DNA from: a virus | Virus record (IMG/VR): IMGVR_UViG_3300044623_001092 | Reading direction: 5' to 3' (one strand) | Length of the DNA stretch: 64,000 nt | Shown: one piece after another, positions 1-64,000 of the stretch | Numbering within the stretch: the first letter of the stretch is position 1 | Layout: the number at the start of each line of letters is the position of its first letter | Translations under genes and position numbers: made by a program | The notes under the pieces: model-generated | What the model was told of the DNA's origin: nothing | What the model saw: only the letters and a program-made list of their open reading frames with translations | Databases searched by the model: none

Positions 1-450
1 CGCAGAACCTAACGTACCACTGTTTACCCCTGAGTTACCACCACCCGCAGCGGCATCACCACTTTGTATGATAACATTCGCGGCAGTTTTTCCTGTATCA
101 GGTGATACCATAATGTATGATAACGTACCCGCACCACCATTACTATTTGTCGCACCACCAATACCATTTGACCCACCACTACCAACTTGTATGTATATCA
201 TATCGGGTAAATAAGCCGATGGAATTAATGCGACAGTTCCACCTGCGGAACCACCACTACCACCTCCACGTCTTGCGGTACCTGTACCACCACCTTGACC
301 TCCACCGCCACCTCCTCCACCTCCTAATACAAAGAAATGAACGAATTGACAATTCGAAGGCTTATTCCAAGTATGGAATGAGTTAACACCATTTGCGAAA
401 AAGACTTGTCGTTGTTGACTACCGTCAACTATATTAAAAGTATCTATCAT
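1..450 (-). CDS. Glycine-rich tail-fibre-like protein, 3'-truncated by window edge (paralog of 453..1382)
   Basis: Manual translation from ATG 450: MIDTFNIVDGSQQRQVFFANGVNSFHTWNKPSNCQFVHFFVLGGGGGGGGG..., open to base 1; aligns with TWIKPPNCKWVNFFLVGGG of the neighbouring gene; absent from the ORF track. Confidence 0.8.
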   Translation of the reverse strand, partial: MIDTFNIVDGSQQRQVFFANGVNSFHTWNKPSNCQFVHFFVLGGGGGGGGGQGGGTGTARRGGGSGGSAGGTVALIPSAYLPDMIYIQVGSGGSNGIGGATNSNGGAGTLSYIMVSPDTGKTAANVIIQSGDAAAGGGNSGVNSGTLGSA

Positions 451-452
451 AT

Positions 453-1382
453 TTAACTTACTGTAATCATTATAAATCCATCACCACCAATACCACCGAT
501 ACCCGCAGTTGAGTTACCTCCAGCACCTCCACCTCCGCCACCACAACCGAACATACCGTCACCACCTTTTCCACCAATTCCTGCGGTCTGTGAAGCCGCA
601 CCACCTCCAGCACCACCTGTGAAAAACATTGGTGTTTTAAAATTAGGTCCAACGAAGTTTTCTCTTGTTGCATACCCATTATTACCAAATCCTGCGGTTG
701 CACTTTGGACTGCGGTGTTTGTACCACCCGATATAGTGGGGAAGTCTAAAATACCAACAATACTCGCCGACGTACCTAAAGTACCTACCGAACTACATCC
801 AGCACCTCCCGCACCACCTGTAAATGGTTTACCTGATGGTGTTACGTTTGGTGCAGCACCACTTGATGAACCACCCGTACCACCCGCTTGTCCCGCGTAT
901 GCCGATATAAAGGCAACATCGGATAATAAGATATCCGCGGCGGTAATTACAGTACCTGCGGTAGCTGAAACACCTAACGCACCTGCACCTGCAGTTCCAC
1001 TTTTCATTAATATATTATACGGGGATGTTGTATCAGGAATTGTACATACATAACTTAACCCACCTGGACCACCTTGTGGTGTACCACCTGATTCACCAAA
1101 AAAACCACCTCGCCCAACTTGTAAATACAATTGGTCAGGTAATGCGAACGCTGGAACTGTAATGTAAGCAAAAGCCGCAGAACCACCACCACTACCACCA
1201 CTACGTGTTGAAGCAGCACCTGTTTGACCACCTTGACCACCAGCACCACCACCAACTAAAAAAAAGTTAACCCATTTACAGTTGGGTGGTTTTATCCAAG
1301 TTTGCCAAGCATTAGTTCCTGCGAAATAAAATGTTTGGTTTTTTAAACTATTATCATTTATATGATTATAATCTATACCCAT
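453..1382 (-). CDS. Glycine-rich domain protein, likely tail fibre/virion-associated
   Basis: TWxKP...VGGGAGG start, GGGGGG runs and C-terminal GGxGGDGFIMIT typical of phage Gly-rich fibre domains. Confidence 0.75.
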   Translation of the reverse strand: MGIDYNHINDNSLKNQTFYFAGTNAWQTWIKPPNCKWVNFFLVGGGAGGQGGQTGAASTRSGGSGGGSAAFAYITVPAFALPDQLYLQVGRGGFFGESGGTPQGGPGGLSYVCTIPDTTSPYNILMKSGTAGAGALGVSATAGTVITAADILLSDVAFISAYAGQAGGTGGSSSGAAPNVTPSGKPFTGGAGGAGCSSVGTLGTSASIVGILDFPTISGGTNTAVQSATAGFGNNGYATRENFVGPNFKTPMFFTGGAGGGAASQTAGIGGKGGDGMFGCGGGGGGAGGNSTAGIGGIGGDGFIMITVS

Positions 1383-1384
1383 AA

Positions 1385-1564
1385 TTAATTAGCCCAAATA
1401 GGTCTCTCAGGAAATTCATTTATTACGTTATAACCATAACTCCCTTCAAGAGTTAAAGTATTACCATCTAAATCAGTATTTCTAATAACTTGTCCGTTAC
1501 TAATTTCTTGATACAACTGACCTTCATAACCGTAGTTAAATTCACACAATATATATTCAAACAT
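1385..1564 (-). CDS. Small hypothetical protein (possible fibre chaperone)
   Basis: ORF track 1385..1585; ATG 1564 (MFEYIL) avoids overlap with the upstream gene; tight operon spacing. Confidence 0.6.
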   Translation of the reverse strand: MFEYILCEFNYGYEGQLYQEISNGQVIRNTDLDGNTLTLEGSYGYNVINEFPERPIWAN

Positions 1565-1568
1565 AATC

Positions 1569-1991
1569 TTAGTATTTACCACCAATAACTGTTACATCAT
1601 ATCCCGCAGCGACTGCCGTTCCTACTGTAACAAATAATTTATAACCCGCAGGTAATGCAAAATTTAAAGGTAATTCATAAGTTGGTAAAGCTGAAGTTTC
1701 AGATAATGTTGTTGCTGGTAATGAAATTTCATCCCACAATGTATTATTATCAGTCGTACCTGTAACCCCACCATTATTAATAAAGATTCTAGCCACTGTT
1801 GCTACGTTAGTACCTAACGCTCTGAATCTCATTCTTTGGACATAACCACCTGTTGCAGATGCGGTAAACGACAAATAAGCGGTTCCCGATGTTAAATCTT
1901 TAGTTGTATTAGCCGTTACAACAGGTCCAATCCATTGAGTTTCTCCTGATGACGTATAAATTGGTTGTGTATTTAATGAAGTATTTGCCAT
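1569..1991 (-). CDS. Hypothetical beta-rich virion protein
   Basis: 140 aa, Thr/Gly-rich, in the fibre operon. Confidence 0.65.
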   Translation of the reverse strand: MANTSLNTQPIYTSSGETQWIGPVVTANTTKDLTSGTAYLSFTASATGGYVQRMRFRALGTNVATVARIFINNGGVTGTTDNNTLWDEISLPATTLSETSALPTYELPLNFALPAGYKLFVTVGTAVAAGYDVTVIGGKY

Positions 1992-2018
1992 TGTATATTA
2001 TTTATTTTTTATTTATTT

Positions 2019-4673
2019 TTATGTTAAAAAGTTTCCTGTCATTATAGCATTTGCTAATCCATAGTTAAAGGCCGTTTGTATTGTTGATGGGTCCACCCAA
2101 TTGGCTTTACCGTCAGCCGTTACTGAAACTAAAACTTTATTAAGTCCTTCGGTACTATCTTGTAATTGGACTGAGTAATTTGTTGTCCCAAAACTTCCAA
2201 CATTCGACACAAATTTACCACCGATAAATTCTCCAGCAGAACCGTCATTCCCTTCTGATGCGACACCGTATACACCAATACCACCATAATCACTATTTAC
2301 AATAAATCTACCACCATTGGGTAACGTACTACCTAATCCAACACCACCAGCTACCCCATAAACACCGAAAGGGTATGCAGTTCCTCCACCAAAGGATTCT
2401 CCATAAACCCCATATCCACTTGAAGAAATCCCTTTAACTCCGATACCACCACCAATAGAATTACCATAAACACCAACTCCCGATGATGAGGTCGTCTCAC
2501 CATAAAAAGCCCCCGCGATATTGGTACCAAAGTTACCTTTTATTTGTATCCCATATGTGTCACCTGAAGTCATGGCAACATTAATTCGAATCCCTGATGT
2601 TGGTGCGATTCCTATTCCAACACCCTGAGCATTGTCTTGAATCTGACTATCACCTAGTCCTGTTGTTCCCGTCCATTTTGGTAAATAATTTGTCGTACCT
2701 GAACCTTTAACAACACCTGTTAAATTGGTTCCGTTACCATAGTAAGTACCTCCTGAGATTGTTGTTGCAGAAATTGTTGTTGCGGTCACACCATCACTAT
2801 TAGCGATAAAACCATTTGTTTGAAATGTTAAACCTGAAAAATAACCGTCAGCTCTAATAAATGAAGTAACCGTTCCTCCTGAATTTAGAAATTCAATTAA
2901 ACTAGTTATGTTGTCAGCAGTTCCTGCACCGTTCTTAATAGATACCGCACCTAATGTTGAGTTAGTTGTTATCTCAGGACTTACCGAGTTATTATAAGCT
3001 TGTTGTAATGTAGTTGTTGATAGACCAGCTGTACCACCTAACAGTTCACCAAATTTAGAAACAGGTGTAAAAATAGCATAATCAGTATTGGTTAATGGTT
3101 CACCATCAGCGACAATATCATTTCTCACCGATATTATTCCAATTAACACTCCCGTTGTTTTAGCATTCGGATAAACAACAAATGTTTCAGATTGAATTCC
3201 TGAAACTGCCGCAGTTAAATTATTGTAATTAGTTTGACCATAAAGAATATTTATAACACCTGTAGGGTATAAATACACCCGTTGATTACTAGCGTTATCA
3301 CTACCAGCACCACCCATACTAGTTATTACACCACCAACATCATATTTGGTTGGGTCAATAACTGAAACCGCCGAACTAGTTCCACCTGTTTGAGTTCTAT
3401 AAAAAAACGACGCAGCAACTTTTGATGAAATTACCACACTATTCGGGTCTAATTCATTAGTTGTCCAACCAACACCATTACCCCAAAGAATACCTGATGA
3501 TGTGTTAATATTTAAATTATTACCATTTGGTGATACTAATATACCATCATTAATCATTTTAATTGGTGTCCACAAATCACGCAACGCTGACATTGAAGAT
3601 ACATCATAATCAACTGTATTATTCACCGCTAGGATAGTTAACCTATTAGGATGAACAACTTTACCTAAAAATATGTTTTCACGTCTTTGTTGTGGTGTTG
3701 GGAAAGTTGTCTGTTGAAATAACGTTGCTCCACTATTCACTAAAAAATATGTCGCATCAGAGGTACTAAGATTAGGTAATGAAATACCAGTACCACCACT
3801 ATAGTAGATATTTAAAACTGATGGTTTTGTTGAGTTTATCGGACCTGTGTTATACACCATCCAACCCCTCATCGGAGCCACGTTAATAGTTGTGGTTGAT
3901 GCCGTAGTCGCACCAGTATATGAATAAACACCTGTTGATATTGTATTACCCAATAATACGTTAATTTCTAGTTGTGTTAAACTTAGTGCAAGATTTTCAT
4001 TAGTAATACTTACTAATATTTTACCTGTTGTTGCGTTTGATTCCACACAATAACCAACCACAGATATTCTAGATGTTAATGCAATGTTATTTGGGTCATT
4101 AGTTAAACCACCATCAACAGTATCAGATAAAAACACCTCTTGTCCCGCAGTGAATGCCGTTGTATTTAAATCTCTAACAAGGCCAAAATTGGTTATAAAA
4201 CCATATTCACCATTTGGTATGTCGTGAGTTGCAACACCAGAAGTTTGAGATAAACCCTGAATAAAAGTCGTGCCTATTTTAGACGCGTTTGCTAACGCCA
4301 CCGTAGGAACACCACTTGTTGAACCTGTTATATGAAGAACTTGCCCATTATTAATTTGAAACCCTAAATCATTATAAATTCTAATTAAACTTTCTTGACC
4401 CAAATTAACCGTAACGTCATTATTATTAGTTATTGGTTTGTATGATAACGCATTTTCATTATAATCGTAATATATGGTACCTCCCGTTGGGTTTGTGGTA
4501 CCAGAAGTATTAAAATCAATTTGATTTACATTTTGTAGTATTTCATCCCTCGTAATTCGTTTCGAACTACCCGTTGGGTCATCCGTCGGGTCACTAACAT
4601 CCACAACATAGAACAAATCTTGACCTGTTATGGCGGTCAATGCGGGTAATAAGGGTAATTTTTCGTTAGCCAT
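2019..4673 (-). CDS. Tail-fibre-like structural protein
   Basis: 884 aa; N-terminal LPALTAITGQDLFYVVD...SKRIT motif, GxGTTNYLPKWTG motif and GVGVYG repeats typical of phage fibres. Confidence 0.7.
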   Translation of the reverse strand: MANEKLPLLPALTAITGQDLFYVVDVSDPTDDPTGSSKRITRDEILQNVNQIDFNTSGTTNPTGGTIYYDYNENALSYKPITNNNDVTVNLGQESLIRIYNDLGFQINNGQVLHITGSTSGVPTVALANASKIGTTFIQGLSQTSGVATHDIPNGEYGFITNFGLVRDLNTTAFTAGQEVFLSDTVDGGLTNDPNNIALTSRISVVGYCVESNATTGKILVSITNENLALSLTQLEINVLLGNTISTGVYSYTGATTASTTTINVAPMRGWMVYNTGPINSTKPSVLNIYYSGGTGISLPNLSTSDATYFLVNSGATLFQQTTFPTPQQRRENIFLGKVVHPNRLTILAVNNTVDYDVSSMSALRDLWTPIKMINDGILVSPNGNNLNINTSSGILWGNGVGWTTNELDPNSVVISSKVAASFFYRTQTGGTSSAVSVIDPTKYDVGGVITSMGGAGSDNASNQRVYLYPTGVINILYGQTNYNNLTAAVSGIQSETFVVYPNAKTTGVLIGIISVRNDIVADGEPLTNTDYAIFTPVSKFGELLGGTAGLSTTTLQQAYNNSVSPEITTNSTLGAVSIKNGAGTADNITSLIEFLNSGGTVTSFIRADGYFSGLTFQTNGFIANSDGVTATTISATTISGGTYYGNGTNLTGVVKGSGTTNYLPKWTGTTGLGDSQIQDNAQGVGIGIAPTSGIRINVAMTSGDTYGIQIKGNFGTNIAGAFYGETTSSSGVGVYGNSIGGGIGVKGISSSGYGVYGESFGGGTAYPFGVYGVAGGVGLGSTLPNGGRFIVNSDYGGIGVYGVASEGNDGSAGEFIGGKFVSNVGSFGTTNYSVQLQDSTEGLNKVLVSVTADGKANWVDPSTIQTAFNYGLANAIMTGNFLT

Positions 4674-4753
4674 TTAATAAAGTCTATAAAGTTTTATTTA
4701 TCTTTTATAATAAATATAACGATTAGACCGTTTTTCATTTTATTACCACTAAT

Positions 4754-4777
4754 AAAAAAAGGAACACTATTGGTTCC
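4754..4777 (-). terminator. Putative intrinsic terminator after the DUF3310 gene
   Basis: ggaac-7nt-gttcc hairpin followed by T7 on the minus strand. Confidence 0.45.
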
Positions 4778-4997
4778 CTTTCTTTTCTAATTGTTCAATA
4801 TGATGTTGTAGATACCACAACGCTTTTTTAAGGTCTTGCAATTCTTTATCAGAATCTTTCTTTCCCGCTCTCGATATATACTTAACCGTATTACCTAAAC
4901 TAAATCCTAACTCCCAAGCATCAATAACTTTGATTGCTTCATACACATTCTCTTCACCACCATAATGTGTTGGGTGGTTTACTTGTTCATTACTCAT
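4767..4997 (-). CDS. DUF3310 family protein (T7 gp1.7-like nucleotide kinase family)
   Basis: VNHPTHY...GFSLGNTVKYISRAGKK...QDLKKALWYL signature. Confidence 0.85.
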   Translation of the reverse strand: MSNEQVNHPTHYGGEENVYEAIKVIDAWELGFSLGNTVKYISRAGKKDSDKELQDLKKALWYLQHHIEQLEKKGNQ

Positions 4998-5003
4998 ATT
5001 ATA

Positions 5004-5189
5004 TTATTTGTTTTCTTCAATATATTGTTTAAGGTCTTCCTCAGTAACACCTTCGTTAAACATACGATACACATCGTCAGAAAAAGAATCATTAACAATC
5101 ACCGCATCAGGTTTACCCAAGTAAGTCATAATATTATTTACGTTATTAATAATATTTTCTTTCTTTAAAATTCTTTTATTGAAACTCAT
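5004..5189 (-). CDS. Hypothetical protein
   Basis: 61-aa ORF coupled to the upstream gene by a 1-nt overlap. Confidence 0.65.
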   Translation of the reverse strand: MSFNKRILKKENIINNVNNIMTYLGKPDAVIVNDSFSDDVYRMFNEGVTEEDLKQYIEENK

Positions 5190-5968
5190 TATGATAAAGT
5201 TTTATGAATAATTTTAGTTTCCCTAGTTTGATTGATGTACGACAATATCTTTCTCTTGAATATCGGTAACAATGTTTCCTTTAATGGGAAAATATTACTA
5301 CACTTCACTTCAATAATCGGACATAACTTTTCACCATTCTTCTCGTAAGTTTTAGAAAATGTAGAGATAATTTCCTCAACAGTCAAGTCACCTTTATCAC
5401 CTTCAAAAATTTGTTTTAAGTGAGTTTTAGTTTGGTTCTCCACTTTATAAACTTTTTTGGTTGTGTACTGCCAAATGTATAACACCTCATCATCATTCTG
5501 ATAATAGAAAAACCCCACTTTAGATTTAATATTTGATTTGTTCTTTCTAACCTTAATATCAATTGATTCATAAACAACTGACCACAATGACTTTGCGAAG
5601 TTGAAGTAATCGAATAATTGTGGTTGAGAATTTTTTAATATCTTCTTGTATTCATCAACCTCTTCGGTTGCTAGTACAGGGATATCCTTCACTTTAAGGT
5701 CCGACAACAATAATTCATCATCATTCGTTGTGAATTTCTTTTCCGTGTACAGAATTTTATTCGTATTAATTAATGTTTGAATATTACCCAAGTGTAATGA
5801 TAACTCAATAAACATGGGGTAGATTTTCATCTCTTCAAAATATTTGTTCAACTTTTGGAAATAATCTAATAGTACGTATTGTTTTTGCTCTGCATCTAAA
5901 ATCCCATTGAATAACCAATCGGTATCCATAATGAAATCAAAGTTCTTTTTTGTTTTTTTTGTTGACAT
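5189..5968 (-). CDS. Conserved hypothetical protein resembling a Bacteroidota family
   Basis: W..GILDAEQKQYVLLDY...YP...L..H and C-terminal PLKETLLPIFKR motifs resemble a recalled Bacteroidota hypothetical family. Confidence 0.6.
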   Translation of the reverse strand: MSTKKTKKNFDFIMDTDWLFNGILDAEQKQYVLLDYFQKLNKYFEEMKIYPMFIELSLHLGNIQTLINTNKILYTEKKFTTNDDELLLSDLKVKDIPVLATEEVDEYKKILKNSQPQLFDYFNFAKSLWSVVYESIDIKVRKNKSNIKSKVGFFYYQNDDEVLYIWQYTTKKVYKVENQTKTHLKQIFEGDKGDLTVEEIISTFSKTYEKNGEKLCPIIEVKCSNIFPLKETLLPIFKRKILSYINQTRETKIIHKTLS

Positions 5969-6005
5969 AACATAAATATAATCAAGATTATTGCGTTAAT
6001 GTAGT

Positions 6006-7415
6006 TTATTCAGTTCTCATTATGTAATAAGTTGTATTATCAACATCAACAGTCTCATAACTACCATCATGACTATTCAAATCACCATAATCAGAGTTTC
6101 TCGATAATTCTTCATATATACAATCAGTGTCAACATAATCTCTAATGGTGAATCCCATATTTTTAAGATAATCTAATGGGTCTCTTTTAACCTGATAAAC
6201 CATATCATCAACCTTATCTTGAATCATACTTTCTGAAATTTCTTTTGACTCATTAATTTCCTCAATTTCTTCCTCAGCTTTAGTTTTATTTTCCTCCGCT
6301 TCATCAATTAACTCTTGAAGTTCTTGTTGTTGTTGATTATAACCATCTTCATCATCCGTGTCAAATTCCATTTCTGTTTGTTCATTACTCTTCTCAGAAA
6401 TATATTCATCCAACTCAGTAATATAATCTTCCAATTCTGAAATTCTATGTTGTTGGCTAGATGATAATTCCTTATCATCATCATTAAACCAACTATCAGG
6501 GTCTTCCTCAATTTGATACCTATAATCTTCTTCAGCAACTTCAATAACCGCATCAGCATCAATACAGTTTTCTAATGTATATTCTTGAAGTCCATCCAAC
6601 CCAACGTCATCCACATAATTTTTCCAATATTCTTCAAGAGCATAGTCCATTTCTGTTTGAGTTCCAACACTATATATTCTTAGTCGACTACCTTTCCTTA
6701 ACGGTATAACATTAAAAGTATCAACACCATAATGAGAATGACCATCAGGTACAACAGTGTTATAGATATCGTTATTTCTTTCTTCAAGTTCACCAATTTC
6801 TTCTTCCAACTCACTTAACTTATCATATAATTCACTTGCTTCTTCAGAGTCTTCAGATTCTTGATACTCTTTTTCAATACGAGCATATCTTCTTTTAAGT
6901 TCAACCAAAGTTTCTCTTTCATCATCATCCATACTTTCAATCTCCCCTTCATCAATCAGAAATTGAAATAACGCATTGGCTCTATTAGCTTCATCACTCT
7001 TACCAATTTCCCACTCATTATTCTCACGTCTTTCTTCATTTTGCGCCAACCATTTTGCGTCTTGTTTACGAAGTCGTGCGGTTTCAATTGGTGTCCCACT
7101 ATCCCAAACATGTCCTTTAACATGTACAGGAGATAACTTACTAATTCTAGTATTACTAATATCTAAAGAACCATCAACATATGCCACGTTACCCAATGTT
7201 GAAATTGGACGACCTCTAACATTTAAACTACCCGTTATATATAATGGTTTACCACCAAACTTTTTAATTTTAGTAAACCCAGGACTATTATCGGAAAAAT
7301 CTAATAGTTGAATGTATTCTTCAGGTGTTATACGATAGTATTCATCAGAGTCGTCTTGCTCAACAATTAGGTTAACTAGTCTACGTAATTTACTATGATT
7401 GATATTTTGTTTCAT
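6006..7415 (-). CDS. Highly acidic coiled-coil protein with N-terminal LRR-like (GSLDISNT) repeats
   Basis: ATG 7415 (MKQNIN) preferred over the TTG start at 7448; GSLNVRG/GSLDISNT repeats; D/E-rich coiled segments. Confidence 0.7.
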   Translation of the reverse strand: MKQNINHSKLRRLVNLIVEQDDSDEYYRITPEEYIQLLDFSDNSPGFTKIKKFGGKPLYITGSLNVRGRPISTLGNVAYVDGSLDISNTRISKLSPVHVKGHVWDSGTPIETARLRKQDAKWLAQNEERRENNEWEIGKSDEANRANALFQFLIDEGEIESMDDDERETLVELKRRYARIEKEYQESEDSEEASELYDKLSELEEEIGELEERNNDIYNTVVPDGHSHYGVDTFNVIPLRKGSRLRIYSVGTQTEMDYALEEYWKNYVDDVGLDGLQEYTLENCIDADAVIEVAEEDYRYQIEEDPDSWFNDDDKELSSSQQHRISELEDYITELDEYISEKSNEQTEMEFDTDDEDGYNQQQQELQELIDEAEENKTKAEEEIEEINESKEISESMIQDKVDDMVYQVKRDPLDYLKNMGFTIRDYVDTDCIYEELSRNSDYGDLNSHDGSYETVDVDNTTYYIMRTE

Positions 7416-7528
7416 ACTAATAAATATTAAATAATAAAAATAAAACAAGTATTTTATTTACATATTGTTTCCCAATCAGATATTTATAGACGTATACAGA
7501 TAAATAAACGTTTAAAAAAATTATCACT

Positions 7529-7675
7529 ATGGGATGCGGATGTAAAAACAAAGCAAATCAACCAGCACAACCAACACAACAAAGTGCTTCACCTCAAGGT
7601 CAACCAACTAATAACTCTTCAATTCAAGAGTCAATTAAAAAAGTTGTTGAGAAATACTATACTAAGAAAAAATAA
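7529..7675 (+). CDS. Small MGCGCK-motif protein (48 aa)
   Basis: Manual: MGCGCKNKANQPAQPTQQSASPQGQPTNNSSIQESIKKVVEKYYTKKK; TATTTATA at 7481 upstream and terminator downstream. Confidence 0.75.
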   Translation: MGCGCKNKANQPAQPTQQSASPQGQPTNNSSIQESIKKVVEKYYTKKK

Positions 7676-7696
7676 TTCTTGGTTTCTAGAAAGGTG

Positions 7697-7725
7697 AAAG
7701 GAGGACTATGTGTTCTCCTTTTTTT
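7697..7725 (+). terminator. Intrinsic terminator
   Basis: aaaggaggac-tatgt-gttctcc followed by a T run. Confidence 0.7.
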
Positions 7726-7780
7726 GTTTTAGTATTTAAGGTGTTATTTATTTTAATTATTAATTATCAAAAATAACAAT

Positions 7781-8596
7781 ATGAAATACATTAATTTAAA
7801 ATCAAACAGAGGTCTCGTTAATAAAATGGCCGATTTCATTTTGACTAAACTTACCCTTGAATATGATTCAGTTATTGAAGTGACAGATTGTGGTAAATTT
7901 TTCGTTATAAATGGGATGACAAATTCTAAGGAAGTTTTAGAAATGTCAAAAATCAAAGAACAATTCTTAGAAGACAATAAAGAACTATTAATTGAGTTTG
8001 GTTATGAGAATGTCAACGTAATAGATTTAATCATGTACGACGTTGAATTAGAACAAAAAACCGACTATTGGTTCACTTACTACAAAACTCATCGTCCCTC
8101 GTTCTCTAAAGAACAACAAGAGTTATCAGAACACACCGATTTAAACATTTGGTCAATCACCCAAACCGATACCTTAAACATAGAACTTGATTACTCAGAA
8201 AGAGAAACTTCCAACTTAACTAACTTCACTTATTCCCCCCTAACAACAACATCTGAATTCCCGTATGGTCACAGTTTAAATATGGGTAGACTTCACTACT
8301 ACTATTCAGAATATATCTCCAATCACATCTTCACAACTATAGACGCTAAGAAGATTGATTTTAAAATCTCAACTAAATTAAATAATGACGAAGATTTTGA
8401 TATTGAATTAATATCAGATTCTAAATTGTATTCGAAAGAAGTAATTAAATCTTTGGTATTGGACGTGTTTGACTTTAACTTGGATAACTTCAAGTTTATA
8501 CTATCTAACTACGATATCAGGGAAGACTTAGAATTACCATTTGGACCTAAACCTTGGTTAGTTAAAGACAGAATAGAAGACTTAATAGTATTCTAA
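7781..8596 (+). CDS. Degenerate S-adenosylmethionine synthetase (MetK)-like protein lacking the central domain and catalytic motifs
   Basis: By-eye alignment to recalled MetK N-terminal domain (NKMADFIL/IEVTDCGKFFVINGMT/EFGY) and C-terminal domain (GRLHYYYSEYISNHI/LVLDVFDF/PWLVKDRI); GHPDK and GAGDQG absent. Confidence 0.6.
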   Translation: MKYINLKSNRGLVNKMADFILTKLTLEYDSVIEVTDCGKFFVINGMTNSKEVLEMSKIKEQFLEDNKELLIEFGYENVNVIDLIMYDVELEQKTDYWFTYYKTHRPSFSKEQQELSEHTDLNIWSITQTDTLNIELDYSERETSNLTNFTYSPLTTTSEFPYGHSLNMGRLHYYYSEYISNHIFTTIDAKKIDFKISTKLNNDEDFDIELISDSKLYSKEVIKSLVLDVFDFNLDNFKFILSNYDIREDLELPFGPKPWLVKDRIEDLIVF

Positions 8597-8597
8597 C

Positions 8598-8628
8598 AAA
8601 AAACCCCCAATTAAATGGGGGTTTTTTT
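8598..8628. terminator. Bidirectional intrinsic terminator between convergent genes
   Basis: aaaaaa-ccccca-attaaa-tggggg-ttttttt. Confidence 0.85.
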
Positions 8629-8908
8629 ATTTAAAGTGTTCTTTGATAATATCAACGCCTTCTTCGAGTTCATTAAAGTCTCTACCAGGTGCGAACAATA
8701 ATGAGTTCGGTACTTCATTTGGTGATTCAACAATCATAAATGCTGGTACATAATCATTTTCAGTTATTTCAACAAATAAATCATACTCATCTTTATGAGT
8801 TTCAATGTCTCTTTCATAGAACTCTAATTTGTGTTCTTTAAGTTGACCCTTAAATACATCACAGAAAGGACATCCTTTCATTGTGAAAACAATCAATACT
8901 TTATCCAT
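8627..8908 (-). CDS. Glutaredoxin/thioredoxin-fold protein
   Basis: CPFC active-site motif and VP cis-Pro motif (YVPAF). Confidence 0.8.
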   Translation of the reverse strand: MDKVLIVFTMKGCPFCDVFKGQLKEHKLEFYERDIETHKDEYDLFVEITENDYVPAFMIVESPNEVPNSLLFAPGRDFNELEEGVDIIKEHFK

Positions 8909-9233
8909 TTACCAATTCTTTTGCCATTAACATAATTTCACTCTCTTGGATTACTCCAACCTTAGTATCAACTACTTCACCTTTGTTGAATACTTTAATA
9001 GTCGGTACACTTCTGATTCCTAACGAAACCGCTAAGTCTCTGTTAGCATCAACATCCATCGTGTACATTTTAACACCCGTATTACTTTCATTTATCTGTA
9101 AAGATGTTTTGTCAAAAATAGGTTTCAACATTTTACATGGTCCACACCAAGTTGCCCAAAAGTCAACGATTAGTTTTTCCCCATTTTCAATTTTTTCATT
9201 CAATTCCTTTGCCGTTATTTCCATAGCTTTCAT
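8901..9233 (-). CDS. trxA: Thioredoxin
   Basis: VDFWATWCGPCK, IRSVPT; start may be 9224. Confidence 0.92.
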   Translation of the reverse strand: MKAMEITAKELNEKIENGEKLIVDFWATWCGPCKMLKPIFDKTSLQINESNTGVKMYTMDVDANRDLAVSLGIRSVPTIKVFNKGEVVDTKVGVIQESEIMLMAKELVNG

Positions 9234-9549
9234 TTTGTTTTTTTATTGTGTATAAAGTAAAATCAACAATATCTCGTTTGTCAATTCTTGATAATATAAA
9301 TAGATGATACTCATTATTTTCGTCAACATTATGATAAACATCAATTCCCGTAGGGTCGTATCTCAAATACTCCTCAACCATAATTTGTTTATTCTGATTC
9401 TCATCTGTCATAAACCATATAGTACTTGATTTAGACAATAGTTTAGTCAGAATTGATTTATCCTTTATCTTAATGTAAGATATGCACGGATAAACACCCC
9501 CATTGTATTCTCGGAATAAATCAATTATATGTTGTGGTATCTTTATCAT
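9196..9549 (-). CDS. Hypothetical protein
   Basis: 117-aa ORF, ATGA overlap with upstream gene. Confidence 0.6.
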   Translation of the reverse strand: MIKIPQHIIDLFREYNGGVYPCISYIKIKDKSILTKLLSKSSTIWFMTDENQNKQIMVEEYLRYDPTGIDVYHNVDENNEYHLFILSRIDKRDIVDFTLYTIKKQNESYGNNGKGIE

Positions 9550-11282
9550 AATGGTAAGTCGTCAAAATCATGTTCAGGAAAAAAAGTATAGTTATGTAAC
9601 TCTATTTCAGCTAGTTTATCATCCCATATAATTGTAGAATAATTATCATTGTTGTAAATAATCGCCTCAGAATGTTTACCCAAACCTAACTTATATTCAA
9701 CATCTTTTTCTGGTAATGTGAATAGTTTTTGTTTACATAAATTCTCAACTTTTTCATCCAATATATTTAAAACATCGGACCAAGTTATATCAGGTTGACT
9801 ATTTCGTTTTGCTTTAGTTTGAATCCTTTTAATTCTTAATTCATCTTCAACAACTGATTGTCCAAATTTATTTTTAACTATTGATAATGAGTATTCATTT
9901 GTTAGTCTTTCATCACTATTTAAGTTACCTTTTCTAAGTGACAGGATAAAACAATCAGGTCTATCAATATAAGTTCTAACACAGTTAGTTTGAATTGTTG
10001 ATTCATTATTGTATTCGTCAGTATTTGTCAAAAGTTTTGGATAATAAACTTCACCTTTAACAGATATTGGTTCTTCAATTAGATTAACAAAACTTCTTCC
10101 GTATCGTCTTGTAATAACCCCGTTAGTATAACTTGAAATTAATTTAGACCACTCATCATGTTCATCAATAAACCCATTTAAAGTCTTTGACTTCCATTTA
10201 ACAGGTTGTAATTTTGATAATTTATTTTTAAAACTAACATGGTCAACAATAGTTGTTGAATCAATATTCCCCAAACAAGCCTCAAGATAAATTTTGTACA
10301 TGTTTTTAAGTTCACTTTCAGTAAATTCTGTTTTAACATACCATTCACCAAAATATGTTTGATTTTCGATTATTAGTTTTAATTCATTATCAGGTCTATC
10401 CATAATAAATTTTGTTCCAAACAATTTAACTGCAAAATCATAAGAAGCAATATTAAAATGGTTCACAGTATGTAATACACGTTTTAATTTATCACCCTTC
10501 ATATTTCTAATCAACATAAAAGCGTCCACATACTTGAACCCAACCTTAACATAATCAGGTTTTTTTGGTTGTGGAAATGCTTCAATCAACGTTTTCCAAT
10601 TGTTAGGTAACTTTATCCCACCTGTAACCAATAAGTGTTTGTATAACGAATATTTCACGTCATCATCATCATCGTGTTCTTTAATTTCAGGTATTGAATC
10701 TATAAACTTTTGAATCGGTAGATTAATATCAAACTCAGTCTCTGACATAATTTCCCAAAATGACATGTTTTTAAAAAAATTATTAATTTTTGTTCTAAAA
10801 TTATCAATTGGGTTTTCCCACAATGTCGCTCTTCTTAGGCTTTTTCTACACTTTCTTTTTAAATGGTAATTTATTAATGACCCATGATATAATGAATTTG
10901 TTTTATAATTGTAAGTTATGAAAAATAAACTTGTTGTTTTAATAAAATATGGTTTACCAGGTTTTCTTATTCTATCATAAAGAAACAACTTAATTGAAAC
11001 TTTTGTGTCAGTTCTATCCACGGATATGATTCGTCTTGCGTGTTGGACCCCACACAATGGGTTGGCGTAGTTCTCCTCAAAAGTTTTCTCATCCTTAGAT
11101 GACATTTTACCCTTATCATACTCAAAATGGGGATGTTTCGCAGTACCATTACTCTTAGCGGTATACTCCCAATCCTCACCAAAAAGACTTTCGTTTTTTA
11201 CCGTTGTTGGTTCTAACGAGTTAAAGTTTAAATAGAAGTCCGTATTGTGATTAGTGATGATATATTCGTATATTTTTTCCAT
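9546..11282 (-). CDS. PcfJ-like domain protein
   Basis: C-terminal EYNNESTIQTNCVRTY...ILSLRK...RLTNEY...IQTKAKRN matches the PcfJ E..M.HCV..Y...I.SLR...T.E...Q....N pattern. Confidence 0.7.
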   Translation of the reverse strand: MEKIYEYIITNHNTDFYLNFNSLEPTTVKNESLFGEDWEYTAKSNGTAKHPHFEYDKGKMSSKDEKTFEENYANPLCGVQHARRIISVDRTDTKVSIKLFLYDRIRKPGKPYFIKTTSLFFITYNYKTNSLYHGSLINYHLKRKCRKSLRRATLWENPIDNFRTKINNFFKNMSFWEIMSETEFDINLPIQKFIDSIPEIKEHDDDDDVKYSLYKHLLVTGGIKLPNNWKTLIEAFPQPKKPDYVKVGFKYVDAFMLIRNMKGDKLKRVLHTVNHFNIASYDFAVKLFGTKFIMDRPDNELKLIIENQTYFGEWYVKTEFTESELKNMYKIYLEACLGNIDSTTIVDHVSFKNKLSKLQPVKWKSKTLNGFIDEHDEWSKLISSYTNGVITRRYGRSFVNLIEEPISVKGEVYYPKLLTNTDEYNNESTIQTNCVRTYIDRPDCFILSLRKGNLNSDERLTNEYSLSIVKNKFGQSVVEDELRIKRIQTKAKRNSQPDITWSDVLNILDEKVENLCKQKLFTLPEKDVEYKLGLGKHSEAIIYNNDNYSTIIWDDKLAEIELHNYTFFPEHDFDDLPL

Positions 11283-11295
11283 AGTGTAAAGATAT

Positions 11296-11322
11296 AAAAA
11301 AATGGGGGAATTTCACCCCCGT
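11296..11322 (-). terminator. Intrinsic terminator after the DUF932 gene
   Basis: ggggg-aatttca-ccccc hairpin with A7 on the left (T7 on the minus strand). Confidence 0.7.
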
Positions 11323-11326
11323 TGTA

Positions 11327-12091
11327 TTAAACCATTTCTTCAGCCAACTCCCAAAGTTTAGTATTAATTCTGTTGGTAGTCAAGATGTCGTTCAAAGTTC
11401 TAAGTTTAGTTTTACGACCACCATTAGATTTGTATTGGATTCCACCTCTCACCCATTTCTCTTGTACTACGTTGAATACTTGCCAAAGTGAATCTCCGTT
11501 GTCAGCATCTCTCAATGGGTTCAAGATTTCTTCGTAATCCAAAGTTGCTGGTACAGAACCTGTTTTCCAACGAACCTCAGCAGATTTTCTAACGAAGTCA
11601 ATCTTCTCGTCAATTGTCAACTCTCTCTCCATCATTCGGTTAACTGAACCTTCGATTAATGGTAGTCTTTTTGAGAAGTCCTCAGTCAAACGTTTAACAT
11701 CGTCTAACTCAAATCCTGTGTGTCTTACTCTGAACGCTTCAGATAATGTAGTAGGAACAGTTAATCCGTTAGCACATACCAATCTGTGTAGACCAGCACT
11801 GATGTTTAACGTCGCCATACCATTGTGTGAGTTTTTCACGATTGCTTCAATCAATGTGTCACCAACTTTAGGTAATTCACCATTACGGAATTTGATTTCG
11901 TGTAATCCGTGAACACCTTTACCTGTTTGTTTCACACTTGCAATATCCCACCCTTCTCTTTGGAAGTTTTCTACGATGTCCACTGTTGGAACGAATGTGT
12001 ATCTGTTAGATACTTTTGGGGATGCTGAAGTTGCGAAGATTGAAGGTGCTACTTCTTTTACTTGGTCTAATGTCATAATCGTGTTTCTCAT
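11327..12091 (-). CDS. DUF932 (YafZ/YubP-like) family protein
   Basis: APSIFA...SNRYTFVPT...NSHNG...GLHRLVCANGL...SLWQVFNVVQE motifs; ATG 12091 lies just downstream of a promoter. Confidence 0.85.
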   Translation of the reverse strand: MRNTIMTLDQVKEVAPSIFATSASPKVSNRYTFVPTVDIVENFQREGWDIASVKQTGKGVHGLHEIKFRNGELPKVGDTLIEAIVKNSHNGMATLNISAGLHRLVCANGLTVPTTLSEAFRVRHTGFELDDVKRLTEDFSKRLPLIEGSVNRMMERELTIDEKIDFVRKSAEVRWKTGSVPATLDYEEILNPLRDADNGDSLWQVFNVVQEKWVRGGIQYKSNGGRKTKLRTLNDILTTNRINTKLWELAEEMV

Positions 12092-12112
12092 ATCTTTTTC
12101 GTTTTGGTTTAA

Positions 12113-12142
12113 CAAATATAGACAAAAAAACGAATCCCCCAA
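12113..12142 (-). promoter_or_regulatory. Bacteroidota-type primary-sigma promoter (-33/-7)
   Basis: Minus strand TTG-N19-TATATTTG upstream of DUF932. Confidence 0.75.
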
Positions 12143-12161
12143 CAATGTGGAGGATTTTTTT

Positions 12162-12446
12162 TTAATTCAAATAAATATCACCGTATTTCGTTGATTCAAT
12201 TATCTTAGACAACTTAATGATTTCTCGTTTTCCCTTGCCCTTAATCTCAACAACTATCAATACCATTTGGTCTTTAGTTAAAGAAATATCACCGCCCTTC
12301 TCGTAATTCTCAATACACCTCATTCTAACTTTTTCATAGAATGTCTCTTTCAACGTGTCCCCAATCAATTCGATTAAATCATTTGGGTTGTTTTCAAAAA
12401 AGTTGATGAACTGATTCATATAAATCTCAATGTCAACGTTTTGCAT
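12162..12446 (-). CDS. Hypothetical protein
   Basis: 94-aa ORF in operon. Confidence 0.7.
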   Translation of the reverse strand: MQNVDIEIYMNQFINFFENNPNDLIELIGDTLKETFYEKVRMRCIENYEKGGDISLTKDQMVLIVVEIKGKGKREIIKLSKIIESTKYGDIYLN

Positions 12447-12469
12447 AATTATATTTTTTTTAATTCTAA

Positions 12470-13855
12470 TTACTTAACATAATAAAAACCATTACCTTCT
12501 TCAAGTAACCTATCTTGTAATCTTGGTGGGATTATTAAGTTAGGTACATTTCTAACCGTTAAGAATGCTAATCTAGGTAAGTCCGCAATTTCTTCAGGTA
12601 ATTCTTTTAAACTTTTGTTTTCTGACAATGTCAAGAATTGTAAGTTTTTCATATTACCAATTGATTTAGGTAATGTTTTAACAAGTTTAACTAATAACAA
12701 TGCTTCAACATTAGTGAACTTACCAAGACTTTCAGGTATATCCAATTCAATGTTCTCATTAGATGTGTTACTGATTAACAAGTATTTAATTGTTGTTGGT
12801 AAAGATTCAAACAACTCTTCGAAACCATATAGTGCCACGAATTTACCCGCCGCACTGTTTGGATAATTAATTTCAACTTTTTCTTTATTCGCTGACGTTA
12901 ATCCCGCAGCAAACTCAGATTTGAAGAAGTCTTTCAACTCAGCCATTGGACCATTTAACAGTTTAACCAAATCAACTTGGTGGTCCATTCTATCCATGAA
13001 CGAACTTGTTGGGAAATTGAATTGGAATCTTTCTTGTGGTAACCCTGTTCTTTCACCTACAGAACCTTTGTCATCATTTGCAAGGATAACATATAACGGA
13101 CCTTTACCAGCATAGTAATGGAAGTTATTAGAACTTGGTGTAGATGTACACCAATGAGATTCACCATTTTCATAATCATAGAATCCACCGTACCATTTAG
13201 CAGCCTCAATTTGTGGTTCACCTGTACCTTCAATTTTAATTAAAGTGTAGTTAGGACCTTCAAATAAAATCTCAGCACCTGGATGAGCGTATTTATTTCC
13301 TTTTCTTTCAACTCTTGCCTGAGATTTAACAGTATTCTTATTGATTTTATCTCTAATCTCTTGTGGAAGACTTAAAATAGTACTCAATAATGAATTAGGA
13401 CTTAATTTATTAATATCTCGTTGTTCTTGTGGTAAATATTGTTTTACCTTATCAAATTTACCTAAGATATCCGTGAACTTAAATAAATCCTCAACGAATC
13501 GTCTTTTAAACTCTTTGATAGTTGCTTTATACTCAGGAGAATTTGGGTCAGCATTACCTATCTCTTCCAAATCACTTGTACTTGGTTTAACAAAGTTCTT
13601 TAACAACCAATTCGTGTATTTACCAGGTTGTATTTTATCCATATCAACAATTGAAGCACCATCCTCATCAAAGTTTTCAGGTTTTTTAGTTGTTGGGTCG
13701 GCAAAAATGATTTGTTTTAATGTGTCAAAGTCCATAAACCCTCTCCCTTTAGGGTCTTTAGGATTTGGAGCCACCAATTTATCGTAGAATACTTGGAATC
13801 TTGATTTGTCTTCAGCCTCAAGTAATATTTGTCTTAATACGGAATTAAATTTCAT
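12470..13855 (-). CDS. Protein with HWCTS-motif domain and C-terminal leucine-rich repeats
   Basis: IPESLGKFTNVEALLL / LPKSIGNMKNLQFLTLSEN / LKELPEEIADLPRL LRRs; HWCTS...Y...GPLYVIL core. Confidence 0.75.
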   Translation of the reverse strand: MKFNSVLRQILLEAEDKSRFQVFYDKLVAPNPKDPKGRGFMDFDTLKQIIFADPTTKKPENFDEDGASIVDMDKIQPGKYTNWLLKNFVKPSTSDLEEIGNADPNSPEYKATIKEFKRRFVEDLFKFTDILGKFDKVKQYLPQEQRDINKLSPNSLLSTILSLPQEIRDKINKNTVKSQARVERKGNKYAHPGAEILFEGPNYTLIKIEGTGEPQIEAAKWYGGFYDYENGESHWCTSTPSSNNFHYYAGKGPLYVILANDDKGSVGERTGLPQERFQFNFPTSSFMDRMDHQVDLVKLLNGPMAELKDFFKSEFAAGLTSANKEKVEINYPNSAAGKFVALYGFEELFESLPTTIKYLLISNTSNENIELDIPESLGKFTNVEALLLVKLVKTLPKSIGNMKNLQFLTLSENKSLKELPEEIADLPRLAFLTVRNVPNLIIPPRLQDRLLEEGNGFYYVK

Positions 13856-13900
13856 AATTATATATTTTTATTTAATAAATATTTCAATAATCAAAAATAA

Positions 13901-14752
13901 TCAAATTTTTGGATAATTCATAATTAATAACTCTTCACCCATTGTTTGTGCTTTACCTTTCTTAGCAGCTGCCGCCTTAGCAAACTGTTTCATTTCCCAA
14001 ACATATTGGTCTTTTGGAAACCATTCTGATAACAATGGGAAATCATAATAGGACAATGAAAATTTACCTTTCATACTCTTTAATGAGTCAGCCAATCTTT
14101 CGTGGTCTTCTCTGTCAAAATCATGGTTTGAATAGTAATTCTCAGTTTTCCAATACGGTGGGTCCACATAAAAATATGTCGTAGGTGAGTCATATTTAGT
14201 AATAACATCGGCAAAGTCCATATTCTCAACGTGAGTAATAGCCAAGAAATGTTCAACCCAATCAGGTTTAGATAACTTATCTCTGAACGTTAGATACTTT
14301 GACTTGTATTTACCTTTTAAGTCGATATAAGAACTCTTTTCAGGTTTAGAACCTGAGAATACTTGTGTTAATATATAAACGTATTTGGCCGCAGTTACGT
14401 AGTCGCCAGGGTTTACGCTGAAATCTTCAGCAAATATTTCAGCCTGAAAGCTGATAAATAATTCTTTTAAATGAGGTGGTGTTACTTCAACCCCAAATTG
14501 TTGACATTCGATATCGTTAATCGCTTTTAATAGTTCTTCAGGATTCTGAATACATTTGAATAGATTATAATTCAATGGGTTAAAGTCATTGTATACAATT
14601 TTCTTCAGGTTTGGGTATTGTTTTAAATCCATACTAAAAAATGTCCAAAACATCCCGCCAAAAACCTCAACAAATTCCTCAATATCATTAGGAATGTTAG
14701 GTATTATTAATTTTGGTGCTATTCTACTCTTACCGCCAATATATGATAACAT
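13901..14752 (-). CDS. Dam-family (D12 class) N6-adenine DNA methyltransferase, orphan
   Basis: YIGGKSR, EVFGG motif I, YND, YVDPPY motif IV, EELLIMNY. Confidence 0.9.
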   Translation of the reverse strand: MLSYIGGKSRIAPKLIIPNIPNDIEEFVEVFGGMFWTFFSMDLKQYPNLKKIVYNDFNPLNYNLFKCIQNPEELLKAINDIECQQFGVEVTPPHLKELFISFQAEIFAEDFSVNPGDYVTAAKYVYILTQVFSGSKPEKSSYIDLKGKYKSKYLTFRDKLSKPDWVEHFLAITHVENMDFADVITKYDSPTTYFYVDPPYWKTENYYSNHDFDREDHERLADSLKSMKGKFSLSYYDFPLLSEWFPKDQYVWEMKQFAKAAAAKKGKAQTMGEELLIMNYPKI

Positions 14753-14758
14753 CGTTTT

Positions 14759-15562
14759 TTATTTTAAAATTTTATTTGATTTTGTTAGATTATCTTTTGC
14801 CCACAATGGTTGTAAATTATCTAACGAGTTAATATTACGAATTTTTTCCGACTTATCAAACTTTGAGACGGGTTTTATGTGGTCAATATGCCATTTACCC
14901 CAATTATTCCAAGACATACCGTCAGTAAATTGTTTCTCAATATGTTCTTTTAACTCTAACGCGGAATAACCTAAAACTTCATTTGTTTTACCTTCCTTAC
15001 TTGTTCCCAATCTTTTAATTGTATTAGTTAACACACTTCTCCAAGCAATGATATGGTTATTTTTTTCTTTGTTTTTATGATAATTGTTTCTTTTATTTAG
15101 CAATCCAATTTCAGATTTGTTATATTCTCTCTTTTTTTCAAGATATTTTTCATAATTTTCATTAACCCATTTTCTTGTATATTCTAATACTTTGTCTCTA
15201 TTACTTATTCTATATTCTGTATTTTTAATTTTAAGGAGTCCTTTATTTTTTTCACGATAAGAATCTGATACTTCTTTATATCTATCAGGATTTTTTAACC
15301 TCCATTCAGTATTTCTCAACAATATTGACTCTTTATTTTTCACATAATCTTTTAATTTATATTCTCTAACTTTTTCTTTATTATTCCCCACCCATAACTT
15401 GTGATTTTCATTTTTTTTAATTCGGTTCTCAGGTATTTTATTTATAGTTGAGATACATAATTTACAAATAGTTTTAACACCATCTTTTGAATGTTTGAAT
15501 TTGTGAAACTCACCCAATCCTTTTTCAACCCCACATTTACTACATGTTTTCTTTTCGTTCAT
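14759..15562 (-). CDS. HNH endonuclease with N-terminal Zn finger (free-standing homing endonuclease-like)
   Basis: KTCSKC...CKLC; WHIDHIKP...NLQPLWAKDNLTKSNK. Confidence 0.88.
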   Translation of the reverse strand: MNEKKTCSKCGVEKGLGEFHKFKHSKDGVKTICKLCISTINKIPENRIKKNENHKLWVGNNKEKVREYKLKDYVKNKESILLRNTEWRLKNPDRYKEVSDSYREKNKGLLKIKNTEYRISNRDKVLEYTRKWVNENYEKYLEKKREYNKSEIGLLNKRNNYHKNKEKNNHIIAWRSVLTNTIKRLGTSKEGKTNEVLGYSALELKEHIEKQFTDGMSWNNWGKWHIDHIKPVSKFDKSEKIRNINSLDNLQPLWAKDNLTKSNKILK

Positions 15563-15716
15563 AATGTTCTTTAACTAACTTCTGAATAAACTTAGAGACA
15601 CTCGCCCCCTCGTTCTTCATTTTATCAAAAAGATATCGGTCAATACTAATTCCATACTTAACTTTTTTATCTTTATCTTCTTTTTTAGGTCTCCCCATTT
15701 TAGTTTCCATACTCAT
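15540..15716 (-). CDS. Small DNA-binding protein (GRPKK motif plus ribbon-helix-helix-like)
   Basis: MGRPKK...KVKYGISIDRYLFDKMK..SVSKFIQKLV; start 15716 or 15710, downstream of TATTTATA (15725-15732). Confidence 0.65.
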   Translation of the reverse strand: MSMETKMGRPKKEDKDKKVKYGISIDRYLFDKMKNEGASVSKFIQKLVKEHYERKENM

Positions 15717-15794
15717 CTCTTTATTATAAATATAAGTAAAGTGCGTTAAAAAGTCAATAACCAAAAAAAACTTTTACAAATTTCATCATACCTA

Positions 15795-15824
15795 TTGTAA
15801 ATGTCGAAATTAAATGTAACTTTG
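15795..15824 (+). promoter_or_regulatory. Bacteroidota-type promoter upstream of the 92-nt tandem unit
   Basis: TTG(15795)-N19-TAACTTTG(15817-15824). Confidence 0.75.
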
Positions 15825-15852
15825 TATTGTTGATGTGATTGAGGACACACAA

Positions 15853-16036
15853 CAGGATGTCAGAACTCCTAACTTACAATCTGACCATTAAGTATCAGGT
15901 GAGGTGATACGGGTTGATTACCCCAACTTAATAAGTGAAACAATCAGGATGTCAGAACTCCTAACACATAATCTGACCATCAAGTATCAGGTGTGGTGAT
16001 ACGGGTTAACAACCTCAACTTAATAAGTGAAATAAT
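15853..16036 (+). repeat. Two tandem 92-nt near-identical units (candidate structured ncRNA and/or 16-aa micropeptide ORFs)
   Basis: Copy 1 15853-15944, copy 2 15945-16036; both begin caggatgtcagaactcctaac and end aacttaataagtgaaa(c/t)aat. Confidence 0.9.
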
Positions 16037-16066
16037 CAAGACCCTCCGTTTTTTCGGGGGGTTTTG
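16037..16066 (+). terminator. Intrinsic terminator closing the tandem-unit transcript
   Basis: caagaccctccg-tttttt-cggggggttttg hairpin. Confidence 0.7.
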
Positions 16067-16067
16067 A

Positions 16068-16075
16068 TATTTATA
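16068..16075 (+). promoter_or_regulatory. TATTTATA putative phage late-promoter motif (one of about 12 gene-proximal copies)
   Basis: Sense-strand TATTTAT[AT] also at 4709, 7419, 7481, 13874, 15725, 21700, 25616, 35148, 38775, 46726, 51645. Confidence 0.5.
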
Positions 16076-16080
16076 ACTAT

Positions 16081-16572
16081 ATGAAATTTCAAACAATAGT
16101 TAAAAGTCTTATTCTTGAGGCTCGTGAGTTACTAGACCAATACGAAGTTAATGGTATTGATGTCGATATTTTATACAATACTCATTCGAACATCGGGGTA
16201 AATAACTCAGCATTAGGTAGAGTACCTGTTGATGAGGTTTTAGAAGCTATGGTCGAAATCCTTGAAGTTATTGTTGAAGTATCATTAAACTCATTAGAAA
16301 AAGAATCTAACCACGATAAAGATAAATCAATCCTAATAGTTGATAACCAAGTTGGTGGTGATTACCACATCTGGGTTAATAGGGGTAGGTCAGGAACATT
16401 GTTCTTAACAATTAATACCTCAATTTACCACCCAAAACATTTACCATTACAAAAGAATGATGGTAAAATTATCATAACAAAAATTGGTGACACCATAGTT
16501 AAAGAATCGGTTGACGATACATTTACTTCTAAAGTTATCGGTAATATTATTGTTTATTATAAAAACAATTAA
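16081..16572 (+). CDS. Hypothetical protein with MKF...LILE leader
   Basis: 163-aa ORF; leader resembles that of 12470..13855. Confidence 0.75.
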   Translation: MKFQTIVKSLILEARELLDQYEVNGIDVDILYNTHSNIGVNNSALGRVPVDEVLEAMVEILEVIVEVSLNSLEKESNHDKDKSILIVDNQVGGDYHIWVNRGRSGTLFLTINTSIYHPKHLPLQKNDGKIIITKIGDTIVKESVDDTFTSKVIGNIIVYYKNN

Positions 16573-16574
16573 TT

Positions 16575-16730
16575 ATGAATGGAATTCCAAACACAGAATG
16601 TAAAGATTGTCAAAAAGGTATTTTCGACAAACCTTACAAATTAATACTAGTTGTAGTATTTTTCTCAGCAACATCAATTTATGGTTTAGGGCGAATCATT
16701 TACGATATCGTCCATTACCTAAATCACTAA
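16575..16730 (+). CDS. Small CxxC plus single-TM protein (51 aa)
   Basis: Manual: MNGIPNTECKDCQKGIFDKPYKLILVVVFFSATSIYGLGRIIYDIVHYLNH; starts 2 nt after the previous stop. Confidence 0.65.
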   Translation: MNGIPNTECKDCQKGIFDKPYKLILVVVFFSATSIYGLGRIIYDIVHYLNH

Positions 16731-17635
16731 AATTTAGTGAATCTAACGTGTTGTTTGACAAACAAGTCACCATTGTTAAACCCTTTCCCTTTCACTCTTA
16801 ACGGAACCGATGTGTTAAATTCCTTTGGGAGATTAATTGATATCGGTCCATTAGGATGTGAAATCTCCAATGATTCTAATTGTAACTCATCAAGACCAAA
16901 ATATTTGTTGTAAATTAAATCGTCCCCCAATTTTTCCCAATTATCCACAGGTAATACTGTCATCTTCAACACTAAGTTACCGTAAACCCCATTACTGTAA
17001 TCACCATAACCTTGCATCTTTAAGAATTGTGATTCATCAACACCTTTTGGTAATTTGATATTAATCTTTTCCATCTTAGGTTTAGTCGTCTTACCATTAC
17101 AAGAATGACAGACAGTTTTATATACTTGTCCTGAACCTTTACAGTTATTACACGTTTGTCTAACCACTTGACTAAACATACTACCACCAACTTTAACCGC
17201 AATGAATCCTTGTCCTTCACAAATATGACATCTTGATTTATCACCACCATTACCACTACATGTATCACACATCATTTCTCTTGAATAGGTAATTTCTTTG
17301 TCACTAGCATTAAACGATTCTAACACTGTAACATTAACATGTAATATCTTATCGGGAGCCCCTCGTCTAAATCCTTGGTTAAACATTCCAAACATATCAC
17401 CGAATGGGTCAAATCCTGCACCCATATTACCAAACGGGTTATTTTTTTGATTATCGTATTGTTTTCTTTTTACTTCATCACCTATCGTATCATAAGCCTC
17501 AGAAATCTTTTTAAACGTATCTTCAGACCCACCTTTATCTGGATGATGTTTTACGGCTAACTTTCTATACGCCTTCTTTATATCATCTTGTGATGAGGTT
17601 TCTTTAACCCCTAATATGTCGTAAAAATTCTCCAT
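16727..17635 (-). CDS. dnaJ: DnaJ (Hsp40) chaperone
   Basis: J domain with HPD, G/F-rich linker, four CxxCxGxG-type motifs, C-terminal domain. Confidence 0.93.
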   Translation of the reverse strand: MENFYDILGVKETSSQDDIKKAYRKLAVKHHPDKGGSEDTFKKISEAYDTIGDEVKRKQYDNQKNNPFGNMGAGFDPFGDMFGMFNQGFRRGAPDKILHVNVTVLESFNASDKEITYSREMMCDTCSGNGGDKSRCHICEGQGFIAVKVGGSMFSQVVRQTCNNCKGSGQVYKTVCHSCNGKTTKPKMEKINIKLPKGVDESQFLKMQGYGDYSNGVYGNLVLKMTVLPVDNWEKLGDDLIYNKYFGLDELQLESLEISHPNGPISINLPKEFNTSVPLRVKGKGFNNGDLFVKQHVRFTKF

Positions 17636-17671
17636 TTCCTTTTATCAGTATTTTATTAATTTTATTTATCT

Positions 17672-18310
17672 ATGTATATAATTGTACTGTTTAAAAATAA
17701 GGTAAAAAAGAAAATAATCAAGGAATTCAAAACTATTAAAAAAGCCCAAGATTATTATAAATCATTAATGGATGTTAGTGACACCGTTATATTTAATAAA
17801 CAATTCGACAATGGATATGAATCCAATTATGAATTGGGATTCTTAGAACCTAAGACAGTTAAAACTAGTCCACTGTATGTTAAAGATGATTTTGGCAGAC
17901 AAATCAAAATTGAAATGGAATCGGGGGATAATGTTATATCTAAAATAAACCCATATAATATTGACGAGGTTTTCTTAGATTACACAACCAAGAAAAAGAT
18001 TAACACCACAACATTTATCAAAAAATATTTGGACCCTGTAGGTCTTAAATTAGTATCCAAATTAAACAACAAAATCATCGTACAACACGATGATTCATTT
18101 AAATTATTCACTTTTAAAAATGATAATGATTCTTCAAGATTTATAGACTCAATCTTATCACACTTTATAAAATTAAAAAGAATTGATTGTTTGTTCGTTA
18201 AAGATTATGACAATAGTCAGAGAAAATATCTTTACAGTCTCTTAGTTGAACAGGGGTTTTCTAAGTCTTATCTTTTTCGTCAGTCAACAACTCATCCAAC
18301 AAAAAAATAA
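17672..18310 (+). CDS. Hypothetical basic protein
   Basis: 212-aa ORF divergent from dnaJ. Confidence 0.7.
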   Translation: MYIIVLFKNKVKKKIIKEFKTIKKAQDYYKSLMDVSDTVIFNKQFDNGYESNYELGFLEPKTVKTSPLYVKDDFGRQIKIEMESGDNVISKINPYNIDEVFLDYTTKKKINTTTFIKKYLDPVGLKLVSKLNNKIIVQHDDSFKLFTFKNDNDSSRFIDSILSHFIKLKRIDCLFVKDYDNSQRKYLYSLLVEQGFSKSYLFRQSTTHPTKK

Positions 18311-18512
18311 ACTCAATACCTGATATATCAATTTTAAATTGTTTATGTGATTGGTCAACTTGTCTAAAGTTATTCTGTACTCTCTTAAAATCTTTTAATT
18401 TAAGTTCAAATACCATAGCTTTTCTCCCATCAGGAAATAATTCATCCGACGCTTCAGCAATGATTGCCAATTTCTCTATAATCCCATCAATACTCTTTTG
18501 ATTTTCTGCCAT
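18261..18512 (-). CDS. Hypothetical protein
   Basis: 83-aa ORF in operon. Confidence 0.65.
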   Translation of the reverse strand: MAENQKSIDGIIEKLAIIAEASDELFPDGRKAMVFELKLKDFKRVQNNFRQVDQSHKQFKIDISGIEFIFLLDELLTDEKDKT

Positions 18513-18673
18513 AATGTAAGTTTTTTAGGTATCACGAAAGTTGGTAATACATCGTCTTTTTTCAAACCTTTAAGTGAAGATATAAGTTTTAGTTTCTCTC
18601 TCTCCAATTCAATTTTATCTTTATTCTGTTGTACTTCCAACAACCTCAGCTGGTCTAACTTCTTCTTCATCAT
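18476..18673 (-). CDS. Hypothetical protein
   Basis: 65 aa, C-terminal LTLWQKIKRVL amphipathic helix. Confidence 0.6.
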   Translation of the reverse strand: MMKKKLDQLRLLEVQQNKDKIELEREKLKLISSLKGLKKDDVLPTFVIPKKLTLWQKIKRVLMGL

Positions 18674-19058
18674 CTATTAATTCAATTTTGTTATTGTTCA
18701 ATTGAAACTGTAAATTTTTAAGGTTTTTTAAATTCTGTTTTTCGAAAATCCCTTTAAGTTCGTTAACTTTATTTTCGAATAACTGTTCTTTCTCTTCACG
18801 TTCTAAATTATATCTAACGATACTTTTAATGTTAGATGTGATTCTATCAACATCTTCTTCATTAATTTCAGACACAAATGAAAAAAATCTGTGTGTCGAT
18901 GTTTTACTATCTTGTTCAACAACTCGATTTTCATCAACATATTTTTTAGGTAATTTCCACGTTATTGGAAATGATACGTCAAAACTAAAATATTCTTTTA
19001 ATTTTCTTACCGATTGTAAGTACGGTAATAGACTTGAAAATTCTTTATATAAACTCAT
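18621..19058 (-). CDS. Hypothetical protein
   Basis: 145-aa ORF in operon. Confidence 0.7.
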   Translation of the reverse strand: MSLYKEFSSLLPYLQSVRKLKEYFSFDVSFPITWKLPKKYVDENRVVEQDSKTSTHRFFSFVSEINEEDVDRITSNIKSIVRYNLEREEKEQLFENKVNELKGIFEKQNLKNLKNLQFQLNNNKIELIDDEEEVRPAEVVGSTTE

Positions 19059-19059
19059 G

Positions 19060-19248
19060 TTACATTTTAATTAAATAGGTGATTATGTATGATATTGATA
19101 ATCCAAGGAAAATCAATACCCTATTACTTAGCACAAACCTTTCGGGCTGACTTTGTAATAGGGTACCTATAAACCTAAAGACTGTTCTTAAAACAGTCAA
19201 GACTGAAAATATAAATACAAATAAAGTTATACTCTCAAAATTATACAT
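19060..19248 (-). CDS. Small two-TM membrane protein
   Basis: Two hydrophobic segments in 62 aa. Confidence 0.65.
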   Translation of the reverse strand: MYNFESITLFVFIFSVLTVLRTVFRFIGTLLQSQPERFVLSNRVLIFLGLSISYIITYLIKM

Positions 19249-19427
19249 TACTCAGCCCCTTTTCTTTCTGATAATACTTCTTTTCTCAAATTTTGTAACA
19301 AGTCTTTCAACTCTTGAGATAATTTACGTGTTCTTGTACCAGCACTTTTGTTACCACCTTGAAAGAACTTAGTAGCGTTAACTGACAATTCTTCTGTCAA
19401 TTTTTTGATTTGTTCTAATGTTTCCAT
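19248..19427 (-). CDS. Histone H1-like nucleoid protein (Hc1 family, Bacteroidota type)
   Basis: Manual 59 aa: METLEQIKKLTEELSVNATKFFQGGNKSAGTRTRKLSQELKDLLQNLRKEVLSERKGAE; GNKxAGTRxRK signature; below the ORF-track cutoff. Confidence 0.85.
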   Translation of the reverse strand: METLEQIKKLTEELSVNATKFFQGGNKSAGTRTRKLSQELKDLLQNLRKEVLSERKGAE

Positions 19428-19493
19428 TTAATATAATTTTTAATTTTATTGTTTAGGTAAAATGTAATTTTATTTGACTCATAGTAAATAGAA

Positions 19494-19964
19494 TCAAACT
19501 TTTTTAATACTCTTGTCTAAAAATTTATAGATTGTTGATACCATATCTAAGTCAGATTTGGTGAACCCTTTATCAATATCAAACAACTCGTTAAAAAATT
19601 CTCCAACCGAATTTCTTAATAGTTCATCTTTTTGGTCATAAAAGATATCGAAAAAAAATGATTTGTAATATTCATAATGTTCCCCTTTATTTGAGAACTT
19701 AATACCTTCTTTTTCAAAGTTATTTAATAACTTAATCCAACACCAATCAAAGTGTTTTATTTTATCTTCTTCAGTTAAAATAATTTTGGTATCATTTGGT
19801 GTGTCGCTTTCACCTAGATAAGTTTTGATAATTAAATCATACAACGACAATGAAAAATCCGAAAATAATTCTAGTTTTTCATAAATAATATTGTTAGCCT
19901 CGAACCATACTAATACATCTTCAGGTAATATGGGCTTTGTTAAATAGTTAAATAAATTCTCCAT
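19494..19964 (-). CDS. Hypothetical protein
   Basis: 156-aa ORF. Confidence 0.7.
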   Translation of the reverse strand: MENLFNYLTKPILPEDVLVWFEANNIIYEKLELFSDFSLSLYDLIIKTYLGESDTPNDTKIILTEEDKIKHFDWCWIKLLNNFEKEGIKFSNKGEHYEYYKSFFFDIFYDQKDELLRNSVGEFFNELFDIDKGFTKSDLDMVSTIYKFLDKSIKKV

Positions 19965-20011
19965 AGAGTTCGTCTATGGAGAAATAATAATTGAATATGT
20001 TGTAATGTAAA

Positions 20012-21685
20012 TTATTGAGTTTTTCTATCGTAACCCATTAAATGTTGAATCTTACTAAATTCTTCGTTTAATATTTTACCCTCTTTAGTATTAGACTCTA
20101 ATTTAATGTTAGTTCCACTACCCGCGTTTTCTCCTGTTCCATCAGTTACAGGTTGTTTAGATTTTCTATACGCTAATTCTTTAGCTTTATGATATTTTTT
20201 AGCGTTTAATTTTTTAACTAAATTATCACCTAAATCTGTTTCTTCAGCGTTTGCATATTTAGAGTCATTACCTGTTCTTGAAGACCCTTTGATGTTATCT
20301 TCAACCCATTTTTCATCGTACTCTATTTCATCAGGAACTAAGTCTTCCATACCAGGACTCATGAAGTCATCAATGAAATCTTTACCATTATCAGACATAG
20401 TATATTTCTTAGCCGTCATTTTAGCCAATTGACCGTTTCCTTTTGGGAAATGTTTTGGATTTTCTTCGTAGTCACCTTTAGAACCGTCTTTCAAATACTC
20501 TTTCATTTTTTTAGCAACAGACCTAAGATATTCTTCATTTTCTTTACCATCCTTTTTATGAATTTCTTCGTATTTAGATAATCCTTTAGGTTTACCAAAA
20601 CTTTTTAATTTTTGTTCTTCTTTAACGATATTCTCAATTAATTCTATCATTTCTGACTCAGTTAATTTAACAGATTCTTTAGATGACTTTTTATTTCGTA
20701 ACATTTTGAAATCTTCAGAATCAATTTTACCATTTTTGTTTTTATCAATTTTTGATTGACCACCTTTTAATGATTCTTTAGTTTCAGTTTTTTTACCTCT
20801 CAACATTTTGAAGTCTTCTGAATCAATCTTACCATTTTTGTTTTTATCAATATTTCTTTGTCTACCTGATAATCTTTCGTTCATAATACCTTTACAGAAT
20901 TTTTGAGTTCTTTCATGGTTAGGTCCGAAAAGTTTTCTATGTGCATCACATGCCTCTTTATCAGGTTCTTTAGCAAGGTAATCAGTTTCCTCATCACCTT
21001 CATCATCTAACAATCCTTCATCCATATATGATTTACCACATTCCATACACTCACCTTCATACATACCACCACCACATTCGCACATCTGAGAATCATCTTC
21101 TGACATCAAATCATCTAAATTAATATCGTCAACATCAAAATCATCATCATCATCATCATCATCATTACCACGGCCAAAACGCTTATCTAATAAATCACGA
21201 AAATCGCCAAATTTATTTTTAGCGTATTTTTCAGGTGTAATAGAATCGTCTCTCAAATTATTCATATTAATTTGAGTTCCTTTTGGTACTCGTTTGAATT
21301 CTTTACTTGTGAAGTCTTTACCCCCTCTTGCTCTTTGGATATATGGGTCGTCAAAACCTTCTTCTAATTCATTATCAAAATCATCGTCTTCATATTCTCG
21401 ACTATGTTTTCTATGTGGACGTTCGTCAACACCATCTTCAAAATCAGAATCATCTTCCATGTCATCAGAATTAATGTACTCATCCATCATCGCCTCAATT
21501 TCTTCAGGTGTCATTGTAGTAAAGTTTTTCTTACCAAATTTTGGATGACCATCATCCATACCACCAAGTTTTTCATTAACATTAGTTTTTAAACGTGTAA
21601 CTAAATCATCAGCTCTTTCTTCCAATGTTTCATTTAACATTTTTTTCACCATACTGTTAATGTATCTATCGTTAACTTTTTTCAT
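20012..21685 (-). CDS. Charged protein with two EF-hand-like repeats and a CxC..CxxC motif; possible prohead core/internal protein
   Basis: IDKNKNGKIDSEDFKMLR twice, CECGG...CMECG, KLTESEMIELIENIVKEE, poly-Asp tract. Confidence 0.7.
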   Translation of the reverse strand: MKKVNDRYINSMVKKMLNETLEERADDLVTRLKTNVNEKLGGMDDGHPKFGKKNFTTMTPEEIEAMMDEYINSDDMEDDSDFEDGVDERPHRKHSREYEDDDFDNELEEGFDDPYIQRARGGKDFTSKEFKRVPKGTQINMNNLRDDSITPEKYAKNKFGDFRDLLDKRFGRGNDDDDDDDDFDVDDINLDDLMSEDDSQMCECGGGMYEGECMECGKSYMDEGLLDDEGDEETDYLAKEPDKEACDAHRKLFGPNHERTQKFCKGIMNERLSGRQRNIDKNKNGKIDSEDFKMLRGKKTETKESLKGGQSKIDKNKNGKIDSEDFKMLRNKKSSKESVKLTESEMIELIENIVKEEQKLKSFGKPKGLSKYEEIHKKDGKENEEYLRSVAKKMKEYLKDGSKGDYEENPKHFPKGNGQLAKMTAKKYTMSDNGKDFIDDFMSPGMEDLVPDEIEYDEKWVEDNIKGSSRTGNDSKYANAEETDLGDNLVKKLNAKKYHKAKELAYRKSKQPVTDGTGENAGSGTNIKLESNTKEGKILNEEFSKIQHLMGYDRKTQ

Positions 21686-21722
21686 TTTTTTGTTTTTTAT
21701 ATAAATATTACCAAAATTGGGT

Positions 21723-22301
21723 TTATTTGTTTTTGTTTAAATGATTCGATAAAATTGTTCTAATGACATTCTCACTTAAATTATACTTTTCACTTAGTGT
21801 TTTTAATACTTTATCACCAACACTTTCATTACTTAGTGTTAATGCTCCTATGTCACCTTGGTTACAGTAAGGGAATTTCTTACATTTTTTCTTAACCTGA
21901 ACGAATTTACCACCTGGAATTTGAGTTTTAGATTTACCTCTCCAATCTTTTTTCTTAGTAGATTTTGCCCAAGCCGCAGGTGTCGAATATGACCCTGATG
22001 ATGCTGAACCTGTCGCTTCAGTTGCCTCAACTTTAGTTATCTCCTCAACATCTTTTTTAGTCGTACTAAATAATGGTTGTGAAAATCCCCCAGCACTACC
22101 TGAACCTGTTGATTCATCAGTCTCACCATTCTTTTTCTTTTTCTTAGATTTGGTTTCACCTAAACTTTTTTTAAGATTACCAACACTTAATGTAATTTCA
22201 GTACCAGCAGTTGGTGTTTGACCGTACATACCTTGACTACCAATCTCATCATAGACTTTATCAAGTATTCTATTTTTAATATCTTGTTCTGTTAGTCTCA
22301 T
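21723..22301 (-). CDS. Hypothetical protein (possible head-associated)
   Basis: ATG 22301 (MRLTEQD) overlaps the upstream TAA; two ExTGSxSxGxxSxP repeats; KKCKKFPYC. Confidence 0.65.
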   Translation of the reverse strand: MRLTEQDIKNRILDKVYDEIGSQGMYGQTPTAGTEITLSVGNLKKSLGETKSKKKKKNGETDESTGSGSAGGFSQPLFSTTKKDVEEITKVEATEATGSASSGSYSTPAAWAKSTKKKDWRGKSKTQIPGGKFVQVKKKCKKFPYCNQGDIGALTLSNESVGDKVLKTLSEKYNLSENVIRTILSNHLNKNK

Positions 22302-22546
22302 TACGCGTTTTTTAGTCTTGGTTCCCAATATCCTCTTTGGGTCCACATGAAATTATAGAATTCTCTAAACACACGGATTACAAGGTCTTTTACATCACCT
22401 TGCATCTTACCTTTAGTTATTTCTTTAGATAAAATCGTAATCAATTTTTCTTCATACTGTTTCATAGTATTACTTCCGATGAAATCTTTGATTTCTTTTC
22501 GAATCATAGTTTCAATCTCTTTCTTATCAGTTGCGGTAAGTGCCAT
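22301..22546 (-). CDS. Hypothetical protein
   Basis: 81-aa ORF in operon. Confidence 0.7.
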   Translation of the reverse strand: MALTATDKKEIETMIRKEIKDFIGSNTMKQYEEKLITILSKEITKGKMQGDVKDLVIRVFREFYNFMWTQRGYWEPRLKNA

Positions 22547-22547
22547 A

Positions 22548-23177
22548 TTATTTTTTAAATTTAACTATTCTATAAATACTTCCTTGAATCAAAACTTCTT
22601 TCCCTGTTCCAACGGCAATACCTAAATTGATAGCGTTTTCCTTTTTATTTTTTAACATAATACTTGGACCAAGATAGATACTACTCAATTGTGAATTGTA
22701 TCCCCCAAATCCACCCACAAAAAATTGGTTCTTAGGTAATTCTTTAACTATGGTTACTTCTTTAACAATGAATTTATTTACGTGAGATTCCCATTTTCTA
22801 CCTAATATAGAATTGTTAAATATGGTATCAACTACTGAGACATACCCTAAACTATCATTTAATTTTAAAGTGTCTTTATAGATTAATTGACTATAGTAAT
22901 TTTTAATGATATCATTAGTATCAACATTAGATGGTACTGTCTTATACACTATAGAGTCTCGATAGATATCTTTACCGTCACGATAAACAAGTTGGTTAAC
23001 AGGTACTATAATAGTATCTACCTCATGTTTAATAATGGTATATGTTTTACCAGCAATCTTAACTGTTTTACCATCAGGCCCAACTTCCGTTGAACACATA
23101 TTCAATAAAAAAATAACGATAACCAACCCAAAGATGATTACCGTTTTTAAATCAATTTTTTCAAATATTTTACCCAT
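22548..23177 (-). CDS. Membrane-anchored protein, possible spanin-type lysis factor
   Basis: N-terminal TM ending LLNMC, DT-rich extended region, C-terminal Gly/aromatic beta-strands; near the amidase. Confidence 0.5.
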   Translation of the reverse strand: MGKIFEKIDLKTVIIFGLVIVIFLLNMCSTEVGPDGKTVKIAGKTYTIIKHEVDTIIVPVNQLVYRDGKDIYRDSIVYKTVPSNVDTNDIIKNYYSQLIYKDTLKLNDSLGYVSVVDTIFNNSILGRKWESHVNKFIVKEVTIVKELPKNQFFVGGFGGYNSQLSSIYLGPSIMLKNKKENAINLGIAVGTGKEVLIQGSIYRIVKFKK

Positions 23178-23757
23178 TTGATAATGTTTTTTTTCTTGAT
23201 GCTAATACTTTAGCCCATTTAGATTTAAATTTTTCATAGTAAGATTTTAATTTACCCACCATTTCTAAAAATTTATCATCAGTTTTAATCATATCACCTT
23301 CGATATAAACTCCATTCTCTTCACCGATTGTGTAATAGAATTGGATGTCAAAGTCAATTATTTTACCTGACCATTCAACGTTTCTCGGATAAACATTTAA
23401 ACGATTAAAGTCGACTAAGTCAGACACTTCAGAAACAAACTCATCCATTGTTTCTTGAAATGCTATTTTCTCATCAGTTGTTAATTCTAAATCAGTTTTT
23501 TCACTTCCGTGTAATACTAAGATACCACCAGAGATTCTATAACCTTGGTTTCTTTCTTCCTTAGCCTCTTCGTTTTCATCATCCTCAATAGTGTCACTAA
23601 CCGATTTTGCAACATCATATTTTTTGGTTACATCTTGTTCGGTTACCATTCCGTAAGAATTTTTAATTCTGTTGGTATCTTCTTTAACCAAAGAATTAGA
23701 CAACAAATTTCTAGACGCTTTTAATAAGTCTTTTATTTCATCATGTTTGTTTTTCAT
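23170..23757 (-). CDS. Hypothetical protein
   Basis: 195-aa ORF with overlapping starts/stops. Confidence 0.7.
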   Translation of the reverse strand: MKNKHDEIKDLLKASRNLLSNSLVKEDTNRIKNSYGMVTEQDVTKKYDVAKSVSDTIEDDENEEAKEERNQGYRISGGILVLHGSEKTDLELTTDEKIAFQETMDEFVSEVSDLVDFNRLNVYPRNVEWSGKIIDFDIQFYYTIGEENGVYIEGDMIKTDDKFLEMVGKLKSYYEKFKSKWAKVLASRKKTLSNG

Positions 23758-24343
23758 GTTCTATTTTTTTTAAAAAATCTTCGAAGTTGAAAGCGGGACT
23801 CAAATCAGTTTTTTCAGAATAGAAATTACTTCTTGTCACAACACCTTCAAACTTGTGCGCTCCATTTATTTTTGTATTATGCCCAATTACACTTGAGGTT
23901 ATTGACGTTTTTTTGAATAACTCTTTACACAATTCAACTGTTGATTCAACTTGTTTTTCTGTATAAGGTTGCCAAAAATAAAAGTCCCTCCATTTTTTTT
24001 CAAACACTTTACCCTTATAAATATCACCAATCCAGTTAACGTAATAATCTGTTAGCGGTTCTTTTTGTAACCACCCTAAATTTTCTAAACAAATAATGAT
24101 TGAATTCCTATTAATGTTAGGTAATTTGAAGTAATCAGTGTGTTCCTGATTATCTAATAGTTGAAGTATCTTACCCTCTCTGGTGATAATATAATTGGGG
24201 ATTCTGTTAAAACCCCCATTATATCTGTACTTTAAACTTTGTAAAAACTCACTCATATTTCTTGATGAATGTGTTAATATAATTTGATGTTTCTTTTTTT
24301 GTTTGCCCGTAGGTTTGAATTCTCCGTACTTAATTATTTCCAT
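23741..24343 (-). CDS. N-acetylmuramoyl-L-alanine amidase (Amidase_2-like), putative endolysin
   Basis: IILTHS, NYIITREGKILQL, NRNSIIICLEN, YTEKQVES, IGHN, KTDLSPAF. Confidence 0.75.
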   Translation of the reverse strand: MEIIKYGEFKPTGKQKKKHQIILTHSSRNMSEFLQSLKYRYNGGFNRIPNYIITREGKILQLLDNQEHTDYFKLPNINRNSIIICLENLGWLQKEPLTDYYVNWIGDIYKGKVFEKKWRDFYFWQPYTEKQVESTVELCKELFKKTSITSSVIGHNTKINGAHKFEGVVTRSNFYSEKTDLSPAFNFEDFLKKIEHEKQT

Positions 24344-24367
24344 AATGACTAATCAATTGGTTTATCA

Positions 24368-25249
24368 TCATGTTTTTTTTACATAACTCAATCTTTTAAC
24401 ACCATCATCGGTAGTTGTTGTAGTTGTTGGATAATCATCAAATTCCAACATCATATCCATTGGAAATTTGGTATTCTCAGTAGTAACGACCTCATCAATA
24501 ATCTGTCTAATATCATCACTAATAGTTTCAGTAGTTTCAATAACAGGACCATGACTCTCTTGTAAAGTAAGATATTGTGATTCATCTACAAAAGTTTCAA
24601 CAACAGGTATATTTTTTAATTTTTCTTTAGATTCAAATATTTCTTTAGTGATTTCATAAGTAGGGTTACTTACCGATTCAGGTGCTAATACACCCTCATT
24701 ATCTAAGTTTACACCCTCATTTACTCCCTCATTTACTCCCTCATTTACACCCTCACTATCATTTACAGTATCATTTACAGTATCATTTACAGTCTCATAC
24801 TTCACAAAGAAGTGTAATGACGTTAATGAGATAATTGGTAATAAACCACCTTCTAAAAATGATAACCATCGTTTCATAGCAACAACATCAGTTGGGTCTG
24901 AACCCATCATTTCCCACAATGGTCCTGTTAATTCAACCCATGATTTAAAAAGGTCACCATTACTATCAATCTCTTTAAACGAGAAAAATATGTTACCAAT
25001 CATTTGGATTAACGTTACCATACCGAACATAAACCAAACACCACCCCTAATTTTATTGGTAGCAGCAACAAGAGCGGTCATTGCACCAACCTCAATTGCT
25101 ATTGACAAATATATGGCCCAATTAATCGGGTTAGCAATATCATACCAACTCACAACGTGGGCTATTGAGATAACGGCAACTAATAAAATAGGGACTAAGA
25201 ACATTGACCTAATAGGATTGTTCTTTATCCATTCAAATACTTTTTTCAT
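24368..25249 (-). CDS. Multi-pass membrane protein (about 4 TM) with acidic low-complexity tail; possible holin-like
   Basis: Four hydrophobic segments in the N-terminal half; adjacent to the amidase. Confidence 0.6.
   Translation of the reverse strand: MKKVFEWIKNNPIRSMFLVPILLVAVISIAHVVSWYDIANPINWAIYLSIAIEVGAMTALVAATNKIRGGVWFMFGMVTLIQMIGNIFFSFKEIDSNGDLFKSWVELTGPLWEMMGSDPTDVVAMKRWLSFLEGGLLPIISLTSLHFFVKYETVNDTVNDTVNDSEGVNEGVNEGVNEGVNLDNEGVLAPESVSNPTYEITKEIFESKEKLKNIPVVETFVDESQYLTLQESHGPVIETTETISDDIRQIIDEVVTTENTKFPMDMMLEFDDYPTTTTTTDDGVKRLSYVKKT
24708..24793. repeat. 12-bp coding tandem repeats (TVND x3, EGVN x4)
   Basis: atcatttacagt and ccctcatttac(a/t) units visible in the sequence. Confidence 0.85.
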
Positions 25250-25575
25250 TTTTCTAATTCTTTAAGATTTTTCTTAACTAACTTATGTAGTTCCATTAAT
25301 TGGTCCCCTCTATTTTGAGCTGAGATATAATTATCATAGTCACTATGAACTTTAACCTTAGTTAGTCTAATAACTTCAGATATATTATTTATAGTATCTT
25401 TTTGACCTACAACAATTTGACTTAAACTATCAACTACTTCAGTTTGTTTTATATTTACACTTTTTAATTTTCTAACTTCTCCCGATTTTGCACAAGACCT
25501 GATAAAGAAAATGAATAAAAATGAGGCCAATATATAGACCTTATACTTTTTAACTAATTCAATAAATTTTTTCAT
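25246..25575 (-). CDS. N-terminally anchored coiled-coil protein (i-spanin-like or lipoprotein)
   Basis: TM segment ending FIRSC followed by a coiled region; lysis-module context. Confidence 0.5.
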   Translation of the reverse strand: MKKFIELVKKYKVYILASFLFIFFIRSCAKSGEVRKLKSVNIKQTEVVDSLSQIVVGQKDTINNISEVIRLTKVKVHSDYDNYISAQNRGDQLMELHKLVKKNLKELEK

Positions 25576-25597
25576 ATGTTTAATTTTAAATAAGAAT

Positions 25598-25630
25598 AAA
25601 AAAACCTTCTATCATTATAAATAGAAGGTT
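25598..25630 (-). terminator. Terminator-like hairpin after the sigma gene, overlapping a TATTTATA motif
   Basis: aaccttctat-cattataa-atagaaggtt perfect 10-bp inverted repeat with an A-run on the left. Confidence 0.6.
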
Positions 25631-25639
25631 CTTATTTTT

Positions 25640-26440
25640 TTATAGGTAGTCGAATAAAACCGAACTCTCATTTCGTAATTTTCTAAGAGCTTTTTCTTTA
25701 ATTTGTCTAACCCTTTCTTTCGTTAAATCGAAATCGGAACCAATGTCTTCCAATGTTCTTGGTGTTCCTGTTAGCCCAAAATAATCTGCGATGATTACTT
25801 TTTCACGTTCATCAAGAATGTTAATTATTTCAAACAATTTTTGTTTTAACATGTCCTTACTATTGAATACCTCATCAGGCATGTCAGCCTCATCATTCTT
25901 TATGATATCAACTAAGGTATCACCCTCATCATTGATATTCATATCCAAATCAATCATACTTGGTAAGTTTTGGAATTTATCCGCCAATTTACCACCTGTG
26001 TTTTCAATTTCTTTTTTGGCTTTGTGTAAGTCTTGAACAACATTTACAGGTAGTCGGATAGTTCTTGCGTTGTCATTTAAAGATTGTAAGATAGATTGTT
26101 TAACCCACCACACCGCGTATGAGATAAATCTAAGGTCTTTACCCCAATCAAAATTTTTGATTGCTTTCATCAACCCTAAGTTACCTTCATTAATCAAGTC
26201 AGGTAATGCCAACCCTTGGTTCTGATACTGTTTAGCCACTGTAATTACAAAACGTAAATTACCTTTCACTAACTCTTCATATACTCGAGCTTGTTGTGAA
26301 TCAGATAACTCACCTGTTTTCATAAGTTTAGATAACTCCTTTTCTCTCTCAGGTGTCATTACTTTAATCTTACGAATATCTTTAAGATAGTATTGGATTT
26401 CGTCTTGATTAATCGGAATTGATGTGCTTTTCTCTTTCAT
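25640..26440 (-). CDS. RpoD/SigA-like sigma-70 factor lacking region 1.1 (Bacteroidota type)
   Basis: YLKDI, LVKGNLRFVITVAKQY, DLINEGNLGL, RFISYAVWW, RTIRLP, TLEDIG...LTKERVRQIKEKALRKLR. Confidence 0.93.
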   Translation of the reverse strand: MKEKSTSIPINQDEIQYYLKDIRKIKVMTPEREKELSKLMKTGELSDSQQARVYEELVKGNLRFVITVAKQYQNQGLALPDLINEGNLGLMKAIKNFDWGKDLRFISYAVWWVKQSILQSLNDNARTIRLPVNVVQDLHKAKKEIENTGGKLADKFQNLPSMIDLDMNINDEGDTLVDIIKNDEADMPDEVFNSKDMLKQKLFEIINILDEREKVIIADYFGLTGTPRTLEDIGSDFDLTKERVRQIKEKALRKLRNESSVLFDYL

Positions 26441-26444
26441 ACGT

Positions 26445-26981
26445 TTATAGTTGTTTTGAATAATTATCTAATATAGTCTTTTCTTCGATAGTAATTGATT
26501 TCATACCAGTAATTGATATTTTTTCAAGAATATCATTTACAGATGGAACATACGGTTTTGATTTTATTTTCATAATTTCATTATCGTAATCATCTTCACA
26601 CATTTGAGCAAACTCATCAAAGTCATCCTTAAACGCCCTGAATGCTTGTGTAATATTAGTCGATTCATTTGTTAATGGTTTTTCACCAAATAAATGTTTA
26701 TCAACTGTATCACCGAACCCTGATACCATATTATTCTTATCTAATGGTAAGAACATATATGTTAACTCATCAACCTCAAACGTAATTGTAATTATCTCAG
26801 ATAAGTCATTAAACGTCTCATTAGACGTAAAAACAAATACTGATGATTGTGGTCCATAGTAATACCTAACATCAGATGATGAAGTTACTATGGACAACTC
26901 ATTAGCCATCATTTTTACAAATTCATCTTGGTCATCATTCATTGCGAAGAGAAATAAGATGTATGTGTTTTTATTTTTCAT
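26445..26981 (-). CDS. Hypothetical protein with C-terminal DUF6576-like helical domain
   Basis: VNDILEKISITGMKSITIEEKTIL resembles the recalled VDxILDKISxxGYxSLTxEEK tail of Bacteroidota rhomboids. Confidence 0.6.
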   Translation of the reverse strand: MKNKNTYILFLFAMNDDQDEFVKMMANELSIVTSSSDVRYYYGPQSSVFVFTSNETFNDLSEIITITFEVDELTYMFLPLDKNNMVSGFGDTVDKHLFGEKPLTNESTNITQAFRAFKDDFDEFAQMCEDDYDNEIMKIKSKPYVPSVNDILEKISITGMKSITIEEKTILDNYSKQL

Positions 26982-26995
26982 ATCTATTATTTTTA

Positions 26996-27025
26996 CAAAT
27001 ATACGAACTTTTTTGATTCCAACAA
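26996..27025 (-). promoter_or_regulatory. Bacteroidota-type promoter upstream of the DUF6576-like/sigma genes
   Basis: Minus strand TTG-N19-TATATTTG. Confidence 0.7.
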
Positions 27026-29356
27026 CTATTGGGTAACAAAACTTATATTATCCTCTTTTCTAATCTTAATTATCGTGTCAGCCCAATTTGTTACTAATGG
27101 ATTGTGAGTAATTACAAATATTTTTTCAAAATACTCTTTAATTTTCGTAAAGAAATCTGAAACCATGTCCAAATTGTCATTAGATATCTTACCAAATACC
27201 TCATCAAATACTATTATGTTTGGTTTAGGTAATGAACAAATCTTACTTAAAACTGCTCTTAATGATAATGACGCAATTGTTCTCTCATAACCCGAACCTG
27301 AAACCATATTTTTCTCAACTTGTGTATTATTATCAATCATGACAAAATCAACTTCGTTTTTATCATTGATTCTAATTTCAAGTCTAAAGTGACAACTGTC
27401 TTCTAATAACCTTTGTAATTCAGAATTGATAAGCGGCATCATCGTTTTCATTATCATTTTAGAAATACCGTTCTTACCGTAAATTTCTAAGTAGATTTTG
27501 TAAATCTTCTCTTGTTCACTTTCAACTTCAATCCTTTTAATCTTATCAATATTACCACTAATTTCTTCAGTCAACGTTTCAATTTTGTAATTACTTGTTG
27601 AAATAACATTTTCAGTCTGTTTCTTACTACCATTTAACTCATCCAATCTCATACCAGATTTAAGAATCTTTTCCTCAATCTTTTCGTTAGACGCAATCTT
27701 ATCCTGAACGTCATTATACTTTTTAAGTTTCTCTTTTAAGTTATTAATTTTCAAATCAAAACCTTCAATACTTAATTCGTACTTGTCCTTAATTAGTTTG
27801 TTTTTCTCATACTCATCGAACTCTTTTTTAAGTTTAACAAAAGATTCATCTTTGCCTGATAAAACCGTCATTAACCCTGAAATTTCGTCTTTATGCGTGA
27901 TAAAACCTGCAAGTTCATTGATTTTTGCCTGTGTAATCGACGCATTCATTAAATCAATTCCACAGTGTTCACAGATAATTCCCCCACTAACTGATGACTG
28001 TAATTTTTCAATCGAAGCAATTTCCGTTTGTACTCTAACAAGTTCTTTGTATTGAGTATTGTACTCAGTCTTAACCTCATCGTGTTTATCTTCATGATAA
28101 AATTCAGTAGGTTCAACAACTTTTAATTCAGATAATTGTTTAACAATTCCTGATTGATTAAATTCAAGAGATTCAATTTCTGACGTAACTTTTGTTGGTG
28201 AAAGATTACTAATCTCAACATCAATGTCACTATGTTTTTGTTTTAACAGTTCATCCCTAAACTCTTGACCCTTAATGATTCTATCTTGAATGTCAATCAA
28301 AGTTATATTCGCATCCTCAATTTGTTTTTTTAACGTAACAATAGTTTCTTCCTTATCTTGGTTATCAGTTTTAAGTTTCTCACTATTGTAAATGTTAGAA
28401 ATCATTGATTTAGAAAATTCACTATAAATTTCCTTAGCAATTTCTTCTTTTCTTTTCAAGAATTCCAACCCCATGAAACGAGATAAGACTTGTCCACGAG
28501 CCGTTGGTTTTGAATCAATTAAATCTTCCAAGTTAGTTCCCGTAGTCAAAATCGTCATCAAGAAATCTTCTTTGGTCCCGATAGAAGTTTTAATGAACTT
28601 TTCAGTTTCTCTTCGTTGTTCACCTGTAAAATTCTGTAAACTATCATCGGATAACCTTTTGAAGAAGTCTAATTCAGTCTTAACATTCCATTCACCACTC
28701 TTGGCTTTCTTACGTTCAAGAGTACGCAAAATAATGTATTCCTCACCATCAATTAATACCTCACCTTTAACCGAAACCTTGTTCTTGTCTGTAAATCTAT
28801 TAAAGATTTCTTCTGCTTTACTTGTTTTAGTCGTCTCGTTAAAAAATAAGAATAATAGTAAGTCAACACTCAATACTGTTTTACCTCCGAAGTTAGGGGG
28901 GTTAGACTCAACAACAGAAATACCGTTACAATTATCAAAATCAATTTTTTGATTTTCACCATAAGATAAGAAATTTGAGAATTCAATGTTTTTAATGTAC
29001 CATTTTTTAAATGGTTGAGCCTCATCATCATTCAAAGACATTCTGTTATCAACAATAGAATCAATGTCTAAAACTTTATCAAGATAGATAGATAATGATT
29101 TATTATCCAAATAAGTTTTCGCCAATTCTTGTTGGTAATTCTTATCCAAAATATTAAAAGAAATATCCACATTGTGGGTAGTCTCTTTATCTACTTTAGT
29201 TTTAGTAATTACGTTAACATTTGTTGTTTCATATTTCTTTTGGAAATAATGTCTAACACTTTTAATCTTCTCTTGTGTAAAATTCTCAGCATAGTCATCC
29301 CATACGACTTGAACGTATGGGTTGTCTAATTTTGTTACGATTAATTCTTCTGTCAT
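27026..29356 (-). CDS. SbcC/Rad50/gp46-like recombination ATPase
   Basis: IEFSNFLSYG, Walker A NFGGKT, coiled coil with CEHC hook, signature GSGYE, Walker B IVFDE, ITH. Confidence 0.92.
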   Translation of the reverse strand: MTEELIVTKLDNPYVQVVWDDYAENFTQEKIKSVRHYFQKKYETTNVNVITKTKVDKETTHNVDISFNILDKNYQQELAKTYLDNKSLSIYLDKVLDIDSIVDNRMSLNDDEAQPFKKWYIKNIEFSNFLSYGENQKIDFDNCNGISVVESNPPNFGGKTVLSVDLLLFLFFNETTKTSKAEEIFNRFTDKNKVSVKGEVLIDGEEYIILRTLERKKAKSGEWNVKTELDFFKRLSDDSLQNFTGEQRRETEKFIKTSIGTKEDFLMTILTTGTNLEDLIDSKPTARGQVLSRFMGLEFLKRKEEIAKEIYSEFSKSMISNIYNSEKLKTDNQDKEETIVTLKKQIEDANITLIDIQDRIIKGQEFRDELLKQKHSDIDVEISNLSPTKVTSEIESLEFNQSGIVKQLSELKVVEPTEFYHEDKHDEVKTEYNTQYKELVRVQTEIASIEKLQSSVSGGIICEHCGIDLMNASITQAKINELAGFITHKDEISGLMTVLSGKDESFVKLKKEFDEYEKNKLIKDKYELSIEGFDLKINNLKEKLKKYNDVQDKIASNEKIEEKILKSGMRLDELNGSKKQTENVISTSNYKIETLTEEISGNIDKIKRIEVESEQEKIYKIYLEIYGKNGISKMIMKTMMPLINSELQRLLEDSCHFRLEIRINDKNEVDFVMIDNNTQVEKNMVSGSGYERTIASLSLRAVLSKICSLPKPNIIVFDEVFGKISNDNLDMVSDFFTKIKEYFEKIFVITHNPLVTNWADTIIKIRKEDNISFVTQ

Positions 29357-29376
29357 TATTGGATATTGTTTGAATT

Positions 29377-29604
29377 TTATTGTTCTGAAACTTGTTCTTC
29401 AGCAGGTGTTTCCATAATTGATTTACCATTATCAATCATATCAACAACCTCAACATTATCCAACGAATTAAACCCTTTAGCCATTTCTTCTAACCTTTCT
29501 CTCATCATCGTTTCGTAAGTTTTTTGGAACTTAGCTTGTTCTCCTTTAAGTCTTTGATTTCTAGCCTCAACTTTTCTTTTGTGTTCTTTCGCGTTTTTAC
29601 CCAT
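29377..29604 (-). CDS. Hypothetical protein
   Basis: 75 aa, basic N-terminus. Confidence 0.7.
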   Translation of the reverse strand: MGKNAKEHKRKVEARNQRLKGEQAKFQKTYETMMRERLEEMAKGFNSLDNVEVVDMIDNGKSIMETPAEEQVSEQ

Positions 29605-29660
29605 TTTTATAGATTTAAATTGTTTTATTAATCTTAGACATTTATTTCTAAAATGTCAAA

Positions 29661-30005
29661 TTATGATGCTGGACGATTCTCCTCAAACCATTCAACGATT
29701 GAATTAATACCCCACACACACCCTGACGCCAATAACCCATCAAAAAACCATGATACGTGGTTATTACAACCTAAAAATACGTTAGTTGGTGAGTACACGG
29801 CCAATCCGAAGAAAAACCCCACCCAAGTACTTGTACACATCATACAAGATAATAAATCAGAGAAAAATCCTCCGACATACCGAAACGGGATAGACGGATT
29901 ATCACCCCAACTTTTAAGACCATTTCTTAACCAACCAAAAATTGACCCGTAAACTAGTATGTTACTCATACCATACGCCATCATTACCCAAATAAAAATT
30001 TCCAT
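29661..30005 (-). CDS. DUF1360-like membrane protein with CxxC
   Basis: IFGWLR...DLLSCMMCTSTWVG pattern, three hydrophobic segments. Confidence 0.7.
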   Translation of the reverse strand: MEIFIWVMMAYGMSNILVYGSIFGWLRNGLKSWGDNPSIPFRYVGGFFSDLLSCMMCTSTWVGFFFGLAVYSPTNVFLGCNNHVSWFFDGLLASGCVWGINSIVEWFEENRPAS

Positions 30006-30008
30006 AAT

Positions 30009-30749
30009 TTATATGTTTTCATTTATATTGGAACCTTTCAAATAAACCGCACCTGTTGGGTTTAATCTCATTTCCATTTGTTTATTTAAATCCTTTAACT
30101 GAAGGATTTCATCATCTTTATCATTAAGTTGAGACCTAAGTTTCATTAGGGTTTCACTTAACATTTTTAACTTATCATTAGGTTGTTCAACCTCTTTAAT
30201 AATTTCCACTTCTTTAATAATTTCAATTTCTTTAATAATTTCTACAGGTGGTTTGTCTAAATTACGTCTAAGTTCATCTAACTCTTTCTCTTTTTTAGAC
30301 ATCTCTTGCTGGAAAATTTTTGCCGTTTCTTGGGTTTTAGTGGAAAATTCCTGCCGTTCTGACTCCAAATCATCATTTAAGTGGAAAATGGTTTCTTCGA
30401 GTTGTTGTATTTTAAACAACAACTCATTTTCAGATTCTTTGTCACTAATGTATTCTATTTTTGTGACAACTTTTTCCACAGGAACTTCTTTAATTATTTC
30501 TTTAATAACTTCCCTCTCAACAATGACTTCTTTAATAACCTCAACAGGTATTTCTATACGTTTTTCAACAATCACCTCAGTTATTAAGTGTTTTTCATCT
30601 TCATTAAGTGAATTTCCCAAAAATCCATATCTCTTTATATCAAACCCTTGTTTGAAACACTGAGTAACAAACAAAGAGACATCCTCAATATTATTTATTT
30701 TACAATACTGTAGGATGTCATTTTCATATTTAGAGTTTACATTAAGCAT
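30009..30749 (-). CDS. Coiled-coil protein with EVIKE/VPVEK repeats
   Basis: IPVEVIKEVIVEREVIKEIIKEVPVEKVV and EIIKE repeats. Confidence 0.7.
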   Translation of the reverse strand: MLNVNSKYENDILQYCKINNIEDVSLFVTQCFKQGFDIKRYGFLGNSLNEDEKHLITEVIVEKRIEIPVEVIKEVIVEREVIKEIIKEVPVEKVVTKIEYISDKESENELLFKIQQLEETIFHLNDDLESERQEFSTKTQETAKIFQQEMSKKEKELDELRRNLDKPPVEIIKEIEIIKEVEIIKEVEQPNDKLKMLSETLMKLRSQLNDKDDEILQLKDLNKQMEMRLNPTGAVYLKGSNINENI

Positions 30750-31521
30750 TTGCTAATCTCTCATTCCCATTTAGTATATCCTCAAATGATTTAATCTTGA
30801 AGGATAAGAATGGTTTAGGGTTTTCAAGGTCAACAAATTCATAGGTATCATTAATAACATCATAAATTCCGTATCCGTGATTTTTAAGTGTTTCACCGTA
30901 ATTTTGTTGGATTGTTGAACCAACCATGTATGCTTTCTTACCATTCGGTATGTTGAATACTTGACGTTTGTGAATATCACCACAAAGAACTAAATCGCAT
31001 CCTTTGAACTTATCAGAATCAAACCCACTATCAAATTTATATCCGACATCAGTTGTTAGTCCTTGGACAGGACCATGGAATAAACCAATCTTAACTCTAC
31101 CTGTTTTTTCAATGTCAGGTGGGATATTGTGGTCCATCAATGAGAATACAACCCAATCAACATTCTCATCTTCATATTCCCCTCGGCTCTTTAAATAAGC
31201 AATATTTTCGTCCTGAAGTGAATCTATAATTGGGGTTAACGCATCCAATCTTGACATATTGTTTTCAAGGAAATCGTGGTTACCAATTATTAAAACAGTT
31301 TTCGCTATTTTAGAACATTCAGTTAATATCCAAGCAACAAACTCAATTAACTCAGGAGTCATTTGATTTTTTGAATGAACCAAGTCACCAGTAAACACAA
31401 TCCTATCAGGTTGTATTTCTCTGAATTGGTTTAACATATCAATCAAAATAGAACGATATAAGTCGTGGTCTTTAAATAAACGAATATGTAAATCTGAAAA
31501 GTGAACTAATTTTTTAATCAT
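30742..31521 (-). CDS. SbcD/Mre11/gp47-like metallophosphoesterase nuclease
   Basis: SDLH, TGDLVH, GNHD, FHG, GDIH, Y.GS..QQNYGE. Confidence 0.92.
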   Translation of the reverse strand: MIKKLVHFSDLHIRLFKDHDLYRSILIDMLNQFREIQPDRIVFTGDLVHSKNQMTPELIEFVAWILTECSKIAKTVLIIGNHDFLENNMSRLDALTPIIDSLQDENIAYLKSRGEYEDENVDWVVFSLMDHNIPPDIEKTGRVKIGLFHGPVQGLTTDVGYKFDSGFDSDKFKGCDLVLCGDIHKRQVFNIPNGKKAYMVGSTIQQNYGETLKNHGYGIYDVINDTYEFVDLENPKPFLSFKIKSFEDILNGNERLANA

Positions 31522-32471
31522 ATCTTTTTGGTTTTTTTAGTTTTACTAACAAATTCCCTTAACAAACTATCTTTTTTTTCAATCTCACTAATTCTATCCT
31601 CAACTTCTTTATTTTTCGCTAATAAATCCTTTAACCTACTCATATCCCAAGGTTTTGGAACGTCATTGATTGCTAAAAAATTATCAATCAATTCCTCAGT
31701 AATTAACTTAGGGTCAATCCCAACCTCATCAATAAATTTATCTTTTAAATGTGATGGGATAATTTTATTATTTAACCTCAATTCAATTTCACCAGGTTTA
31801 ACAACATTTTGTTCTAAATAATACACCGCATAACCAACATCGTCAGGTTTACTTGCGGTTAAATCTAAATCATAAACGTTTCTGTCAACTTCAGACCCAT
31901 CATTGTTGTCTATTACCTCAAATAATCCTCTAACCAAAACATATCTAAGTCCTTTAGTTTTATATTCATCAGGGTTGTCCAAAACATCATCAAGTAAATT
32001 ATGAAGAATCTGTCTTTGTTCTTGTTCTGTATCAATATTAAGTATGTCTTGTACCATTTCAGGTGACCAAGTTAATAAGATATGTTTTCTTGGCGTAAAA
32101 TCAGTTGGGTCATATATGGTGGGACCTATCGCAGCACCATTCTTAACGGGTTTAATCAATCGACTTGGGTCGTACATTTCAGGTGTTAAACCTAACGATA
32201 AAAGATAACATCTACCTTTAAATTCCATTAAATCAGATAACTTGATTGTATTTGCGGTATACACTCCCCCTCCAACTTTTTTAACCAACGGCATTTTTAA
32301 AATCTCCAACGAATCACATTTAGCGAATTCATCACATTCTTTAATTATGTTTTTATATTTATCCAATTCTTTACCATAAAGACAAGTCTCAACAACAAAT
32401 GTTTCATCATATTGATTTGGATTATCCTTTTTACCTAATAAGGCAACTTCTAAAAATTCTTTTAATTTCAT
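31518..32471 (-). CDS. Hypothetical protein
   Basis: 317-aa ORF, ATGA-coupled. Confidence 0.7.
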   Translation of the reverse strand: MKLKEFLEVALLGKKDNPNQYDETFVVETCLYGKELDKYKNIIKECDEFAKCDSLEILKMPLVKKVGGGVYTANTIKLSDLMEFKGRCYLLSLGLTPEMYDPSRLIKPVKNGAAIGPTIYDPTDFTPRKHILLTWSPEMVQDILNIDTEQEQRQILHNLLDDVLDNPDEYKTKGLRYVLVRGLFEVIDNNDGSEVDRNVYDLDLTASKPDDVGYAVYYLEQNVVKPGEIELRLNNKIIPSHLKDKFIDEVGIDPKLITEELIDNFLAINDVPKPWDMSRLKDLLAKNKEVEDRISEIEKKDSLLREFVSKTKKTKKI

Positions 32472-32472
32472 A

Positions 32473-32721
32473 TTACATTACAATTCTTGGTGGATGACCT
32501 AAATCATCATCCTGTTTTATTGATGGTACTACAATAGGTTGTAGACCACTATTTCTCTTATTACCTAAATGTCTAAATTTATCAATGTCAAATTCATTTT
32601 CATCTTTAACTTGAGACATCTTTTCTTTAATAACATCAATATCTGACTCTTGGACAACCGTCCAACTTCTGTTAGTTAGAAATCCATCTAACCAAATATA
32701 AAATTCCTTATGATTTATCAT
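32473..32721 (-). CDS. Hypothetical protein
   Basis: 82 aa, EFYIWLDGF motif. Confidence 0.7.
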   Translation of the reverse strand: MINHKEFYIWLDGFLTNRSWTVVQESDIDVIKEKMSQVKDENEFDIDKFRHLGNKRNSGLQPIVVPSIKQDDDLGHPPRIVM

Positions 32722-32945
32722 AACAATGTATTATCAATATCAAATAATAAGAACTCAGGATTTACATGCCCACAATCATCACAACGATATGTTGGGAAAG
32801 GGACTATCGTGTCTTCATCAGTTCCTGTTAATTCACCTGACACTTTTTTAATTAGTGTTACCTCTTTGAAGTACATCCCTCCACACTCATCACAAACAAC
32901 TGTTGGTTGTGATTTCAAATCAATCATTGGTTCATTTTCACTCAT
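32718..32945 (-). CDS. Zinc-ribbon protein
   Basis: CDECG...CDDCGH. Confidence 0.8.
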   Translation of the reverse strand: MSENEPMIDLKSQPTVVCDECGGMYFKEVTLIKKVSGELTGTDEDTIVPFPTYRCDDCGHVNPEFLLFDIDNTLL

Positions 32946-32946
32946 A

Positions 32947-33216
32947 CTATTCTACGTTAATTGATGAATCTTCATCATTTATTTTGTCTCTTTCAATATC
33001 TCTATCCCATAATTGTTCACTTAAAGTATCAAAATCATCATTAGTCGCTTTCATTTCATCAGCGTTATTCTCAACGTAATCCTTAATCTCTTTGTAAGTT
33101 TTACCATCTAATTCAGGATAATCCCCAATATTTAATTCAATAAATTCACGTCTAATCCAAGTAACATATGACTCAGTAACGTACACTTTAATCGTTTCTA
33201 ATTTTTCTTCACTCAT
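32947..33216 (-). CDS. Hypothetical acidic protein
   Basis: 89-aa ORF in operon. Confidence 0.7.
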   Translation of the reverse strand: MSEEKLETIKVYVTESYVTWIRREFIELNIGDYPELDGKTYKEIKDYVENNADEMKATNDDFDTLSEQLWDRDIERDKINDEDSSINVE

Positions 33217-33308
33217 TTTATTACGTAATTTATATTTATTTTTCCAAGTCCATAGTTATCCCAAGTGGTATTATAATACCATATTGGTTCAATAGTTGTT
33301 TCATTCAT
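33213..33308 (-). CDS. Small hypothetical protein (31 aa)
   Basis: Manual: MNETTIEPIWYYNTTWDNYGLGKININYVIK; fills the operon gap with an ATGA overlap into the next gene. Confidence 0.55.
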   Translation of the reverse strand: MNETTIEPIWYYNTTWDNYGLGKININYVIK

Positions 33309-33316
33309 AATATAAT

Positions 33317-34183
33317 TTATTTTGTTTTATTAGTCAAATATTTTGACATATCCATATTTAAAATTGTGCTTTGAACGTCTTTAGGTACTCTAAATTCTTC
33401 AAATTCCCCCTCATCACTCAGGTGAACTACGATACAACCATATATCTTAATATTTTCGTATTTAGACCCTTTTAACATATCTAACAATAATTTACCATAA
33501 AATGGTAATTGTGTAAAGTAGTGACCCAACGCAGTATCGTCCAAATGCTGAAATGGTGGTTTCATTTTTTTAGTGAAGAAACTAGCTTCAAAATTTTTCT
33601 TCTTATTAGTTTTCCAATCAGTAACAACAATACCTACCTCAGTCTTTTCCTTATTAAAGAATAACCATTTTTTATCGGGTTGACCAACATATTCCAACTC
33701 ATTACTACCTAAAACAATCTCAGTATCCAATAGAACACCTTCTCTTTCTTTCATCAACTCCAAATACCTCACACCCGCAGATATCATCGAGTCACCTTTC
33801 AAAACTTGTGTGAAATCCACCTCAAATATTGGTTCTCGAACTTCTTTGTTTAAATTAAACATTTCAACCGATTTCTTCTCAAGTAAGAAGTGAACTCTTG
33901 ACCCCATGTTGGTTGAATACGTACCAGCATCACCCCACTCTTTCAATAATCTATCTTTTTCTTCGGGGTCACCTTTAGATTTTTTCTCAGCAATTCCGTC
34001 AGTATCAAACTCAGTATAAAAAAGTTTCATCACTTTAGAAACTGAAGGCCAGTCAGTACGTGAATTACCTTCCTTATCAAGCATGGTATATGTGTGAGTA
34101 TCTTCCACGAAAGACATTCCTAATTCTTCTTGTTTTTTTTGAATTATTTCATTAATCTCATCTCTTATTTTATATAAATCCAT
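33317..34183 (-). CDS. PD-(D/E)XK (Cas4-like) exonuclease
   Basis: HTY..SVS, GSRVH, TE, GQPD, DWKT, HY..QL..Y. Confidence 0.85.
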   Translation of the reverse strand: MDLYKIRDEINEIIQKKQEELGMSFVEDTHTYTMLDKEGNSRTDWPSVSKVMKLFYTEFDTDGIAEKKSKGDPEEKDRLLKEWGDAGTYSTNMGSRVHFLLEKKSVEMFNLNKEVREPIFEVDFTQVLKGDSMISAGVRYLELMKEREGVLLDTEIVLGSNELEYVGQPDKKWLFFNKEKTEVGIVVTDWKTNKKKNFEASFFTKKMKPPFQHLDDTALGHYFTQLPFYGKLLLDMLKGSKYENIKIYGCIVVHLSDEGEFEEFRVPKDVQSTILNMDMSKYLTNKTK

Positions 34184-34184
34184 A

Positions 34185-35084
34185 TTATCTCATTTCATAA
34201 TAGTAATCGTTTATGTCCCCTCTCAAATCCGCAACATCAGAATCACCTGTGATTTTTATAATCTTAACTCTACCATACAAACCACCACCATTTAGATTAT
34301 GGAATAATTTAACTGAGTCACCCCAAGCATCACTGTCCAAACAAATAGTAATATTACCTGTTGCTTTATCATATAAAGTTTCAAATAACAAATCTGACAT
34401 ATGTTTACCTAACATAGGGATACTATTAGGTAAAAACACAGAGTCAAACGCCCCTTCAACTAAAAATATATCTTTATCCCAATCAATTAGATTTTCATTG
34501 AAGATGATTTTATCTTTTTCAGCTTCAGGATTCTTGTACTTAGCTTTAGTATGGGGGTCCCAACTCCTTGCGATGTAATAATTCAACTCACCATTTTTAT
34601 CATAAGACGGTATAACAATCCTACCAAAGTGGTTACCTTTATCACAAAACCCTATACCATATTTTTCAATAATATCATCAGTGATACCCCTATTTTTAAG
34701 ATAGGAATACGCTTGTTGATACACGGGGTATCTAGGGTTTGAGTCCCTGAATAATGTGAAATTATCAGGTAATCTTAATTTGGGTAATTTCTTTTCTCTT
34801 GGTTTATTTTCTTCGGGTTGTAAGATATTGTAAACTTTTTTCTGTTTTTTATTCCCATATTTGTCAAATAATTTACCCAAAGGTCCGTGAGTTCCGTTCT
34901 CATCACTACACGACCAACACTTATAAACGTGAGAAAAATAGTTAACCTCAAGGTTACCTTTATGTCTATCTTCATCACATTCAGGACAGTCAAAGGAGAT
35001 TTGTCCCCTATGTTCATAGTGGAGTTTCTCGTCACCCAGGACTTCCCTCAATAATTCAACCAATATTTCTTTATCATCCGACAT
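34185..35084 (-). CDS. DNA primase (Zn finger plus TOPRIM)
   Basis: CPEC...CWSC, YLKNRG, RIVIP, KYKNP, VEGAFD, LDSDA, DVAD. Confidence 0.9.
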   Translation of the reverse strand: MSDDKEILVELLREVLGDEKLHYEHRGQISFDCPECDEDRHKGNLEVNYFSHVYKCWSCSDENGTHGPLGKLFDKYGNKKQKKVYNILQPEENKPREKKLPKLRLPDNFTLFRDSNPRYPVYQQAYSYLKNRGITDDIIEKYGIGFCDKGNHFGRIVIPSYDKNGELNYYIARSWDPHTKAKYKNPEAEKDKIIFNENLIDWDKDIFLVEGAFDSVFLPNSIPMLGKHMSDLLFETLYDKATGNITICLDSDAWGDSVKLFHNLNGGGLYGRVKIIKITGDSDVADLRGDINDYYYEMR

Positions 35085-35090
35085 CACATA

Positions 35091-35121
35091 CAAAAATAAG
35101 CCAAAACTTTATATTAATCAA
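35091..35121 (-). promoter_or_regulatory. Bacteroidota-type promoter heading the replication operon
   Basis: Minus strand TTG-N20-TATTTTTG immediately upstream of the primase. Confidence 0.6.
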
Positions 35122-35169
35122 CCTTCACAAGTTTTTATCAACCTTTATATTTATAAATAAAGAAAATAA

Positions 35170-35394
35170 ATGCCAACGGAAATAATCATAACTTCAGTTT
35201 CAGGTGCCACACCCTTTAATGTTTATATATGTGATGACCCAATTATAACATGTGTATATGTTGATACTATAACAGTTGCCAATATACCATACTCGTTTAA
35301 TGTCCCATCAATATTGGATGGTCAAACGTCGTACAATTTGAAAGTGGTGGATAATAATGGTTGCTCCGTTGAGGAAAATTTAACATTATTATGA
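35170..35394 (+). CDS. Small beta-sandwich virion protein (module shared with N-termini of 36538 and 38788)
   Basis: P[FY]x[VI]Y[IV]CD...C...[FY]xxP...KxxxxxGC pattern. Confidence 0.7.
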   Translation: MPTEIIITSVSGATPFNVYICDDPIITCVYVDTITVANIPYSFNVPSILDGQTSYNLKVVDNNGCSVEENLTLL

Positions 35395-36515
35395 GTTGTT
35401 CTACTGAATATTGTATTAGTAATACTAACCACCCTGAATACGATGATAATTTCACATCAAACGGTGATTATGATGGTTATCCTAGTTGGTCTGGGTTAAC
35501 TAATGGATATTATATATATTTTAATACTACAGGAACACAATGGTGTTTATCCTCATCATTAGGTGGGGCTTGTTTATTATCAGGTAAATCACCGTGTACA
35601 TCAGAGTGTCCCGACTTAAACGGTGCGTATTTTGGTTCTGGTATGTGTTTAACACCTACCCCAACCCCAACGAATAATTGTGATATTTTAAATTTCGAAT
35701 CGTTTTTTGATTGTGAGGTTATACCAACTCCAACACCTACCCCAACTCCGACACAAACCCCTACAATGACTCCAACACCAAGTTCAACAAACTATTGTTC
35801 AATTGTGGAAGTTGTTGCAACAATCAATTCATATTCACCAACACCAACTCCAACACCAACAATTACACCGTCATCTTCAGGGATTATTGAAAGACCTTGT
35901 CATTTTTATGGTGACGCTACTTTCAATACGGTAAACGATATGATTAATTGTCCTATCAGTAAACAATTTCAAGATTGTTATAACGGGACAATGTATTACA
36001 CAACAAATAACGTAACTAACCCATCAGGGGGTGAAATTACTCAATATATGGTCTTTAACTCATTAGTCGATGGGTTAACTAAATGTATATCTTATGTTGG
36101 TACAACGAATCAAATTAGTGGGGTAAATAACATAATTTTAAGTTCAGGTCCTTATGGTTACTCTAACTTAGGAGGTTGTAATTCATGTATACCAACGCCA
36201 ACGCCAACACCTACATCAACAATGACACCAACACCAACACCTTCAATAACACCAACACCTTCAATAACACCAACACAAACTAAAACACCTACCCCAACCC
36301 AAACACCAACAACAACCCAAACACCAACAACAACCCAAACACCAACAACAACACCAACAACAACACCAACCCCAACCCAAACACCAACAACAACCCAAAC
36401 ACCAACAACAACACCAACCCAAACACCAACAACAACCCAAACACCAACCCCAACAACTACCCCAATAGTTCCAATACTTTGTGGTATATCGGGTTACACA
36501 TATGATATTTCATAA
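35391..36515 (+). CDS. Cys-rich protein with Thr-Pro mucin-like tracts
   Basis: PTPTPT linkers between Cys-rich modules; long TPT/TTQ tract at 36190-36462. Confidence 0.75.
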   Translation: MSCSTEYCISNTNHPEYDDNFTSNGDYDGYPSWSGLTNGYYIYFNTTGTQWCLSSSLGGACLLSGKSPCTSECPDLNGAYFGSGMCLTPTPTPTNNCDILNFESFFDCEVIPTPTPTPTPTQTPTMTPTPSSTNYCSIVEVVATINSYSPTPTPTPTITPSSSGIIERPCHFYGDATFNTVNDMINCPISKQFQDCYNGTMYYTTNNVTNPSGGEITQYMVFNSLVDGLTKCISYVGTTNQISGVNNIILSSGPYGYSNLGGCNSCIPTPTPTPTSTMTPTPTPSITPTPSITPTQTKTPTPTQTPTTTQTPTTTQTPTTTPTTTPTPTQTPTTTQTPTTTPTQTPTTTQTPTPTTTPIVPILCGISGYTYDIS

Positions 36516-36537
36516 ACATGAAAAAAATTAATTAAAT

Positions 36538-38736
36538 ATGTCATTTTCAGCATCAACTTGTTTAACTAACACAGGAACAACAACATTAAGTTCTACGTTA
36601 ACAATATACAGTAATCCAATTTCACCAACAAGTCCAGGTACTTATGTAACTACTGTACCAACGACAGATATAACAGGAGGCAACTGTCCTTATACTTTTG
36701 AAGTTCCTGATGGTACGACAATAATAAGATTATCAGACCCAATTAGTGGTTGTTATTGTGATATACCTGTTAGCGATAATAATATGTGTACAACTTGTGA
36801 TTTGAATTTCAATACTTTTACATCCCCATCAGTTGGTAATATTGTTGCTGGTGATATCACAGGAACTTGTGACGCAAGTGTGTCTAACTACTTAATTTAT
36901 TGGTACGATGTAACAGACCCATTAACACCTATTTTCAAATTCAGTTCAGGTAAAGGGTCAATGTTTACACCATACGATAATATACACCCATTAACGGGTA
37001 CATCATCAGTTTTAGCAACATCAGGAACTTATGATGCAATATTGGAAAAAATAGAACTTAATGGTGTTGTTTTTTCAAGAACAGGTGGAACGGGGACTGT
37101 TTTGGCTGATTTAGATTGTTTACCATCAATAATTAACGGTGACCCTTTTGTAATATCAGCATTAAATTGTAGTAATGGTGGTGATAGTTCTAATTTACCA
37201 CAATATGAACATAGATTCGCATATTCAGCAACTACAGGTGGTAATTTACCTACACCATTAAGCACTACATTTGAATTATCCGCAGGTACCAAATACTTCC
37301 CATGGAAATTTCAAGGAAATTCAGTACCCGATAAAATCAAATTAACATTGGTTGCTAACGCTTATGGTGACGTACCAATAATTGTAGATTATTGGGATGT
37401 TGGTGATTTACCAAGTAATAATTCAACTCCAACAATATTTCCTAAATCAGCGGACACTACAAGTTTTTTCAGTAAGATAACCGTTTTAAGTGCGTTTACA
37501 ATAAGTAATGGTGATAATATACTAATTGAGGTGACACCATCAACCGCAAATACACAAACAAGTTGGACATTTTATTGTGGATGTTTAGACGAAATTAATT
37601 GTTTTGATTGTACACCAAGTACAGGTATGACAAGTGGTGGTACAATTAGTTATCAATTCCCTATAAGCGCAACAACATTTACCGCATATACAGGAAGTTG
37701 TAACGCAATTACTATTCAATATAAGGTTTATCAAGATTGTAGTTATTCTAATTGGACCGCTAGTACCGAGTACCAATATATGAATGGTAATGGTATTGAA
37801 CCAAATAATTTAGTTAATAAGTCAGGAACTCTGTATGTTAACTCAGTATCCTGTGGTGTCGCATCAAGCCCGACTTCCTCTCAATCATGTTTAAATTACG
37901 GAGCACCAACCGATATAACATATGAAAAAATACCTGGTTTATTCACCATAACATCCAATAATTCAACAGTTATTAGTGACCATTATAATAGATATATAAC
38001 TGCACTCGTCCCGTATATATCAACATTTTCAGGTGATAATACTAATGTTGGGTATTATAGGCACTTTTACGTAGAATGGCCAACATCAACGGGAATCACT
38101 CCTTGTGGTGATGGTACCACATCAAAAACCCTTCGTATTCATCAATCATCAATTGTAAGTACAGGTATGACAGGTAGTGATTACTACATATCATTCACTC
38201 TACCAACTGTCACAAACGGAATAACATTTACAAGTTGTGATTTAAATTGTAACAACAATGTGAATCAAATGGTAGTAAATATTAACACATCTTCAACAGG
38301 AAGTACTGAAAATTATACAGGAACAACCAATGTTGGTTCTTCATACCAATATGTGTTTTATAACGTTTTTTATTTAACTAGTGGTTCTACGAGTTCAGAT
38401 ACACTCACTGTTGGTTCATTATTGACTTTAGAAAATACTCATAATAACACATATCCCGCATCAGGTGAAACACCAACATTAATACCATCACTTTCGGGTG
38501 TCACATGCCCTAACATATTAAATAATATGAGTATAAGTTCTCCAATTCGTTATATTAAATACACATCCTATTATACTTGTAAGTTAATCAATCCAACAAA
38601 TCCATTGTCAACTGATATTAATATTTTTTCAAATTACATACCTATGAATGGTAATCCCAATCCCACTATACAAACCTTAATTGCTCAATATATTGGTGGT
38701 GTACTGAATATAATTGATTCTGATTATTTCGTGTAA
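36538..38736 (+). CDS. Cys/Thr/Ser-rich beta protein, probable virion fibre/decoration
   Basis: 732 aa; composition and context. Confidence 0.7.
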   Translation: MSFSASTCLTNTGTTTLSSTLTIYSNPISPTSPGTYVTTVPTTDITGGNCPYTFEVPDGTTIIRLSDPISGCYCDIPVSDNNMCTTCDLNFNTFTSPSVGNIVAGDITGTCDASVSNYLIYWYDVTDPLTPIFKFSSGKGSMFTPYDNIHPLTGTSSVLATSGTYDAILEKIELNGVVFSRTGGTGTVLADLDCLPSIINGDPFVISALNCSNGGDSSNLPQYEHRFAYSATTGGNLPTPLSTTFELSAGTKYFPWKFQGNSVPDKIKLTLVANAYGDVPIIVDYWDVGDLPSNNSTPTIFPKSADTTSFFSKITVLSAFTISNGDNILIEVTPSTANTQTSWTFYCGCLDEINCFDCTPSTGMTSGGTISYQFPISATTFTAYTGSCNAITIQYKVYQDCSYSNWTASTEYQYMNGNGIEPNNLVNKSGTLYVNSVSCGVASSPTSSQSCLNYGAPTDITYEKIPGLFTITSNNSTVISDHYNRYITALVPYISTFSGDNTNVGYYRHFYVEWPTSTGITPCGDGTTSKTLRIHQSSIVSTGMTGSDYYISFTLPTVTNGITFTSCDLNCNNNVNQMVVNINTSSTGSTENYTGTTNVGSSYQYVFYNVFYLTSGSTSSDTLTVGSLLTLENTHNNTYPASGETPTLIPSLSGVTCPNILNNMSISSPIRYIKYTSYYTCKLINPTNPLSTDINIFSNYIPMNGNPNPTIQTLIAQYIGGVLNIIDSDYFV

Positions 38737-38787
38737 AAAAGTTCACTATAGGTTTAAATAATTTAAAAATCAACTATTTATTATTGA

Positions 38788-41700
38788 ATGACATCTATTG
38801 AGATTGCTAACATAACAGGGTTATCATATCCCTATCAAATATACGTTTGCGACGTGTTTGGCAATCAGTGCGTACTGATTGCTACGATAAATACGTCAGT
38901 ACCTCCAAGTACTAGTTTCATATTACCAAGTCAATTTGATAATGCGCCAGCCGTCGGAGTTAAAATAATGACAAGTGATGGTTGTGAACGATTTGAAATT
39001 GTTTACTGTAACGTATTGGTTGCAACTCCTACACCTACTCCTACACCAACACCTACACCAACTCCAACACCTACCGTAACTAAAACCCCAACTCAAACAC
39101 CAACAAATACCGTAACACCAACTAACACTTCAACACAAACACCAACGAATGCTATAACACAAACACCAACGAATACTTCAACTCAAACACCTACTAATAC
39201 CGTAACTAATACACCAACTAATACGGAAACTCCAACTAACACACCAACACCCACAGTAACTAATACTGTAACTCAAACACCTACTAATACCGTAACTGAA
39301 ACACCTACTAATACTCCAACAAGTACTGTAACTGAAACGCCCACTAATACTCCTACTAGTACTGTAACTGAAACACCAACTAATACTCCAACGCCAACTA
39401 ATACTGAAACACCGACTAATACACCTACTAATACGGTAACAGAAACTCCTACGAATACCCCGACTAATACTACAACCCCAACATCAACAGTTACTGAAAC
39501 ACCGACTAACACACCAACCAATACCCCAACCAACACTATAACACCAACTGTTACTGAAACGCCAACTAACACTCCGACTAATACTATAACACCGACCGAA
39601 ACACCAACTAACACACCAACTAACACGTCAACAATAACACCATTTAACCCAACTAGTACACCAACATCTACTGTAACTGAAACTCCAACTCAAACACCTA
39701 CTCCTACTGTAACTGAAACACCAACAAATACTCCAACATCAACGGTAACCGAAACACCAACAAATACTCCAACATCAACTGTAACTGAAACTCCTACTAA
39801 CACTCCAACTAACACTCCAACTCCAACCAACACAGAAACCCCTACTAATACGCCAACCTCAACTGTTACCGAAACACCAACACAAACACCTACTAATACT
39901 CAAACCCCAACTAACACAGTTACTCAAACTCCAACAAACACTGTAACACCAACTAACACTTCAACACAGACTCCGACTAACACGCCTACGAATACTCCAA
40001 CGAACACCGTAACTAATACCGTTACTCCAACAAAAACTTCTACGAATACACCAACGAATACCCCAACAAATACGCCTACGAATACTGTTACACCGACAAA
40101 TACTTCTACTCAAACACCAACCAATACATCTACTAACACACCAACGAATACTGTTACACCAACGAATACTTCAACTCAAACTCCGACTAATACTCCCACT
40201 AACACATCTACGAATACACCAACACAAACACCAACGAACACAGTAACTAATACCGTTACTCCGACTAACACGTCGACAAATACTCCAACTAATACACCAA
40301 CAAATACTGTAACTCCAACCAATACTTCTACTAATACGCCTACGAATACTCCAACTAATACAGTGACTAATACTGTAACACCAACAAGGACTTCAACTAA
40401 CACACCTACGAATACTCCAACCAATACTGTAACGTCAACTATTACCCCAACTAATACTTCAACCAACACACCTACAAATACACCTACAAATACGGTTACT
40501 CCAACTAATACTTCAACCAATACTCCGACTAACACACCTACGAATACATCAACAAATACTCCTACAAATACTGTTACTCCAACTAACACACCTACGAATA
40601 CACCTACAAATACTGTTACTCCAACAAGGACTTCAACCAACACACCTACTAATACACCAACAAATACTATAACACCTACTAACACTTCAACTAACACACC
40701 TACAAATACTCCAACGAACACTGTTACACCAACAAGAACTTCAACAAATACTCCAACTAATACACCTACTAACACTGTAACACCAACAAGAACTTCAACA
40801 AATACTCCAACTAATACACCTACTAACACTGTAACACCAACAAGGACCTCTACCAATACCCCTACAAACACTCCAACGAACACTGTTACACCAACTAATA
40901 CTTCAACCAACACACCTACAAACACTCCAACGAACACTGTTACACCAACTAATACTTCAACCAACACACCCACAAACACTCCAACGAACACTGTTACACC
41001 AACTAATACTTCAACCAACACACCTACAAACACATCAACACAAACTCCGACTAACACACCAACAAATACTGTAACACCAACTAACACACCTACTAATACT
41101 TCTACTAACACACCTACAAATACACCAACTAACACACCTACTAATACTCCAACACAAACACCTACTAATACTCCAACGAATACTGTTACACCAACAAGGA
41201 CTTCAACAAATACTCCGACTAATACACCTACTAACACCCCAACGAATACGGTAACACCGACCAATACTGTAACTCAAACACCGACTAATACACCTACAGG
41301 AACTCCATTGGAGACTCCAACAAACACACCAACAAGAACATCAACTAATACCCCTACAAACACTCCAACGAATACTATTACCCCAACTAATACTTCTACT
41401 AACACCCCAACTAATACACCAACAAATACTGTCACATCCACAATTACCCCAACAAATACTTCTACTAATACCCCAACAAACACTGTGACACCAACTATTA
41501 CACCGACTAACACTTCAACAAACACACCTACGAACACTGTAACACCTACAAGAACTTCAACTAATACTCCGACTAATACTTCTACTAACACCCCAACGAA
41601 TACACCTACAAATACTGTTACTCCAACAAGGACTTCAACCAACACCCCAACTAATACACCTACAAATACGGTTACTCCAACAAATACTTCAACCAACACC

Positions 41701-44700
41701 CCTACGAATACTGTAACACCAACAAATACTTCAACTCAAACCCCTACGAATACTGTAACACCAACAAGAACTGCAATGAACACTCCTACGAATACCCCTA
41801 CAAATACTGTTACATCAACTAACACCCCAACGAACACTTCGACTAATACTCCTACGAATACGCCAACAAACACTGTAACATCAACTATAACTCCGACCAA
41901 TACTCCTACGAACACACCAACAAAAACTGTTACACCAACCAATACTTCTACTAACACACCTACAAATACACCGACTAACACCCCAACGAATACTGTAACA
42001 AATACACCTACAAAAACAGTTACCCCTACGAATACTCCTACGAATACTCCAACTAACACACCAACGAATACAGTTACACCAACAAGGACTTCAACAAATA
42101 CTCCAACTAACACACCAACGAATACAGTTACACCAACAAGGACTTCAACAAATACTCCAACTAACACACCAACGAATACAGTTACACCAACAAGGACTTC
42201 TACCAACACCCCTACGAATACACCTACGAATACACTGACACCAACAAGGACTTCAACAAATACTCCAACTAACACACCAACGAATACAGTTACACCAACA
42301 AGGACTTCTACCAACACCCCTACGAATACACCTACGAATACACTGACACCAACAAGAACTTCAACTAACACCCCTACGAATACACCTACGAATACACTGA
42401 CACCAACAAGAACTTCAACTAACACCCCTACGAACACTTCGACTAATACTCCTACGAATACGCCTACGAACACTGTCACACCAACAAGAACCGCAACTAA
42501 TACACCGACTAATACCTCAACAAATACACCAACAAAAACCCCTACACCAACAAAAACCCCAACGTCAACTTTGGGTCTTACAAATTATTTAGCACAACAA
42601 TGTTGCCCAACAACTCAATATTGGACATTACCTAATGGTAGTTTTACCGATTTCTCAACGGCAATACCTTTTGTTGATTGTGAGGACCCTGGAGTTTGTT
42701 ACAGGTCTATAAGAGATGGTGCTATAACACGTTATTGTAATAGTGGTATTACTTTATCAGTAGATTGGACTTACGAAACACAACCTTGCGGAGCGAAAGC
42801 GATTAAATCATTAAGTCCAATTTGTTCTGATAGTTATTGGTATTTTGTACAAAATAATGATTCAACACTTAACGTATATCAAATTGCTGATAATGGTTCT
42901 GGTTATGATATCTACAGTGATGTAGGTTGTTGTTCAGAAACTTATATGTCAGATTTAACTAACTCAACAACAGGAACTACTCCATCATTACCAAACTGTA
43001 ATTTTTCGTACACAGGTTCAGGTTTATTCGATTGGTTTAATCGTATTATTGATTTATCGGGTGATGACCCTAATTTACATTTCTACCCTTACTATAATTC
43101 AGGAACAACACAATGTTTAGTTAGTGGTAACGTTAATACTCAAGTAGTATCAATAACGAATAATTATTCTCCGTTGAATAAGACAGTTAAACTAAGTGAT
43201 GGTAATTGTTATAATATTATTTCAATTACAGGTGAAACGTCAACAACTACTTGGGTTCCACCAACATTATATAATGATTGTTTAACTTGTTCATTAACAA
43301 TTACTCCAACACCAACAAGAACCAATACACCAACACCGACTAAAACCCCAACACAAACACCTACAAACACTATCACACCAACTAAAACACCTACAAATAC
43401 CATTACACCTACAAACACTCCAACGAATACTTCTACGAATACCGTTACACCGACTAATACACCAACCAATACTGTAACTCCAACAAGAACACCGACTAAT
43501 ACTCCAACCAATACCGTAACTCCAACAAGAACACCGACTAATACTCCAACTAATACACCAACTAATACACCAACAAGAACCGCAACTAACACGCCTACAA
43601 ATACTGTTACACCAACAAGAACTGCAACGAACACTCCTACGAATACACCTACGAATACTATAACCCCAACTAATACTCCTACGAATACTGTAACACCAAC
43701 CAATACCCCAACGAACACTTCGACTAATACTCCTACGAATACACCAACAAGAACTGTTACACCAACAAGAACCCCGACTAATACGCCAACTAACACACCT
43801 ACAAATACTCCGACAAATACTGTTACACCAACAAGAACTGCAACGAACACTCCAACAAGAACCGCAACTAATACACCAACGAATACTGTTACTCCAACAA
43901 GAACCGCAACTAACACTCCTACAAACACCGTTACACCAACCCAAACAATTACCCCAACCCCAAACCAAACTTGTTTTACATACCCATCAGACCAAACTAA
44001 TATCATAATACCATCATCAGGTATTTCATCTGTTTACCCAATAACATTTACTATTTCAGGTTTAGTTACTGCAATTAGTGATGTTAAAATAACATTAAGT
44101 GGATATTCCCACACCTCAGTCGGAGATGTCGGTATGTTATTGGTAGCACCTGACAATACAAGTTGGTCATTACTATCAGGTAGAGTTGGAGCGGTTAATA
44201 ATGCGGTTAACGCTAACGTAACCTTAACAAGTTTTAGTTCACCAACATGGAATGGATATAGTTCAGGAACATTTAAAAATAATACATTGGTCGGTAACTC
44301 AATGCCATTCTCAGCACCATGTCCAACAACATTTGTTACGGGTAACTCACCTGAATTTACAATTTTTGATGGGTTACAACCACCTGTTTCAAATGGTCTA
44401 TGGAAATTATATATTCAAGATTTCTCAGTTATAGATTCTGGTACATTATCAGGAGCAACATTGGTTATTTGTTCTGAAAATACAACACCTACACCAACAC
44501 CAACTAATACTGTTACACCAACAATTACCCCGACTAATACGCCAACTAACACACCAACAAGAACTGTAACTCCAACAATAACTCCAACTAATACACCAAC
44601 AAGAACTGTAACACCAACAAGAACTTCAACTAATACTCCAACTAACACGCCGACAAACACTCCAACAAATACAGTTACACCATCTATAACACCAACCAAT

Positions 44701-46722
44701 ACCCCAACTAACACACCAACAAGAACTGTAACTCCAACAAGAACCCCAACTAATACTTCAACTAACACGCCGACAAACACACCAACTAATACAGTTACAC
44801 CAACAAGAACCCCGACTAATACGCCAACTAACACACCAACAAGAACCGCAACTAACACGCCGACAAATACTGTTACACCTACAAGAACCGCAACTAACAC
44901 GCCGACAAATACTCCAACAAATACAGTTACACCATCTATAACACCAACCAATACCCCAACTAACACCGTAACAAGAACTGTAACACCAACAAGAACTCCA
45001 ACTAATACTTCAACTAACACGCCGACAAACACACCAACTAATACAGTTACACCAACAAGAACCCCGACTAATACGCCAACTAACACACCAACAAGAACCG
45101 CAACTAACACGCCGACAAATACTGTTACACCTACAAGAACCGCAACTAACACGCCGACAAATACTCCAACAAAAACTGTTACACCATCTATAACACCAAC
45201 TAACACACCTACTAACACCGTAACAAGAACTGTAACACCAACAAGAACTCCAACTAATACTCCAACATCAACAGTTACACCGACAAGAACACCAACGAAT
45301 ACTCCAACACCTACTAAAACACCTACTCCAACACCAACATCAACATGTTTTAGTTATACTTTAGTTGGTACAGGTCGTTCAGGTGGTCAGTTCACATTTA
45401 CACCTTGTTGTACTAACGTTTATAATTCACCTGTTACTTTGAGTGCTGAGGATGGAGTATCAACAACTCAAGTATGTTCAAGTACATTACCTGTTTTATC
45501 AAGTGGTGGAGGAACAATCACGTTAAATGGTACATGTGATTATTGTGGTGATTGTTATTGTTTTGATTTGGCGGGTGGTGGATATACTTATATTGATTGT
45601 TCAGGGACAACACAAACTATTTTGACGTTGGCGACTACTGTATGTTCATCAAGTTATGTAGTACCAGATAGCTTTTCATCATCTTTCTCTAGAAGAGGAT
45701 TCTGTAGTGGTGGTATATGTCCAACACCAACACCTACACCAACACCAACGCCGACCATAACTGTTACACCGACAAGTACTTGTATTGGATATAACTTAAC
45801 TTACAACGGTGCTGAGTTAGGGTCATCAAGTGTTGCTTTTACACCATGTTGTAGTAATTCAACTGTGAATCCACGAGGGATGGGAATAGAAAGACCTTTT
45901 TTCTCAATTTGTTCAACAACTACACCTGTCGTTACTAATCTTAATGGTGGTAGTGTCTCAGTAGTTTCAACAGGTGTTTGTCCATGTACTACACCTACAC
46001 CAACACCAACAGTCACACCAACTAAAACAAATACACCAACACCCTCAGTTACTCCTAATTTTGTATCTGCGAATTTAATGATTCATTATGATTATAATAA
46101 TACATCATCATACGTTGGGACAGGTACATTAGTTAACGATTTAACGTCCGATAATATTACATCAACATTAACAGGCGGACCAACATTCAGTGGGTCACCA
46201 TTTGGTGTTATGAATTTTGATGGTGCTGGCGACCATACCTCATCCATCCAAAACGCCAATCTGTCAGCAATAACTAGCACGGTAACTTGTGAAGTATGGG
46301 TAAGACCTATTGATGTAAGTTTAGGTTCTGAAAAACAATTAGTAAATTATAATAATAACTTAGGTTTCAGAGCTAGAATAAACACAGATGGTTCAGTTGA
46401 AGCTATATATAACAACGGTGGAAGTGTCGATACCCTTCTAACCAGCCCTTCTTTAATTTTAAGTTCTACATGGTACCAAATAACTGTTGTATACCAAAAC
46501 ACATTGGTGAGTATTTACAAAAATGGGGCATTAGTAACCTCAGTTTTTGGATTAGGATTAAGCATGAACGCAACAAACACTAATATTCAATTTGGAAGAA
46601 TGTCTCCAGGTACTGAATGGTTTAAAGGTGGTTTAGGTATAATGAGAGTGTATAACTCAGCATTATCGGCAGCACAAGTCTTACAAAATTTTAATTTTAA
46701 TAGAGGAAGATTTGGTATATAA
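38788..46722 (+). CDS. Giant mucin-like protein: TPTN repeat blocks, Cys-rich modules, proprotein-convertase P-domain, C-terminal LamG/ConA-like domain
   Basis: 2644 aa; P-domain [24 protein letters not shown]...[10 protein letters not shown]...SGTLSG; LamG FDGAGD...TCEVWVRP...WYQITVVY...IYKNG...[17 protein letters not shown]. Confidence 0.85.
39022..42570 (+). repeat. Coding Thr/Pro/Asn repeat block 1 (includes near-exact 54-bp units near 42060-42430)
   Basis: [12 protein letters not shown] units; ccaacgaatacagttacaccaacaaggacttc recurs at a 54-nt period. Confidence 0.9.
43297..43960 (+). repeat. Coding Thr/Pro repeat block 2
   Basis: TPTN/TPTR units. Confidence 0.9.
44482..45345 (+). repeat. 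Coding Thr/Pro repeat block 3 with 252-bp higher-order period
   Basis: catctata (PSIT) at 44681, 44933, 45185. Confidence 0.85.
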
Positions 46723-46737
46723 GGATATTTATATAAT

Positions 46738-46986
46738 ATGTTCGAAAATAGAGTATTTATAATAATTTCAACCGTTGAAATTCCATTTATTAATTTTGAA
46801 GAGATTTTATTCAAATCTTACAATGACCTTATTTTGTCGGTGAACAAAACTAAAACAATTTTAAAATGGGATGGTCCTACAACACCATCATTTTACGATA
46901 ATTTAAATACTAAGGAAGGTCCATATACTATTAGTGAGATTACTCAAATTTTGTCAACACCTGAATGGTACATAGAAAGTAATTAA
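46738..46986 (+). CDS. Small hypothetical protein, possible fibre chaperone
   Basis: 82 aa, INF..I....KTILKWDG..P...GPYT..EI..IL...EW; directly after the LamG gene. Confidence 0.65.
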   Translation: MFENRVFIIISTVEIPFINFEEILFKSYNDLILSVNKTKTILKWDGPTTPSFYDNLNTKEGPYTISEITQILSTPEWYIESN

Positions 46987-47012
46987 AAAAAAAGGGAAGT
47001 AATAACTTCCCC
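46986..47012 (-). terminator. Intrinsic terminator between convergent genes
   Basis: A-run then gggaagt-aata-acttccc hairpin. Confidence 0.7.
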
Positions 47013-47035
47013 ATAACATTTTAATATTTAATTTT

Positions 47036-47644
47036 TTACCAAACCTCAATTTGATTCATAAAACCAAGGACACAACAATAGGCATCGGTTTGGTCAAAAT
47101 TTTCTTTCTTTAAAGTATTATTTTTGGTGTATAACCATTGAATTTGAGGTTCAAGTTTAGCAATTTTCTCCCATATAATCATTTTCTTATCAATGTCTTT
47201 AGGTAGACCACCAAACAAAACAAACTTACCTTTATCATTCTGTTGAACCAACTCAGGGAAAGCAAATTTTCTTGAGTTATAAGTCGATATAAATTCAGGT
47301 ACTATACCAAGGATATCGTAAATTTCTTTACAGATAAAACTATTAAACCTCATTAAAACTTGTACAGTATTAATATTATTTGAGTTCAACAAAGGTTCTT
47401 CAATAATGACTCTAACAATTCCTAAATTTTTATATTCTAAAAGTTTAGTATTAAAAACCTCAGCCTTTAACAATAAATCTTTAATTTTACTGTTATCTTG
47501 ATTTTCTGTAGATTTAGGTCTAGGTGAAATATGTGTCAATTCCAAAAGTTCTTTACTTTGGATGTCAAATAATGCCCACCCTATTGTTCGGGTTGAAACA
47601 TCTAATCCTAATACTTTTGGGCTTTCTTTTAATGTTTTACTCAT
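47036..47644 (-). CDS. RuvC-like Holliday junction resolvase
   Basis: VLGLDVSTRTIGWA, IIEEP, FDQTDAY acidic catalytic motifs; ATG 47644. Confidence 0.8.
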   Translation of the reverse strand: MSKTLKESPKVLGLDVSTRTIGWALFDIQSKELLELTHISPRPKSTENQDNSKIKDLLLKAEVFNTKLLEYKNLGIVRVIIEEPLLNSNNINTVQVLMRFNSFICKEIYDILGIVPEFISTYNSRKFAFPELVQQNDKGKFVLFGGLPKDIDKKMIIWEKIAKLEPQIQWLYTKNNTLKKENFDQTDAYCCVLGFMNQIEVW

Positions 47645-47648
47645 AAAT

Positions 47649-50135
47649 TTAAAAATCAAATTTTATTACAAACTGTTGAATTCCGAGCCGTGGCGTAGGA
47701 GATTGTAGTTTAGATATAATCATAAGGTCGTCGTTCAAATCGTAAAGACCAATTTCAGTAATATATAGTTGATTACCATTTACCCAACCAGGATTTGAAC
47801 TTGCTTGGAACTCAGCATCACCCAAATTGATTTTATATCTCATTTCATATATTGTTGCTTGTACGTCAGTTTCAACAGTACCATAGAAGTAATATTCATC
47901 ACCAAAGTTTAGTTGGTGACCACTAAATCCAAGTGGTGTTAATTCAATATAATCCGATAAATCATATGATGGGGCGGCATCATATAAATCTTTACTAATA
48001 ACAAAAGTAGTACCTGTTAATCCATCTGCCGTAATATAACCATTAATCGTTGTCGCCGATAATATATCGGTATAATCAATAACTTTCCATTCAGTAGGGT
48101 CAGGTCTACCATCACCAATTACTTTTTGACAAATAATTTCAAATTTATCAGCAAAGAATCCTGTCGATAAATCGCATACATCAGGACAAAGTGTTGTACT
48201 CGTTGTTGTGTAAACACTTGTGGTTGTTGTTGTAATAACACTTGTTGTTGTTGTAGTCGTAGATGGTGAATACGATTTATAATTTAAACAATTAAATTCG
48301 GACCCAAATCTTACTGAGACATTTTGAGGTCCAATGTCTAAACAAGATAAATTAGGTCCTTGTATTTTAGTATAATAGTTACAATGTAACGAATTTGTAA
48401 AAGAATATTGATTACCCAATCTATAAGTAATGTATAAGTACTCAGTATTACCCGTTAAAATCCCCTCACTTGATTGATTTGATGGTCCACAAGTGTTTGG
48501 CGTAGTTAACCCTACTTTAGGAGCTGGTAACGTCCAATTTCGGTTTGATTTATATGATAACGATGCAATAATTTCTTCATCATCAATAATAACAATTTTA
48601 TGGTCAGGAAATACCTTACCAATTCTATTCGGTAAACCATTAATACTTGGGTTATCATCCCATAAATGATAATAACGAATACCAGGTGTGTTCATATCAA
48701 GGTTTTTCTTAGACTCAATATAGCTAGGCTGAAATAAGTCAAAATCCTCAAACCCTGGAGGGTCTACCCAAAATGTTTGTCCTTGACAACAATCAGGATT
48801 TTTATGCCACATCAATGATGGTAAACTAATTTTGAAGTTTCTTGCTTGTCCAACAGTATCTTCAGGTAATGTTGGGTCTAAAGGTTGTAACGCAAATTTT
48901 TCACCATAATAAAAATCAATTGTCTGATTGGTATAATGAATAATAGCAATTGCCTTTTGTTCTTCAGGTTGGACCTTAACAATCTCACTAAATGAATTAT
49001 AATAATATGTATCGGTCGTTTCAGCACTTAAAGTTGGGTCAACGTAGAATGTTTGACCTGAACTTGATTGATACCCTAAATATTCTTTAGTACCCACATA
49101 TTGTGCGGAACCAAACTTAGAAAAACCTTTAACAACATCACCATCTAATCCAGCTAAATCTTCTGACCAAGGAATATTCATATTCCATATCTTAACATCC
49201 AACTCATCAGTATCACATAACGATTCAAAATTAATAACATCAGTATTGTAATGATTTAATGGTGTAACACTATCATATAGGTTAGTCATATTAGGTGGGT
49301 AAATAATAGTTCTAGCGTAACACACACTTAATAAATCACCATAATCAGGTGTTGGTCTGTCTAACGTAATCTCGTTATTACAAACATCTAAAATTCTATA
49401 AGTTAAAATACCATAACAACTAAACATGCTCATACCACAATTAGGTATATCAACAGGTGTTGGTGTTGGGAATACCGTAGTTGTTGTTGTCGTAGTATCA
49501 CACGGTAAAGTTGTTGAGGTTGTCGTAGTTGGCGATAAGGTAGTTGTTGTTGTTGTTGTAGTCGATGTTGTACCACATCCACAATCATTTTTAGCTCGAC
49601 CATCAAAATAAATTGTGATTAAATCACCAGCCTGTGGTAATCTTGCTATATTTGTATTACAACCTGAATAAATAACAGTAATCACATCACTACCTGTTAA
49701 TGTTGACATATCAATCATGTAGTTAGAATTAATAACATGTTGATTATCCGTAAACGCACTCCAATATGTAAAGTTGTCTAACGTAATTCCTGTGAAGAAA
49801 CCTCTCGGTTCCGCTCTGTTATAGACAGGACTATCAATCGAATCCATATATGGTATACCATACGTATTACCTGTAAATCCTTTTACATAATACGGATATT
49901 TAATATTCTGTTTGTTTGATTGGGGAGCCCCACTTGAATTCTGAGCATTAAATGCTGGTTCCAATATCATCGTCTCTAATTGATTGTATGATGTTGGTAA
50001 GACATTATAAGAAACCTCACTATCACCAATTTGGAAATAAGATATGTTAAAATTACCTTGTGATAATTTTTCTCTCCCCGTATCAGTTAATCTACTGTTA
50101 ATTAACGCTGATGTATTTTTTAATATATAACTCAT
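47649..50135 (-). CDS. Baseplate/tail structural protein with poly-Thr insertions
   Basis: LTDTGREKL...F.ISYF..GDSEV N-terminus and ITEIGLYD...LMIISKL..P C-terminus typical of tail-collar/baseplate-type proteins. Confidence 0.65.
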   Translation of the reverse strand: MSYILKNTSALINSRLTDTGREKLSQGNFNISYFQIGDSEVSYNVLPTSYNQLETMILEPAFNAQNSSGAPQSNKQNIKYPYYVKGFTGNTYGIPYMDSIDSPVYNRAEPRGFFTGITLDNFTYWSAFTDNQHVINSNYMIDMSTLTGSDVITVIYSGCNTNIARLPQAGDLITIYFDGRAKNDCGCGTTSTTTTTTTTLSPTTTTSTTLPCDTTTTTTTVFPTPTPVDIPNCGMSMFSCYGILTYRILDVCNNEITLDRPTPDYGDLLSVCYARTIIYPPNMTNLYDSVTPLNHYNTDVINFESLCDTDELDVKIWNMNIPWSEDLAGLDGDVVKGFSKFGSAQYVGTKEYLGYQSSSGQTFYVDPTLSAETTDTYYYNSFSEIVKVQPEEQKAIAIIHYTNQTIDFYYGEKFALQPLDPTLPEDTVGQARNFKISLPSLMWHKNPDCCQGQTFWVDPPGFEDFDLFQPSYIESKKNLDMNTPGIRYYHLWDDNPSINGLPNRIGKVFPDHKIVIIDDEEIIASLSYKSNRNWTLPAPKVGLTTPNTCGPSNQSSEGILTGNTEYLYITYRLGNQYSFTNSLHCNYYTKIQGPNLSCLDIGPQNVSVRFGSEFNCLNYKSYSPSTTTTTTSVITTTTTSVYTTTSTTLCPDVCDLSTGFFADKFEIICQKVIGDGRPDPTEWKVIDYTDILSATTINGYITADGLTGTTFVISKDLYDAAPSYDLSDYIELTPLGFSGHQLNFGDEYYFYGTVETDVQATIYEMRYKINLGDAEFQASSNPGWVNGNQLYITEIGLYDLNDDLMIISKLQSPTPRLGIQQFVIKFDF

Positions 50136-50155
50136 ATAATATTTTTTTAATTTTA

Positions 50156-51628
50156 TTATTCATACAACGATTGATTAAGAACACTACAACAATTACAACC
50201 TGTAATGCTAGCGTTAGTAACAAACGAATTAGTGGTAGCAAAATTAGCACTACAACAACCACTACCAGTTGCCGTCACACCATATTTTAATGGCCCAAGA
50301 GGTCCATCACCCAAATCAACGTTATCATACTCATTTGGTAATGGTGTTGGTTCAGGTGTTTGACTTTCAAATAATGCTTGTGGTGGTGGTGGATTATTAC
50401 ATGTTAACAGATAATCAGTTATTAACTTAATACTATAAACATCCGTTGAATTAATAGTTAAGTCAGTATAGTTACGATTAAAATTCGTCTGATACTTCAA
50501 ATAATTAGTACAACCTGGTGTCGTATTAGCAACCGTTGTTACGACATCATTATCAACACTTGGTATTGTTAAACCATTTTTAATAATTTCTGTGGTATAC
50601 GATTTAGTTGCCGAATTAAGATAAGGCGTTTGAGTAAACATTCCAGAAAAATCCATATTAAACTTAATTGTTGTTCCATCATTAGGTAATGATGGTGTAA
50701 TATTTACAACATACGTATATTCGTAAGATGTACTAGATACCTGAACCGTAGAAAATATATTCATTGATATAGTATAAACCGTCATAGGTTCACTAGTGAA
50801 TATTACATTACCTGATTGAGATGATACAATTGTACCTTCACTATCCTTAATTTGAGGTGTAAAAGTCACATCAGGACATAAGTTATTGAATAATGGATTA
50901 CTCACCCATGTTGTTCCCCCATTTACCGAATATTGATATGGTGGTACACCTCCAAGACCTTGTATTGTTATTGAAGCATCACAACTTGTACATGATGGGT
51001 TATTTTTAGTTACCATTAATCTTAAATTACCAACATTAACACATTCACCTTCAGTTACAGTTACAGTACCTTGATTACCCAACATTAACCACCCACTTAA
51101 TGGTGGATAGGTAGGGTCGTTATTAATAACCGTTAAATTATTTACAGTATCAACCAACTCCCAACGATTATCAACGTTATCCCAAACGATGGTATATAAA
51201 ACATCATCTGAAATCCAACTTTGTTTACCATTCACAATCCCATTAGGATTAAAATAAATAGATAAATCAACCACACTATCACCTTTAAAATAATGAATAA
51301 CCATACAGAAATCATACGTAATAATTGGTGATGTTGTTGTTGTTGTAGTTGTTGTTGGGACAACAGGCCCTGTTAATACACAAGTAGTATTTGCAGTAAA
51401 ATCACCATAATAATCAACAATCGTTGCAGGATACGAACCTGCCGATAAATTATTAATTGCAAATGAACTATTACCATTTTCCCAAGTAATATTGTAAGGT
51501 GGTGTTCCACCTGTAACAATTAAAGTTGCAGTACCATTAGACGCATTCTGTCCACTAGGATTAGTTACTTGACACGCAACCCCAAGTGGGAATATTACTA
51601 TAGGTTGACACTCATTATTTTCAGGCAT
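50156..51628 (-). CDS. SprB-repeat-containing structural protein
   Basis: NGTATLIVTGGTPPYNITW...NNLSAGSY; GGVPPYQYSVNGG..W...LFNNL. Confidence 0.8.
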   Translation of the reverse strand: MPENNECQPIVIFPLGVACQVTNPSGQNASNGTATLIVTGGTPPYNITWENGNSSFAINNLSAGSYPATIVDYYGDFTANTTCVLTGPVVPTTTTTTTTSPIITYDFCMVIHYFKGDSVVDLSIYFNPNGIVNGKQSWISDDVLYTIVWDNVDNRWELVDTVNNLTVINNDPTYPPLSGWLMLGNQGTVTVTEGECVNVGNLRLMVTKNNPSCTSCDASITIQGLGGVPPYQYSVNGGTTWVSNPLFNNLCPDVTFTPQIKDSEGTIVSSQSGNVIFTSEPMTVYTISMNIFSTVQVSSTSYEYTYVVNITPSLPNDGTTIKFNMDFSGMFTQTPYLNSATKSYTTEIIKNGLTIPSVDNDVVTTVANTTPGCTNYLKYQTNFNRNYTDLTINSTDVYSIKLITDYLLTCNNPPPPQALFESQTPEPTPLPNEYDNVDLGDGPLGPLKYGVTATGSGCCSANFATTNSFVTNASITGCNCCSVLNQSLYE

Positions 51629-51653
51629 TATTATTCTGTTTTTATATAAATAA

Positions 51654-52643
51654 TCAGTTATTCCGTTTTTGTTGAATTAACGACTTCATAACTTCAATAT
51701 ATTTTATGGTTGAACTATTCTTTTCAATAAAATCAAAATAATTAGGGTCACTTTCAATCTTTTTTAAGGGGTCCTCATTAATATATTCCCCTTTATAAAA
51801 TTTCCTATCTTTTAAATCTTGAGTCACTCCCGCCATATGAAGAATTGGTTTCTTTTCATATATTACAATATCATCTGTCGCCCATGAAAAATCTAATTCT
51901 TTTGTTATTTTAGTTTCTTTACCAAAATACCATAGATTCCATAAGACCGACCACATTTCCGCAGTCCAAAATTGTATTTCACCAGGACTGATTGGGTATC
52001 GTTTTTGATAACTCATCATTTGGTCATATAATGGAACACAATCATTATATATCTTTTCCCACATCTTAGCGTCAGTGTCTTTAATAATATATTGACCACC
52101 ACCCGAATTCTCTTGATTACATTTAACACATTCAACATCAACACCAATAACATCAACCATTTCTTGAATCAATTGACCTTTATTTGAATTGGGGTGTTGT
52201 TGCTCATATCTTTCACAACAATCCATAATATAGTTATAACCAATATAACCCACAGTATCCGATACATATGTTATGTCATCATCTAATAACGCTTTAAAAT
52301 CAGGTAATTCTCTAAAGATGATATCAGCGTCATGTAAAAAAAATGACTTACCATATTGTGGATTCTCCACCAACCATTTATAGATTAAAAATGGTTTAAT
52401 ATTTGGTATATAATGTTTTCGTTCTCTATCATCTAAATAATGATGAACATTAATTCCTAATTTTTTTAATTCTAAAGATTCTTCACTAGGTTCTTTTTTA
52501 CCCTGAACCATTGCTAGCACAACATGAATATTATTGGGGTTAATACCTTTCTCGATGAAATTATGTACATAAACCTTAATTTGCCAATGAAAATATGGGA
52601 CATCAGGTTGTGCTGAAACAAATACTAAATTATTAAAATCCAT
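51654..52643 (-). CDS. GT-A fold glycosyltransferase resembling plant peptidyl-serine galactosyltransferase (GT96) / hydroxyproline arabinosyltransferase (GT95)
   Basis: PYFHWQ, YIPNIKPFLIYKWL, LHDADIIFR (DxD), WTAEMW, ILH, in the same order as recalled SERGT1 motifs YFDWQ, YPAINKP..V..WL, ILDADMIIR, WISEMY. Confidence 0.7.
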   Translation of the reverse strand: MDFNNLVFVSAQPDVPYFHWQIKVYVHNFIEKGINPNNIHVVLAMVQGKKEPSEESLELKKLGINVHHYLDDRERKHYIPNIKPFLIYKWLVENPQYGKSFFLHDADIIFRELPDFKALLDDDITYVSDTVGYIGYNYIMDCCERYEQQHPNSNKGQLIQEMVDVIGVDVECVKCNQENSGGGQYIIKDTDAKMWEKIYNDCVPLYDQMMSYQKRYPISPGEIQFWTAEMWSVLWNLWYFGKETKITKELDFSWATDDIVIYEKKPILHMAGVTQDLKDRKFYKGEYINEDPLKKIESDPNYFDFIEKNSSTIKYIEVMKSLIQQKRNN

Positions 52644-52703
52644 CTTCTTTTAAATTAAAAATATTAAAGAAGTCAATTTAATAAATGATAATATATTAAT
52701 CTT

Positions 52704-53243
52704 TTATGCGATAGTTGTTGTAGTTGTAGTAATTTGGTTAAAATTAGGTATTGTTGATTGTTCAAACTGTTCATCCATAAGTAACACCATAACATTTTTA
52801 ACACAACACATTACTTCCGCCTCCAAGACCTGGTATTCTTCAGCAATTGTTATGTCAAAAGTACCGTCACCATAATCAACGGTAAAACTAAGAGTGTCCT
52901 GACCCCCACTTATATTTGGAATAATTAAGGTTTCATTTTGAACACCTGTTTGGGGGGTACAAATCATCATATTCCAAAAAACCAAATATTTTTTATGATA
53001 ATCCAAATAACACACTTCCCAAAAATCAATATAAATTTTCTGTTCGAACTCAGGCTCACATGGTTCTCCAGAAATACAAACAGATGTCACATCAATATAA
53101 TTACTAAACGACTTAAAAAACGCATTTTTAGTTTCGGTTGCGGTAGTATACATGTTTTCCCAAGTTGAGCAATCCGATTCAGTTGTTCCTGTTCCGAATA
53201 TCCCTAAGTTAATATAATCACAATTATCGTAAAAAAATGCCAT
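52704..53243 (-). CDS. Hypothetical Cys-rich protein with PKD-like VDYGDG motif and Thr tail
   Basis: 179 aa. Confidence 0.6.
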   Translation of the reverse strand: MAFFYDNCDYINLGIFGTGTTESDCSTWENMYTTATETKNAFFKSFSNYIDVTSVCISGEPCEPEFEQKIYIDFWEVCYLDYHKKYLVFWNMMICTPQTGVQNETLIIPNISGGQDTLSFTVDYGDGTFDITIAEEYQVLEAEVMCCVKNVMVLLMDEQFEQSTIPNFNQITTTTTTIA

Positions 53244-53254
53244 ACATAATAAAA

Positions 53255-56146
53255 TTAAAATTTATATTTAAATATTTGATATAATGGTGCGTGAAATGTC
53301 GCCCAAGTAAATGGTTTCCAAGCAAGTAACAATTCATTTAATGCTTTAAAATAAGCTTGAGATTGACTTCTTTGTGCAAAATCACAATCCTCAATATCAG
53401 GATAACCAATTATCACAGTACCATAAGGTGTCCAAGTATTAGTATTTGGGTCCCACTGATAAAAAAGATTATCATCTATAACAAAACAAAACGTACCAAA
53501 GTTGCTAGTTAACGGTAAATCACCATATGATTGTACCTCAGTCAAATATACTATATCAAAATCATATTGAGGCCCGATAAGACCTTCATCAGCAAATATT
53601 TTTTTACAACTACATCCTTGTAATACGTTAAATTTATACCAACCAATATTATTTTGTCCATAATCATAAAAATCAAATTCTTCGGCCGATGGTGGTAATA
53701 CAACCGTTAAATTTTCCGCGGCAGTTATAAGACCGTAAGTAAGGTATCCATTATACTCATTTTGATATTTAAGGTAAGCCATTCTAATTTGTTGGAATTG
53801 TTGTTCAACACCAGGAATTACACCTTGACAATCGTTAGGATTATAAAAAGGTAATTCAGTACATCTACTAGGGATGAAATCCGAATCACTTAGGTAATCC
53901 GCCCCAAAATAATTCCAAGTTATCGGAGAAATAACTTTAGTATCAGTAGTTTCACAATATTCATTAGTTATTTCACAATTTATCGGTATAAATTCAGGAG
54001 TATAACATCCTGTACACAATTCACATGATATATCATAATATATAACCATATTAATCACAACATCAGCGTCATTTAACGATACTATACTATTACAATCGGT
54101 TGTTATAGTCATTTTATTTTCTTCAACATCGAAGGTAACCGAAGCTATCCCATCATAACTAAGTAACATAGACTCAATAACATCATCCCACTCATTCACC
54201 GTTGGATATTCATTTAATGTAGTTCCTGTATAAAATTCTTGGGTTGTCGTCACACCACTAACGGTTACTGAAGCTTCAAATATAGATTGATTTAAAACAC
54301 AATTAAATTCATTTAGAGTCAACTCATAAAACCCTTCCAATAACATTTGTTTAGGTCCTTTAGTTAATAACTCACCATAATTAGATAAATCAGAGTCACA
54401 CACATTATAAACTTGATATGACGATACAAATACATTACCATCAATAGTTACCGTTCTAATTTTCTCACAATCATTACTATCAACAACCTTTAATGTGTAA
54501 GTTCCCGCAGATAAATTATTAACAGTCATACCTGTTTGACCATTTACGTTTGAACTCCACGTTAACACGAATGGTGGTATTCCACTCGTTATTAGTGCGG
54601 TAATGGTCCCATTATTACCAACCGTTGAATCAGTTGACGTTAATATAAAATCAACCCCACTAGATATGTTTACACTATCAACAATTGTTTGAGTACAACC
54701 ATTGTTATCCGTTACGTCAACACTATGAATTCCAGAAGATAAATTGGTGAAGGTATGGGAAGTTAATGAAGTAATTACTATTTCATCCCCATCTAAAGTA
54801 TAGGTATAATTAGGTGAACCTCCCGATATTATAACCTCAAAAACACCGTTATCATTACCACATGTTGTTCCTGTAACGTTTGAAGATAAATTAAACGTAT
54901 TATCATTTTCAATAGTAAATGAATTGGTATAGTCACAAGGCCCATTATCAGTAATGGATATGGTATAATCACCATAGGTCAAATTATTAAACGTCCATGT
55001 GGTACTTGGAAGTGTTTGGGTTGTTGTTGTACCTCCAACTTTAGTTAGTGTATAAACATATGGAGGTGAACCACCATTTAAATTCATTGTCACAAAACCC
55101 GAAGACCCACAAACAGAAGGTGAATACGAAAAAGACACCACCGAGAATCCACCTGGAGTTAATAAAGTAGCAATTCCCGACGCGGTACATAGACCTGAAT
55201 CCGTAATTAAAATATTATAATTACCACTTGAGACATTTGTAAATGTATATTCAGCGTCAAAAGTAAAATAATTACCAATTGATGATGCTGAAAAGTTATA
55301 AGGTGCGGTACCACCCGTTACCACAACTGTAATTTCACCATCAGAACTATAACAAGATGGGTCAGTAGTTAATATTGTTGCAATTCCAAGTGGGGGCACT
55401 TGACTAACCAAAGTCGTCTTACTAACAGAACAACCTGTATTATCCGTTACCGTAACATTGTATCCACCTGTTGTTAAACCTGTTAATGTTGAACCTGTAG
55501 TTCCATTTGACCATAAATAAGTGTAAGGTGGGTTACCCGTTAAACCCGTGATAAAAATTTTACCTGAATTAACCGCACAACCCGCATCATTAACCACATA
55601 AAATCCATAGTCAACTGTATTTGAGTCTTGTATAATAATCGTTTCACTTTTACCCGTACAACCACCACCATCATCAGCAACAACATAATAAGTACTAGCA
55701 GATAAATTAGTGAACTCGAAAGTCTCATACGTAGTTAATGCCGAAGTTATAAAACCATTATCGTAGTCGTATAAGTAAAATATCGCATTCCCAAACATAT
55801 TCGTAGTTGTTGCAGTAACACTACCGTTATCATTACCACATAAAGTATTAGTAAACCCATCCACTGAAACACAAGTACCACTTGATATATAAACGTTAAC
55901 AGGTATTACTGTATTTATTGGGTTACAACTATCAATAATTGTAAATGAATATGTGGATGCCGATAAGTCAGTTACCGTATATTCAGTAACACCTACACCT
56001 AACGCTATCGTACCATAAGAAGAAGGTGTTAACCATTGTATAGTATAATCAGGAGCAGTCCCCGTAATTTCGATAGTAAACGCCCCGCTATTAGTATTCG
56101 AACAATCACCTGTAATACTTAAACTATATGAAAGAGGACAAGCCAT
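53255..56146 (-). CDS. Multi-SprB-repeat structural/adhesin-like protein
   Basis: About seven repeats of C....G.I.V...GG.PPY.Y.W....T..NL..G.Y...VTD..GC. Confidence 0.85.
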   Translation of the reverse strand: MACPLSYSLSITGDCSNTNSGAFTIEITGTAPDYTIQWLTPSSYGTIALGVGVTEYTVTDLSASTYSFTIIDSCNPINTVIPVNVYISSGTCVSVDGFTNTLCGNDNGSVTATTTNMFGNAIFYLYDYDNGFITSALTTYETFEFTNLSASTYYVVADDGGGCTGKSETIIIQDSNTVDYGFYVVNDAGCAVNSGKIFITGLTGNPPYTYLWSNGTTGSTLTGLTTGGYNVTVTDNTGCSVSKTTLVSQVPPLGIATILTTDPSCYSSDGEITVVVTGGTAPYNFSASSIGNYFTFDAEYTFTNVSSGNYNILITDSGLCTASGIATLLTPGGFSVVSFSYSPSVCGSSGFVTMNLNGGSPPYVYTLTKVGGTTTTQTLPSTTWTFNNLTYGDYTISITDNGPCDYTNSFTIENDNTFNLSSNVTGTTCGNDNGVFEVIISGGSPNYTYTLDGDEIVITSLTSHTFTNLSSGIHSVDVTDNNGCTQTIVDSVNISSGVDFILTSTDSTVGNNGTITALITSGIPPFVLTWSSNVNGQTGMTVNNLSAGTYTLKVVDSNDCEKIRTVTIDGNVFVSSYQVYNVCDSDLSNYGELLTKGPKQMLLEGFYELTLNEFNCVLNQSIFEASVTVSGVTTTQEFYTGTTLNEYPTVNEWDDVIESMLLSYDGIASVTFDVEENKMTITTDCNSIVSLNDADVVINMVIYYDISCELCTGCYTPEFIPINCEITNEYCETTDTKVISPITWNYFGADYLSDSDFIPSRCTELPFYNPNDCQGVIPGVEQQFQQIRMAYLKYQNEYNGYLTYGLITAAENLTVVLPPSAEEFDFYDYGQNNIGWYKFNVLQGCSCKKIFADEGLIGPQYDFDIVYLTEVQSYGDLPLTSNFGTFCFVIDDNLFYQWDPNTNTWTPYGTVIIGYPDIEDCDFAQRSQSQAYFKALNELLLAWKPFTWATFHAPLYQIFKYKF

Positions 56147-59100
56147 TAATTACATAAAATATTAAAATTTATTCCGACATTAATTTTTAAATTAACCCCA
56201 TTATCATTTTCTGAACATATATTATTAAATATTATCACAGTGTCGTTACCTGTGAAATTATAATCATATCCATACACTTTCAATTCATCAAAAGCGGTTT
56301 CCAAAGCAATGTCCCACCCAGTGTTGGTTGTTGGGTAACTTAGATTTGGTATTGTTAAACCAACCCCTGTAAAGAACGGTATTTGTATAATCATAATATC
56401 ATTTATTCTGATATCAACAAACCAACTTGAATTCAATGAATTTATAACACAGTCATTTAACGTAAAACCATTTTCACTTAAATATTGGTTTAATAAGTAA
56501 CTTAAAACACCACTATATTGTTGTATTCTTGGACTAGTATCCCATGGATAAACAGGACATTCTGTTGATTGTACAGGACAATCAATAGGGAATATACTTG
56601 TTGTTAATGTACAAGGTTTACAAGGTACAGGAACAATTTCACAACCTCTTTGTCTTCTCCAAACAAATTTTTGTCTATGGAAAATTGAATTTTCATACTT
56701 AACACCTGTATTCCATATTGTAGATGCTGGTATCATTTGTTCTACCAATCTCACCCAATAACTACCCATACCATTAACGTATTCAATCATTTTTTGGTAT
56801 GAAAAATTATCATTAGAAACACCAATAGCATTTTGAGATTCTAAATACTTCCAAAATATCGAACCTAAAGTTGGATATCCACCTACTTTACTACCACTAA
56901 ACTGTCTATCCCTAACATTAATCATATTCAACCAAAACGTTTGTGCAAATTCGAAAAATGTTTGTGTTTTTGGTTGTGGATTTATTTCAGTCCAATCAAC
57001 CCCACCTTTACTTGGATAGATATTTTTAGGTATAACATTATAAAATTGTGTTGGTAATACAGTTGGTGACGGTACTGTTAAGAACTCAGGATTAACCGCA
57101 ACACCATAAGTAATCGCATTAGGACCAATAACAATATTACTAAAAAGACTAGTTAATGTTAAATCAGCAAAATTGTCAGGTACTTTTATTTCAGTACTAC
57201 CTGTAAATGACCCTGAACTAATAGTTACACCCGTTGATATTTCTAAATCAGGTCCTGAAACCTTACCTAAAGTATTTTTAAAATCTATTCTAATGTCAAA
57301 ATCTTTTGATACATTTGAAGTAACGTTAAATGTCGCTTTTACTGACCCAGGTTCATATGTCGCTGATAGATTTAAGGTAATAGTTGTTGATGGAATATAA
57401 TTCATTCCTTGATTCGGAATCGGATAATTATATTGTCTCGACATATACCAAATATCATATGCAATCCCTTGTCCAGGATTTAAAAATAAATCAACGTTTT
57501 TAACATTTAAAACTAATTTATCATTAGTTGTATAATATCTAGCATTATATTTACCATCCAAGTTACTTCTTAAACCAACTTCTTTATCAGTCCAACTTTT
57601 ATTATTATCAACATTAATTTTTAATTTATACCCAAGTTTCATAAATGGGAACTTACGGAATCTATCTAAATAATCTTGACCATAAGCATATGGTTTTAAT
57701 GAAGTTTGGAAACTAGGATTTGCCCCTGTAAAAACACTTGTGGTTAAATTAACTTGTTCAGGAGCCCTATGTTCAGGTGTTTGTTCAAACCACCCACTTC
57801 CCGATTGAAAGAAATAAGTTTCAGTGTCTTCGGGTGCTGACGGGTAACCAAAATCATCCATCGGATATTCATCTCTAGTTATATTAACGTCTTGTAATGA
57901 GTTTTGTGTTGTAAACCCTGTGTATGTATTCCCCATGATAGAGAATATATATGTGGAGTCCAAAACAGGTGTATCCTGTACATAAGTACCTCCTGATATT
58001 GACGTAAAATTACTATTGAACTGTTTTAAATTAATTTTTTGGTCGGCAAGATATACGTGTTCATTAAATTCAACTAATGCCTCAGGAGCACCTATTAACG
58101 ACATCAAAGTCTCAATTGATTTTCTAGTTCCTTTAGACTTAAACAAATAAGCAGAATTTAAGACTAAATTTCTATAATATTGGTAATTTAATTCATCGGG
58201 TGTTAATACCGAATTAATGCCACTAAATGCCGATTTTTGAGCGTTTTTATCGCCAAATACTGAACTCAATAATTCTTCGTTAGATATTGGGGATATATTT
58301 GTTTTCCAACCTAATGTTTGGGCCAAATTCTTTAATAATTGTGACGGTATATCATTCCCAACATTATAATTTACTGAGTTCACATACGCCAAAGCATCAA
58401 TGAATTTTTTAGTTTCATCAAAACTTCTACCATATACTTGTAATACTTTTTGAACTTTTTGACCTGTAGTATCAAACTCATTAAACGCACCCGTAGTTAA
58501 AAATCTTGAGATTAAGTCAGTTTTATATCCATCAAAACTAACACTAATCTCGTTAAGTTGACTTAAATAATTTGTGAATGACCCAGTGATAATATCAATG
58601 TTCCAAATAGAATTAATTGGCCATGTTACAGTTTTAAACCCTGTATAATACGTCCCATCTTCAGATGACATTGGTATATTAAAAGTTGCTGAATATTTTG
58701 GTGTGACATTTCTATTTAATAAGAAATTTTCCACTTGGTCCAACTTTTCATTAAATACTTTATTAACCTCAAAATCATTAGGTCTAACAACTAATGAGTC
58801 ATAACTAACACCATTCCCATTAAATGGATTACCTTCAACAACCAATGTTAATATCCCACTAACCAATGATTGTGTTGGTGTTATTCTTAGTAATGAATAA
58901 CCTTCACCATTAATGTATAAAGAATACTTGGCGTATTCCACCGTCATATTTCTTAATTGTGATACAGGTATTTCCCTTAATTCTAAATTTCTAGTTGCAT
59001 TAACCGTAAAATCAATACCGAATGGATTTCTAAGTTTAACGATGTTTAATTCGAAAGTTGTAACATCTTGAACACTATCGTAAACAATATTTAATGCCGT

Positions 59101-59505
59101 TGCACCTGTTGTATAATCAGGTGCATACACTGTAGATTCAATCGCACCAGGATAATAATTAATAATATTTTCAACCGAAGCCGAAATTCTCTTAACCATC
59201 GAACCATAGAGGTTGAAATTGGTAATTTGTGATAAATCAAAATTTGGATAAACTTTAAAATTATTCTCAAAAATTGCTTTAGATTGTTCAACGGTATCAA
59301 TCCCCAAACCTTGTAGGTTTATCGGGTTAGAAAATACCCCTGTCGTAAAGGTTCTATTAACTTTTTCAGTAACGGATTCTGTAAATTCAAAATTACCTTG
59401 CGTTAACCCACCTCCTTGCACTAATTGGAATCCAACCAAATCATCGGAAAAGGTTCCTGACCCTGCGGCACTTTGTGGTGGACAAGTATATTTTTTAATC
59501 GCCAT
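56146..59505 (-). CDS. Baseplate wedge/tail structural protein
   Basis: LLKNLAQTLGW...YLFKSKGTRKSIETLMSLIG resembles the P2 gpI/baseplate-wedge KGT motif. Confidence 0.65.
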   Translation of the reverse strand: MAIKKYTCPPQSAAGSGTFSDDLVGFQLVQGGGLTQGNFEFTESVTEKVNRTFTTGVFSNPINLQGLGIDTVEQSKAIFENNFKVYPNFDLSQITNFNLYGSMVKRISASVENIINYYPGAIESTVYAPDYTTGATALNIVYDSVQDVTTFELNIVKLRNPFGIDFTVNATRNLELREIPVSQLRNMTVEYAKYSLYINGEGYSLLRITPTQSLVSGILTLVVEGNPFNGNGVSYDSLVVRPNDFEVNKVFNEKLDQVENFLLNRNVTPKYSATFNIPMSSEDGTYYTGFKTVTWPINSIWNIDIITGSFTNYLSQLNEISVSFDGYKTDLISRFLTTGAFNEFDTTGQKVQKVLQVYGRSFDETKKFIDALAYVNSVNYNVGNDIPSQLLKNLAQTLGWKTNISPISNEELLSSVFGDKNAQKSAFSGINSVLTPDELNYQYYRNLVLNSAYLFKSKGTRKSIETLMSLIGAPEALVEFNEHVYLADQKINLKQFNSNFTSISGGTYVQDTPVLDSTYIFSIMGNTYTGFTTQNSLQDVNITRDEYPMDDFGYPSAPEDTETYFFQSGSGWFEQTPEHRAPEQVNLTTSVFTGANPSFQTSLKPYAYGQDYLDRFRKFPFMKLGYKLKINVDNNKSWTDKEVGLRSNLDGKYNARYYTTNDKLVLNVKNVDLFLNPGQGIAYDIWYMSRQYNYPIPNQGMNYIPSTTITLNLSATYEPGSVKATFNVTSNVSKDFDIRIDFKNTLGKVSGPDLEISTGVTISSGSFTGSTEIKVPDNFADLTLTSLFSNIVIGPNAITYGVAVNPEFLTVPSPTVLPTQFYNVIPKNIYPSKGGVDWTEINPQPKTQTFFEFAQTFWLNMINVRDRQFSGSKVGGYPTLGSIFWKYLESQNAIGVSNDNFSYQKMIEYVNGMGSYWVRLVEQMIPASTIWNTGVKYENSIFHRQKFVWRRQRGCEIVPVPCKPCTLTTSIFPIDCPVQSTECPVYPWDTSPRIQQYSGVLSYLLNQYLSENGFTLNDCVINSLNSSWFVDIRINDIMIIQIPFFTGVGLTIPNLSYPTTNTGWDIALETAFDELKVYGYDYNFTGNDTVIIFNNICSENDNGVNLKINVGINFNILCN

Positions 59506-60413
59506 TATTGTGTTATATTTGTAAAGTTTTTACTAAAATCAATGTTATTACCTCTATCTTGTCTAACTTCATATAATAATGAATTAAATTGGTCTCTGAT
59601 TTCGTAAAGGTTATATTGTTTGTAGATATTATTGTTAGTATCATAAAGAGTGTAAATACCATCATCCATTGACTTAGTTTGATTACCATATAGAGCAATT
59701 GCCAATGTTGAGAAATCATGTTCGGCCAATTCAATATCCAAAGTAATCGGGTTGAAAAAGGTATTAGTTATAATTATATCTTGGTTAGGTTGACCAATAT
59801 ATGGTGTGGCATTTGGTTTATTTGTCGGAGCCGATGATGGTGATAACGTACAAAATAACAGGTTACTATTACTGTCAGTATATCTATACCTAATAGCCTT
59901 CTGAGAAGAGTTCGTAACATTTTGTACCACGGGCTCACAGAAAAATGATGAGGTAACTAATCTAAAAAAATTAGGTATCTTTGTACCATCAGAATTTAAG
60001 TATTCAATTCTAAAACCAACTAACCCTTGATTAACAAATTTATTTCGATAATTAGATGGTACCTCATTTAAATTAATTACAATACCTTTAACATTTGGAA
60101 GTGCTGATAAAACACCACAATCCATTATTTTTGTTCTAATTTGTGCAGGTCTAATATATAATGTATAAATCCCAATTTTATTAAATTGGTCCGCTGGTAA
60201 AGTTAAATTATATAACCCACCCAATATCTCAACATTAGCATTACCACCTGTATTCGCATTATTAAAATACGGTTTTAGTAATGATGATGCGTCTAACTTT
60301 TTTAATACAAAGTTGTCAGTTTCATCCCTTGATGGTGTATAATTTAAAATTATTTCAACATCTTCAGGAGATACATCCGCGGGTCTTATAGTACCATAGG
60401 TTCCTGTTGCCAT
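59505..60413 (-). CDS. Probable structural protein
   Basis: 302 aa, coupled within the structural operon. Confidence 0.65.
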   Translation of the reverse strand: MATGTYGTIRPADVSPEDVEIILNYTPSRDETDNFVLKKLDASSLLKPYFNNANTGGNANVEILGGLYNLTLPADQFNKIGIYTLYIRPAQIRTKIMDCGVLSALPNVKGIVINLNEVPSNYRNKFVNQGLVGFRIEYLNSDGTKIPNFFRLVTSSFFCEPVVQNVTNSSQKAIRYRYTDSNSNLLFCTLSPSSAPTNKPNATPYIGQPNQDIIITNTFFNPITLDIELAEHDFSTLAIALYGNQTKSMDDGIYTLYDTNNNIYKQYNLYEIRDQFNSLLYEVRQDRGNNIDFSKNFTNITQ

Positions 60414-60438
60414 TCTATTATATTATCTTTTTTTTTAT

Positions 60439-61626
60439 TTAATAAGTTATGATATTGAAAAATCCGTAACCGTAATTAACTATTTCACCAATACTCCTAA
60501 CTTCATTCAATCTTTGTACTCTTTCGTAAGCACTAACTTTTCCTCTATCTATAAATACATCACTTTGTACTTCTGCATCATCAATAACATTTAATAATAC
60601 TTCATTTTTTGTTAAACCCGAACAAACCAACATATCTGACGTTATTCCCGATGATTGAACAACAAAAATTGTCGTACCATCAACATAATCATAGTAATCA
60701 ATATCATTAATTGTATAGGCGGTATACGTATTACCCAAATCAGGTCCCCAAAACGTACCTATATTACCTGAAGTACCCGTTATCGGAACACCTATTAAAA
60801 ATTTCTCAGCAAATAAATTAGCCTTTTTACCGTAGACTTCCAACCCATTAACATTTGACGTTGTATAACCCGTAATAATTATTGGTGATGATGAAACATC
60901 ATATACTTCTAAATCACAATTAGAGTCACCACTAAAAATATAATCATACATTATCGGAGTTCCCGACCAATTACCACCTGCAGGTACAAAATAAGCAGTA
61001 CCATTTGGATTTGTTATTGTCACATCCGAATATGGTACCGATATTTCTTTTTTTATAATATTGTACCCCCATGGACTCATACCTGACATACTTATCGTAT
61101 AGTCACCACTTGCAACGTATGTGTGGGTGTAATAATTAGGTGAAAAATTCGTTATTGTTTCCGTTATACCATCCCCCCAATCAACTTTATAATCTGAAAA
61201 TTGTAAGTAACTTAGAGATTGAATATCTGAGGTATTATAAAAATAATATTCATAAGGATTTAATGTGGTTGAGGAAAATAAAAAATTATTCACAACATCC
61301 TTTTGTAATACCGCCCCGTCAAACGTTGAATAATATCCAATGTCGATGCAAGTTTCACTTATAAAAATAGGGATAGTTAAACCCGTTAATAATGAATTAT
61401 ATTGTGTCGTACCCGTATTGTAAGTACCACCCGATAATACTTCAGTCATTGACGAATAAACAAATGTTTGACCCGTATAATTTTTTGTTACCGCACTTGT
61501 AAAAATATCACAACAAATTTCAACATCAAATTCCTCGTTATAAGAATTACCTGTATAGTCAATTAAAAATATATCACCATTAATTACTTCAGGAGATATT
61601 CTTACATTATATATTCTATCACTCAT
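60439..61626 (-). CDS. PKD-domain structural protein
   Basis: YKVDWGDG...HTYVASGDYTISM. Confidence 0.75.
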   Translation of the reverse strand: MSDRIYNVRISPEVINGDIFLIDYTGNSYNEEFDVEICCDIFTSAVTKNYTGQTFVYSSMTEVLSGGTYNTGTTQYNSLLTGLTIPIFISETCIDIGYYSTFDGAVLQKDVVNNFLFSSTTLNPYEYYFYNTSDIQSLSYLQFSDYKVDWGDGITETITNFSPNYYTHTYVASGDYTISMSGMSPWGYNIIKKEISVPYSDVTITNPNGTAYFVPAGGNWSGTPIMYDYIFSGDSNCDLEVYDVSSSPIIITGYTTSNVNGLEVYGKKANLFAEKFLIGVPITGTSGNIGTFWGPDLGNTYTAYTINDIDYYDYVDGTTIFVVQSSGITSDMLVCSGLTKNEVLLNVIDDAEVQSDVFIDRGKVSAYERVQRLNEVRSIGEIVNYGYGFFNIITY

Positions 61627-62444
61627 TATGGATTAACATATTCATACCATTTTATGGGAGTACCATTCCCGATTCGACTACCTAAGTAATTATAGATTTT
61701 GTAGGTTTTATCATTATAATCCAACACAACTTTATTATAAAAAAAGTTTTCATTGTTAAATAAAAATTTATTAGGTAACGATGATTGAGGTACCGTCATC
61801 ATTCTAACATACACACCTTGTTTAGCGTCAAAAAATTTAATTGACACATAAAATGTATCAAGATTTATTATTTTTCTTGATTTTAACCAATAATAGAAAA
61901 ACCCATCCATGTTAATGGAATTTTCACCAGGTGATGTTATATAGTCAAATAAATAATTAGGTTTTTTGATTATTACATTTTTTAAACTTATCGACATATC
62001 AACAGTTTCATATAAACCACTATATGATGGGATTATAACCGTAAAATAATTAGTTTGTTTAGTCCCGTCATTAGAATCGTAAAAATCCAATTTAAAAAAT
62101 GATTTTTTAAATGGTTTAGTTAAACCATAAATTTCTTCTTTAGTAAATCCTTCACTTATATAACTATTGGTCCAATCATTAATTGTTGACGCAGTAACGT
62201 TACTAGTTAACCCCGAATAAAAATTAAATTCGTAATTTAAAACTGTTTTATTACCTGATTTGTATGGTGAATGAGCAAATCTAATTACCTCAAAATCGTC
62301 AGGTATTCCCGACACTATTTTAATAACCTCATCTTGATATACTTCAATACTATCATCTCTACCCAAAAAATCCCACTGAATTTCAATAGGTATTGTTATA
62401 TTTTGATTAGTACCTGGTACCGTAAATTTATATTTATTATTCAC
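61626..62444 (-). CDS. Probable structural protein
   Basis: GTG 62444 (VNNKYK) overlaps the upstream stop; SFFKLDFYDS motif. Confidence 0.65.
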   Translation of the reverse strand: MNNKYKFTVPGTNQNITIPIEIQWDFLGRDDSIEVYQDEVIKIVSGIPDDFEVIRFAHSPYKSGNKTVLNYEFNFYSGLTSNVTASTINDWTNSYISEGFTKEEIYGLTKPFKKSFFKLDFYDSNDGTKQTNYFTVIIPSYSGLYETVDMSISLKNVIIKKPNYLFDYITSPGENSINMDGFFYYWLKSRKIINLDTFYVSIKFFDAKQGVYVRMMTVPQSSLPNKFLFNNENFFYNKVVLDYNDKTYKIYNYLGSRIGNGTPIKWYEYVNP

Positions 62445-64000
62445 ACTCGTCAATTTTAGGTGCCGCAACTACGGAATTGTTTATTAACCCATAACTATAA
62501 TTACTTCCTTCACCAATTAATCTGAAAATAATATCAATATAAGGATAATGTGCATTGTTTAAAAATGGGTAATCAACACCAATATTATCATTATCAACAT
62601 ATCCGTAAGGGTATATATCTCTCCAACGAAATTTATTATCATTTTGTGAAAAATACGCATAATCAGGTATACCAACCACATTCATGGGATTACCCTCCTC
62701 AACATAATCAGAATAAGCCCTAATTTTTACAGGATAAAGTGGTTTATAGTAGTAACCCTTGCAATTATCTCCAAATGGGTTTGAGTTAGGGGACACTCCA
62801 ATATTAAAATAATACGGATTAAATCTAAATTTATGATACATATCCGAAATAACTCGTTCTTCTTGACTGTAATCATTCCATTCACAATAATCCCCATCAA
62901 ACACATCACCTTTAGAAGGTGCGTTAACATAAGTAAAAGGTTTACCAGGTATTCCATACGGTGTGGTATAAGAACCCATAGTAAAATTAGTATTGGAATC
63001 GGGATTAGAGTTTCTCCACCAAGTATTTGACGCAGTTGGATTAATATTCAACGGATGTGTATTGAATTCCCATCCTTGTTTTAACCCATAAAACCCTCCA
63101 CCAGATTTAGTTAAACCAAATGTCCAACCAAGATACCCTTTCCATATTATTGAATAATATAGTTCACTAATCGGTCGTTTATGATTATCAATTATAGTTG
63201 ACGTATCAATATCATCACTAAATGATGAAGTGTACACAGTGCTACCATTTTTAATAGAAATACGACTTTGTTTATTTGGTGATATATTACTACTTATAAG
63301 TTTTCTATTAGATTTAAAAATTTGTTGTTCAAATCCTGACTTACCTAAAACAATACTATCCTCATCAGTCAATATTTTATGTTGTCTGACATAATATGTC
63401 GACATAGTTTCACCACTGTTCGTTATGTCAATTATACGTTTAAATGTACCCGTTTGATTATTAGTAAAAGTCGTACCCGTAAAACCAACATTATATATAT
63501 TGAAAATATATTCATTAGTACCATAGAATGGGTCACCTAACGAGTAAACCTGAAAAGAATCTATACCATCATAATTAAAACTTAATTTAACAAATTCACC
63601 AACCGATAAACCATGAGCAACAGGACACCTAAAGGAAATTACAGGTTGAGATTGGTCACTACCTTGACTAACAACAAATGGTATTCCATCCGAGGATACC
63701 CAATTTAACCCAACATTTGCAATTTCATCAAAATATGACATTTTTTTATTATATAAATTATCATAAACATAACTCACATAAATCGACCAATTATATGTGT
63801 AAGCACTTTTGTTAATGAAATCTAAATGCTTAATATTACCACTATCGTTAGTCGTATAACCTGAGATATCATTATCAATCCTTACAAAATCAAACTCATA
63901 AAATTGTGGAAACCCACTAAATAATACAGTCGAACCACTAGTACATATTTTATACGCTAACGACTTTTCATTTTCATAATATAAACTTGATTTATATGGG
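62437..64000 (-). CDS. Probable structural protein, 5'-truncated by window edge
   Basis: Frame of the track ORF (GTG 63777) stays open to the window end (...PYKSSLYYENEKSLAYK...). Confidence 0.75.
   Translation of the reverse strand, partial: PYKSSLYYENEKSLAYKICTSGSTVLFSGFPQFYEFDFVRIDNDISGYTTNDSGNIKHLDFINKSAYTYNWSIYVSYVYDNLYNKKMSYFDEIANVGLNWVSSDGIPFVVSQGSDQSQPVISFRCPVAHGLSVGEFVKLSFNYDGIDSFQVYSLGDPFYGTNEYIFNIYNVGFTGTTFTNNQTGTFKRIIDITNSGETMSTYYVRQHKILTDEDSIVLGKSGFEQQIFKSNRKLISSNISPNKQSRISIKNGSTVYTSSFSDDIDTSTIIDNHKRPISELYYSIIWKGYLGWTFGLTKSGGGFYGLKQGWEFNTHPLNINPTASNTWWRNSNPDSNTNFTMGSYTTPYGIPGKPFTYVNAPSKGDVFDGDYCEWNDYSQEERVISDMYHKFRFNPYYFNIGVSPNSNPFGDNCKGYYYKPLYPVKIRAYSDYVEEGNPMNVVGIPDYAYFSQNDNKFRWRDIYPYGYVDNDNIGVDYPFLNNAHYPYIDIIFRLIGEGSNYSYGLINNSVVAAPKIDECE

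Follow-up and report, generated by a model that had tools for sequence, protein, structure and literature searches.

The window, a stretch of 64,000 nucleotides that represents a fragment of an uncultured low-G+C jumbo phage from lake water, carries at positions 7781-8596 (+) an open reading frame with an ATG start, coding for 271 amino acids plus the stop codon. The product has the predicted fold of SAM synthetases (MAT, MetK) and is, judged by its sequence, non-catalytic. The gene is situated on a short plus-strand island with blocks of minus-strand genes on either side. A 48-aa ORF (7529-7675, +), traced by tblastn synteny in 14 loci, lies upstream and consists of MGCGCKNK..., a Q/P-rich linker and ...IQESIKKVVEKYY; a terminator scan placed a terminator-like hairpin after it (7696-7722). 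Right behind this terminator of the small gene, about 50 nt 5' of the MAT-like start codon, a motif with the core [CG]TATTTA[AG] was found (7729-7742, +). Its placement upstream of the MAT-like gene was identical in eight of eight related loci compared (L001-L012 range and L105); it is a candidate phage promoter element. The motif is too frequent in the A+T-rich window for the definition of a regulon or a promoter class, and a sigma-70 scan of the window stayed near background. On the other side of the gene, a G+C-rich hairpin (8598-8627; -17 kcal/mol, z -2.0) separates the MAT-like gene from a convergent glutaredoxin-like gene. The stem has been retained through compensatory changes in most of the related phages compared (L001, L002, L004, L005, L008 and L010); it is likely a bidirectional terminator, and the first-pass annotation of the locus had rightly credited the gene with a terminator of its own. 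In metatranscriptome libraries from three studies, parts of the gene were overlapped by short contigs (8224-8576 and 7733-7940); with patchy coverage and a possible carry-over of DNA, this hints only weakly at transcription. The related phages originate from lake metagenomes of many studies.

The gene order around the MAT-like gene was conserved in 14 of 14 syntenic loci: an acidic 480-aa protein (-), the small MGCGCK protein (+), the MAT-like protein (+), glutaredoxin (-) and thioredoxin (-), followed by two unknowns, a DUF932 protein, a leucine-rich-repeat protein and a D12 N6-adenine DNA methyltransferase. In the window, the glutaredoxin-like gene (8627-8908, -) stands in tandem with the thioredoxin gene (8901-9233, -; PHROG 22), and this pair is among the most conserved neighbours, with identities of up to 91 %. 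The DUF932 gene is located at 11327-12145 (-; E 8.8e-26), the gene for a protein with a C-terminal leucine-rich-repeat stretch, scoring below the Pfam cut-off, at 12470-13855 (-), and the D12-class methyltransferase gene (PF02086, E 1.5e-19) at 13901-14752 (-). Further along are a full-length phage-encoded DnaJ (16727-17635, -) with J, CXXCXGXG and C-terminal domains and a 557-aa protein (20012-21685, -) with an EF-hand/dockerin-like calcium-binding pair at about residues 277-330. The MGCGCKNK proteins, 47-60 aa in length, combine an invariant N-terminus and a variable Gln/Pro-rich linker with a conserved C-terminus, IQES[IV][KR]K.VEKYY; they match no family, and their gene is always the first on the plus-strand island that holds the MAT-like gene.

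The content of this island varies between relatives. In L105, two additional paralogous ORFs of 371 aa (4848-5963, +) and 324 aa (5967-6941, +) are inserted between the MGCGCK and the MAT-like gene. L105 also codes for a 151-aa zinc-ribbon-like protein (9476-9931, -) with a sub-threshold match to Lar, a restriction alleviation family (PF14354; E 9e-4, 19.9 bits against a cut-off of 28.6). A convergent ORF of 174 aa directly downstream of the MAT-like gene was present in L012 (8822-9346, -), L014 and L117 and is absent from the window. Pfam and PHROG returned no match for the 371-, 324- and 174-aa variable neighbours. A single metagenome scan for distant members of the MAT-like family yielded one contig of 1.5 kb, L119, which is the sole distant locus available for comparison. 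Viral contigs gave no match to P0060, P0098, P0303 and P0321, likewise distant members. The MAT-like protein of L119 is 25-29 % identical to the others. Its gene is preceded by a homolog of the 371-aa protein (L119:23-391, +; 33 % identity over about 130 aa) and flanked on the other side by a homolog of the 174-aa ORF (L119:1242-1570, -; 53 % identity). The 371-aa protein may be a recurring partner of the MAT-like gene. With the variable plus-strand island and the Dam-type methylase and DUF932 protein nearby, the surroundings of the gene resemble those in which genes for host takeover or anti-restriction are typically located.

Searches with the 271-aa protein alone were uninformative: Pfam assigned no family even at E<=10, a search of the PDB sequences and NCBIfam gave no match, PHROG offered solely a negligible match to phrog_7643 (E 0.096, function unknown), and the Protein Atlas matches all scored below 0.9. 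When 1.84 billion representatives were searched exhaustively with phmmer, 214 relatives passed E<=1e-3 and 39 of these also E<=1e-30, nearly all with a length of 220-280 aa; these family representatives are clusters at 50 % identity. A word-indexed search detected 292 clusters (90 % identity), all of them unnamed or annotated as 'hypothetical protein', none with a Pfam domain and some located on contigs as long as 505 kb. The median length of the family is 254 aa versus 386 aa for MetK, and its members are about 115 residues shorter. No relative was present in the deposited records of cultured phages, searched by megablast and by tblastn (50,697 records for the latter), or in the bacterial genome contigs of 185,579 species represented by one genome each. 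Thus the MAT-like family is real and large, and the present evidence places it in uncultured phages only. Longer, possibly fused family proteins were not found, an observation of little weight.

The affiliation to the SAM synthetases was established with an alignment of 84 family members, hereafter A1. Sub-threshold matches to Pfam S-AdoMet_synt_C (PF02773) occurred in 12 of the 84 members (best E 4.3e-5), and no other family recurred. In a six-frame search, the PF02773 HMM picked out the MAT-like gene in three related phage records with 15.8-18.2 bits, below the cut-off of 25, while PF00438 had no match in the related phage records; none of the family tests reached the gathering scores of S-AdoMet_synt_N, M or C. 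The sole match of the A1 profile among the PDB sequences was a MAT. Comparison by hhalign in local mode with an alignment of 83 MetK sequences (E. coli, 78 genome loci and four phage metK genes) aligned residues 7-268 with MetK 14-377 at E 5.8e-4, colinear over the whole chain. The first-pass annotation had read the protein as a shortened SAM synthetase homolog from six blocks aligned by eye. Five of these were reproduced by hhalign, namely LVNKMADFIL~IADQISDAVL, IEVTDC..GMT~CETYV..GEI, GRLHYYY..~DRSAAYA.., LVLDVFDF~LVREFFDL and PWLVKD~PWEKTD; the sixth, EFGY~EIGY, was placed elsewhere.

Structure prediction led to the same superfamily. The AlphaFold2 model of the 271-aa protein, calculated with A1, had a pLDDT of 96 and a pTM of 0.92. 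The top matches of a Foldseek search with this model against the PDB were all MAT (best E 5e-12; 161 matches at E<=1e-3). VIA-align superimposed 263 of the 271 residues on MAT chains over the full MAT chain length with a Z of 17.7 and an rmsd of 4.5 A. A relative of only 228 aa, from L105, was modelled with a pLDDT of 87.7, and a search independent of Foldseek among 48,161 representative chains gave three with Z above 5, all MATs: two bacterial MATs (Z 15.8 and 14.2) and an archaeal MAT (8.8), the next best chain scoring 3.8. The resemblance to MetK is far beyond chance, as four independent lines (Pfam, profile against PDB, profile against profile, and structure) agree. At the level of the modelled fold, the 271-aa protein belongs to the MAT/MetK superfamily, with a third lobe, the middle one, reduced. 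The homology claimed at first reading was thereby substantiated; of the S-AdoMet_synt profiles proposed at that time as a check, PF02773 responded weakly below threshold and PF00438 not at all.

The three lobes of the MAT fold differ in their preservation. The first lobe (7781-8083, +) aligns with MetK residues 14 to about 127 and is complete in the AlphaFold2 model, with a helix at residues 9-22, strands at 30-36 and 40-47, helices at 55-72 and a strand at 79-85. It carries K-S-N-R-G at the position of GHPDK, and its residues N14 and G45 show no or almost no variation in the family. Also complete in the model is the C-terminal lobe, residues 158-271 (8252-8593, +), which was delimited by hhalign, the sub-threshold PF02773 matches and conservation. 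It comprises a helix at residues 166-187, strands at 191-200 and 206-212, a helix at 219-229 and C-terminal helices; R170, Y174, D231 and P-W correspond to the MetK elements DRS, AAY, FDL and PW. Between the two, residues 102-157 (8084-8251, +) represent a shrunken, indel-rich remnant of the sequence-central lobe, the region of Pfam S-AdoMet_synt_M. In the model this lobe is reduced to about 55 residues with a helix at 110-118 and short strands, and across the family its columns have gap fractions of 0.3-0.7. In the 228-aa relatives the central lobe is almost wholly absent, yet the model matches MATs only. The earlier statement that the central domain is missing was therefore too strong for the 271-aa protein and fits only the 228-aa relatives, where this domain is nearly lost.

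All catalytic signatures of the SAM synthetases were lost, as had been noted before for GHPDK, GAGDQG and GGGAFSGKD in this one protein. GHPD, GDQG, FSGKD, TGRK and DTYGG occurred in 0 of 84 family members versus 82-83 of 83 true MetKs, the phage-encoded ones included. GHPD(K), with the catalytic His14, Asp16 and Lys17, is present in all 83 MetKs and absent from all 84 members, its hhalign counterpart being the K-S-N-R-G mentioned above. Equally absent were GAGDQG with Asp118 (82-83 of 83 MetKs) and the GDxGLTGRK segment with Asp238, Arg244 and Lys245 together with DTYGG (82-83 of 83); this segment is deleted in the hhalign alignment. Of the triphosphate P-loop GGGAFSGKD, with Lys265, Lys269 and Asp271, the core FSGKD was found in no member versus 82 of 83 MetKs. 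A shorter [YH]-G-[YH]-S takes the position of the P-loop in the family, with about seven residues cut. Glu55 of MetK is aligned with Met46 of the 271-aa protein. According to a survey, GHPD with the catalytic His14 is retained by all known SAM synthetases (PMC1282579), and the archaeal MATs also retain GHPD and the substrate residues (PMC1282579). With every catalytic signature lost and one lobe shrunken or deleted, no SAM synthesis by MAT chemistry is to be expected. On its motifs, we classify the 271-aa protein as a predicted non-catalytic MAT-fold protein, not as an enzymatic MAT.

The gene is under selection. Among homolog pairs without saturation, dN/dS ranged from 0.057 to 0.153, which indicates purifying selection. 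A MAT-like gene was present in every related contig that spans the site, as a single copy and at a fixed position, and the reading frame was intact in all homologs. Comparison of the related loci showed a conserved start (M-[KR]-Y-I-N) along with a conserved position and upstream motif; the downstream hairpin was conserved in most of them. Identities of the MAT-like protein between relatives were 44-73 %, about the median of the neighbour genes. The ORF at 7781-8596 is a working, selected gene. The argument of the first-pass annotation against a decaying pseudogene withstood its own proposed check, dN/dS among the phage homologs. Purifying selection, the fixed position and the conserved terminator therefore speak for a non-catalytic protein of MAT fold that is neither a pseudogene nor a working MAT.

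The residues under strongest conservation are not those of the MetK active site. G45 is invariant across the family; N14, F40, Y86, S158, P161, G163, S224 and D228 are conserved in at least 90 % of the members, and D18, T47, D82, S165, R170, Y174/Y175, F230-D-F and P-W-L are well conserved too. Many of the conserved positions coincide with structural positions of MetK: ADQ/SDA of helix 1, GGE, DRS, AAY, FDL and PW. Helix-1 N/D and G45~G55 also count among the shared fold-determining positions. A loop S-x-F-P-x-G-[YH]-S is specific for the family and occupies the former position of the P-loop GGGAFSGKD; within it, F160 is aligned with the adenine-stacking Phe230 of MetK in a stretch of low alignment confidence. 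Overall, the conserved residues are mostly fold-determining or part of the family-specific loop, and there are no recognisable interface or active-site residues of MetK.

A possible role of such a protein is suggested by the architecture of the enzyme it resembles. MAT subunits associate through the flat faces of their beta-sheets, and both subunits contribute residues to each active site. SAM is bound between the sheets of the MAT dimer by residues from both subunits (PMC1282579). A precedent for an attack on this enzyme is the SAMase of phage T3, a SAM-cleaving lyase which also binds and inactivates MetK and so enables the escape from type I R-M and BREX (PMC8406200; 10.1101/2023.02.27.530186). 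Because of the dimer architecture and the T3 precedent, we propose that the 271-aa protein may act by binding, as a look-alike of MetK: the dead copy would pair with a subunit of the host MetK to form mixed dimers with incomplete active sites, and the SAM supply would change during infection. The simplest outcome would be a lower SAM level and a weakening of SAM-dependent defences, e.g., type I R-M and BREX. The effect could also be in the opposite direction, since dead paralogs can activate their partner, as in the AdoMetDC prozyme. This is the single most likely mechanism, with a rough probability of 0.35, and a rebuilt ligand pocket, discussed below, comes nearly equal. The figure is low for three reasons. 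Mimicry of the MetK sheet face is not visible; the gene is a constant of the lineage, unlike many anti-defence genes of sporadic occurrence; and the phage's own Dam-type methylase needs SAM. A D12 methyltransferase of this SAM-dependent type was encoded within a few kb of the MAT-like gene in the window and in five of five related phage records, therefore the phage itself uses SAM, and a depletion of SAM is not an obvious aim. A canonical MetK was not seen in the related phage records, which are 21-64 % complete.

The family could alternatively form homo-oligomers of MAT fold in which the former active site has been rebuilt into a new pocket, acting as a sponge or sensor for a ligand or catalysing a different reaction, with no need for contact to the host MetK. 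SAM, SAH, MTA or another adenosyl or anionic compound are candidate ligands. We regard this as a tentative explanation that draws on the distribution of conserved residues: those conserved most strongly are small, polar, glycine or proline residues in loops that lead into the initial helix of the respective lobe (S8/N14, N102-S-x-R-P, S158-x-F-P-x-G-[YH]-S and R170), and the equivalent loops in MAT, GHPDK and the P-loop, line the substrate site (hhalign; PMC1282579). The alignment of F160 with the adenine-stacking Phe230 would fit such a pocket, however the residue-level alignment is unreliable there. All known residues for the binding of ATP, Mg, K and methionine are gone, the P-loop is about seven residues shorter, and the 228-aa relatives can do without one of the three lobes around the MAT site; on the other hand, strong purifying selection and lineage-wide constancy suit a routine phage function, and the neighbours include genes for nucleotide and redox functions as well as a methylase that uses SAM. 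Less probable, and in our view rather unlikely, is a use of the MAT fold as an inert scaffold that has nothing to do with SAM, for instance as an assembly factor, as a component of the particle (structural or injected) or for the binding of some other protein of host or phage. The largely fold-determining nature of the conserved positions, the location of the gene between tail-fibre and early-type genes, its constancy in the lineage and the lack of a functional hint from fused or longer forms are compatible with a scaffold, but no structural PHROG family was matched, the gene has its own strand and terminator apart from the structural operons, and a pure scaffold would not usually keep polar loop residues almost invariant.

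The two remaining explanations have a very small share. A strongly divergent, still active SAM synthetase might be considered for the MAT fold and because true metK genes do occur in phages (138 phage records); the absence of the MAT signatures from all 84 members, the deleted P-loop and Asp238/Lys245 segment and the retention of GHPD and substrate residues even in archaeal MATs effectively exclude an active MAT. A functionless remnant of a phage metK in decay would account for the shorter length and the vanished catalytic motifs and is the least probable of all, as it is contradicted by the selection and conservation data: intact frames in all homologs (214 clusters), dN/dS values of 0.06-0.15, the conserved start, position and terminator and a confidently predicted fold.

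Several known systems are comparable in part. The bacterial and eukaryotic MATs (MetK; EC 2.5.1.6; PF00438/PF02772/PF02773) share with the phage family the colinear alignment of the whole chain and the fold-determining positions, whereas the family is devoid of GHPDK, GAGDQG, GDxGLTGRK and GGGAFSGKD, has one lobe reduced or lost and is limited to contigs of uncultured phages. Full-length metK genes of phages, e.g., in the Javan-series prophages of Streptococcus and in Staphylococcus phage UPMK_1, are likewise phage-borne members of the MAT superfamily; their products of 345-400 aa have 46-63 % identity to the E. coli MetK and all catalytic motifs, which the MAT-like family lacks. To the SAM lyase of T3 a functional analogy is possible, in that a phage protein may be aimed at the SAM supply of the host. 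A kinship to this lyase was not detected: the AlphaFold2 model matched the MetK chain in PDB 8bb1, not the lyase, and the MAT fold accounts for the complete 271-aa chain. The trypanosomatid AdoMetDC prozyme may offer a parallel in concept, as a catalytically dead paralog of an oligomeric SAM-metabolism enzyme that exerts its effect in hetero-oligomers. The prozyme, however, stimulates its partner, comes from the same organism as this partner and differs in fold (PMC6221367), while the partner of the MAT-like protein, if there is any, would be a host enzyme.

What is new here is a phage branch of the MAT superfamily that is miniaturised and, judged by its motifs, non-catalytic. Full-text searches of the literature yielded no description of a shortened, motif-less phage family of MAT fold, and according to a published survey the MATs stand alone in evolution as a fold family, the known members all carrying the GHPD signature (PMC1282579). 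In this large, selected, phage-only branch, the fold has been retained and the chemistry discarded. As a generalisation of the proposed pairing with host MetK, widespread 'mini-MetK' pseudoenzymes of phages may form mixed dimers with the host enzyme and switch SAM production down, or up; we consider this conceivable, with the odds against it. If true, they would represent a new route of enzyme mimicry, controlling the cofactor of type I/III R-M, of BREX and of the phage's own methylase, and the first non-catalytic branch of a fold so far known only in SAM synthetases. More generally, an action on host MetK or on SAM would add a new kind of phage tool, directed at a cofactor on which restriction, BREX and methylation all rely; in the case of binding to another ligand or partner, the fold of a universal housekeeping enzyme would have been miniaturised and re-used. 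Either way, hundreds of 'hypothetical proteins' obtain a name and a testable hypothesis. Among them is UniProt A0A6J5L9B3 from an uncultured Caudovirales phage, the only viral predicted structure (BFVD model) that matched in Foldseek (E 3.5e-11, 22 % identity): with 208 aa, this unannotated protein is evidently a short member of the MAT-like family.

Follow-up and report, generated by a model that had tools for sequence, protein, structure and literature searches.

What does a phage gain from a gene that encodes no protein? The question is raised by a short interval of IMG/VR virus record IMGVR_UViG_3300044623_001092 (the window hereafter, meaning the whole 64,000-nucleotide stretch that was analysed), in which an apparent promoter, two tandem 92-nt repeats and a terminator follow one another on the + strand, shortly before the start of a gene for a 163-aa protein. 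An initial annotation, made from the letters of the window alone, took the interval for a free-standing non-coding RNA gene and likened its product to the antitoxins of toxin–antitoxin (TA) systems of type III. Here we compare the locus with its homologues, describe the fold of the RNA and its gene neighbourhood, and weigh what the RNA may do. The gene content of the window is otherwise phage-like, with a Dam methylase, an HNH endonuclease, DnaJ, a primase, an SbcC-like protein and a tail fibre.

Layout of the locus

Tandem Repeats Finder reports a repeat of period 92 at 15849–16038 (2.1 copies, 88% matches, score 303). The window contains the 21-mer CAGGATGTCAGAACTCCTAAC exactly twice, where shuffles predict 0 occurrences. 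No ORF of more than 38 aa in the window's ORF list overlaps the repeats. Unit 1, the distal copy, which is of what we call the 'generic' type, spans 15853–15944 (+), and unit 2, which adjoins the protein gene, spans 15945–16038 (+) and has the sub-elements of unit 1 shifted by 92 nt. The covariance model R1, described below, scores the two at 109.5 bits (E = 1e-25) and 110.3 bits (E = 8e-26), respectively. In alignment A1, 10 of the 11 differences between them fall in loops or joints, and the remaining one turns a G-C pair into a G-U pair.

Upstream of the repeats lies a putative promoter of Bacteroidota type, read from the sequence at 15795–15824 (+), with a −33 TTG (15795–15797), a 19-nt spacer and a −7 box, TAACTTTG (15817–15824). 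A TAnnTTTG box is found at an equal distance before the RNA in many homologous loci (L002, L003, L004, L020, L033, L039–L058 and L060–L068). The minimum-free-energy fold places a 5' leader hairpin, UUG-UGUG/CACA-CAA, directly before unit 1 (15830–15852, +), and most loci have both the box and a leader hairpin ahead of the RNA. By eye, analogous hairpins of differing sequence can be seen in L003 (GUGUGA/UCACAC) and L049 (GUUGAU/AUCAAC); none is clear in L039.

Behind unit 2, folds predict an intrinsic terminator at 16038–16065 (+), formed by AAGACCCUCCG and CGGGGGGUUUU around a 6-nt loop and followed by a short U run. The hairpin GACCCUCCG-UUUUUU-CGGGGGGUU with its U run has a fold energy of about −25 kcal/mol. 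A simple pattern scanner did not flag the window terminator; a terminator hairpin stands directly 3' of the RNA in all homologous loci. The fold energy of the window transcript as a whole is unremarkable (z = −1.47), and the case for structure is made by covariation rather than by thermodynamic stability.

Compensatory changes in the RNA

Alignment A1 contains 28 distinct units, and R1 was built from it. In A1, 95% of the cells at paired positions pair, against 89.7% in shuffles and 27–42% when the partners are slid, and nine pairs have changes on both sides. The 5' part of the unit forms a predicted H-type pseudoknot, which in unit 1 lies at 15854–15885 (+) and consists of stems S1 (15854–15857/15867–15870, AGGA/UCCU) and S2 (15859–15863/15881–15885, GUCAG/CUGAC). 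Both stems are invariant among close homologues, an invariance that stems in part from search patterns that fixed them. Divergent members, reached by way of the protein search, keep the pairing with other letters in a few lineages: S2 is GUUGG/CCAAC in L053, GUUAGG/CCUAAC in L060–L065, GUCAGC/GCUGAC in L058 and GGUCA(C)GG/CCUGACC in L066, and S1 is GGGA/UCCC in L058 and in unit 2 of L055. The pseudoknot is thinly supported by these compensatory changes.

The three hairpins that follow are strongly backed by compensatory changes across the homologues. P3 (15892–15910, +), GUAUCA-GGUGAGG-UGAUAC with a conserved GGUG in its loop, pairs in 100% of the cells of A1; in the wider set A5 of 40 distinct sequences, ~96% of its cells pair and double compensatory changes occur at six of its six pairs. 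Its variants include GAAUCG/CGGUUC, AUACCG/CGGUGU, GUGUUG/CAACAC and AAACUG/CGGUUU, among other forms. P4 (15911–15923, +) is GGGUU-GAU-UACCC, whose first pair is G-C in 15 sequences, G-U in 7 and A-U in 5, and whose fifth pair is C-G in unit 2 of L012. P5 (15926–15936, +) is a mini-hairpin of 3–4 bp, ACUU-AAU-AAGU in unit 1, with double changes at three of four pairs (for example AUCC/GGAU and AUUC/GAAU), and behind it a conserved tail, GAAA(C/U)AAU, runs to 15944. Read on the opposite strand, the G-U pairs of P3, P4 and S1 turn into A-C mismatches, so the + strand is the functional one.

Comparison of the homologues thereby establishes the RNA family, its structure and its strand, and the initial annotation can be read against it. 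The two tandem copies it described are matched by the period of 92 and the twice-occurring 21-mer, and its promoter-to-terminator RNA gene agrees with the TTG/−7 box, the terminator hairpin and G-U pairs that fit the + strand only. The pseudoknot and hairpins it drew are retained by homologues, which keep gtatca/tgatac, gggtt/(t)accc and the pseudoknot stems. It was right to place most differences between the copies in loops and to call the repeats non-coding; they overlap only short ORFs, and the candidate frame is not conserved. The exception is its closing stem, at(t/c)aa/ttaat, which overlaps P5, pairs in only 68.6% of cells and has zero compensatory changes; the local P5 takes its place.

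Occurrence of the RNA

Exact and degenerate pattern scans and searches with protein alignments yielded about 70 related loci, all of them on uncultured phage or metagenome contigs; the RNA unit is found in IMG/VR viral contigs and in contigs from lake and marine metagenomes. These loci come from related phages, so that counts of them are not counts of independent events. Across them the pairing is kept and the reading frame is not, which favours an RNA.

Neither of two pattern scans found the RNA among 185,579 prokaryote species genomes; their sole match, L038, is a chance one inside a coding region. The scans accordingly gave no similar host RNA for it to imitate, and the earlier suggestion that it mimics the antitoxin of a host type III system finds no support in those genomes. 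Among 50,697 GenBank phage records there was no match to the RNA by blastn or to the protein by tblastn. The window and 10 homologous loci do not reach the gathering score of any family in Rfam 15, and E-value thresholds gave sub-threshold matches at chance level only, mostly on the terminator; the Rfam comparison suggested at the outset thus matched no family. ARAGORN found no tRNA or tmRNA in the window or in six related loci, and did not confirm a tRNA-like stretch after the terminator of L027. Relative to Rfam, though not necessarily to a published list of 10,006 candidate structured RNAs from viruses (PMC10690425), this ~92-nt structured RNA is a new class, and a well-supported one.

A gene that always has the RNA beside it

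The ORF at 16081–16572 (+), delimited with the ORF list, homologues and alignments, encodes a 163-aa protein without known family that begins with the leader MKFQTIVKSLILE. In our ORF clustering it is 'cluster 1', and it lies 3' of the RNA in all two-unit loci. A search with protein alignment A2 returned 21 viral loci encoding a relative (28–53% identity), and R1 detects the RNA immediately upstream in 21 of 21, with E between 1e-7 and 1e-25. A profile search of 1.84 billion representative proteins returned only 52 clusters, including a divergent sub-family (alignment A7) whose true viral loci have the RNA adjacent in 10 of 10 cases. Overall, 31 viral loci have a gene for a relative of the protein (28–59% identity), and the RNA adjoins that gene in every one of them. 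This strict neighbourhood is established by comparison, as the fold is.

The two genes are found in three arrangements: RNA, terminator and protein gene; two RNA units, terminator, a cl0 gene and the protein gene; and protein gene and RNA convergent. Promoter, RNA and terminator, then ~15–25 nt and the ATG, follow one another in the window and in most loci that have the protein, and there the U run of the terminator is short or interrupted. A terminator is present between RNA and protein gene in every co-directional locus. The convergent arrangement belongs to eight A7 loci (L060–L067, on contigs up to 318 kb), in which the RNA lies downstream of the gene on the opposite strand and the two share a bidirectional terminator. 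Three records that are 91–100% complete (272–318 kb) have one protein gene each, and the two of these that were searched with R1 have one RNA each, adjacent to the protein gene. By sequence comparison, with three arrangements and protein identity as low as 28%, the link between RNA and protein is an old one.

The RNA also occurs without a detectable protein homologue, in L002-, L004-, L014- and L030-type loci and in giant contigs of the L007 and L009 type. Such RNA-only contigs, including those of 187 and 224 kb, are 10–76% complete, and in a positive control the protein was detected in five of five known carriers. L011-type loci have a convergent gene after the RNA and no co-directional one. 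In L007, L009, L016, L027 and L037 the RNA begins 2–3 nt past the stop codon of the upstream gene, and in the first three of these a U-rich terminator comes next, with a new promoter-like box or ATATTTAT signal behind it.

Arrays of more than one unit are found only beside the protein. They consist of two full units, as in the window and L003-type loci, or of a pseudoknot-P3 half-unit and a full unit (1.6 units, at five loci). Many protein-bearing loci have a single unit, so the processing of a repeat array into monomers, which the initial annotation envisaged, cannot be general. Protein-adjacent units share 71.5% identity with one another on average, against 98.5% among distal units. When window-type phages are compared with L003-type ones, identity is ~40% for the proteins and 71–76% for the proximal units; the distal units of the window and of the L003, L006 and L012 phages are 98.8–100% identical despite different promoters and leader hairpins. 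More widely, the distal or solo unit type is 94–100% identical across phages with differing flanks. That the distal unit hardly varies among divergent phages points to a molecular interaction under strong constraint, whatever the RNA's function proves to be.

A divergently oriented RHH-HNH gene pair had been named as another possible partner. In L002-type sister loci the window's RHH-HNH pair gives way to RHH plus LAGLIDADG, and most loci have no such genes. A cassette so variable or absent was ruled out as the RNA's partner and, judged by its occurrence, is a mobile one; the conserved partner is the downstream ORF, to which the initial annotation had not tied the RNA.

The neighbouring protein and its start signal

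Invariant residues in an alignment of 25 sequences (A4) include E13, R47, D88, T113 and E142, with S36, D94, S114, H117 and P118 nearly invariant; among 51 sequences (A6), only R47 is invariant and E13, D88, D94, T113, S114 and H117 are nearly so. Pfam, PHROGs, PADLOC, NCBIfam, PDB sequences and the ESM Atlas gave nothing informative on the protein. There was no sequence match to ToxN, CptN or TenpN in Pfam (E up to 0.01), PADLOC (E up to 1), NCBIfam or PDB sequences. The homologues have pI values between 4.7 and 8.9, whereas an RNA binder would be expected to be basic throughout.

Two AlphaFold2 models (mean pLDDT 78 and 81) have the same topology, with a beta-alpha-alpha-beta-beta-beta order at residues ~26–123. 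Foldseek found zero matches in the PDB at E 0.001 or better. With both models, VIA-align matches residues ~26–123 to RelE/ParE/YafQ/BrnT/HigB toxins, CdiA-CT ribonucleases and T4 RegB at Z 3.3–4.4; the best match (Z 4.4, rmsd 3.1 over 77 residues) and RegB (Z 3.4–3.5), like all the others, fall in the noise range of the method, which is Z under 5. ToxN-like chains are missing among the structural matches listed, and all the matches are weak. Against a viral library, Foldseek finds a 'site-specific RNA endonuclease' that bears the RegB name (E = 0.011, TM 0.46–0.52); hhalign against T4 RegB gives a probability of 0.3%. From the models, the protein may be a RelE/RegB-like ribonuclease, which we treat as a lead and not as a finding.

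The first 13 residues, MKFQTIVKSLILE, resemble the leader MKFNSVLRQILLE of an LRR protein encoded at 12470–13855, and a similar leader is found in the cl0, cl29 and cl31 proteins of related loci and in the divergent sub-family. Motif comparison shows a like resemblance to the capsid-targeting sequence of T4 IPII and IPIII, MKTYQEFIAE, so that in sequence the leader resembles a capsid-targeting one. No prohead protease was identified in the window.

The box ATATTTAT at 16067–16074 (+), 6 nt before the ATG, is a candidate start or promoter-like signal of the protein gene. It recurs 3–6 nt before the ATG of leader-encoding genes, and whichever of the three arrangements a locus has, the cluster-1 gene keeps it, even in L060–L066, where there is no upstream RNA. 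TATTTAT, considered as a window-wide pre-start signal, was not enriched relative to control heptamers. A promoter or start signal of its own is thus probable for the protein gene, which need not rely on read-through of the terminator. With this box conserved, gene and RNA may be transcribed separately, which makes the likeness to the toxIN operon weaker; as one clade is convergent besides, a single RNA–protein operon is doubtful.

What the RNA may do

The reading we favour, to which we give somewhat short of even weight, follows the analogy with type III antitoxins: the RNA may act in trans as a partner that binds and controls the 163-aa protein. An uncultured giant phage, whose host is probably one of the Bacteroidota, although a search with structural genes gave no information on it, would carry a small structured RNA as an autonomous gene. 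Read from a host-type promoter, the transcript would comprise the 5' hairpin, one or two 92-nt units and the intrinsic terminator. It would bind the neighbouring protein, possibly a RelE/RegB-like endoribonuclease with a capsid-targeting-like leader, and hold it in check as a type III antitoxin does a ribonuclease toxin. In phages that have the RNA and lack the protein, it could be a stand-alone antidote or decoy. We infer transcription, RNA–protein binding, inhibition and ribonuclease activity, as well as the virion packaging considered below. The trans partnership is preferred because no locus was found with the protein but not the RNA, and because the proximal unit diverges along with the protein. 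Against it stand the occurrence of the RNA alone in several lineages and a distal unit that stays near-invariant beside very different proteins, which together suggest a function independent of the protein. The single-unit loci, the weak fold matches, the variable pI, the protein gene's own ATATTTAT signal, the absence of the module from cultured phages and the kinship of the loci also count against it.

That independence could be complete. A serious contender, if not a probable one, is a free-standing RNA that acts in trans on another nucleic acid or on a host factor, for which a ribonuclease, the ribosome, RNA polymerase and a defence system are candidates, with the protein gene only a syntenic companion in a shared accessory-gene region. 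The lineages without the protein, including the contigs of 187 and 224 kb, would be expected of such an RNA, as would L011-type loci without a co-directional gene after it, and its own promoter and terminator. A distal or solo unit as uniform as this one would fit a highly conserved external target. However, unless the two are functionally linked, it is hard to see why RNA and gene should be neighbours in 31 of 31 loci, despite three rearrangements and a protein identity that falls to ~28%, and multi-unit arrays occur only beside the protein. Moreover, no similar RNA or obvious target came up in the 185,579 species genomes, and the RNA-only contigs are incomplete.

Regulation in cis is quite unlikely, in the form of a 5' leader (a riboswitch, an attenuator that responds to a protein, or an antitermination RNA of the put kind) that governs how far transcription reads through the terminator into the protein gene. 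The order promoter, RNA, terminator and ATG in most protein-bearing loci is that of a leader; the short or interrupted U run may let the terminator leak, the core nucleotides are conserved as highly as in an aptamer, and the pseudoknot-P3 domain can be duplicated as tandem aptamers are. Evidence against a leader or riboswitch comes from the arrangements that are convergent or stand-alone and from the signal that the protein gene has for itself: in L060–L067 the RNA is convergent with the protein gene, in L011-type loci the gene after it is convergent, and ATATTTAT is kept even where there is no upstream RNA. Nor would a leader be expected 2–3 nt past a stop codon (L007, L009, L016, L027 and L037), with a terminator and a fresh signal behind it in the first three. 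By eye, terminator folds show no conserved antiterminator pairing, and there is no Rfam riboswitch match. The position just behind an upstream stop codon, in giant-phage loci, together with a terminator that always directly follows the RNA, would instead suit a 3'-end module without a partner, which shields upstream messages from 3' exonucleases or insulates genes. Such a module is very unlikely, since many loci have their own promoter and no upstream message, conservation reaches into the loops and the pseudoknot beyond what a stabiliser needs, and the strict tie to one protein family would go unexplained. An element that works as DNA, whether a homing endonuclease target or co-conversion tract or a recombination site, is highly improbable. 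It draws on the adjoining RHH-HNH (window) or RHH-LAGLIDADG (L002-type) cassette and on the near-identity of the distal unit between phages, which endonuclease-driven gene conversion could produce. Most loci, however, have no endonuclease nearby, the promoter and terminator are conserved, and the compensatory changes and G-U pairs bespeak selection on a folded + strand. Twin 16-aa micropeptides (MSELLTYNLTIKYQVR) encoded by the repeats are scarcely credible. In the closest homologues, as in both units of the window, an ATG does open a frame of 16 codons, but the frame varies from 5 to >30 codons across homologues, divergent members stop after 5–8, the clade of L048, L049 and L057 has ATG changed to TTG and a 1-nt deletion, and the substitutions are double changes that preserve base pairs. 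We rejected this reading for want of a conserved frame.

The reading of the RNA as a trans-acting partner of the protein can be carried further, in a form we think rather improbable. Giant Bacteroidota phages would package a RelE/RegB-like ribonuclease by means of its leader and inject it for host shutdown; the pseudoknot RNA, made early from a host-type promoter, would be the antidote that protects their own messages, and phages with only the 'generic' unit would be immune to enzymes injected by competitors. A type III-like pair would then serve attack and not defence, and a packaged and injected effector would make the pair a new device for host takeover or competition between phages. Were the RNA to neutralise a ribonuclease-like protein, the logic of RNA antitoxins would apply in phage genomes too, and to toxins outside the three known type III families. 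Few phage RNAs have, as this apparent new class does (a pseudoknot with three hairpins, confined to uncultured giant phages of lakes and seas), a partner protein that strictly co-occurs with them and belongs to no known family.

Relation to known systems

Pseudoknotted RNAs between a promoter and a terminator or gene are familiar from the gene 32 autoregulatory pseudoknot, the HK022 put RNA and riboswitches. Unlike those cis-acting leaders, the present RNA has convergent and stand-alone arrangements, a neighbour with its own start signal, and no Rfam match. The protein recalls T4 RegB and the RelE/ParE endoribonucleases in its weak model matches, similar size, phage-borne gene and conserved His, Arg, Glu and Asp, but sequence and profile comparisons found no similarity to them, and it has three extra C-terminal strands. 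We know of no RNA partner for RegB. With T4 IPI, IPII and IPIII the protein shares a leader that ends in hydrophobic-x-Glu and then Ala (MKFQTIVKSLILE|A here, MKTYQEFIAE|A in IPII and IPIII). The likeness is confined to the leader motif; the present protein has a candidate RNA partner, and none is known to us for the T4 internal proteins. As in T4, where the leader is found on unrelated, fast-evolving accessory proteins (PMC3012670, PMC9026906), the leader here is common to unrelated, fast-evolving accessory proteins.

The differences from type III TA systems lie in both components. The repeats of known type III antitoxins are about 36–45 nt. The unit described here has 92 nt with a pseudoknot and three hairpins, where known antitoxin repeats are short (PMC5086642), and it is often present in 1 or 1.6 copies, with one clade convergent. 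The protein is often acidic and lacks a sequence match to ToxN, CptN or TenpN, its gene has its own start signal, and the carriers are giant, lytic-looking phages rather than bacteria or plasmids. Judged from sequence, membership in a known type III family fails on the toxin and is doubtful on repeat number and operon structure. On the side of the antitoxin, the pseudoknot expected of a type III RNA is found, with compensatory changes of S1 or S2 in L053, L055 unit 2, L058 and L060–L066, which are few lineages. Type III loci consist of a promoter, pseudoknotted RNA units, a terminator and a small protein gene, and the present loci resemble ToxIN, CptIN, TenpIN and AbiQ in having pseudoknotted RNA units that can occur in tandem, a Rho-independent terminator and a gene for a ~160-aa protein (PMC5086642). 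They are also like type III systems in that the protein was never found to lack the RNA, and in having RNA-only phage copies, comparable to the pseudo-ToxI of phage TE (PMC5086642). The comparison with type III antitoxins drawn by the initial annotation is the most useful functional analogy for this RNA.

Variation within and around the RNA locus

The distal 92-nt unit of the RNA (window 15853-15944) is 98.8-100% identical to the distal units of the related viral loci L003, L006 and L012, and in the phages compared the neighbouring protein is ~40% identical and the promoters and leader hairpins differ. Such near-identity reflects either extreme constraint on the unit or gene conversion confined to it.

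Beyond this unit, the architecture of the RNA varies. In the L011 lineage, the protein gene and the second RNA unit are both missing and an unrelated hairpin domain with a terminator (L011:1850-1925, with equivalents in L018, L029 and L032) takes their place. Next comes a convergent gene, P0079, whose product is similar to cluster 1, the 163-aa protein family adjoining the RNA, over its first ~40 aa (hhalign probability 22%) and dissimilar in the remainder. The RNAs of the convergent type, which lie on the opposite strand downstream of the cluster 1 gene, have a pseudoknot loop L3 of just 4 nt and carry an additional conserved 5' domain of ~75 nt between promoter and pseudoknot (L060:3099-3175, minus strand, with equivalents in L062, L063 and L066).

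The flanking genes differ as well. At one and the same spot adjoining the RNA promoter, a small RHH-like gene has an HNH endonuclease as its partner in the window (14759-15764, minus strand), and in sister phages (L002:2563-3373, minus strand) the partner is a LAGLIDADG endonuclease instead. RHH-like gene and endonuclease alike are absent from most related loci, and the pair looks like a swapping homing-endonuclease cassette. In L003-type phages, the RNA promoter is closely preceded by a NUDIX hydrolase gene (L003:5864-6247, minus strand), and a cytidylyltransferase-like gene is located downstream. The cluster 1 gene of the window is followed by one (16575-16730, plus strand) whose 51-aa product has a CxxC near its N-terminus, a single membrane helix and no family match; in phages without cluster 1 (L002, L004, L014 and L030), this gene comes directly after the RNA. 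Elsewhere in the window, a 2644-aa ORF (38788-46722, plus strand), its sole family match a weak one to a P-domain, sits in a zone where GC skew is very strongly negative, reaching -0.73.

A leader shared by otherwise unrelated proteins

An N-terminal leader of ~13 aa, matching the pattern MK..[LIV]..[KR].[IL][IL].E, is common to the otherwise unrelated cluster 1 protein (window 16081-16572, plus strand) and a 461-aa LRR protein (window 12470-13855, minus strand), and is also found on the neighbour-protein clusters cl0 (a paralogue family), cl29 and cl31, at loci including L007, L009, L011 and L027. Genes encoding it carry ATATTTAT 3-6 nt 5' of the ATG (window 16067-16074), with equivalents in L060-L066, ~10 nt before position 2501, and in L007, L009 and L011. 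ATATTTAT is kept across very divergent loci and may be a phage-specific promoter or start signal. It shows no window-wide enrichment relative to control AT-rich heptamers. The leader-bearing proteins may be packaged and ejected; their shared leader is similar to the T4 capsid-targeting sequence MKTYQEFIAE.

Follow-up and report, generated by a model that had tools for sequence, protein, structure and literature searches.

The 64,000-nucleotide stretch of viral DNA analysed here (the window) carries on its minus strand an open reading frame of 329 aa, hereafter referred to as GT for the glycosyltransferase it is predicted to encode, that runs from ATG to stop and exactly fills positions 51654-52643. 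The five motifs noted in a preliminary description are all found in it, with PYFHWQ starting at residue 16, YIPNIKP at 78, HDADI at 104, WTAEMW at 226 and ILH at 267, and the family columns at these motifs are invariant or nearly so (Y17, W20, Q21, Y78, D105, D107, W226, M230, W231 and H269). The same description had called the product soluble, which agrees with a 19-residue hydropathy scan that peaks at a Kyte-Doolittle mean of 0.81 and detects neither a membrane segment nor a signal peptide; membrane partner genes for GT were likewise not found. GT sits in a tightly packed row of minus-strand genes, several of which encode proteins with conspicuous threonine tracts. Together with further tract- or array-bearing genes of the window, the features are:

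51654-52643, minus strand: GT, 329 aa, predicted soluble GT-A enzyme of phrog_4417, HPAT-like, with the DxD motif at D105/D107 and a conserved H269
52704-53243, minus strand: 179-aa protein directly upstream of GT, with the C-terminal Thr tag …ITTTTTTIA at residues 170-177; candidate acceptor
50156-51628, minus strand: 490-aa SprB-repeat protein directly downstream of GT, with the T8 insert PTTTTTTTTSP at residues 90-101; candidate acceptor
47649-50135, minus strand: 828-aa protein with poly-Thr tracts in two linkers (about residues 187-220 and 623-645); candidate acceptor
53255-56146, minus strand: 963-aa SprB-repeat protein in the same row, upstream of GT, with no poly-Thr run
24368-25249, minus strand: 293-aa protein carrying PTTTTTT at residues 273-280, close to the C-terminus; possible acceptor
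38788-46722, plus strand: 2644-aa TPTN-array protein, given as context only, its array type not co-varying with GT in relatives
35391-36515, plus strand: 374-aa protein with (TP)n / TTQTP arrays, likewise context only, of an array type that does not co-vary with GT in relatives

The poly-Thr inserts (47649-50135, 50156-51628 and 52704-53243) and the Thr/Pro arrays (35391-36515 and 38788-46722) had been pointed out beforehand and are present as described; by chance, a T6 run would be expected about 0.01 times per genome at 6-7% Thr. The genes of the 374-aa and the 2644-aa array proteins form a convergent island at a distance of 5-16 kb from GT. Matches to PF13573 confirm the earlier identification of SprB neighbours (E 1.5e-8 for the 490-aa and 3.1e-21 for the 963-aa protein), and the label "baseplate-type" that had been given to other neighbours is unconfirmed, as Pfam, PHROGs and tblastn against isolated phages were empty for a 1119-aa protein and downstream genes. 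PHROGs and Pfam assigned no structural role to the genes at 56-64 kb and gave no structural match for the tract-bearing proteins of the window, tblastn of the 828-aa and 1119-aa proteins returned no match in isolated phages, and megablast of the 47-60 kb portion of the window gave none. In the predicted model of the 828-aa protein, which is poor (pLDDT 48.6), the tracts lie in disordered stretches between beta-rich domains. Other genes in the window are phage-like, among them those for DnaJ, sigma-70, an SbcC/D-type nuclease, primase, Dam methylase and a tail-fibre-like protein of 884 aa, and the relatives of the window, itself part of an uncultured jumbo phage, are likewise uncultured jumbo phages with genomes of 257-322 kb and about 31% GC.

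A PHROGs profile search assigns GT to phrog_4417, a family of unknown function (E 6.5e-72, with residues 8-321 aligned to profile positions 3-290 of 293), and a Pfam search of the same ORF yields no match even at E 10. The family is large, comprising 1228 homologues in a 90%-clustered collection and 850 clusters at 50% identity. An AlphaFold2 model of GT, for which 60 diverse relatives served as input, has a pLDDT of 97.4 and a pTM of 0.94, and more than 100 chains match it at a Z score of at least 8, the top ranks being occupied mostly by GT-A enzymes and related nucleotidyltransferases. The highest scores were obtained with glycogenin (15.0), the Skp1 alpha-galactosyltransferase GlyT (14.7), LgtC (14.2), WbbM (14.0), UGGT (14.0) and GlyE (13.4), and the chlorovirus capsid glycosyltransferase A64R scored 11.0, although neither donor nor acceptor can be read from such similarity of fold. 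Foldseek places the model with GT8/GT24/GT6 at E about 1e-6; the likeness to GT8 is structural only, there being no sequence match to Pfam GT8 (PF01501) at E 10. Both structure searches return GT-A enzymes with retaining ones leading, which upholds the earlier call of a glycosyltransferase: going by the model, the 329-aa ORF is a glycosyltransferase of the GT-A fold (Rossmann-like, alpha/beta/alpha), and the enzyme is probably metal-dependent and retaining. D105-x-D107 together with H269 would suit the metal site of retaining GT-A enzymes, as judged from the family pattern. Longer relatives of GT are fused to GT2, GT4, GT6, GT32, PF11397, O-FucT, methyltransferase or F5/8-C lectin-like domains, in some cases to up to three further glycosyltransferase domains, and by their domain composition these fusions look like a glycan assembly context. 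No plant protein was among the longer homologues retrieved, all of which were fused bacterial or phage forms. Sequence searches of the PDB with the ORF and with the family profile produced only chance hits to TAL-effector repeats and GNPTAB at E 0.55.

From the order of the motifs, a likeness to the plant and algal hydroxyproline O-arabinosyltransferases (HPAT, GT95) and to the peptidyl-serine alpha-galactosyltransferase SERGT1 (GT96) had been proposed in the preliminary description. The Pfam family of HPAT, PF23452, has a gathering cut-off of 23.9 bits, and against its model GT gives nothing at E 10; among relatives of GT, 2/60 match, at an E of at least 0.09, and in two further sets 0/84 and 0/10 match; scanning three phage records that carry GT with the HPAT model likewise gives no hit. 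By protein-language-model features, the nearest named clusters carry PF23452 (20/30 hits; shares of 10% and 58%). The families were compared at the profile level using a reference set of four PF23452 proteins from Actinomycetota genomes (101.6, 90.4, 31.0 and 29.1 bits). Aligned with hhalign, the GT family profile matches the four-member PF23452 profile at E 1.6e-5 with a probability of 79% over 244 columns, and single PF23452 sequences at E 5e-6 and 2e-4; across this alignment, which covers the whole domain, YxxWQ, DxD, WxxDMW and I-x-H fall in register. Because seven non-homologous regions of the fused relatives (GT2, PF11397, GT6, GT32, O-FucT and others), aligned in the same way as controls, reach only E 0.08-0.65 over 1-53 columns, GT is, by the measure of profile comparison, a specific remote homologue of the HPAT family, beyond generic GT-A similarity and below the threshold of Pfam membership. 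The proposed GT95 likeness therefore holds in the form of remote homology to PF23452.

Relatives of the window were collected by means of two neighbouring genes, with no regard to whether they carry GT (GT+) or lack it (GT-), and GT was scored with the family HMM. Orthologues of the 828-aa protein bear Thr tracts at 57/63 GT+ loci compared to 1/15 GT- loci that cover the slot. The whole records behind ten of the GT- loci, including two 100%-complete genomes of 322 and 257 kb, contain no GT, and the same whole-record search recovers the gene in 5/5 GT+ records. Counted over distinct loci, runs of at least six Thr (T>=6) are present at 49/53 GT+ and 0/12 GT- loci (Fisher p = 4.5e-10, not corrected for kinship), the remaining 4/53 GT+ loci having no T6 run within 10 kb, and per complete genome there are 6 and 5 such runs in two GT+ genomes versus 0 and 0 in two GT- genomes. 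As a control trait, (PT)n linkers show no association with GT, being found at 50/53 GT+ and 12/12 GT- loci, and the complete GT+ genomes have 7 and 6 genes with (PT)4+ linkers, the complete GT- genomes 7 and 9. On a tree computed with the Thr tracts masked, the presence of GT changes state at least 5-6 times, and in independent contrasts the Thr trait (T>=6) follows GT in 4-5/5 and goes in the opposite direction in none. It must be kept in mind that the T>=6 criterion was picked after viewing the genome-wide lists and that the p-values are optimistic; under an earlier, looser criterion applied to one gene, 3-4/5 contrasts agree (p 0.125-0.25). A second gene set scored for T>=6 gave 22/25 GT+ versus 2/16 GT-; of the two GT- exceptions, one stems from a record that has GT outside the part retrieved, and the other from a fragment that is 9% complete.

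The association can be followed to individual sites. Site 1 of the 828-aa protein holds Pro-Thr linkers in GT+ and GT- orthologues alike, and site 2 holds Thr runs in the GT+ orthologues and none in the GT- ones, including a sister pair in which the GT- member (L120) retains the insert without Thr runs and the other member (L134) is GT+. The sole unambiguous virion protein identified in the relatives is the tail sheath (phrog_23, E 1e-55 to 1e-58), encoded about 50 kb from GT in the GT+ genomes G011 and G012, where it contains the inserts TTTTSTSTTTSTT… and …TTTTTTT. Of the GT- genomes, G003 has a Pro-Thr linker at this site of the sheath, and G001 has no Thr run. The correlate of GT is the homopolymeric Thr run, rather than the Pro-Thr or TPTN array.

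The GT family was detected in 77 phage records (tblastn, E 1e-5), and outside the window's lineage it again accompanies Thr-rich proteins in several phages. In Enterococcus phage phiFL1A, the GT homologue gp51 follows directly after the gene of the major tail protein, and both the major tail and the major head protein carry long C-terminal Thr tags. Orthologues of these two proteins in three Streptococcus prophages (about 57-60% identity) end just before the point at which the tag begins, and the complete records of those three prophages contain no GT. Similarly, the capsid and tail proteins of the GT+ Coetzeevirus R3.3, a phage of Lacticaseibacillus, end in …TTTTTTKAPTTTTTSSHA and …TTTTTTSHA, and its relatives phiJL-1, ATCC8014 and phiLpTT2 have neither GT nor Thr tags. 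Thr-rich proteins also adjoin the GT gene in Lactobacillus phage Bacchae and Chryseobacterium phage MA9V-3. Co-occurrence of GT homologues with Thr-rich virion proteins across phages, which the preliminary description had put forward as a check, is thus seen. When the two Gram-positive contrasts are counted alongside the five of the window's own lineage, up to seven are concordant and none is discordant (sign test 0.016, or 0.031 if six are counted). GT is gained and lost together with pure Thr runs on phage particle proteins.

Among copies of GT in bacterial genomes, 28/80 have an ORF with a T>=6 run within 6 kb. In Bacillota prophages the arrangement is stereotyped: a C-terminal Thr run is present in proteins of about 400, 110 and 210 aa, of which the one of about 210 aa stops at the start of GT. 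The other 52/80 copies, mostly from Chitinophaga, Pedobacter, Mucilaginibacter and Actinomycetota, have no Thr or Ser/Thr tract within 6 kb, and a mixed Ser/Thr criterion gains a tract at just 1/52 of these loci. Since 4/53 GT+ loci of the window's lineage and these 52 bacterial copies lack tracts nearby, the pairing of GT with poly-Thr is not universal. One Actinomycetota contig harbours a true HPAT-family gene at a distance of about 4 kb from a phrog_4417-type GT copy.

On the fold, the family, the remote HPAT homology and the co-variation with Thr runs established here, the best explanation in our judgement, held with somewhat better than even confidence, is that GT O-glycosylates Thr runs on virion proteins; from it we infer Thr as the acceptor, the kind of sugar used, initiation of the glycan by GT itself and the benefit to the phage. 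In this scheme, GT would be a soluble cytoplasmic enzyme made with the late genes that moves a host-supplied nucleotide sugar to the hydroxyls of homopolymeric Thr runs before or during assembly. In the phage studied here these runs lie in fibre-like proteins whose genes surround GT, either as linkers or as C-terminal tags; relatives carry them on the tail sheath too, and the small phages of Gram-positive hosts carry them on their major capsid and tail-tube proteins. The outcome would be a glycan-coated, extended and protease-resistant segment on the virion surface. GT- lineages place Pro-based linkers at the same positions, and the sugar may take the place of proline's stiffness and protease resistance. 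As for the donor, nucleotide-sugar epimerase genes do not track GT, one GT+ and one GT- complete genome having them, and the sugar is therefore presumably supplied as a host nucleotide sugar.

The preliminary description had favoured a different acceptor, namely the Thr-Pro or TPTN stalk proteins at 35391 and 38788, whose glycosylation would give mucin- or extensin-like fibres. The giant arrays do lie within 5-16 kb of GT in the window, PT-rich linkers are classical sites of O-glycosylation, and the HPAT relatives use Pro- or Hyp-rich repeats. Yet (PT)n linkers are as common without GT as with it (12/12 versus 50/53 loci), G001, a GT- genome, has both the largest and the most T/P-array proteins of the four complete genomes (six proteins, up to 3782 aa), and linker sites shared between lineages are PT in GT- phages and Thr runs in GT+ phages. 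A prolyl hydroxylase, suggested beforehand as a companion gene, did not turn up either: PF13640-type genes are absent from the four complete relatives and present in control genomes, and an acceptor of the Hyp type is therefore unlikely. TPTNTPTN-type stalks thus do not emerge as the main substrates, and we give that reading only a slim chance. Less credible still is mere co-inheritance, in which GT and the Thr-run segments travel together through shared ancestry or on a mobile cassette with no biochemical link between them. The number of independent contrasts is small (five plus two) and the threshold of the trait was set after viewing the data, both of which leave room for it; on the other hand, the tracts reside in different, unlinked genes, such as that of the sheath about 50 kb from GT in G011 and G012, and in unrelated proteins of unrelated phages, for which hitch-hiking on a cassette cannot account.

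A third reading takes the target of GT to be something other than protein, such as a host cell-wall glycopolymer, a lipid-linked sugar or phage DNA, and the poly-Thr correlation to be indirect. Most characterised phage glycosyltransferases do modify DNA or host surface glycans (PMC12619734), the LPS builders LgtC and WbbM are among the structural neighbours of GT, and the 52/80 bacterial copies without a Thr tract nearby would fit. Against it, GT is predicted to be soluble and has no membrane partner genes, in small phages it lies inside the head-tail row abutting a tagged tail or capsid gene, up to seven contrasts of gain and loss parallel the Thr tags, and GT+ siphophages of 38 kb seem too small to accommodate a base-hypermodification pathway, so that we consider a non-protein target unlikely. 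It is improbable to a slightly greater degree that GT merely elongates a virion glycan begun by the host or by another phage enzyme, the first sugar on Thr not being its work. Such a role is suggested by fusions in which relatives of GT are joined with as many as three other glycosyltransferase domains, and by the neighbourhood of an HPAT-family gene and a GT-family copy on the Actinomycetota contig; it is opposed by the 13-kb head-tail region around GT in phiFL1A, which contains no second annotated glycosyltransferase, and by the nearest named family, HPAT, which consists of peptide-initiating enzymes.

Glycosylation of Thr runs by GT could also be a far more general phenomenon. In this broader form, whose chances we see as evenly balanced, a widespread mucin-type O-glycosylation would exist in phages, in which one HPAT-like family marks Thr runs on capsids, tail tubes, sheaths and fibres, from 38-kb siphophages of Enterococcus and Lactobacillus to 300-kb freshwater jumbo phages, and the same linkers would alternate between Pro-Thr, which is stiff by itself, and poly-Thr, which the sugar stiffens, upon loss or gain of GT. 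To our knowledge, virion glycosylation in phages has been demonstrated solely in actinobacteriophages, in which it changes how antibodies recognise the particle. If the proposal is true, phages of lactic acid bacteria, enterococci, staphylococci and Bacteroidota would commonly glycosylate their own virions, which bears on phage therapy (immune clearance and stability), on the biology of dairy phages and on host-range studies. It would also allow glycosylated virion proteins to be predicted from sequence by a simple rule, namely GT plus a T>=6 run, assign a function to a "hypothetical" family of more than 1,200 members and give a plant cell-wall enzyme family a relative in prokaryotic viruses. 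Culturable carriers of GT exist, which makes the idea directly testable. A literature search retrieved no paper that pairs the phrog_4417 GT family with Thr tags.

Of the known systems, the HPAT enzymes (PF23452, GT95) are the closest named family. Compared via the bacterial members of PF23452, both have the predicted GT-A fold and the order YxxWQ, DxD, WxxDMW, I-x-H in common, and GT likely shares with HPAT and with SGT1 (SERGT1, GT96) an action on the hydroxyls of repetitive low-complexity peptide tracts. The plant HPAT-type enzymes, with UDP-arabinofuranose as donor and Hyp as acceptor, are anchored in the Golgi membrane, whereas the phage enzyme is predicted to be soluble, scores below the Pfam threshold and has poly-Thr as its correlate in place of Hyp or Ser in Pro-rich repeats. 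The retaining enzymes of GT8 and GT24 (glycogenin, GlyT, LgtC and UGGT) and the streptococcal GlyE superpose on the model with Z 13.4-15.0 over 209-245 residues and share the DxD motif and a late His, and several of them, namely glycogenin, GlyT, UGGT and GlyE, glycosylate proteins. Their identity to GT is, however, just 8-13%, a Pfam GT8 match is lacking, and the GT model differs by an additional helical region around residues 131-175 and by a helix at the C-terminus. The chlorovirus PBCV-1 is a eukaryotic virus with atypical N-linked glycans. Its A64R is, like GT in the proposed scheme, a virus-encoded soluble GT-A enzyme that glycosylates the virus's own capsid protein, but it is much shorter and constitutes only a generic GT-A match (Z 11.0).

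The nearest functional precedent comes from mycobacteriophages, in which phage-encoded glycosyltransferases modify capsid and tail-tube subunits with glycans at their C-termini according to Freeman et al. (2023, Cell Host Microbe) as relayed in PMC12619734, and to passages of PMC13313380 and PMC12582341. In light of that account of mycobacteriophage virion glycosylation (PMC12619734), the earlier statement that no enzyme-plus-substrate module of this kind had been described in phages is outdated. The Thr tags of phiFL1A and R3.3 occupy the same C-terminal positions as those given in these passages, and the pairing of a phage GT with dedicated acceptor-like segments on virion proteins recurs in the capsid and tail tags of these two phages and in the sheath insert of G011 and G012, the window's own candidates being fibre-like proteins. 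The mycobacteriophage enzymes apparently belong to another family, as no Mycobacterium phage is among the 77 records with the GT family (tblastn, E 1e-5). In contrast to that system, the putative acceptors here are pure Thr runs, which also form internal linkers in sheath and fibre-like proteins, and the hosts are Bacillota and Bacteroidota. Virion glycosylation by phage enzymes is hence already known, and what the window and its relatives would add to it, as far as can be judged from their genes, is a new enzyme family, a simple, sequence-defined acceptor and a new range of hosts.

The tail sheath proteins of two complete jumbo phage genomes that carry the glycosyltransferase, G011 and G012, are about 1100 aa long and contain a linker within a large N-terminal extension.

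281741-285127 in G011 and 31451-34774 in G012 (loci L258 and L291, respectively): tail sheath

The linker differs with the presence of the enzyme, consisting of Thr runs in relatives that encode it and of Pro-Thr in relatives that lack it. The window itself encodes an extended TPTN-type array and a putative resolvase.

38788-46722, + strand: TPTN-array protein, 2644 aa
47036-47659, - strand: RuvC-like Holliday-junction resolvase (weak PHROG matches, E 3e-5)

The array makes up roughly 60% of the 2644-aa protein, is interrupted by Cys-rich globular inserts and is followed by a globular domain at the C-terminus; because the codons of this protein are rich in ACN, the GC skew reaches -0.73 across 40-42 kb, inside the gene. 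A related phage lacking the glycosyltransferase has TPTN-type arrays that are even larger, and the function of the arrays is therefore a question apart from the enzyme. Where the row of fibre-like genes ends, the resolvase gene overlaps it by 11 bases, so that a DNA enzyme is co-transcribed with putative structural genes.

Among phage matches of the glycosyltransferase, those in phiFL1C and phiFL2A of Enterococcus (H7-H9) are split in two and spread over two annotated genes (gp60/gp61 in phiFL1C), while phiFL1A, 1B and 2B show the match in a single piece. A frameshift may account for the split, or an error in sequencing; should it be real, the enzyme of phiFL1C and phiFL2A would be a natural knockout.

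Around the copies in bacterial genomes (L314-L393), no Thr or Ser/Thr tract was found within 6 kb in 52 of 80 cases, mainly in Chitinophaga, Pedobacter, Mucilaginibacter, Sphingobacterium and Actinomycetota, lineages in which the family evidently uses other acceptors or remote ones. Very long fusions of the domain also occur (P0273, 1915 aa; P0162, 1369 aa), with GT4, GT2 and a methyltransferase or with O-FucT, PF11397 and F5/8-C as partners, and one member of the family alignment additionally carries radical-SAM/SPASM domains. On a Candidatus Microthrix MAG contig (L334/L394), a copy lies about 4 kb from a true HPAT gene (PF23452), which overlaps the end of a 466-aa ORF on the same strand; the arrangement may represent a multi-enzyme protein-glycosylation locus of the actinobacterium or its prophage.

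Two further proteins of the window contain SprB-type repeats (PF13573).

50156-51628, - strand: SprB-type repeat protein
53255-56146, - strand: SprB-type repeat protein

No signal peptide was evident in either upon inspection by eye. Such repeats are known from gliding adhesins of Bacteroidota, and their occurrence here points to a Bacteroidota host and to a putative fibre or adhesin role.
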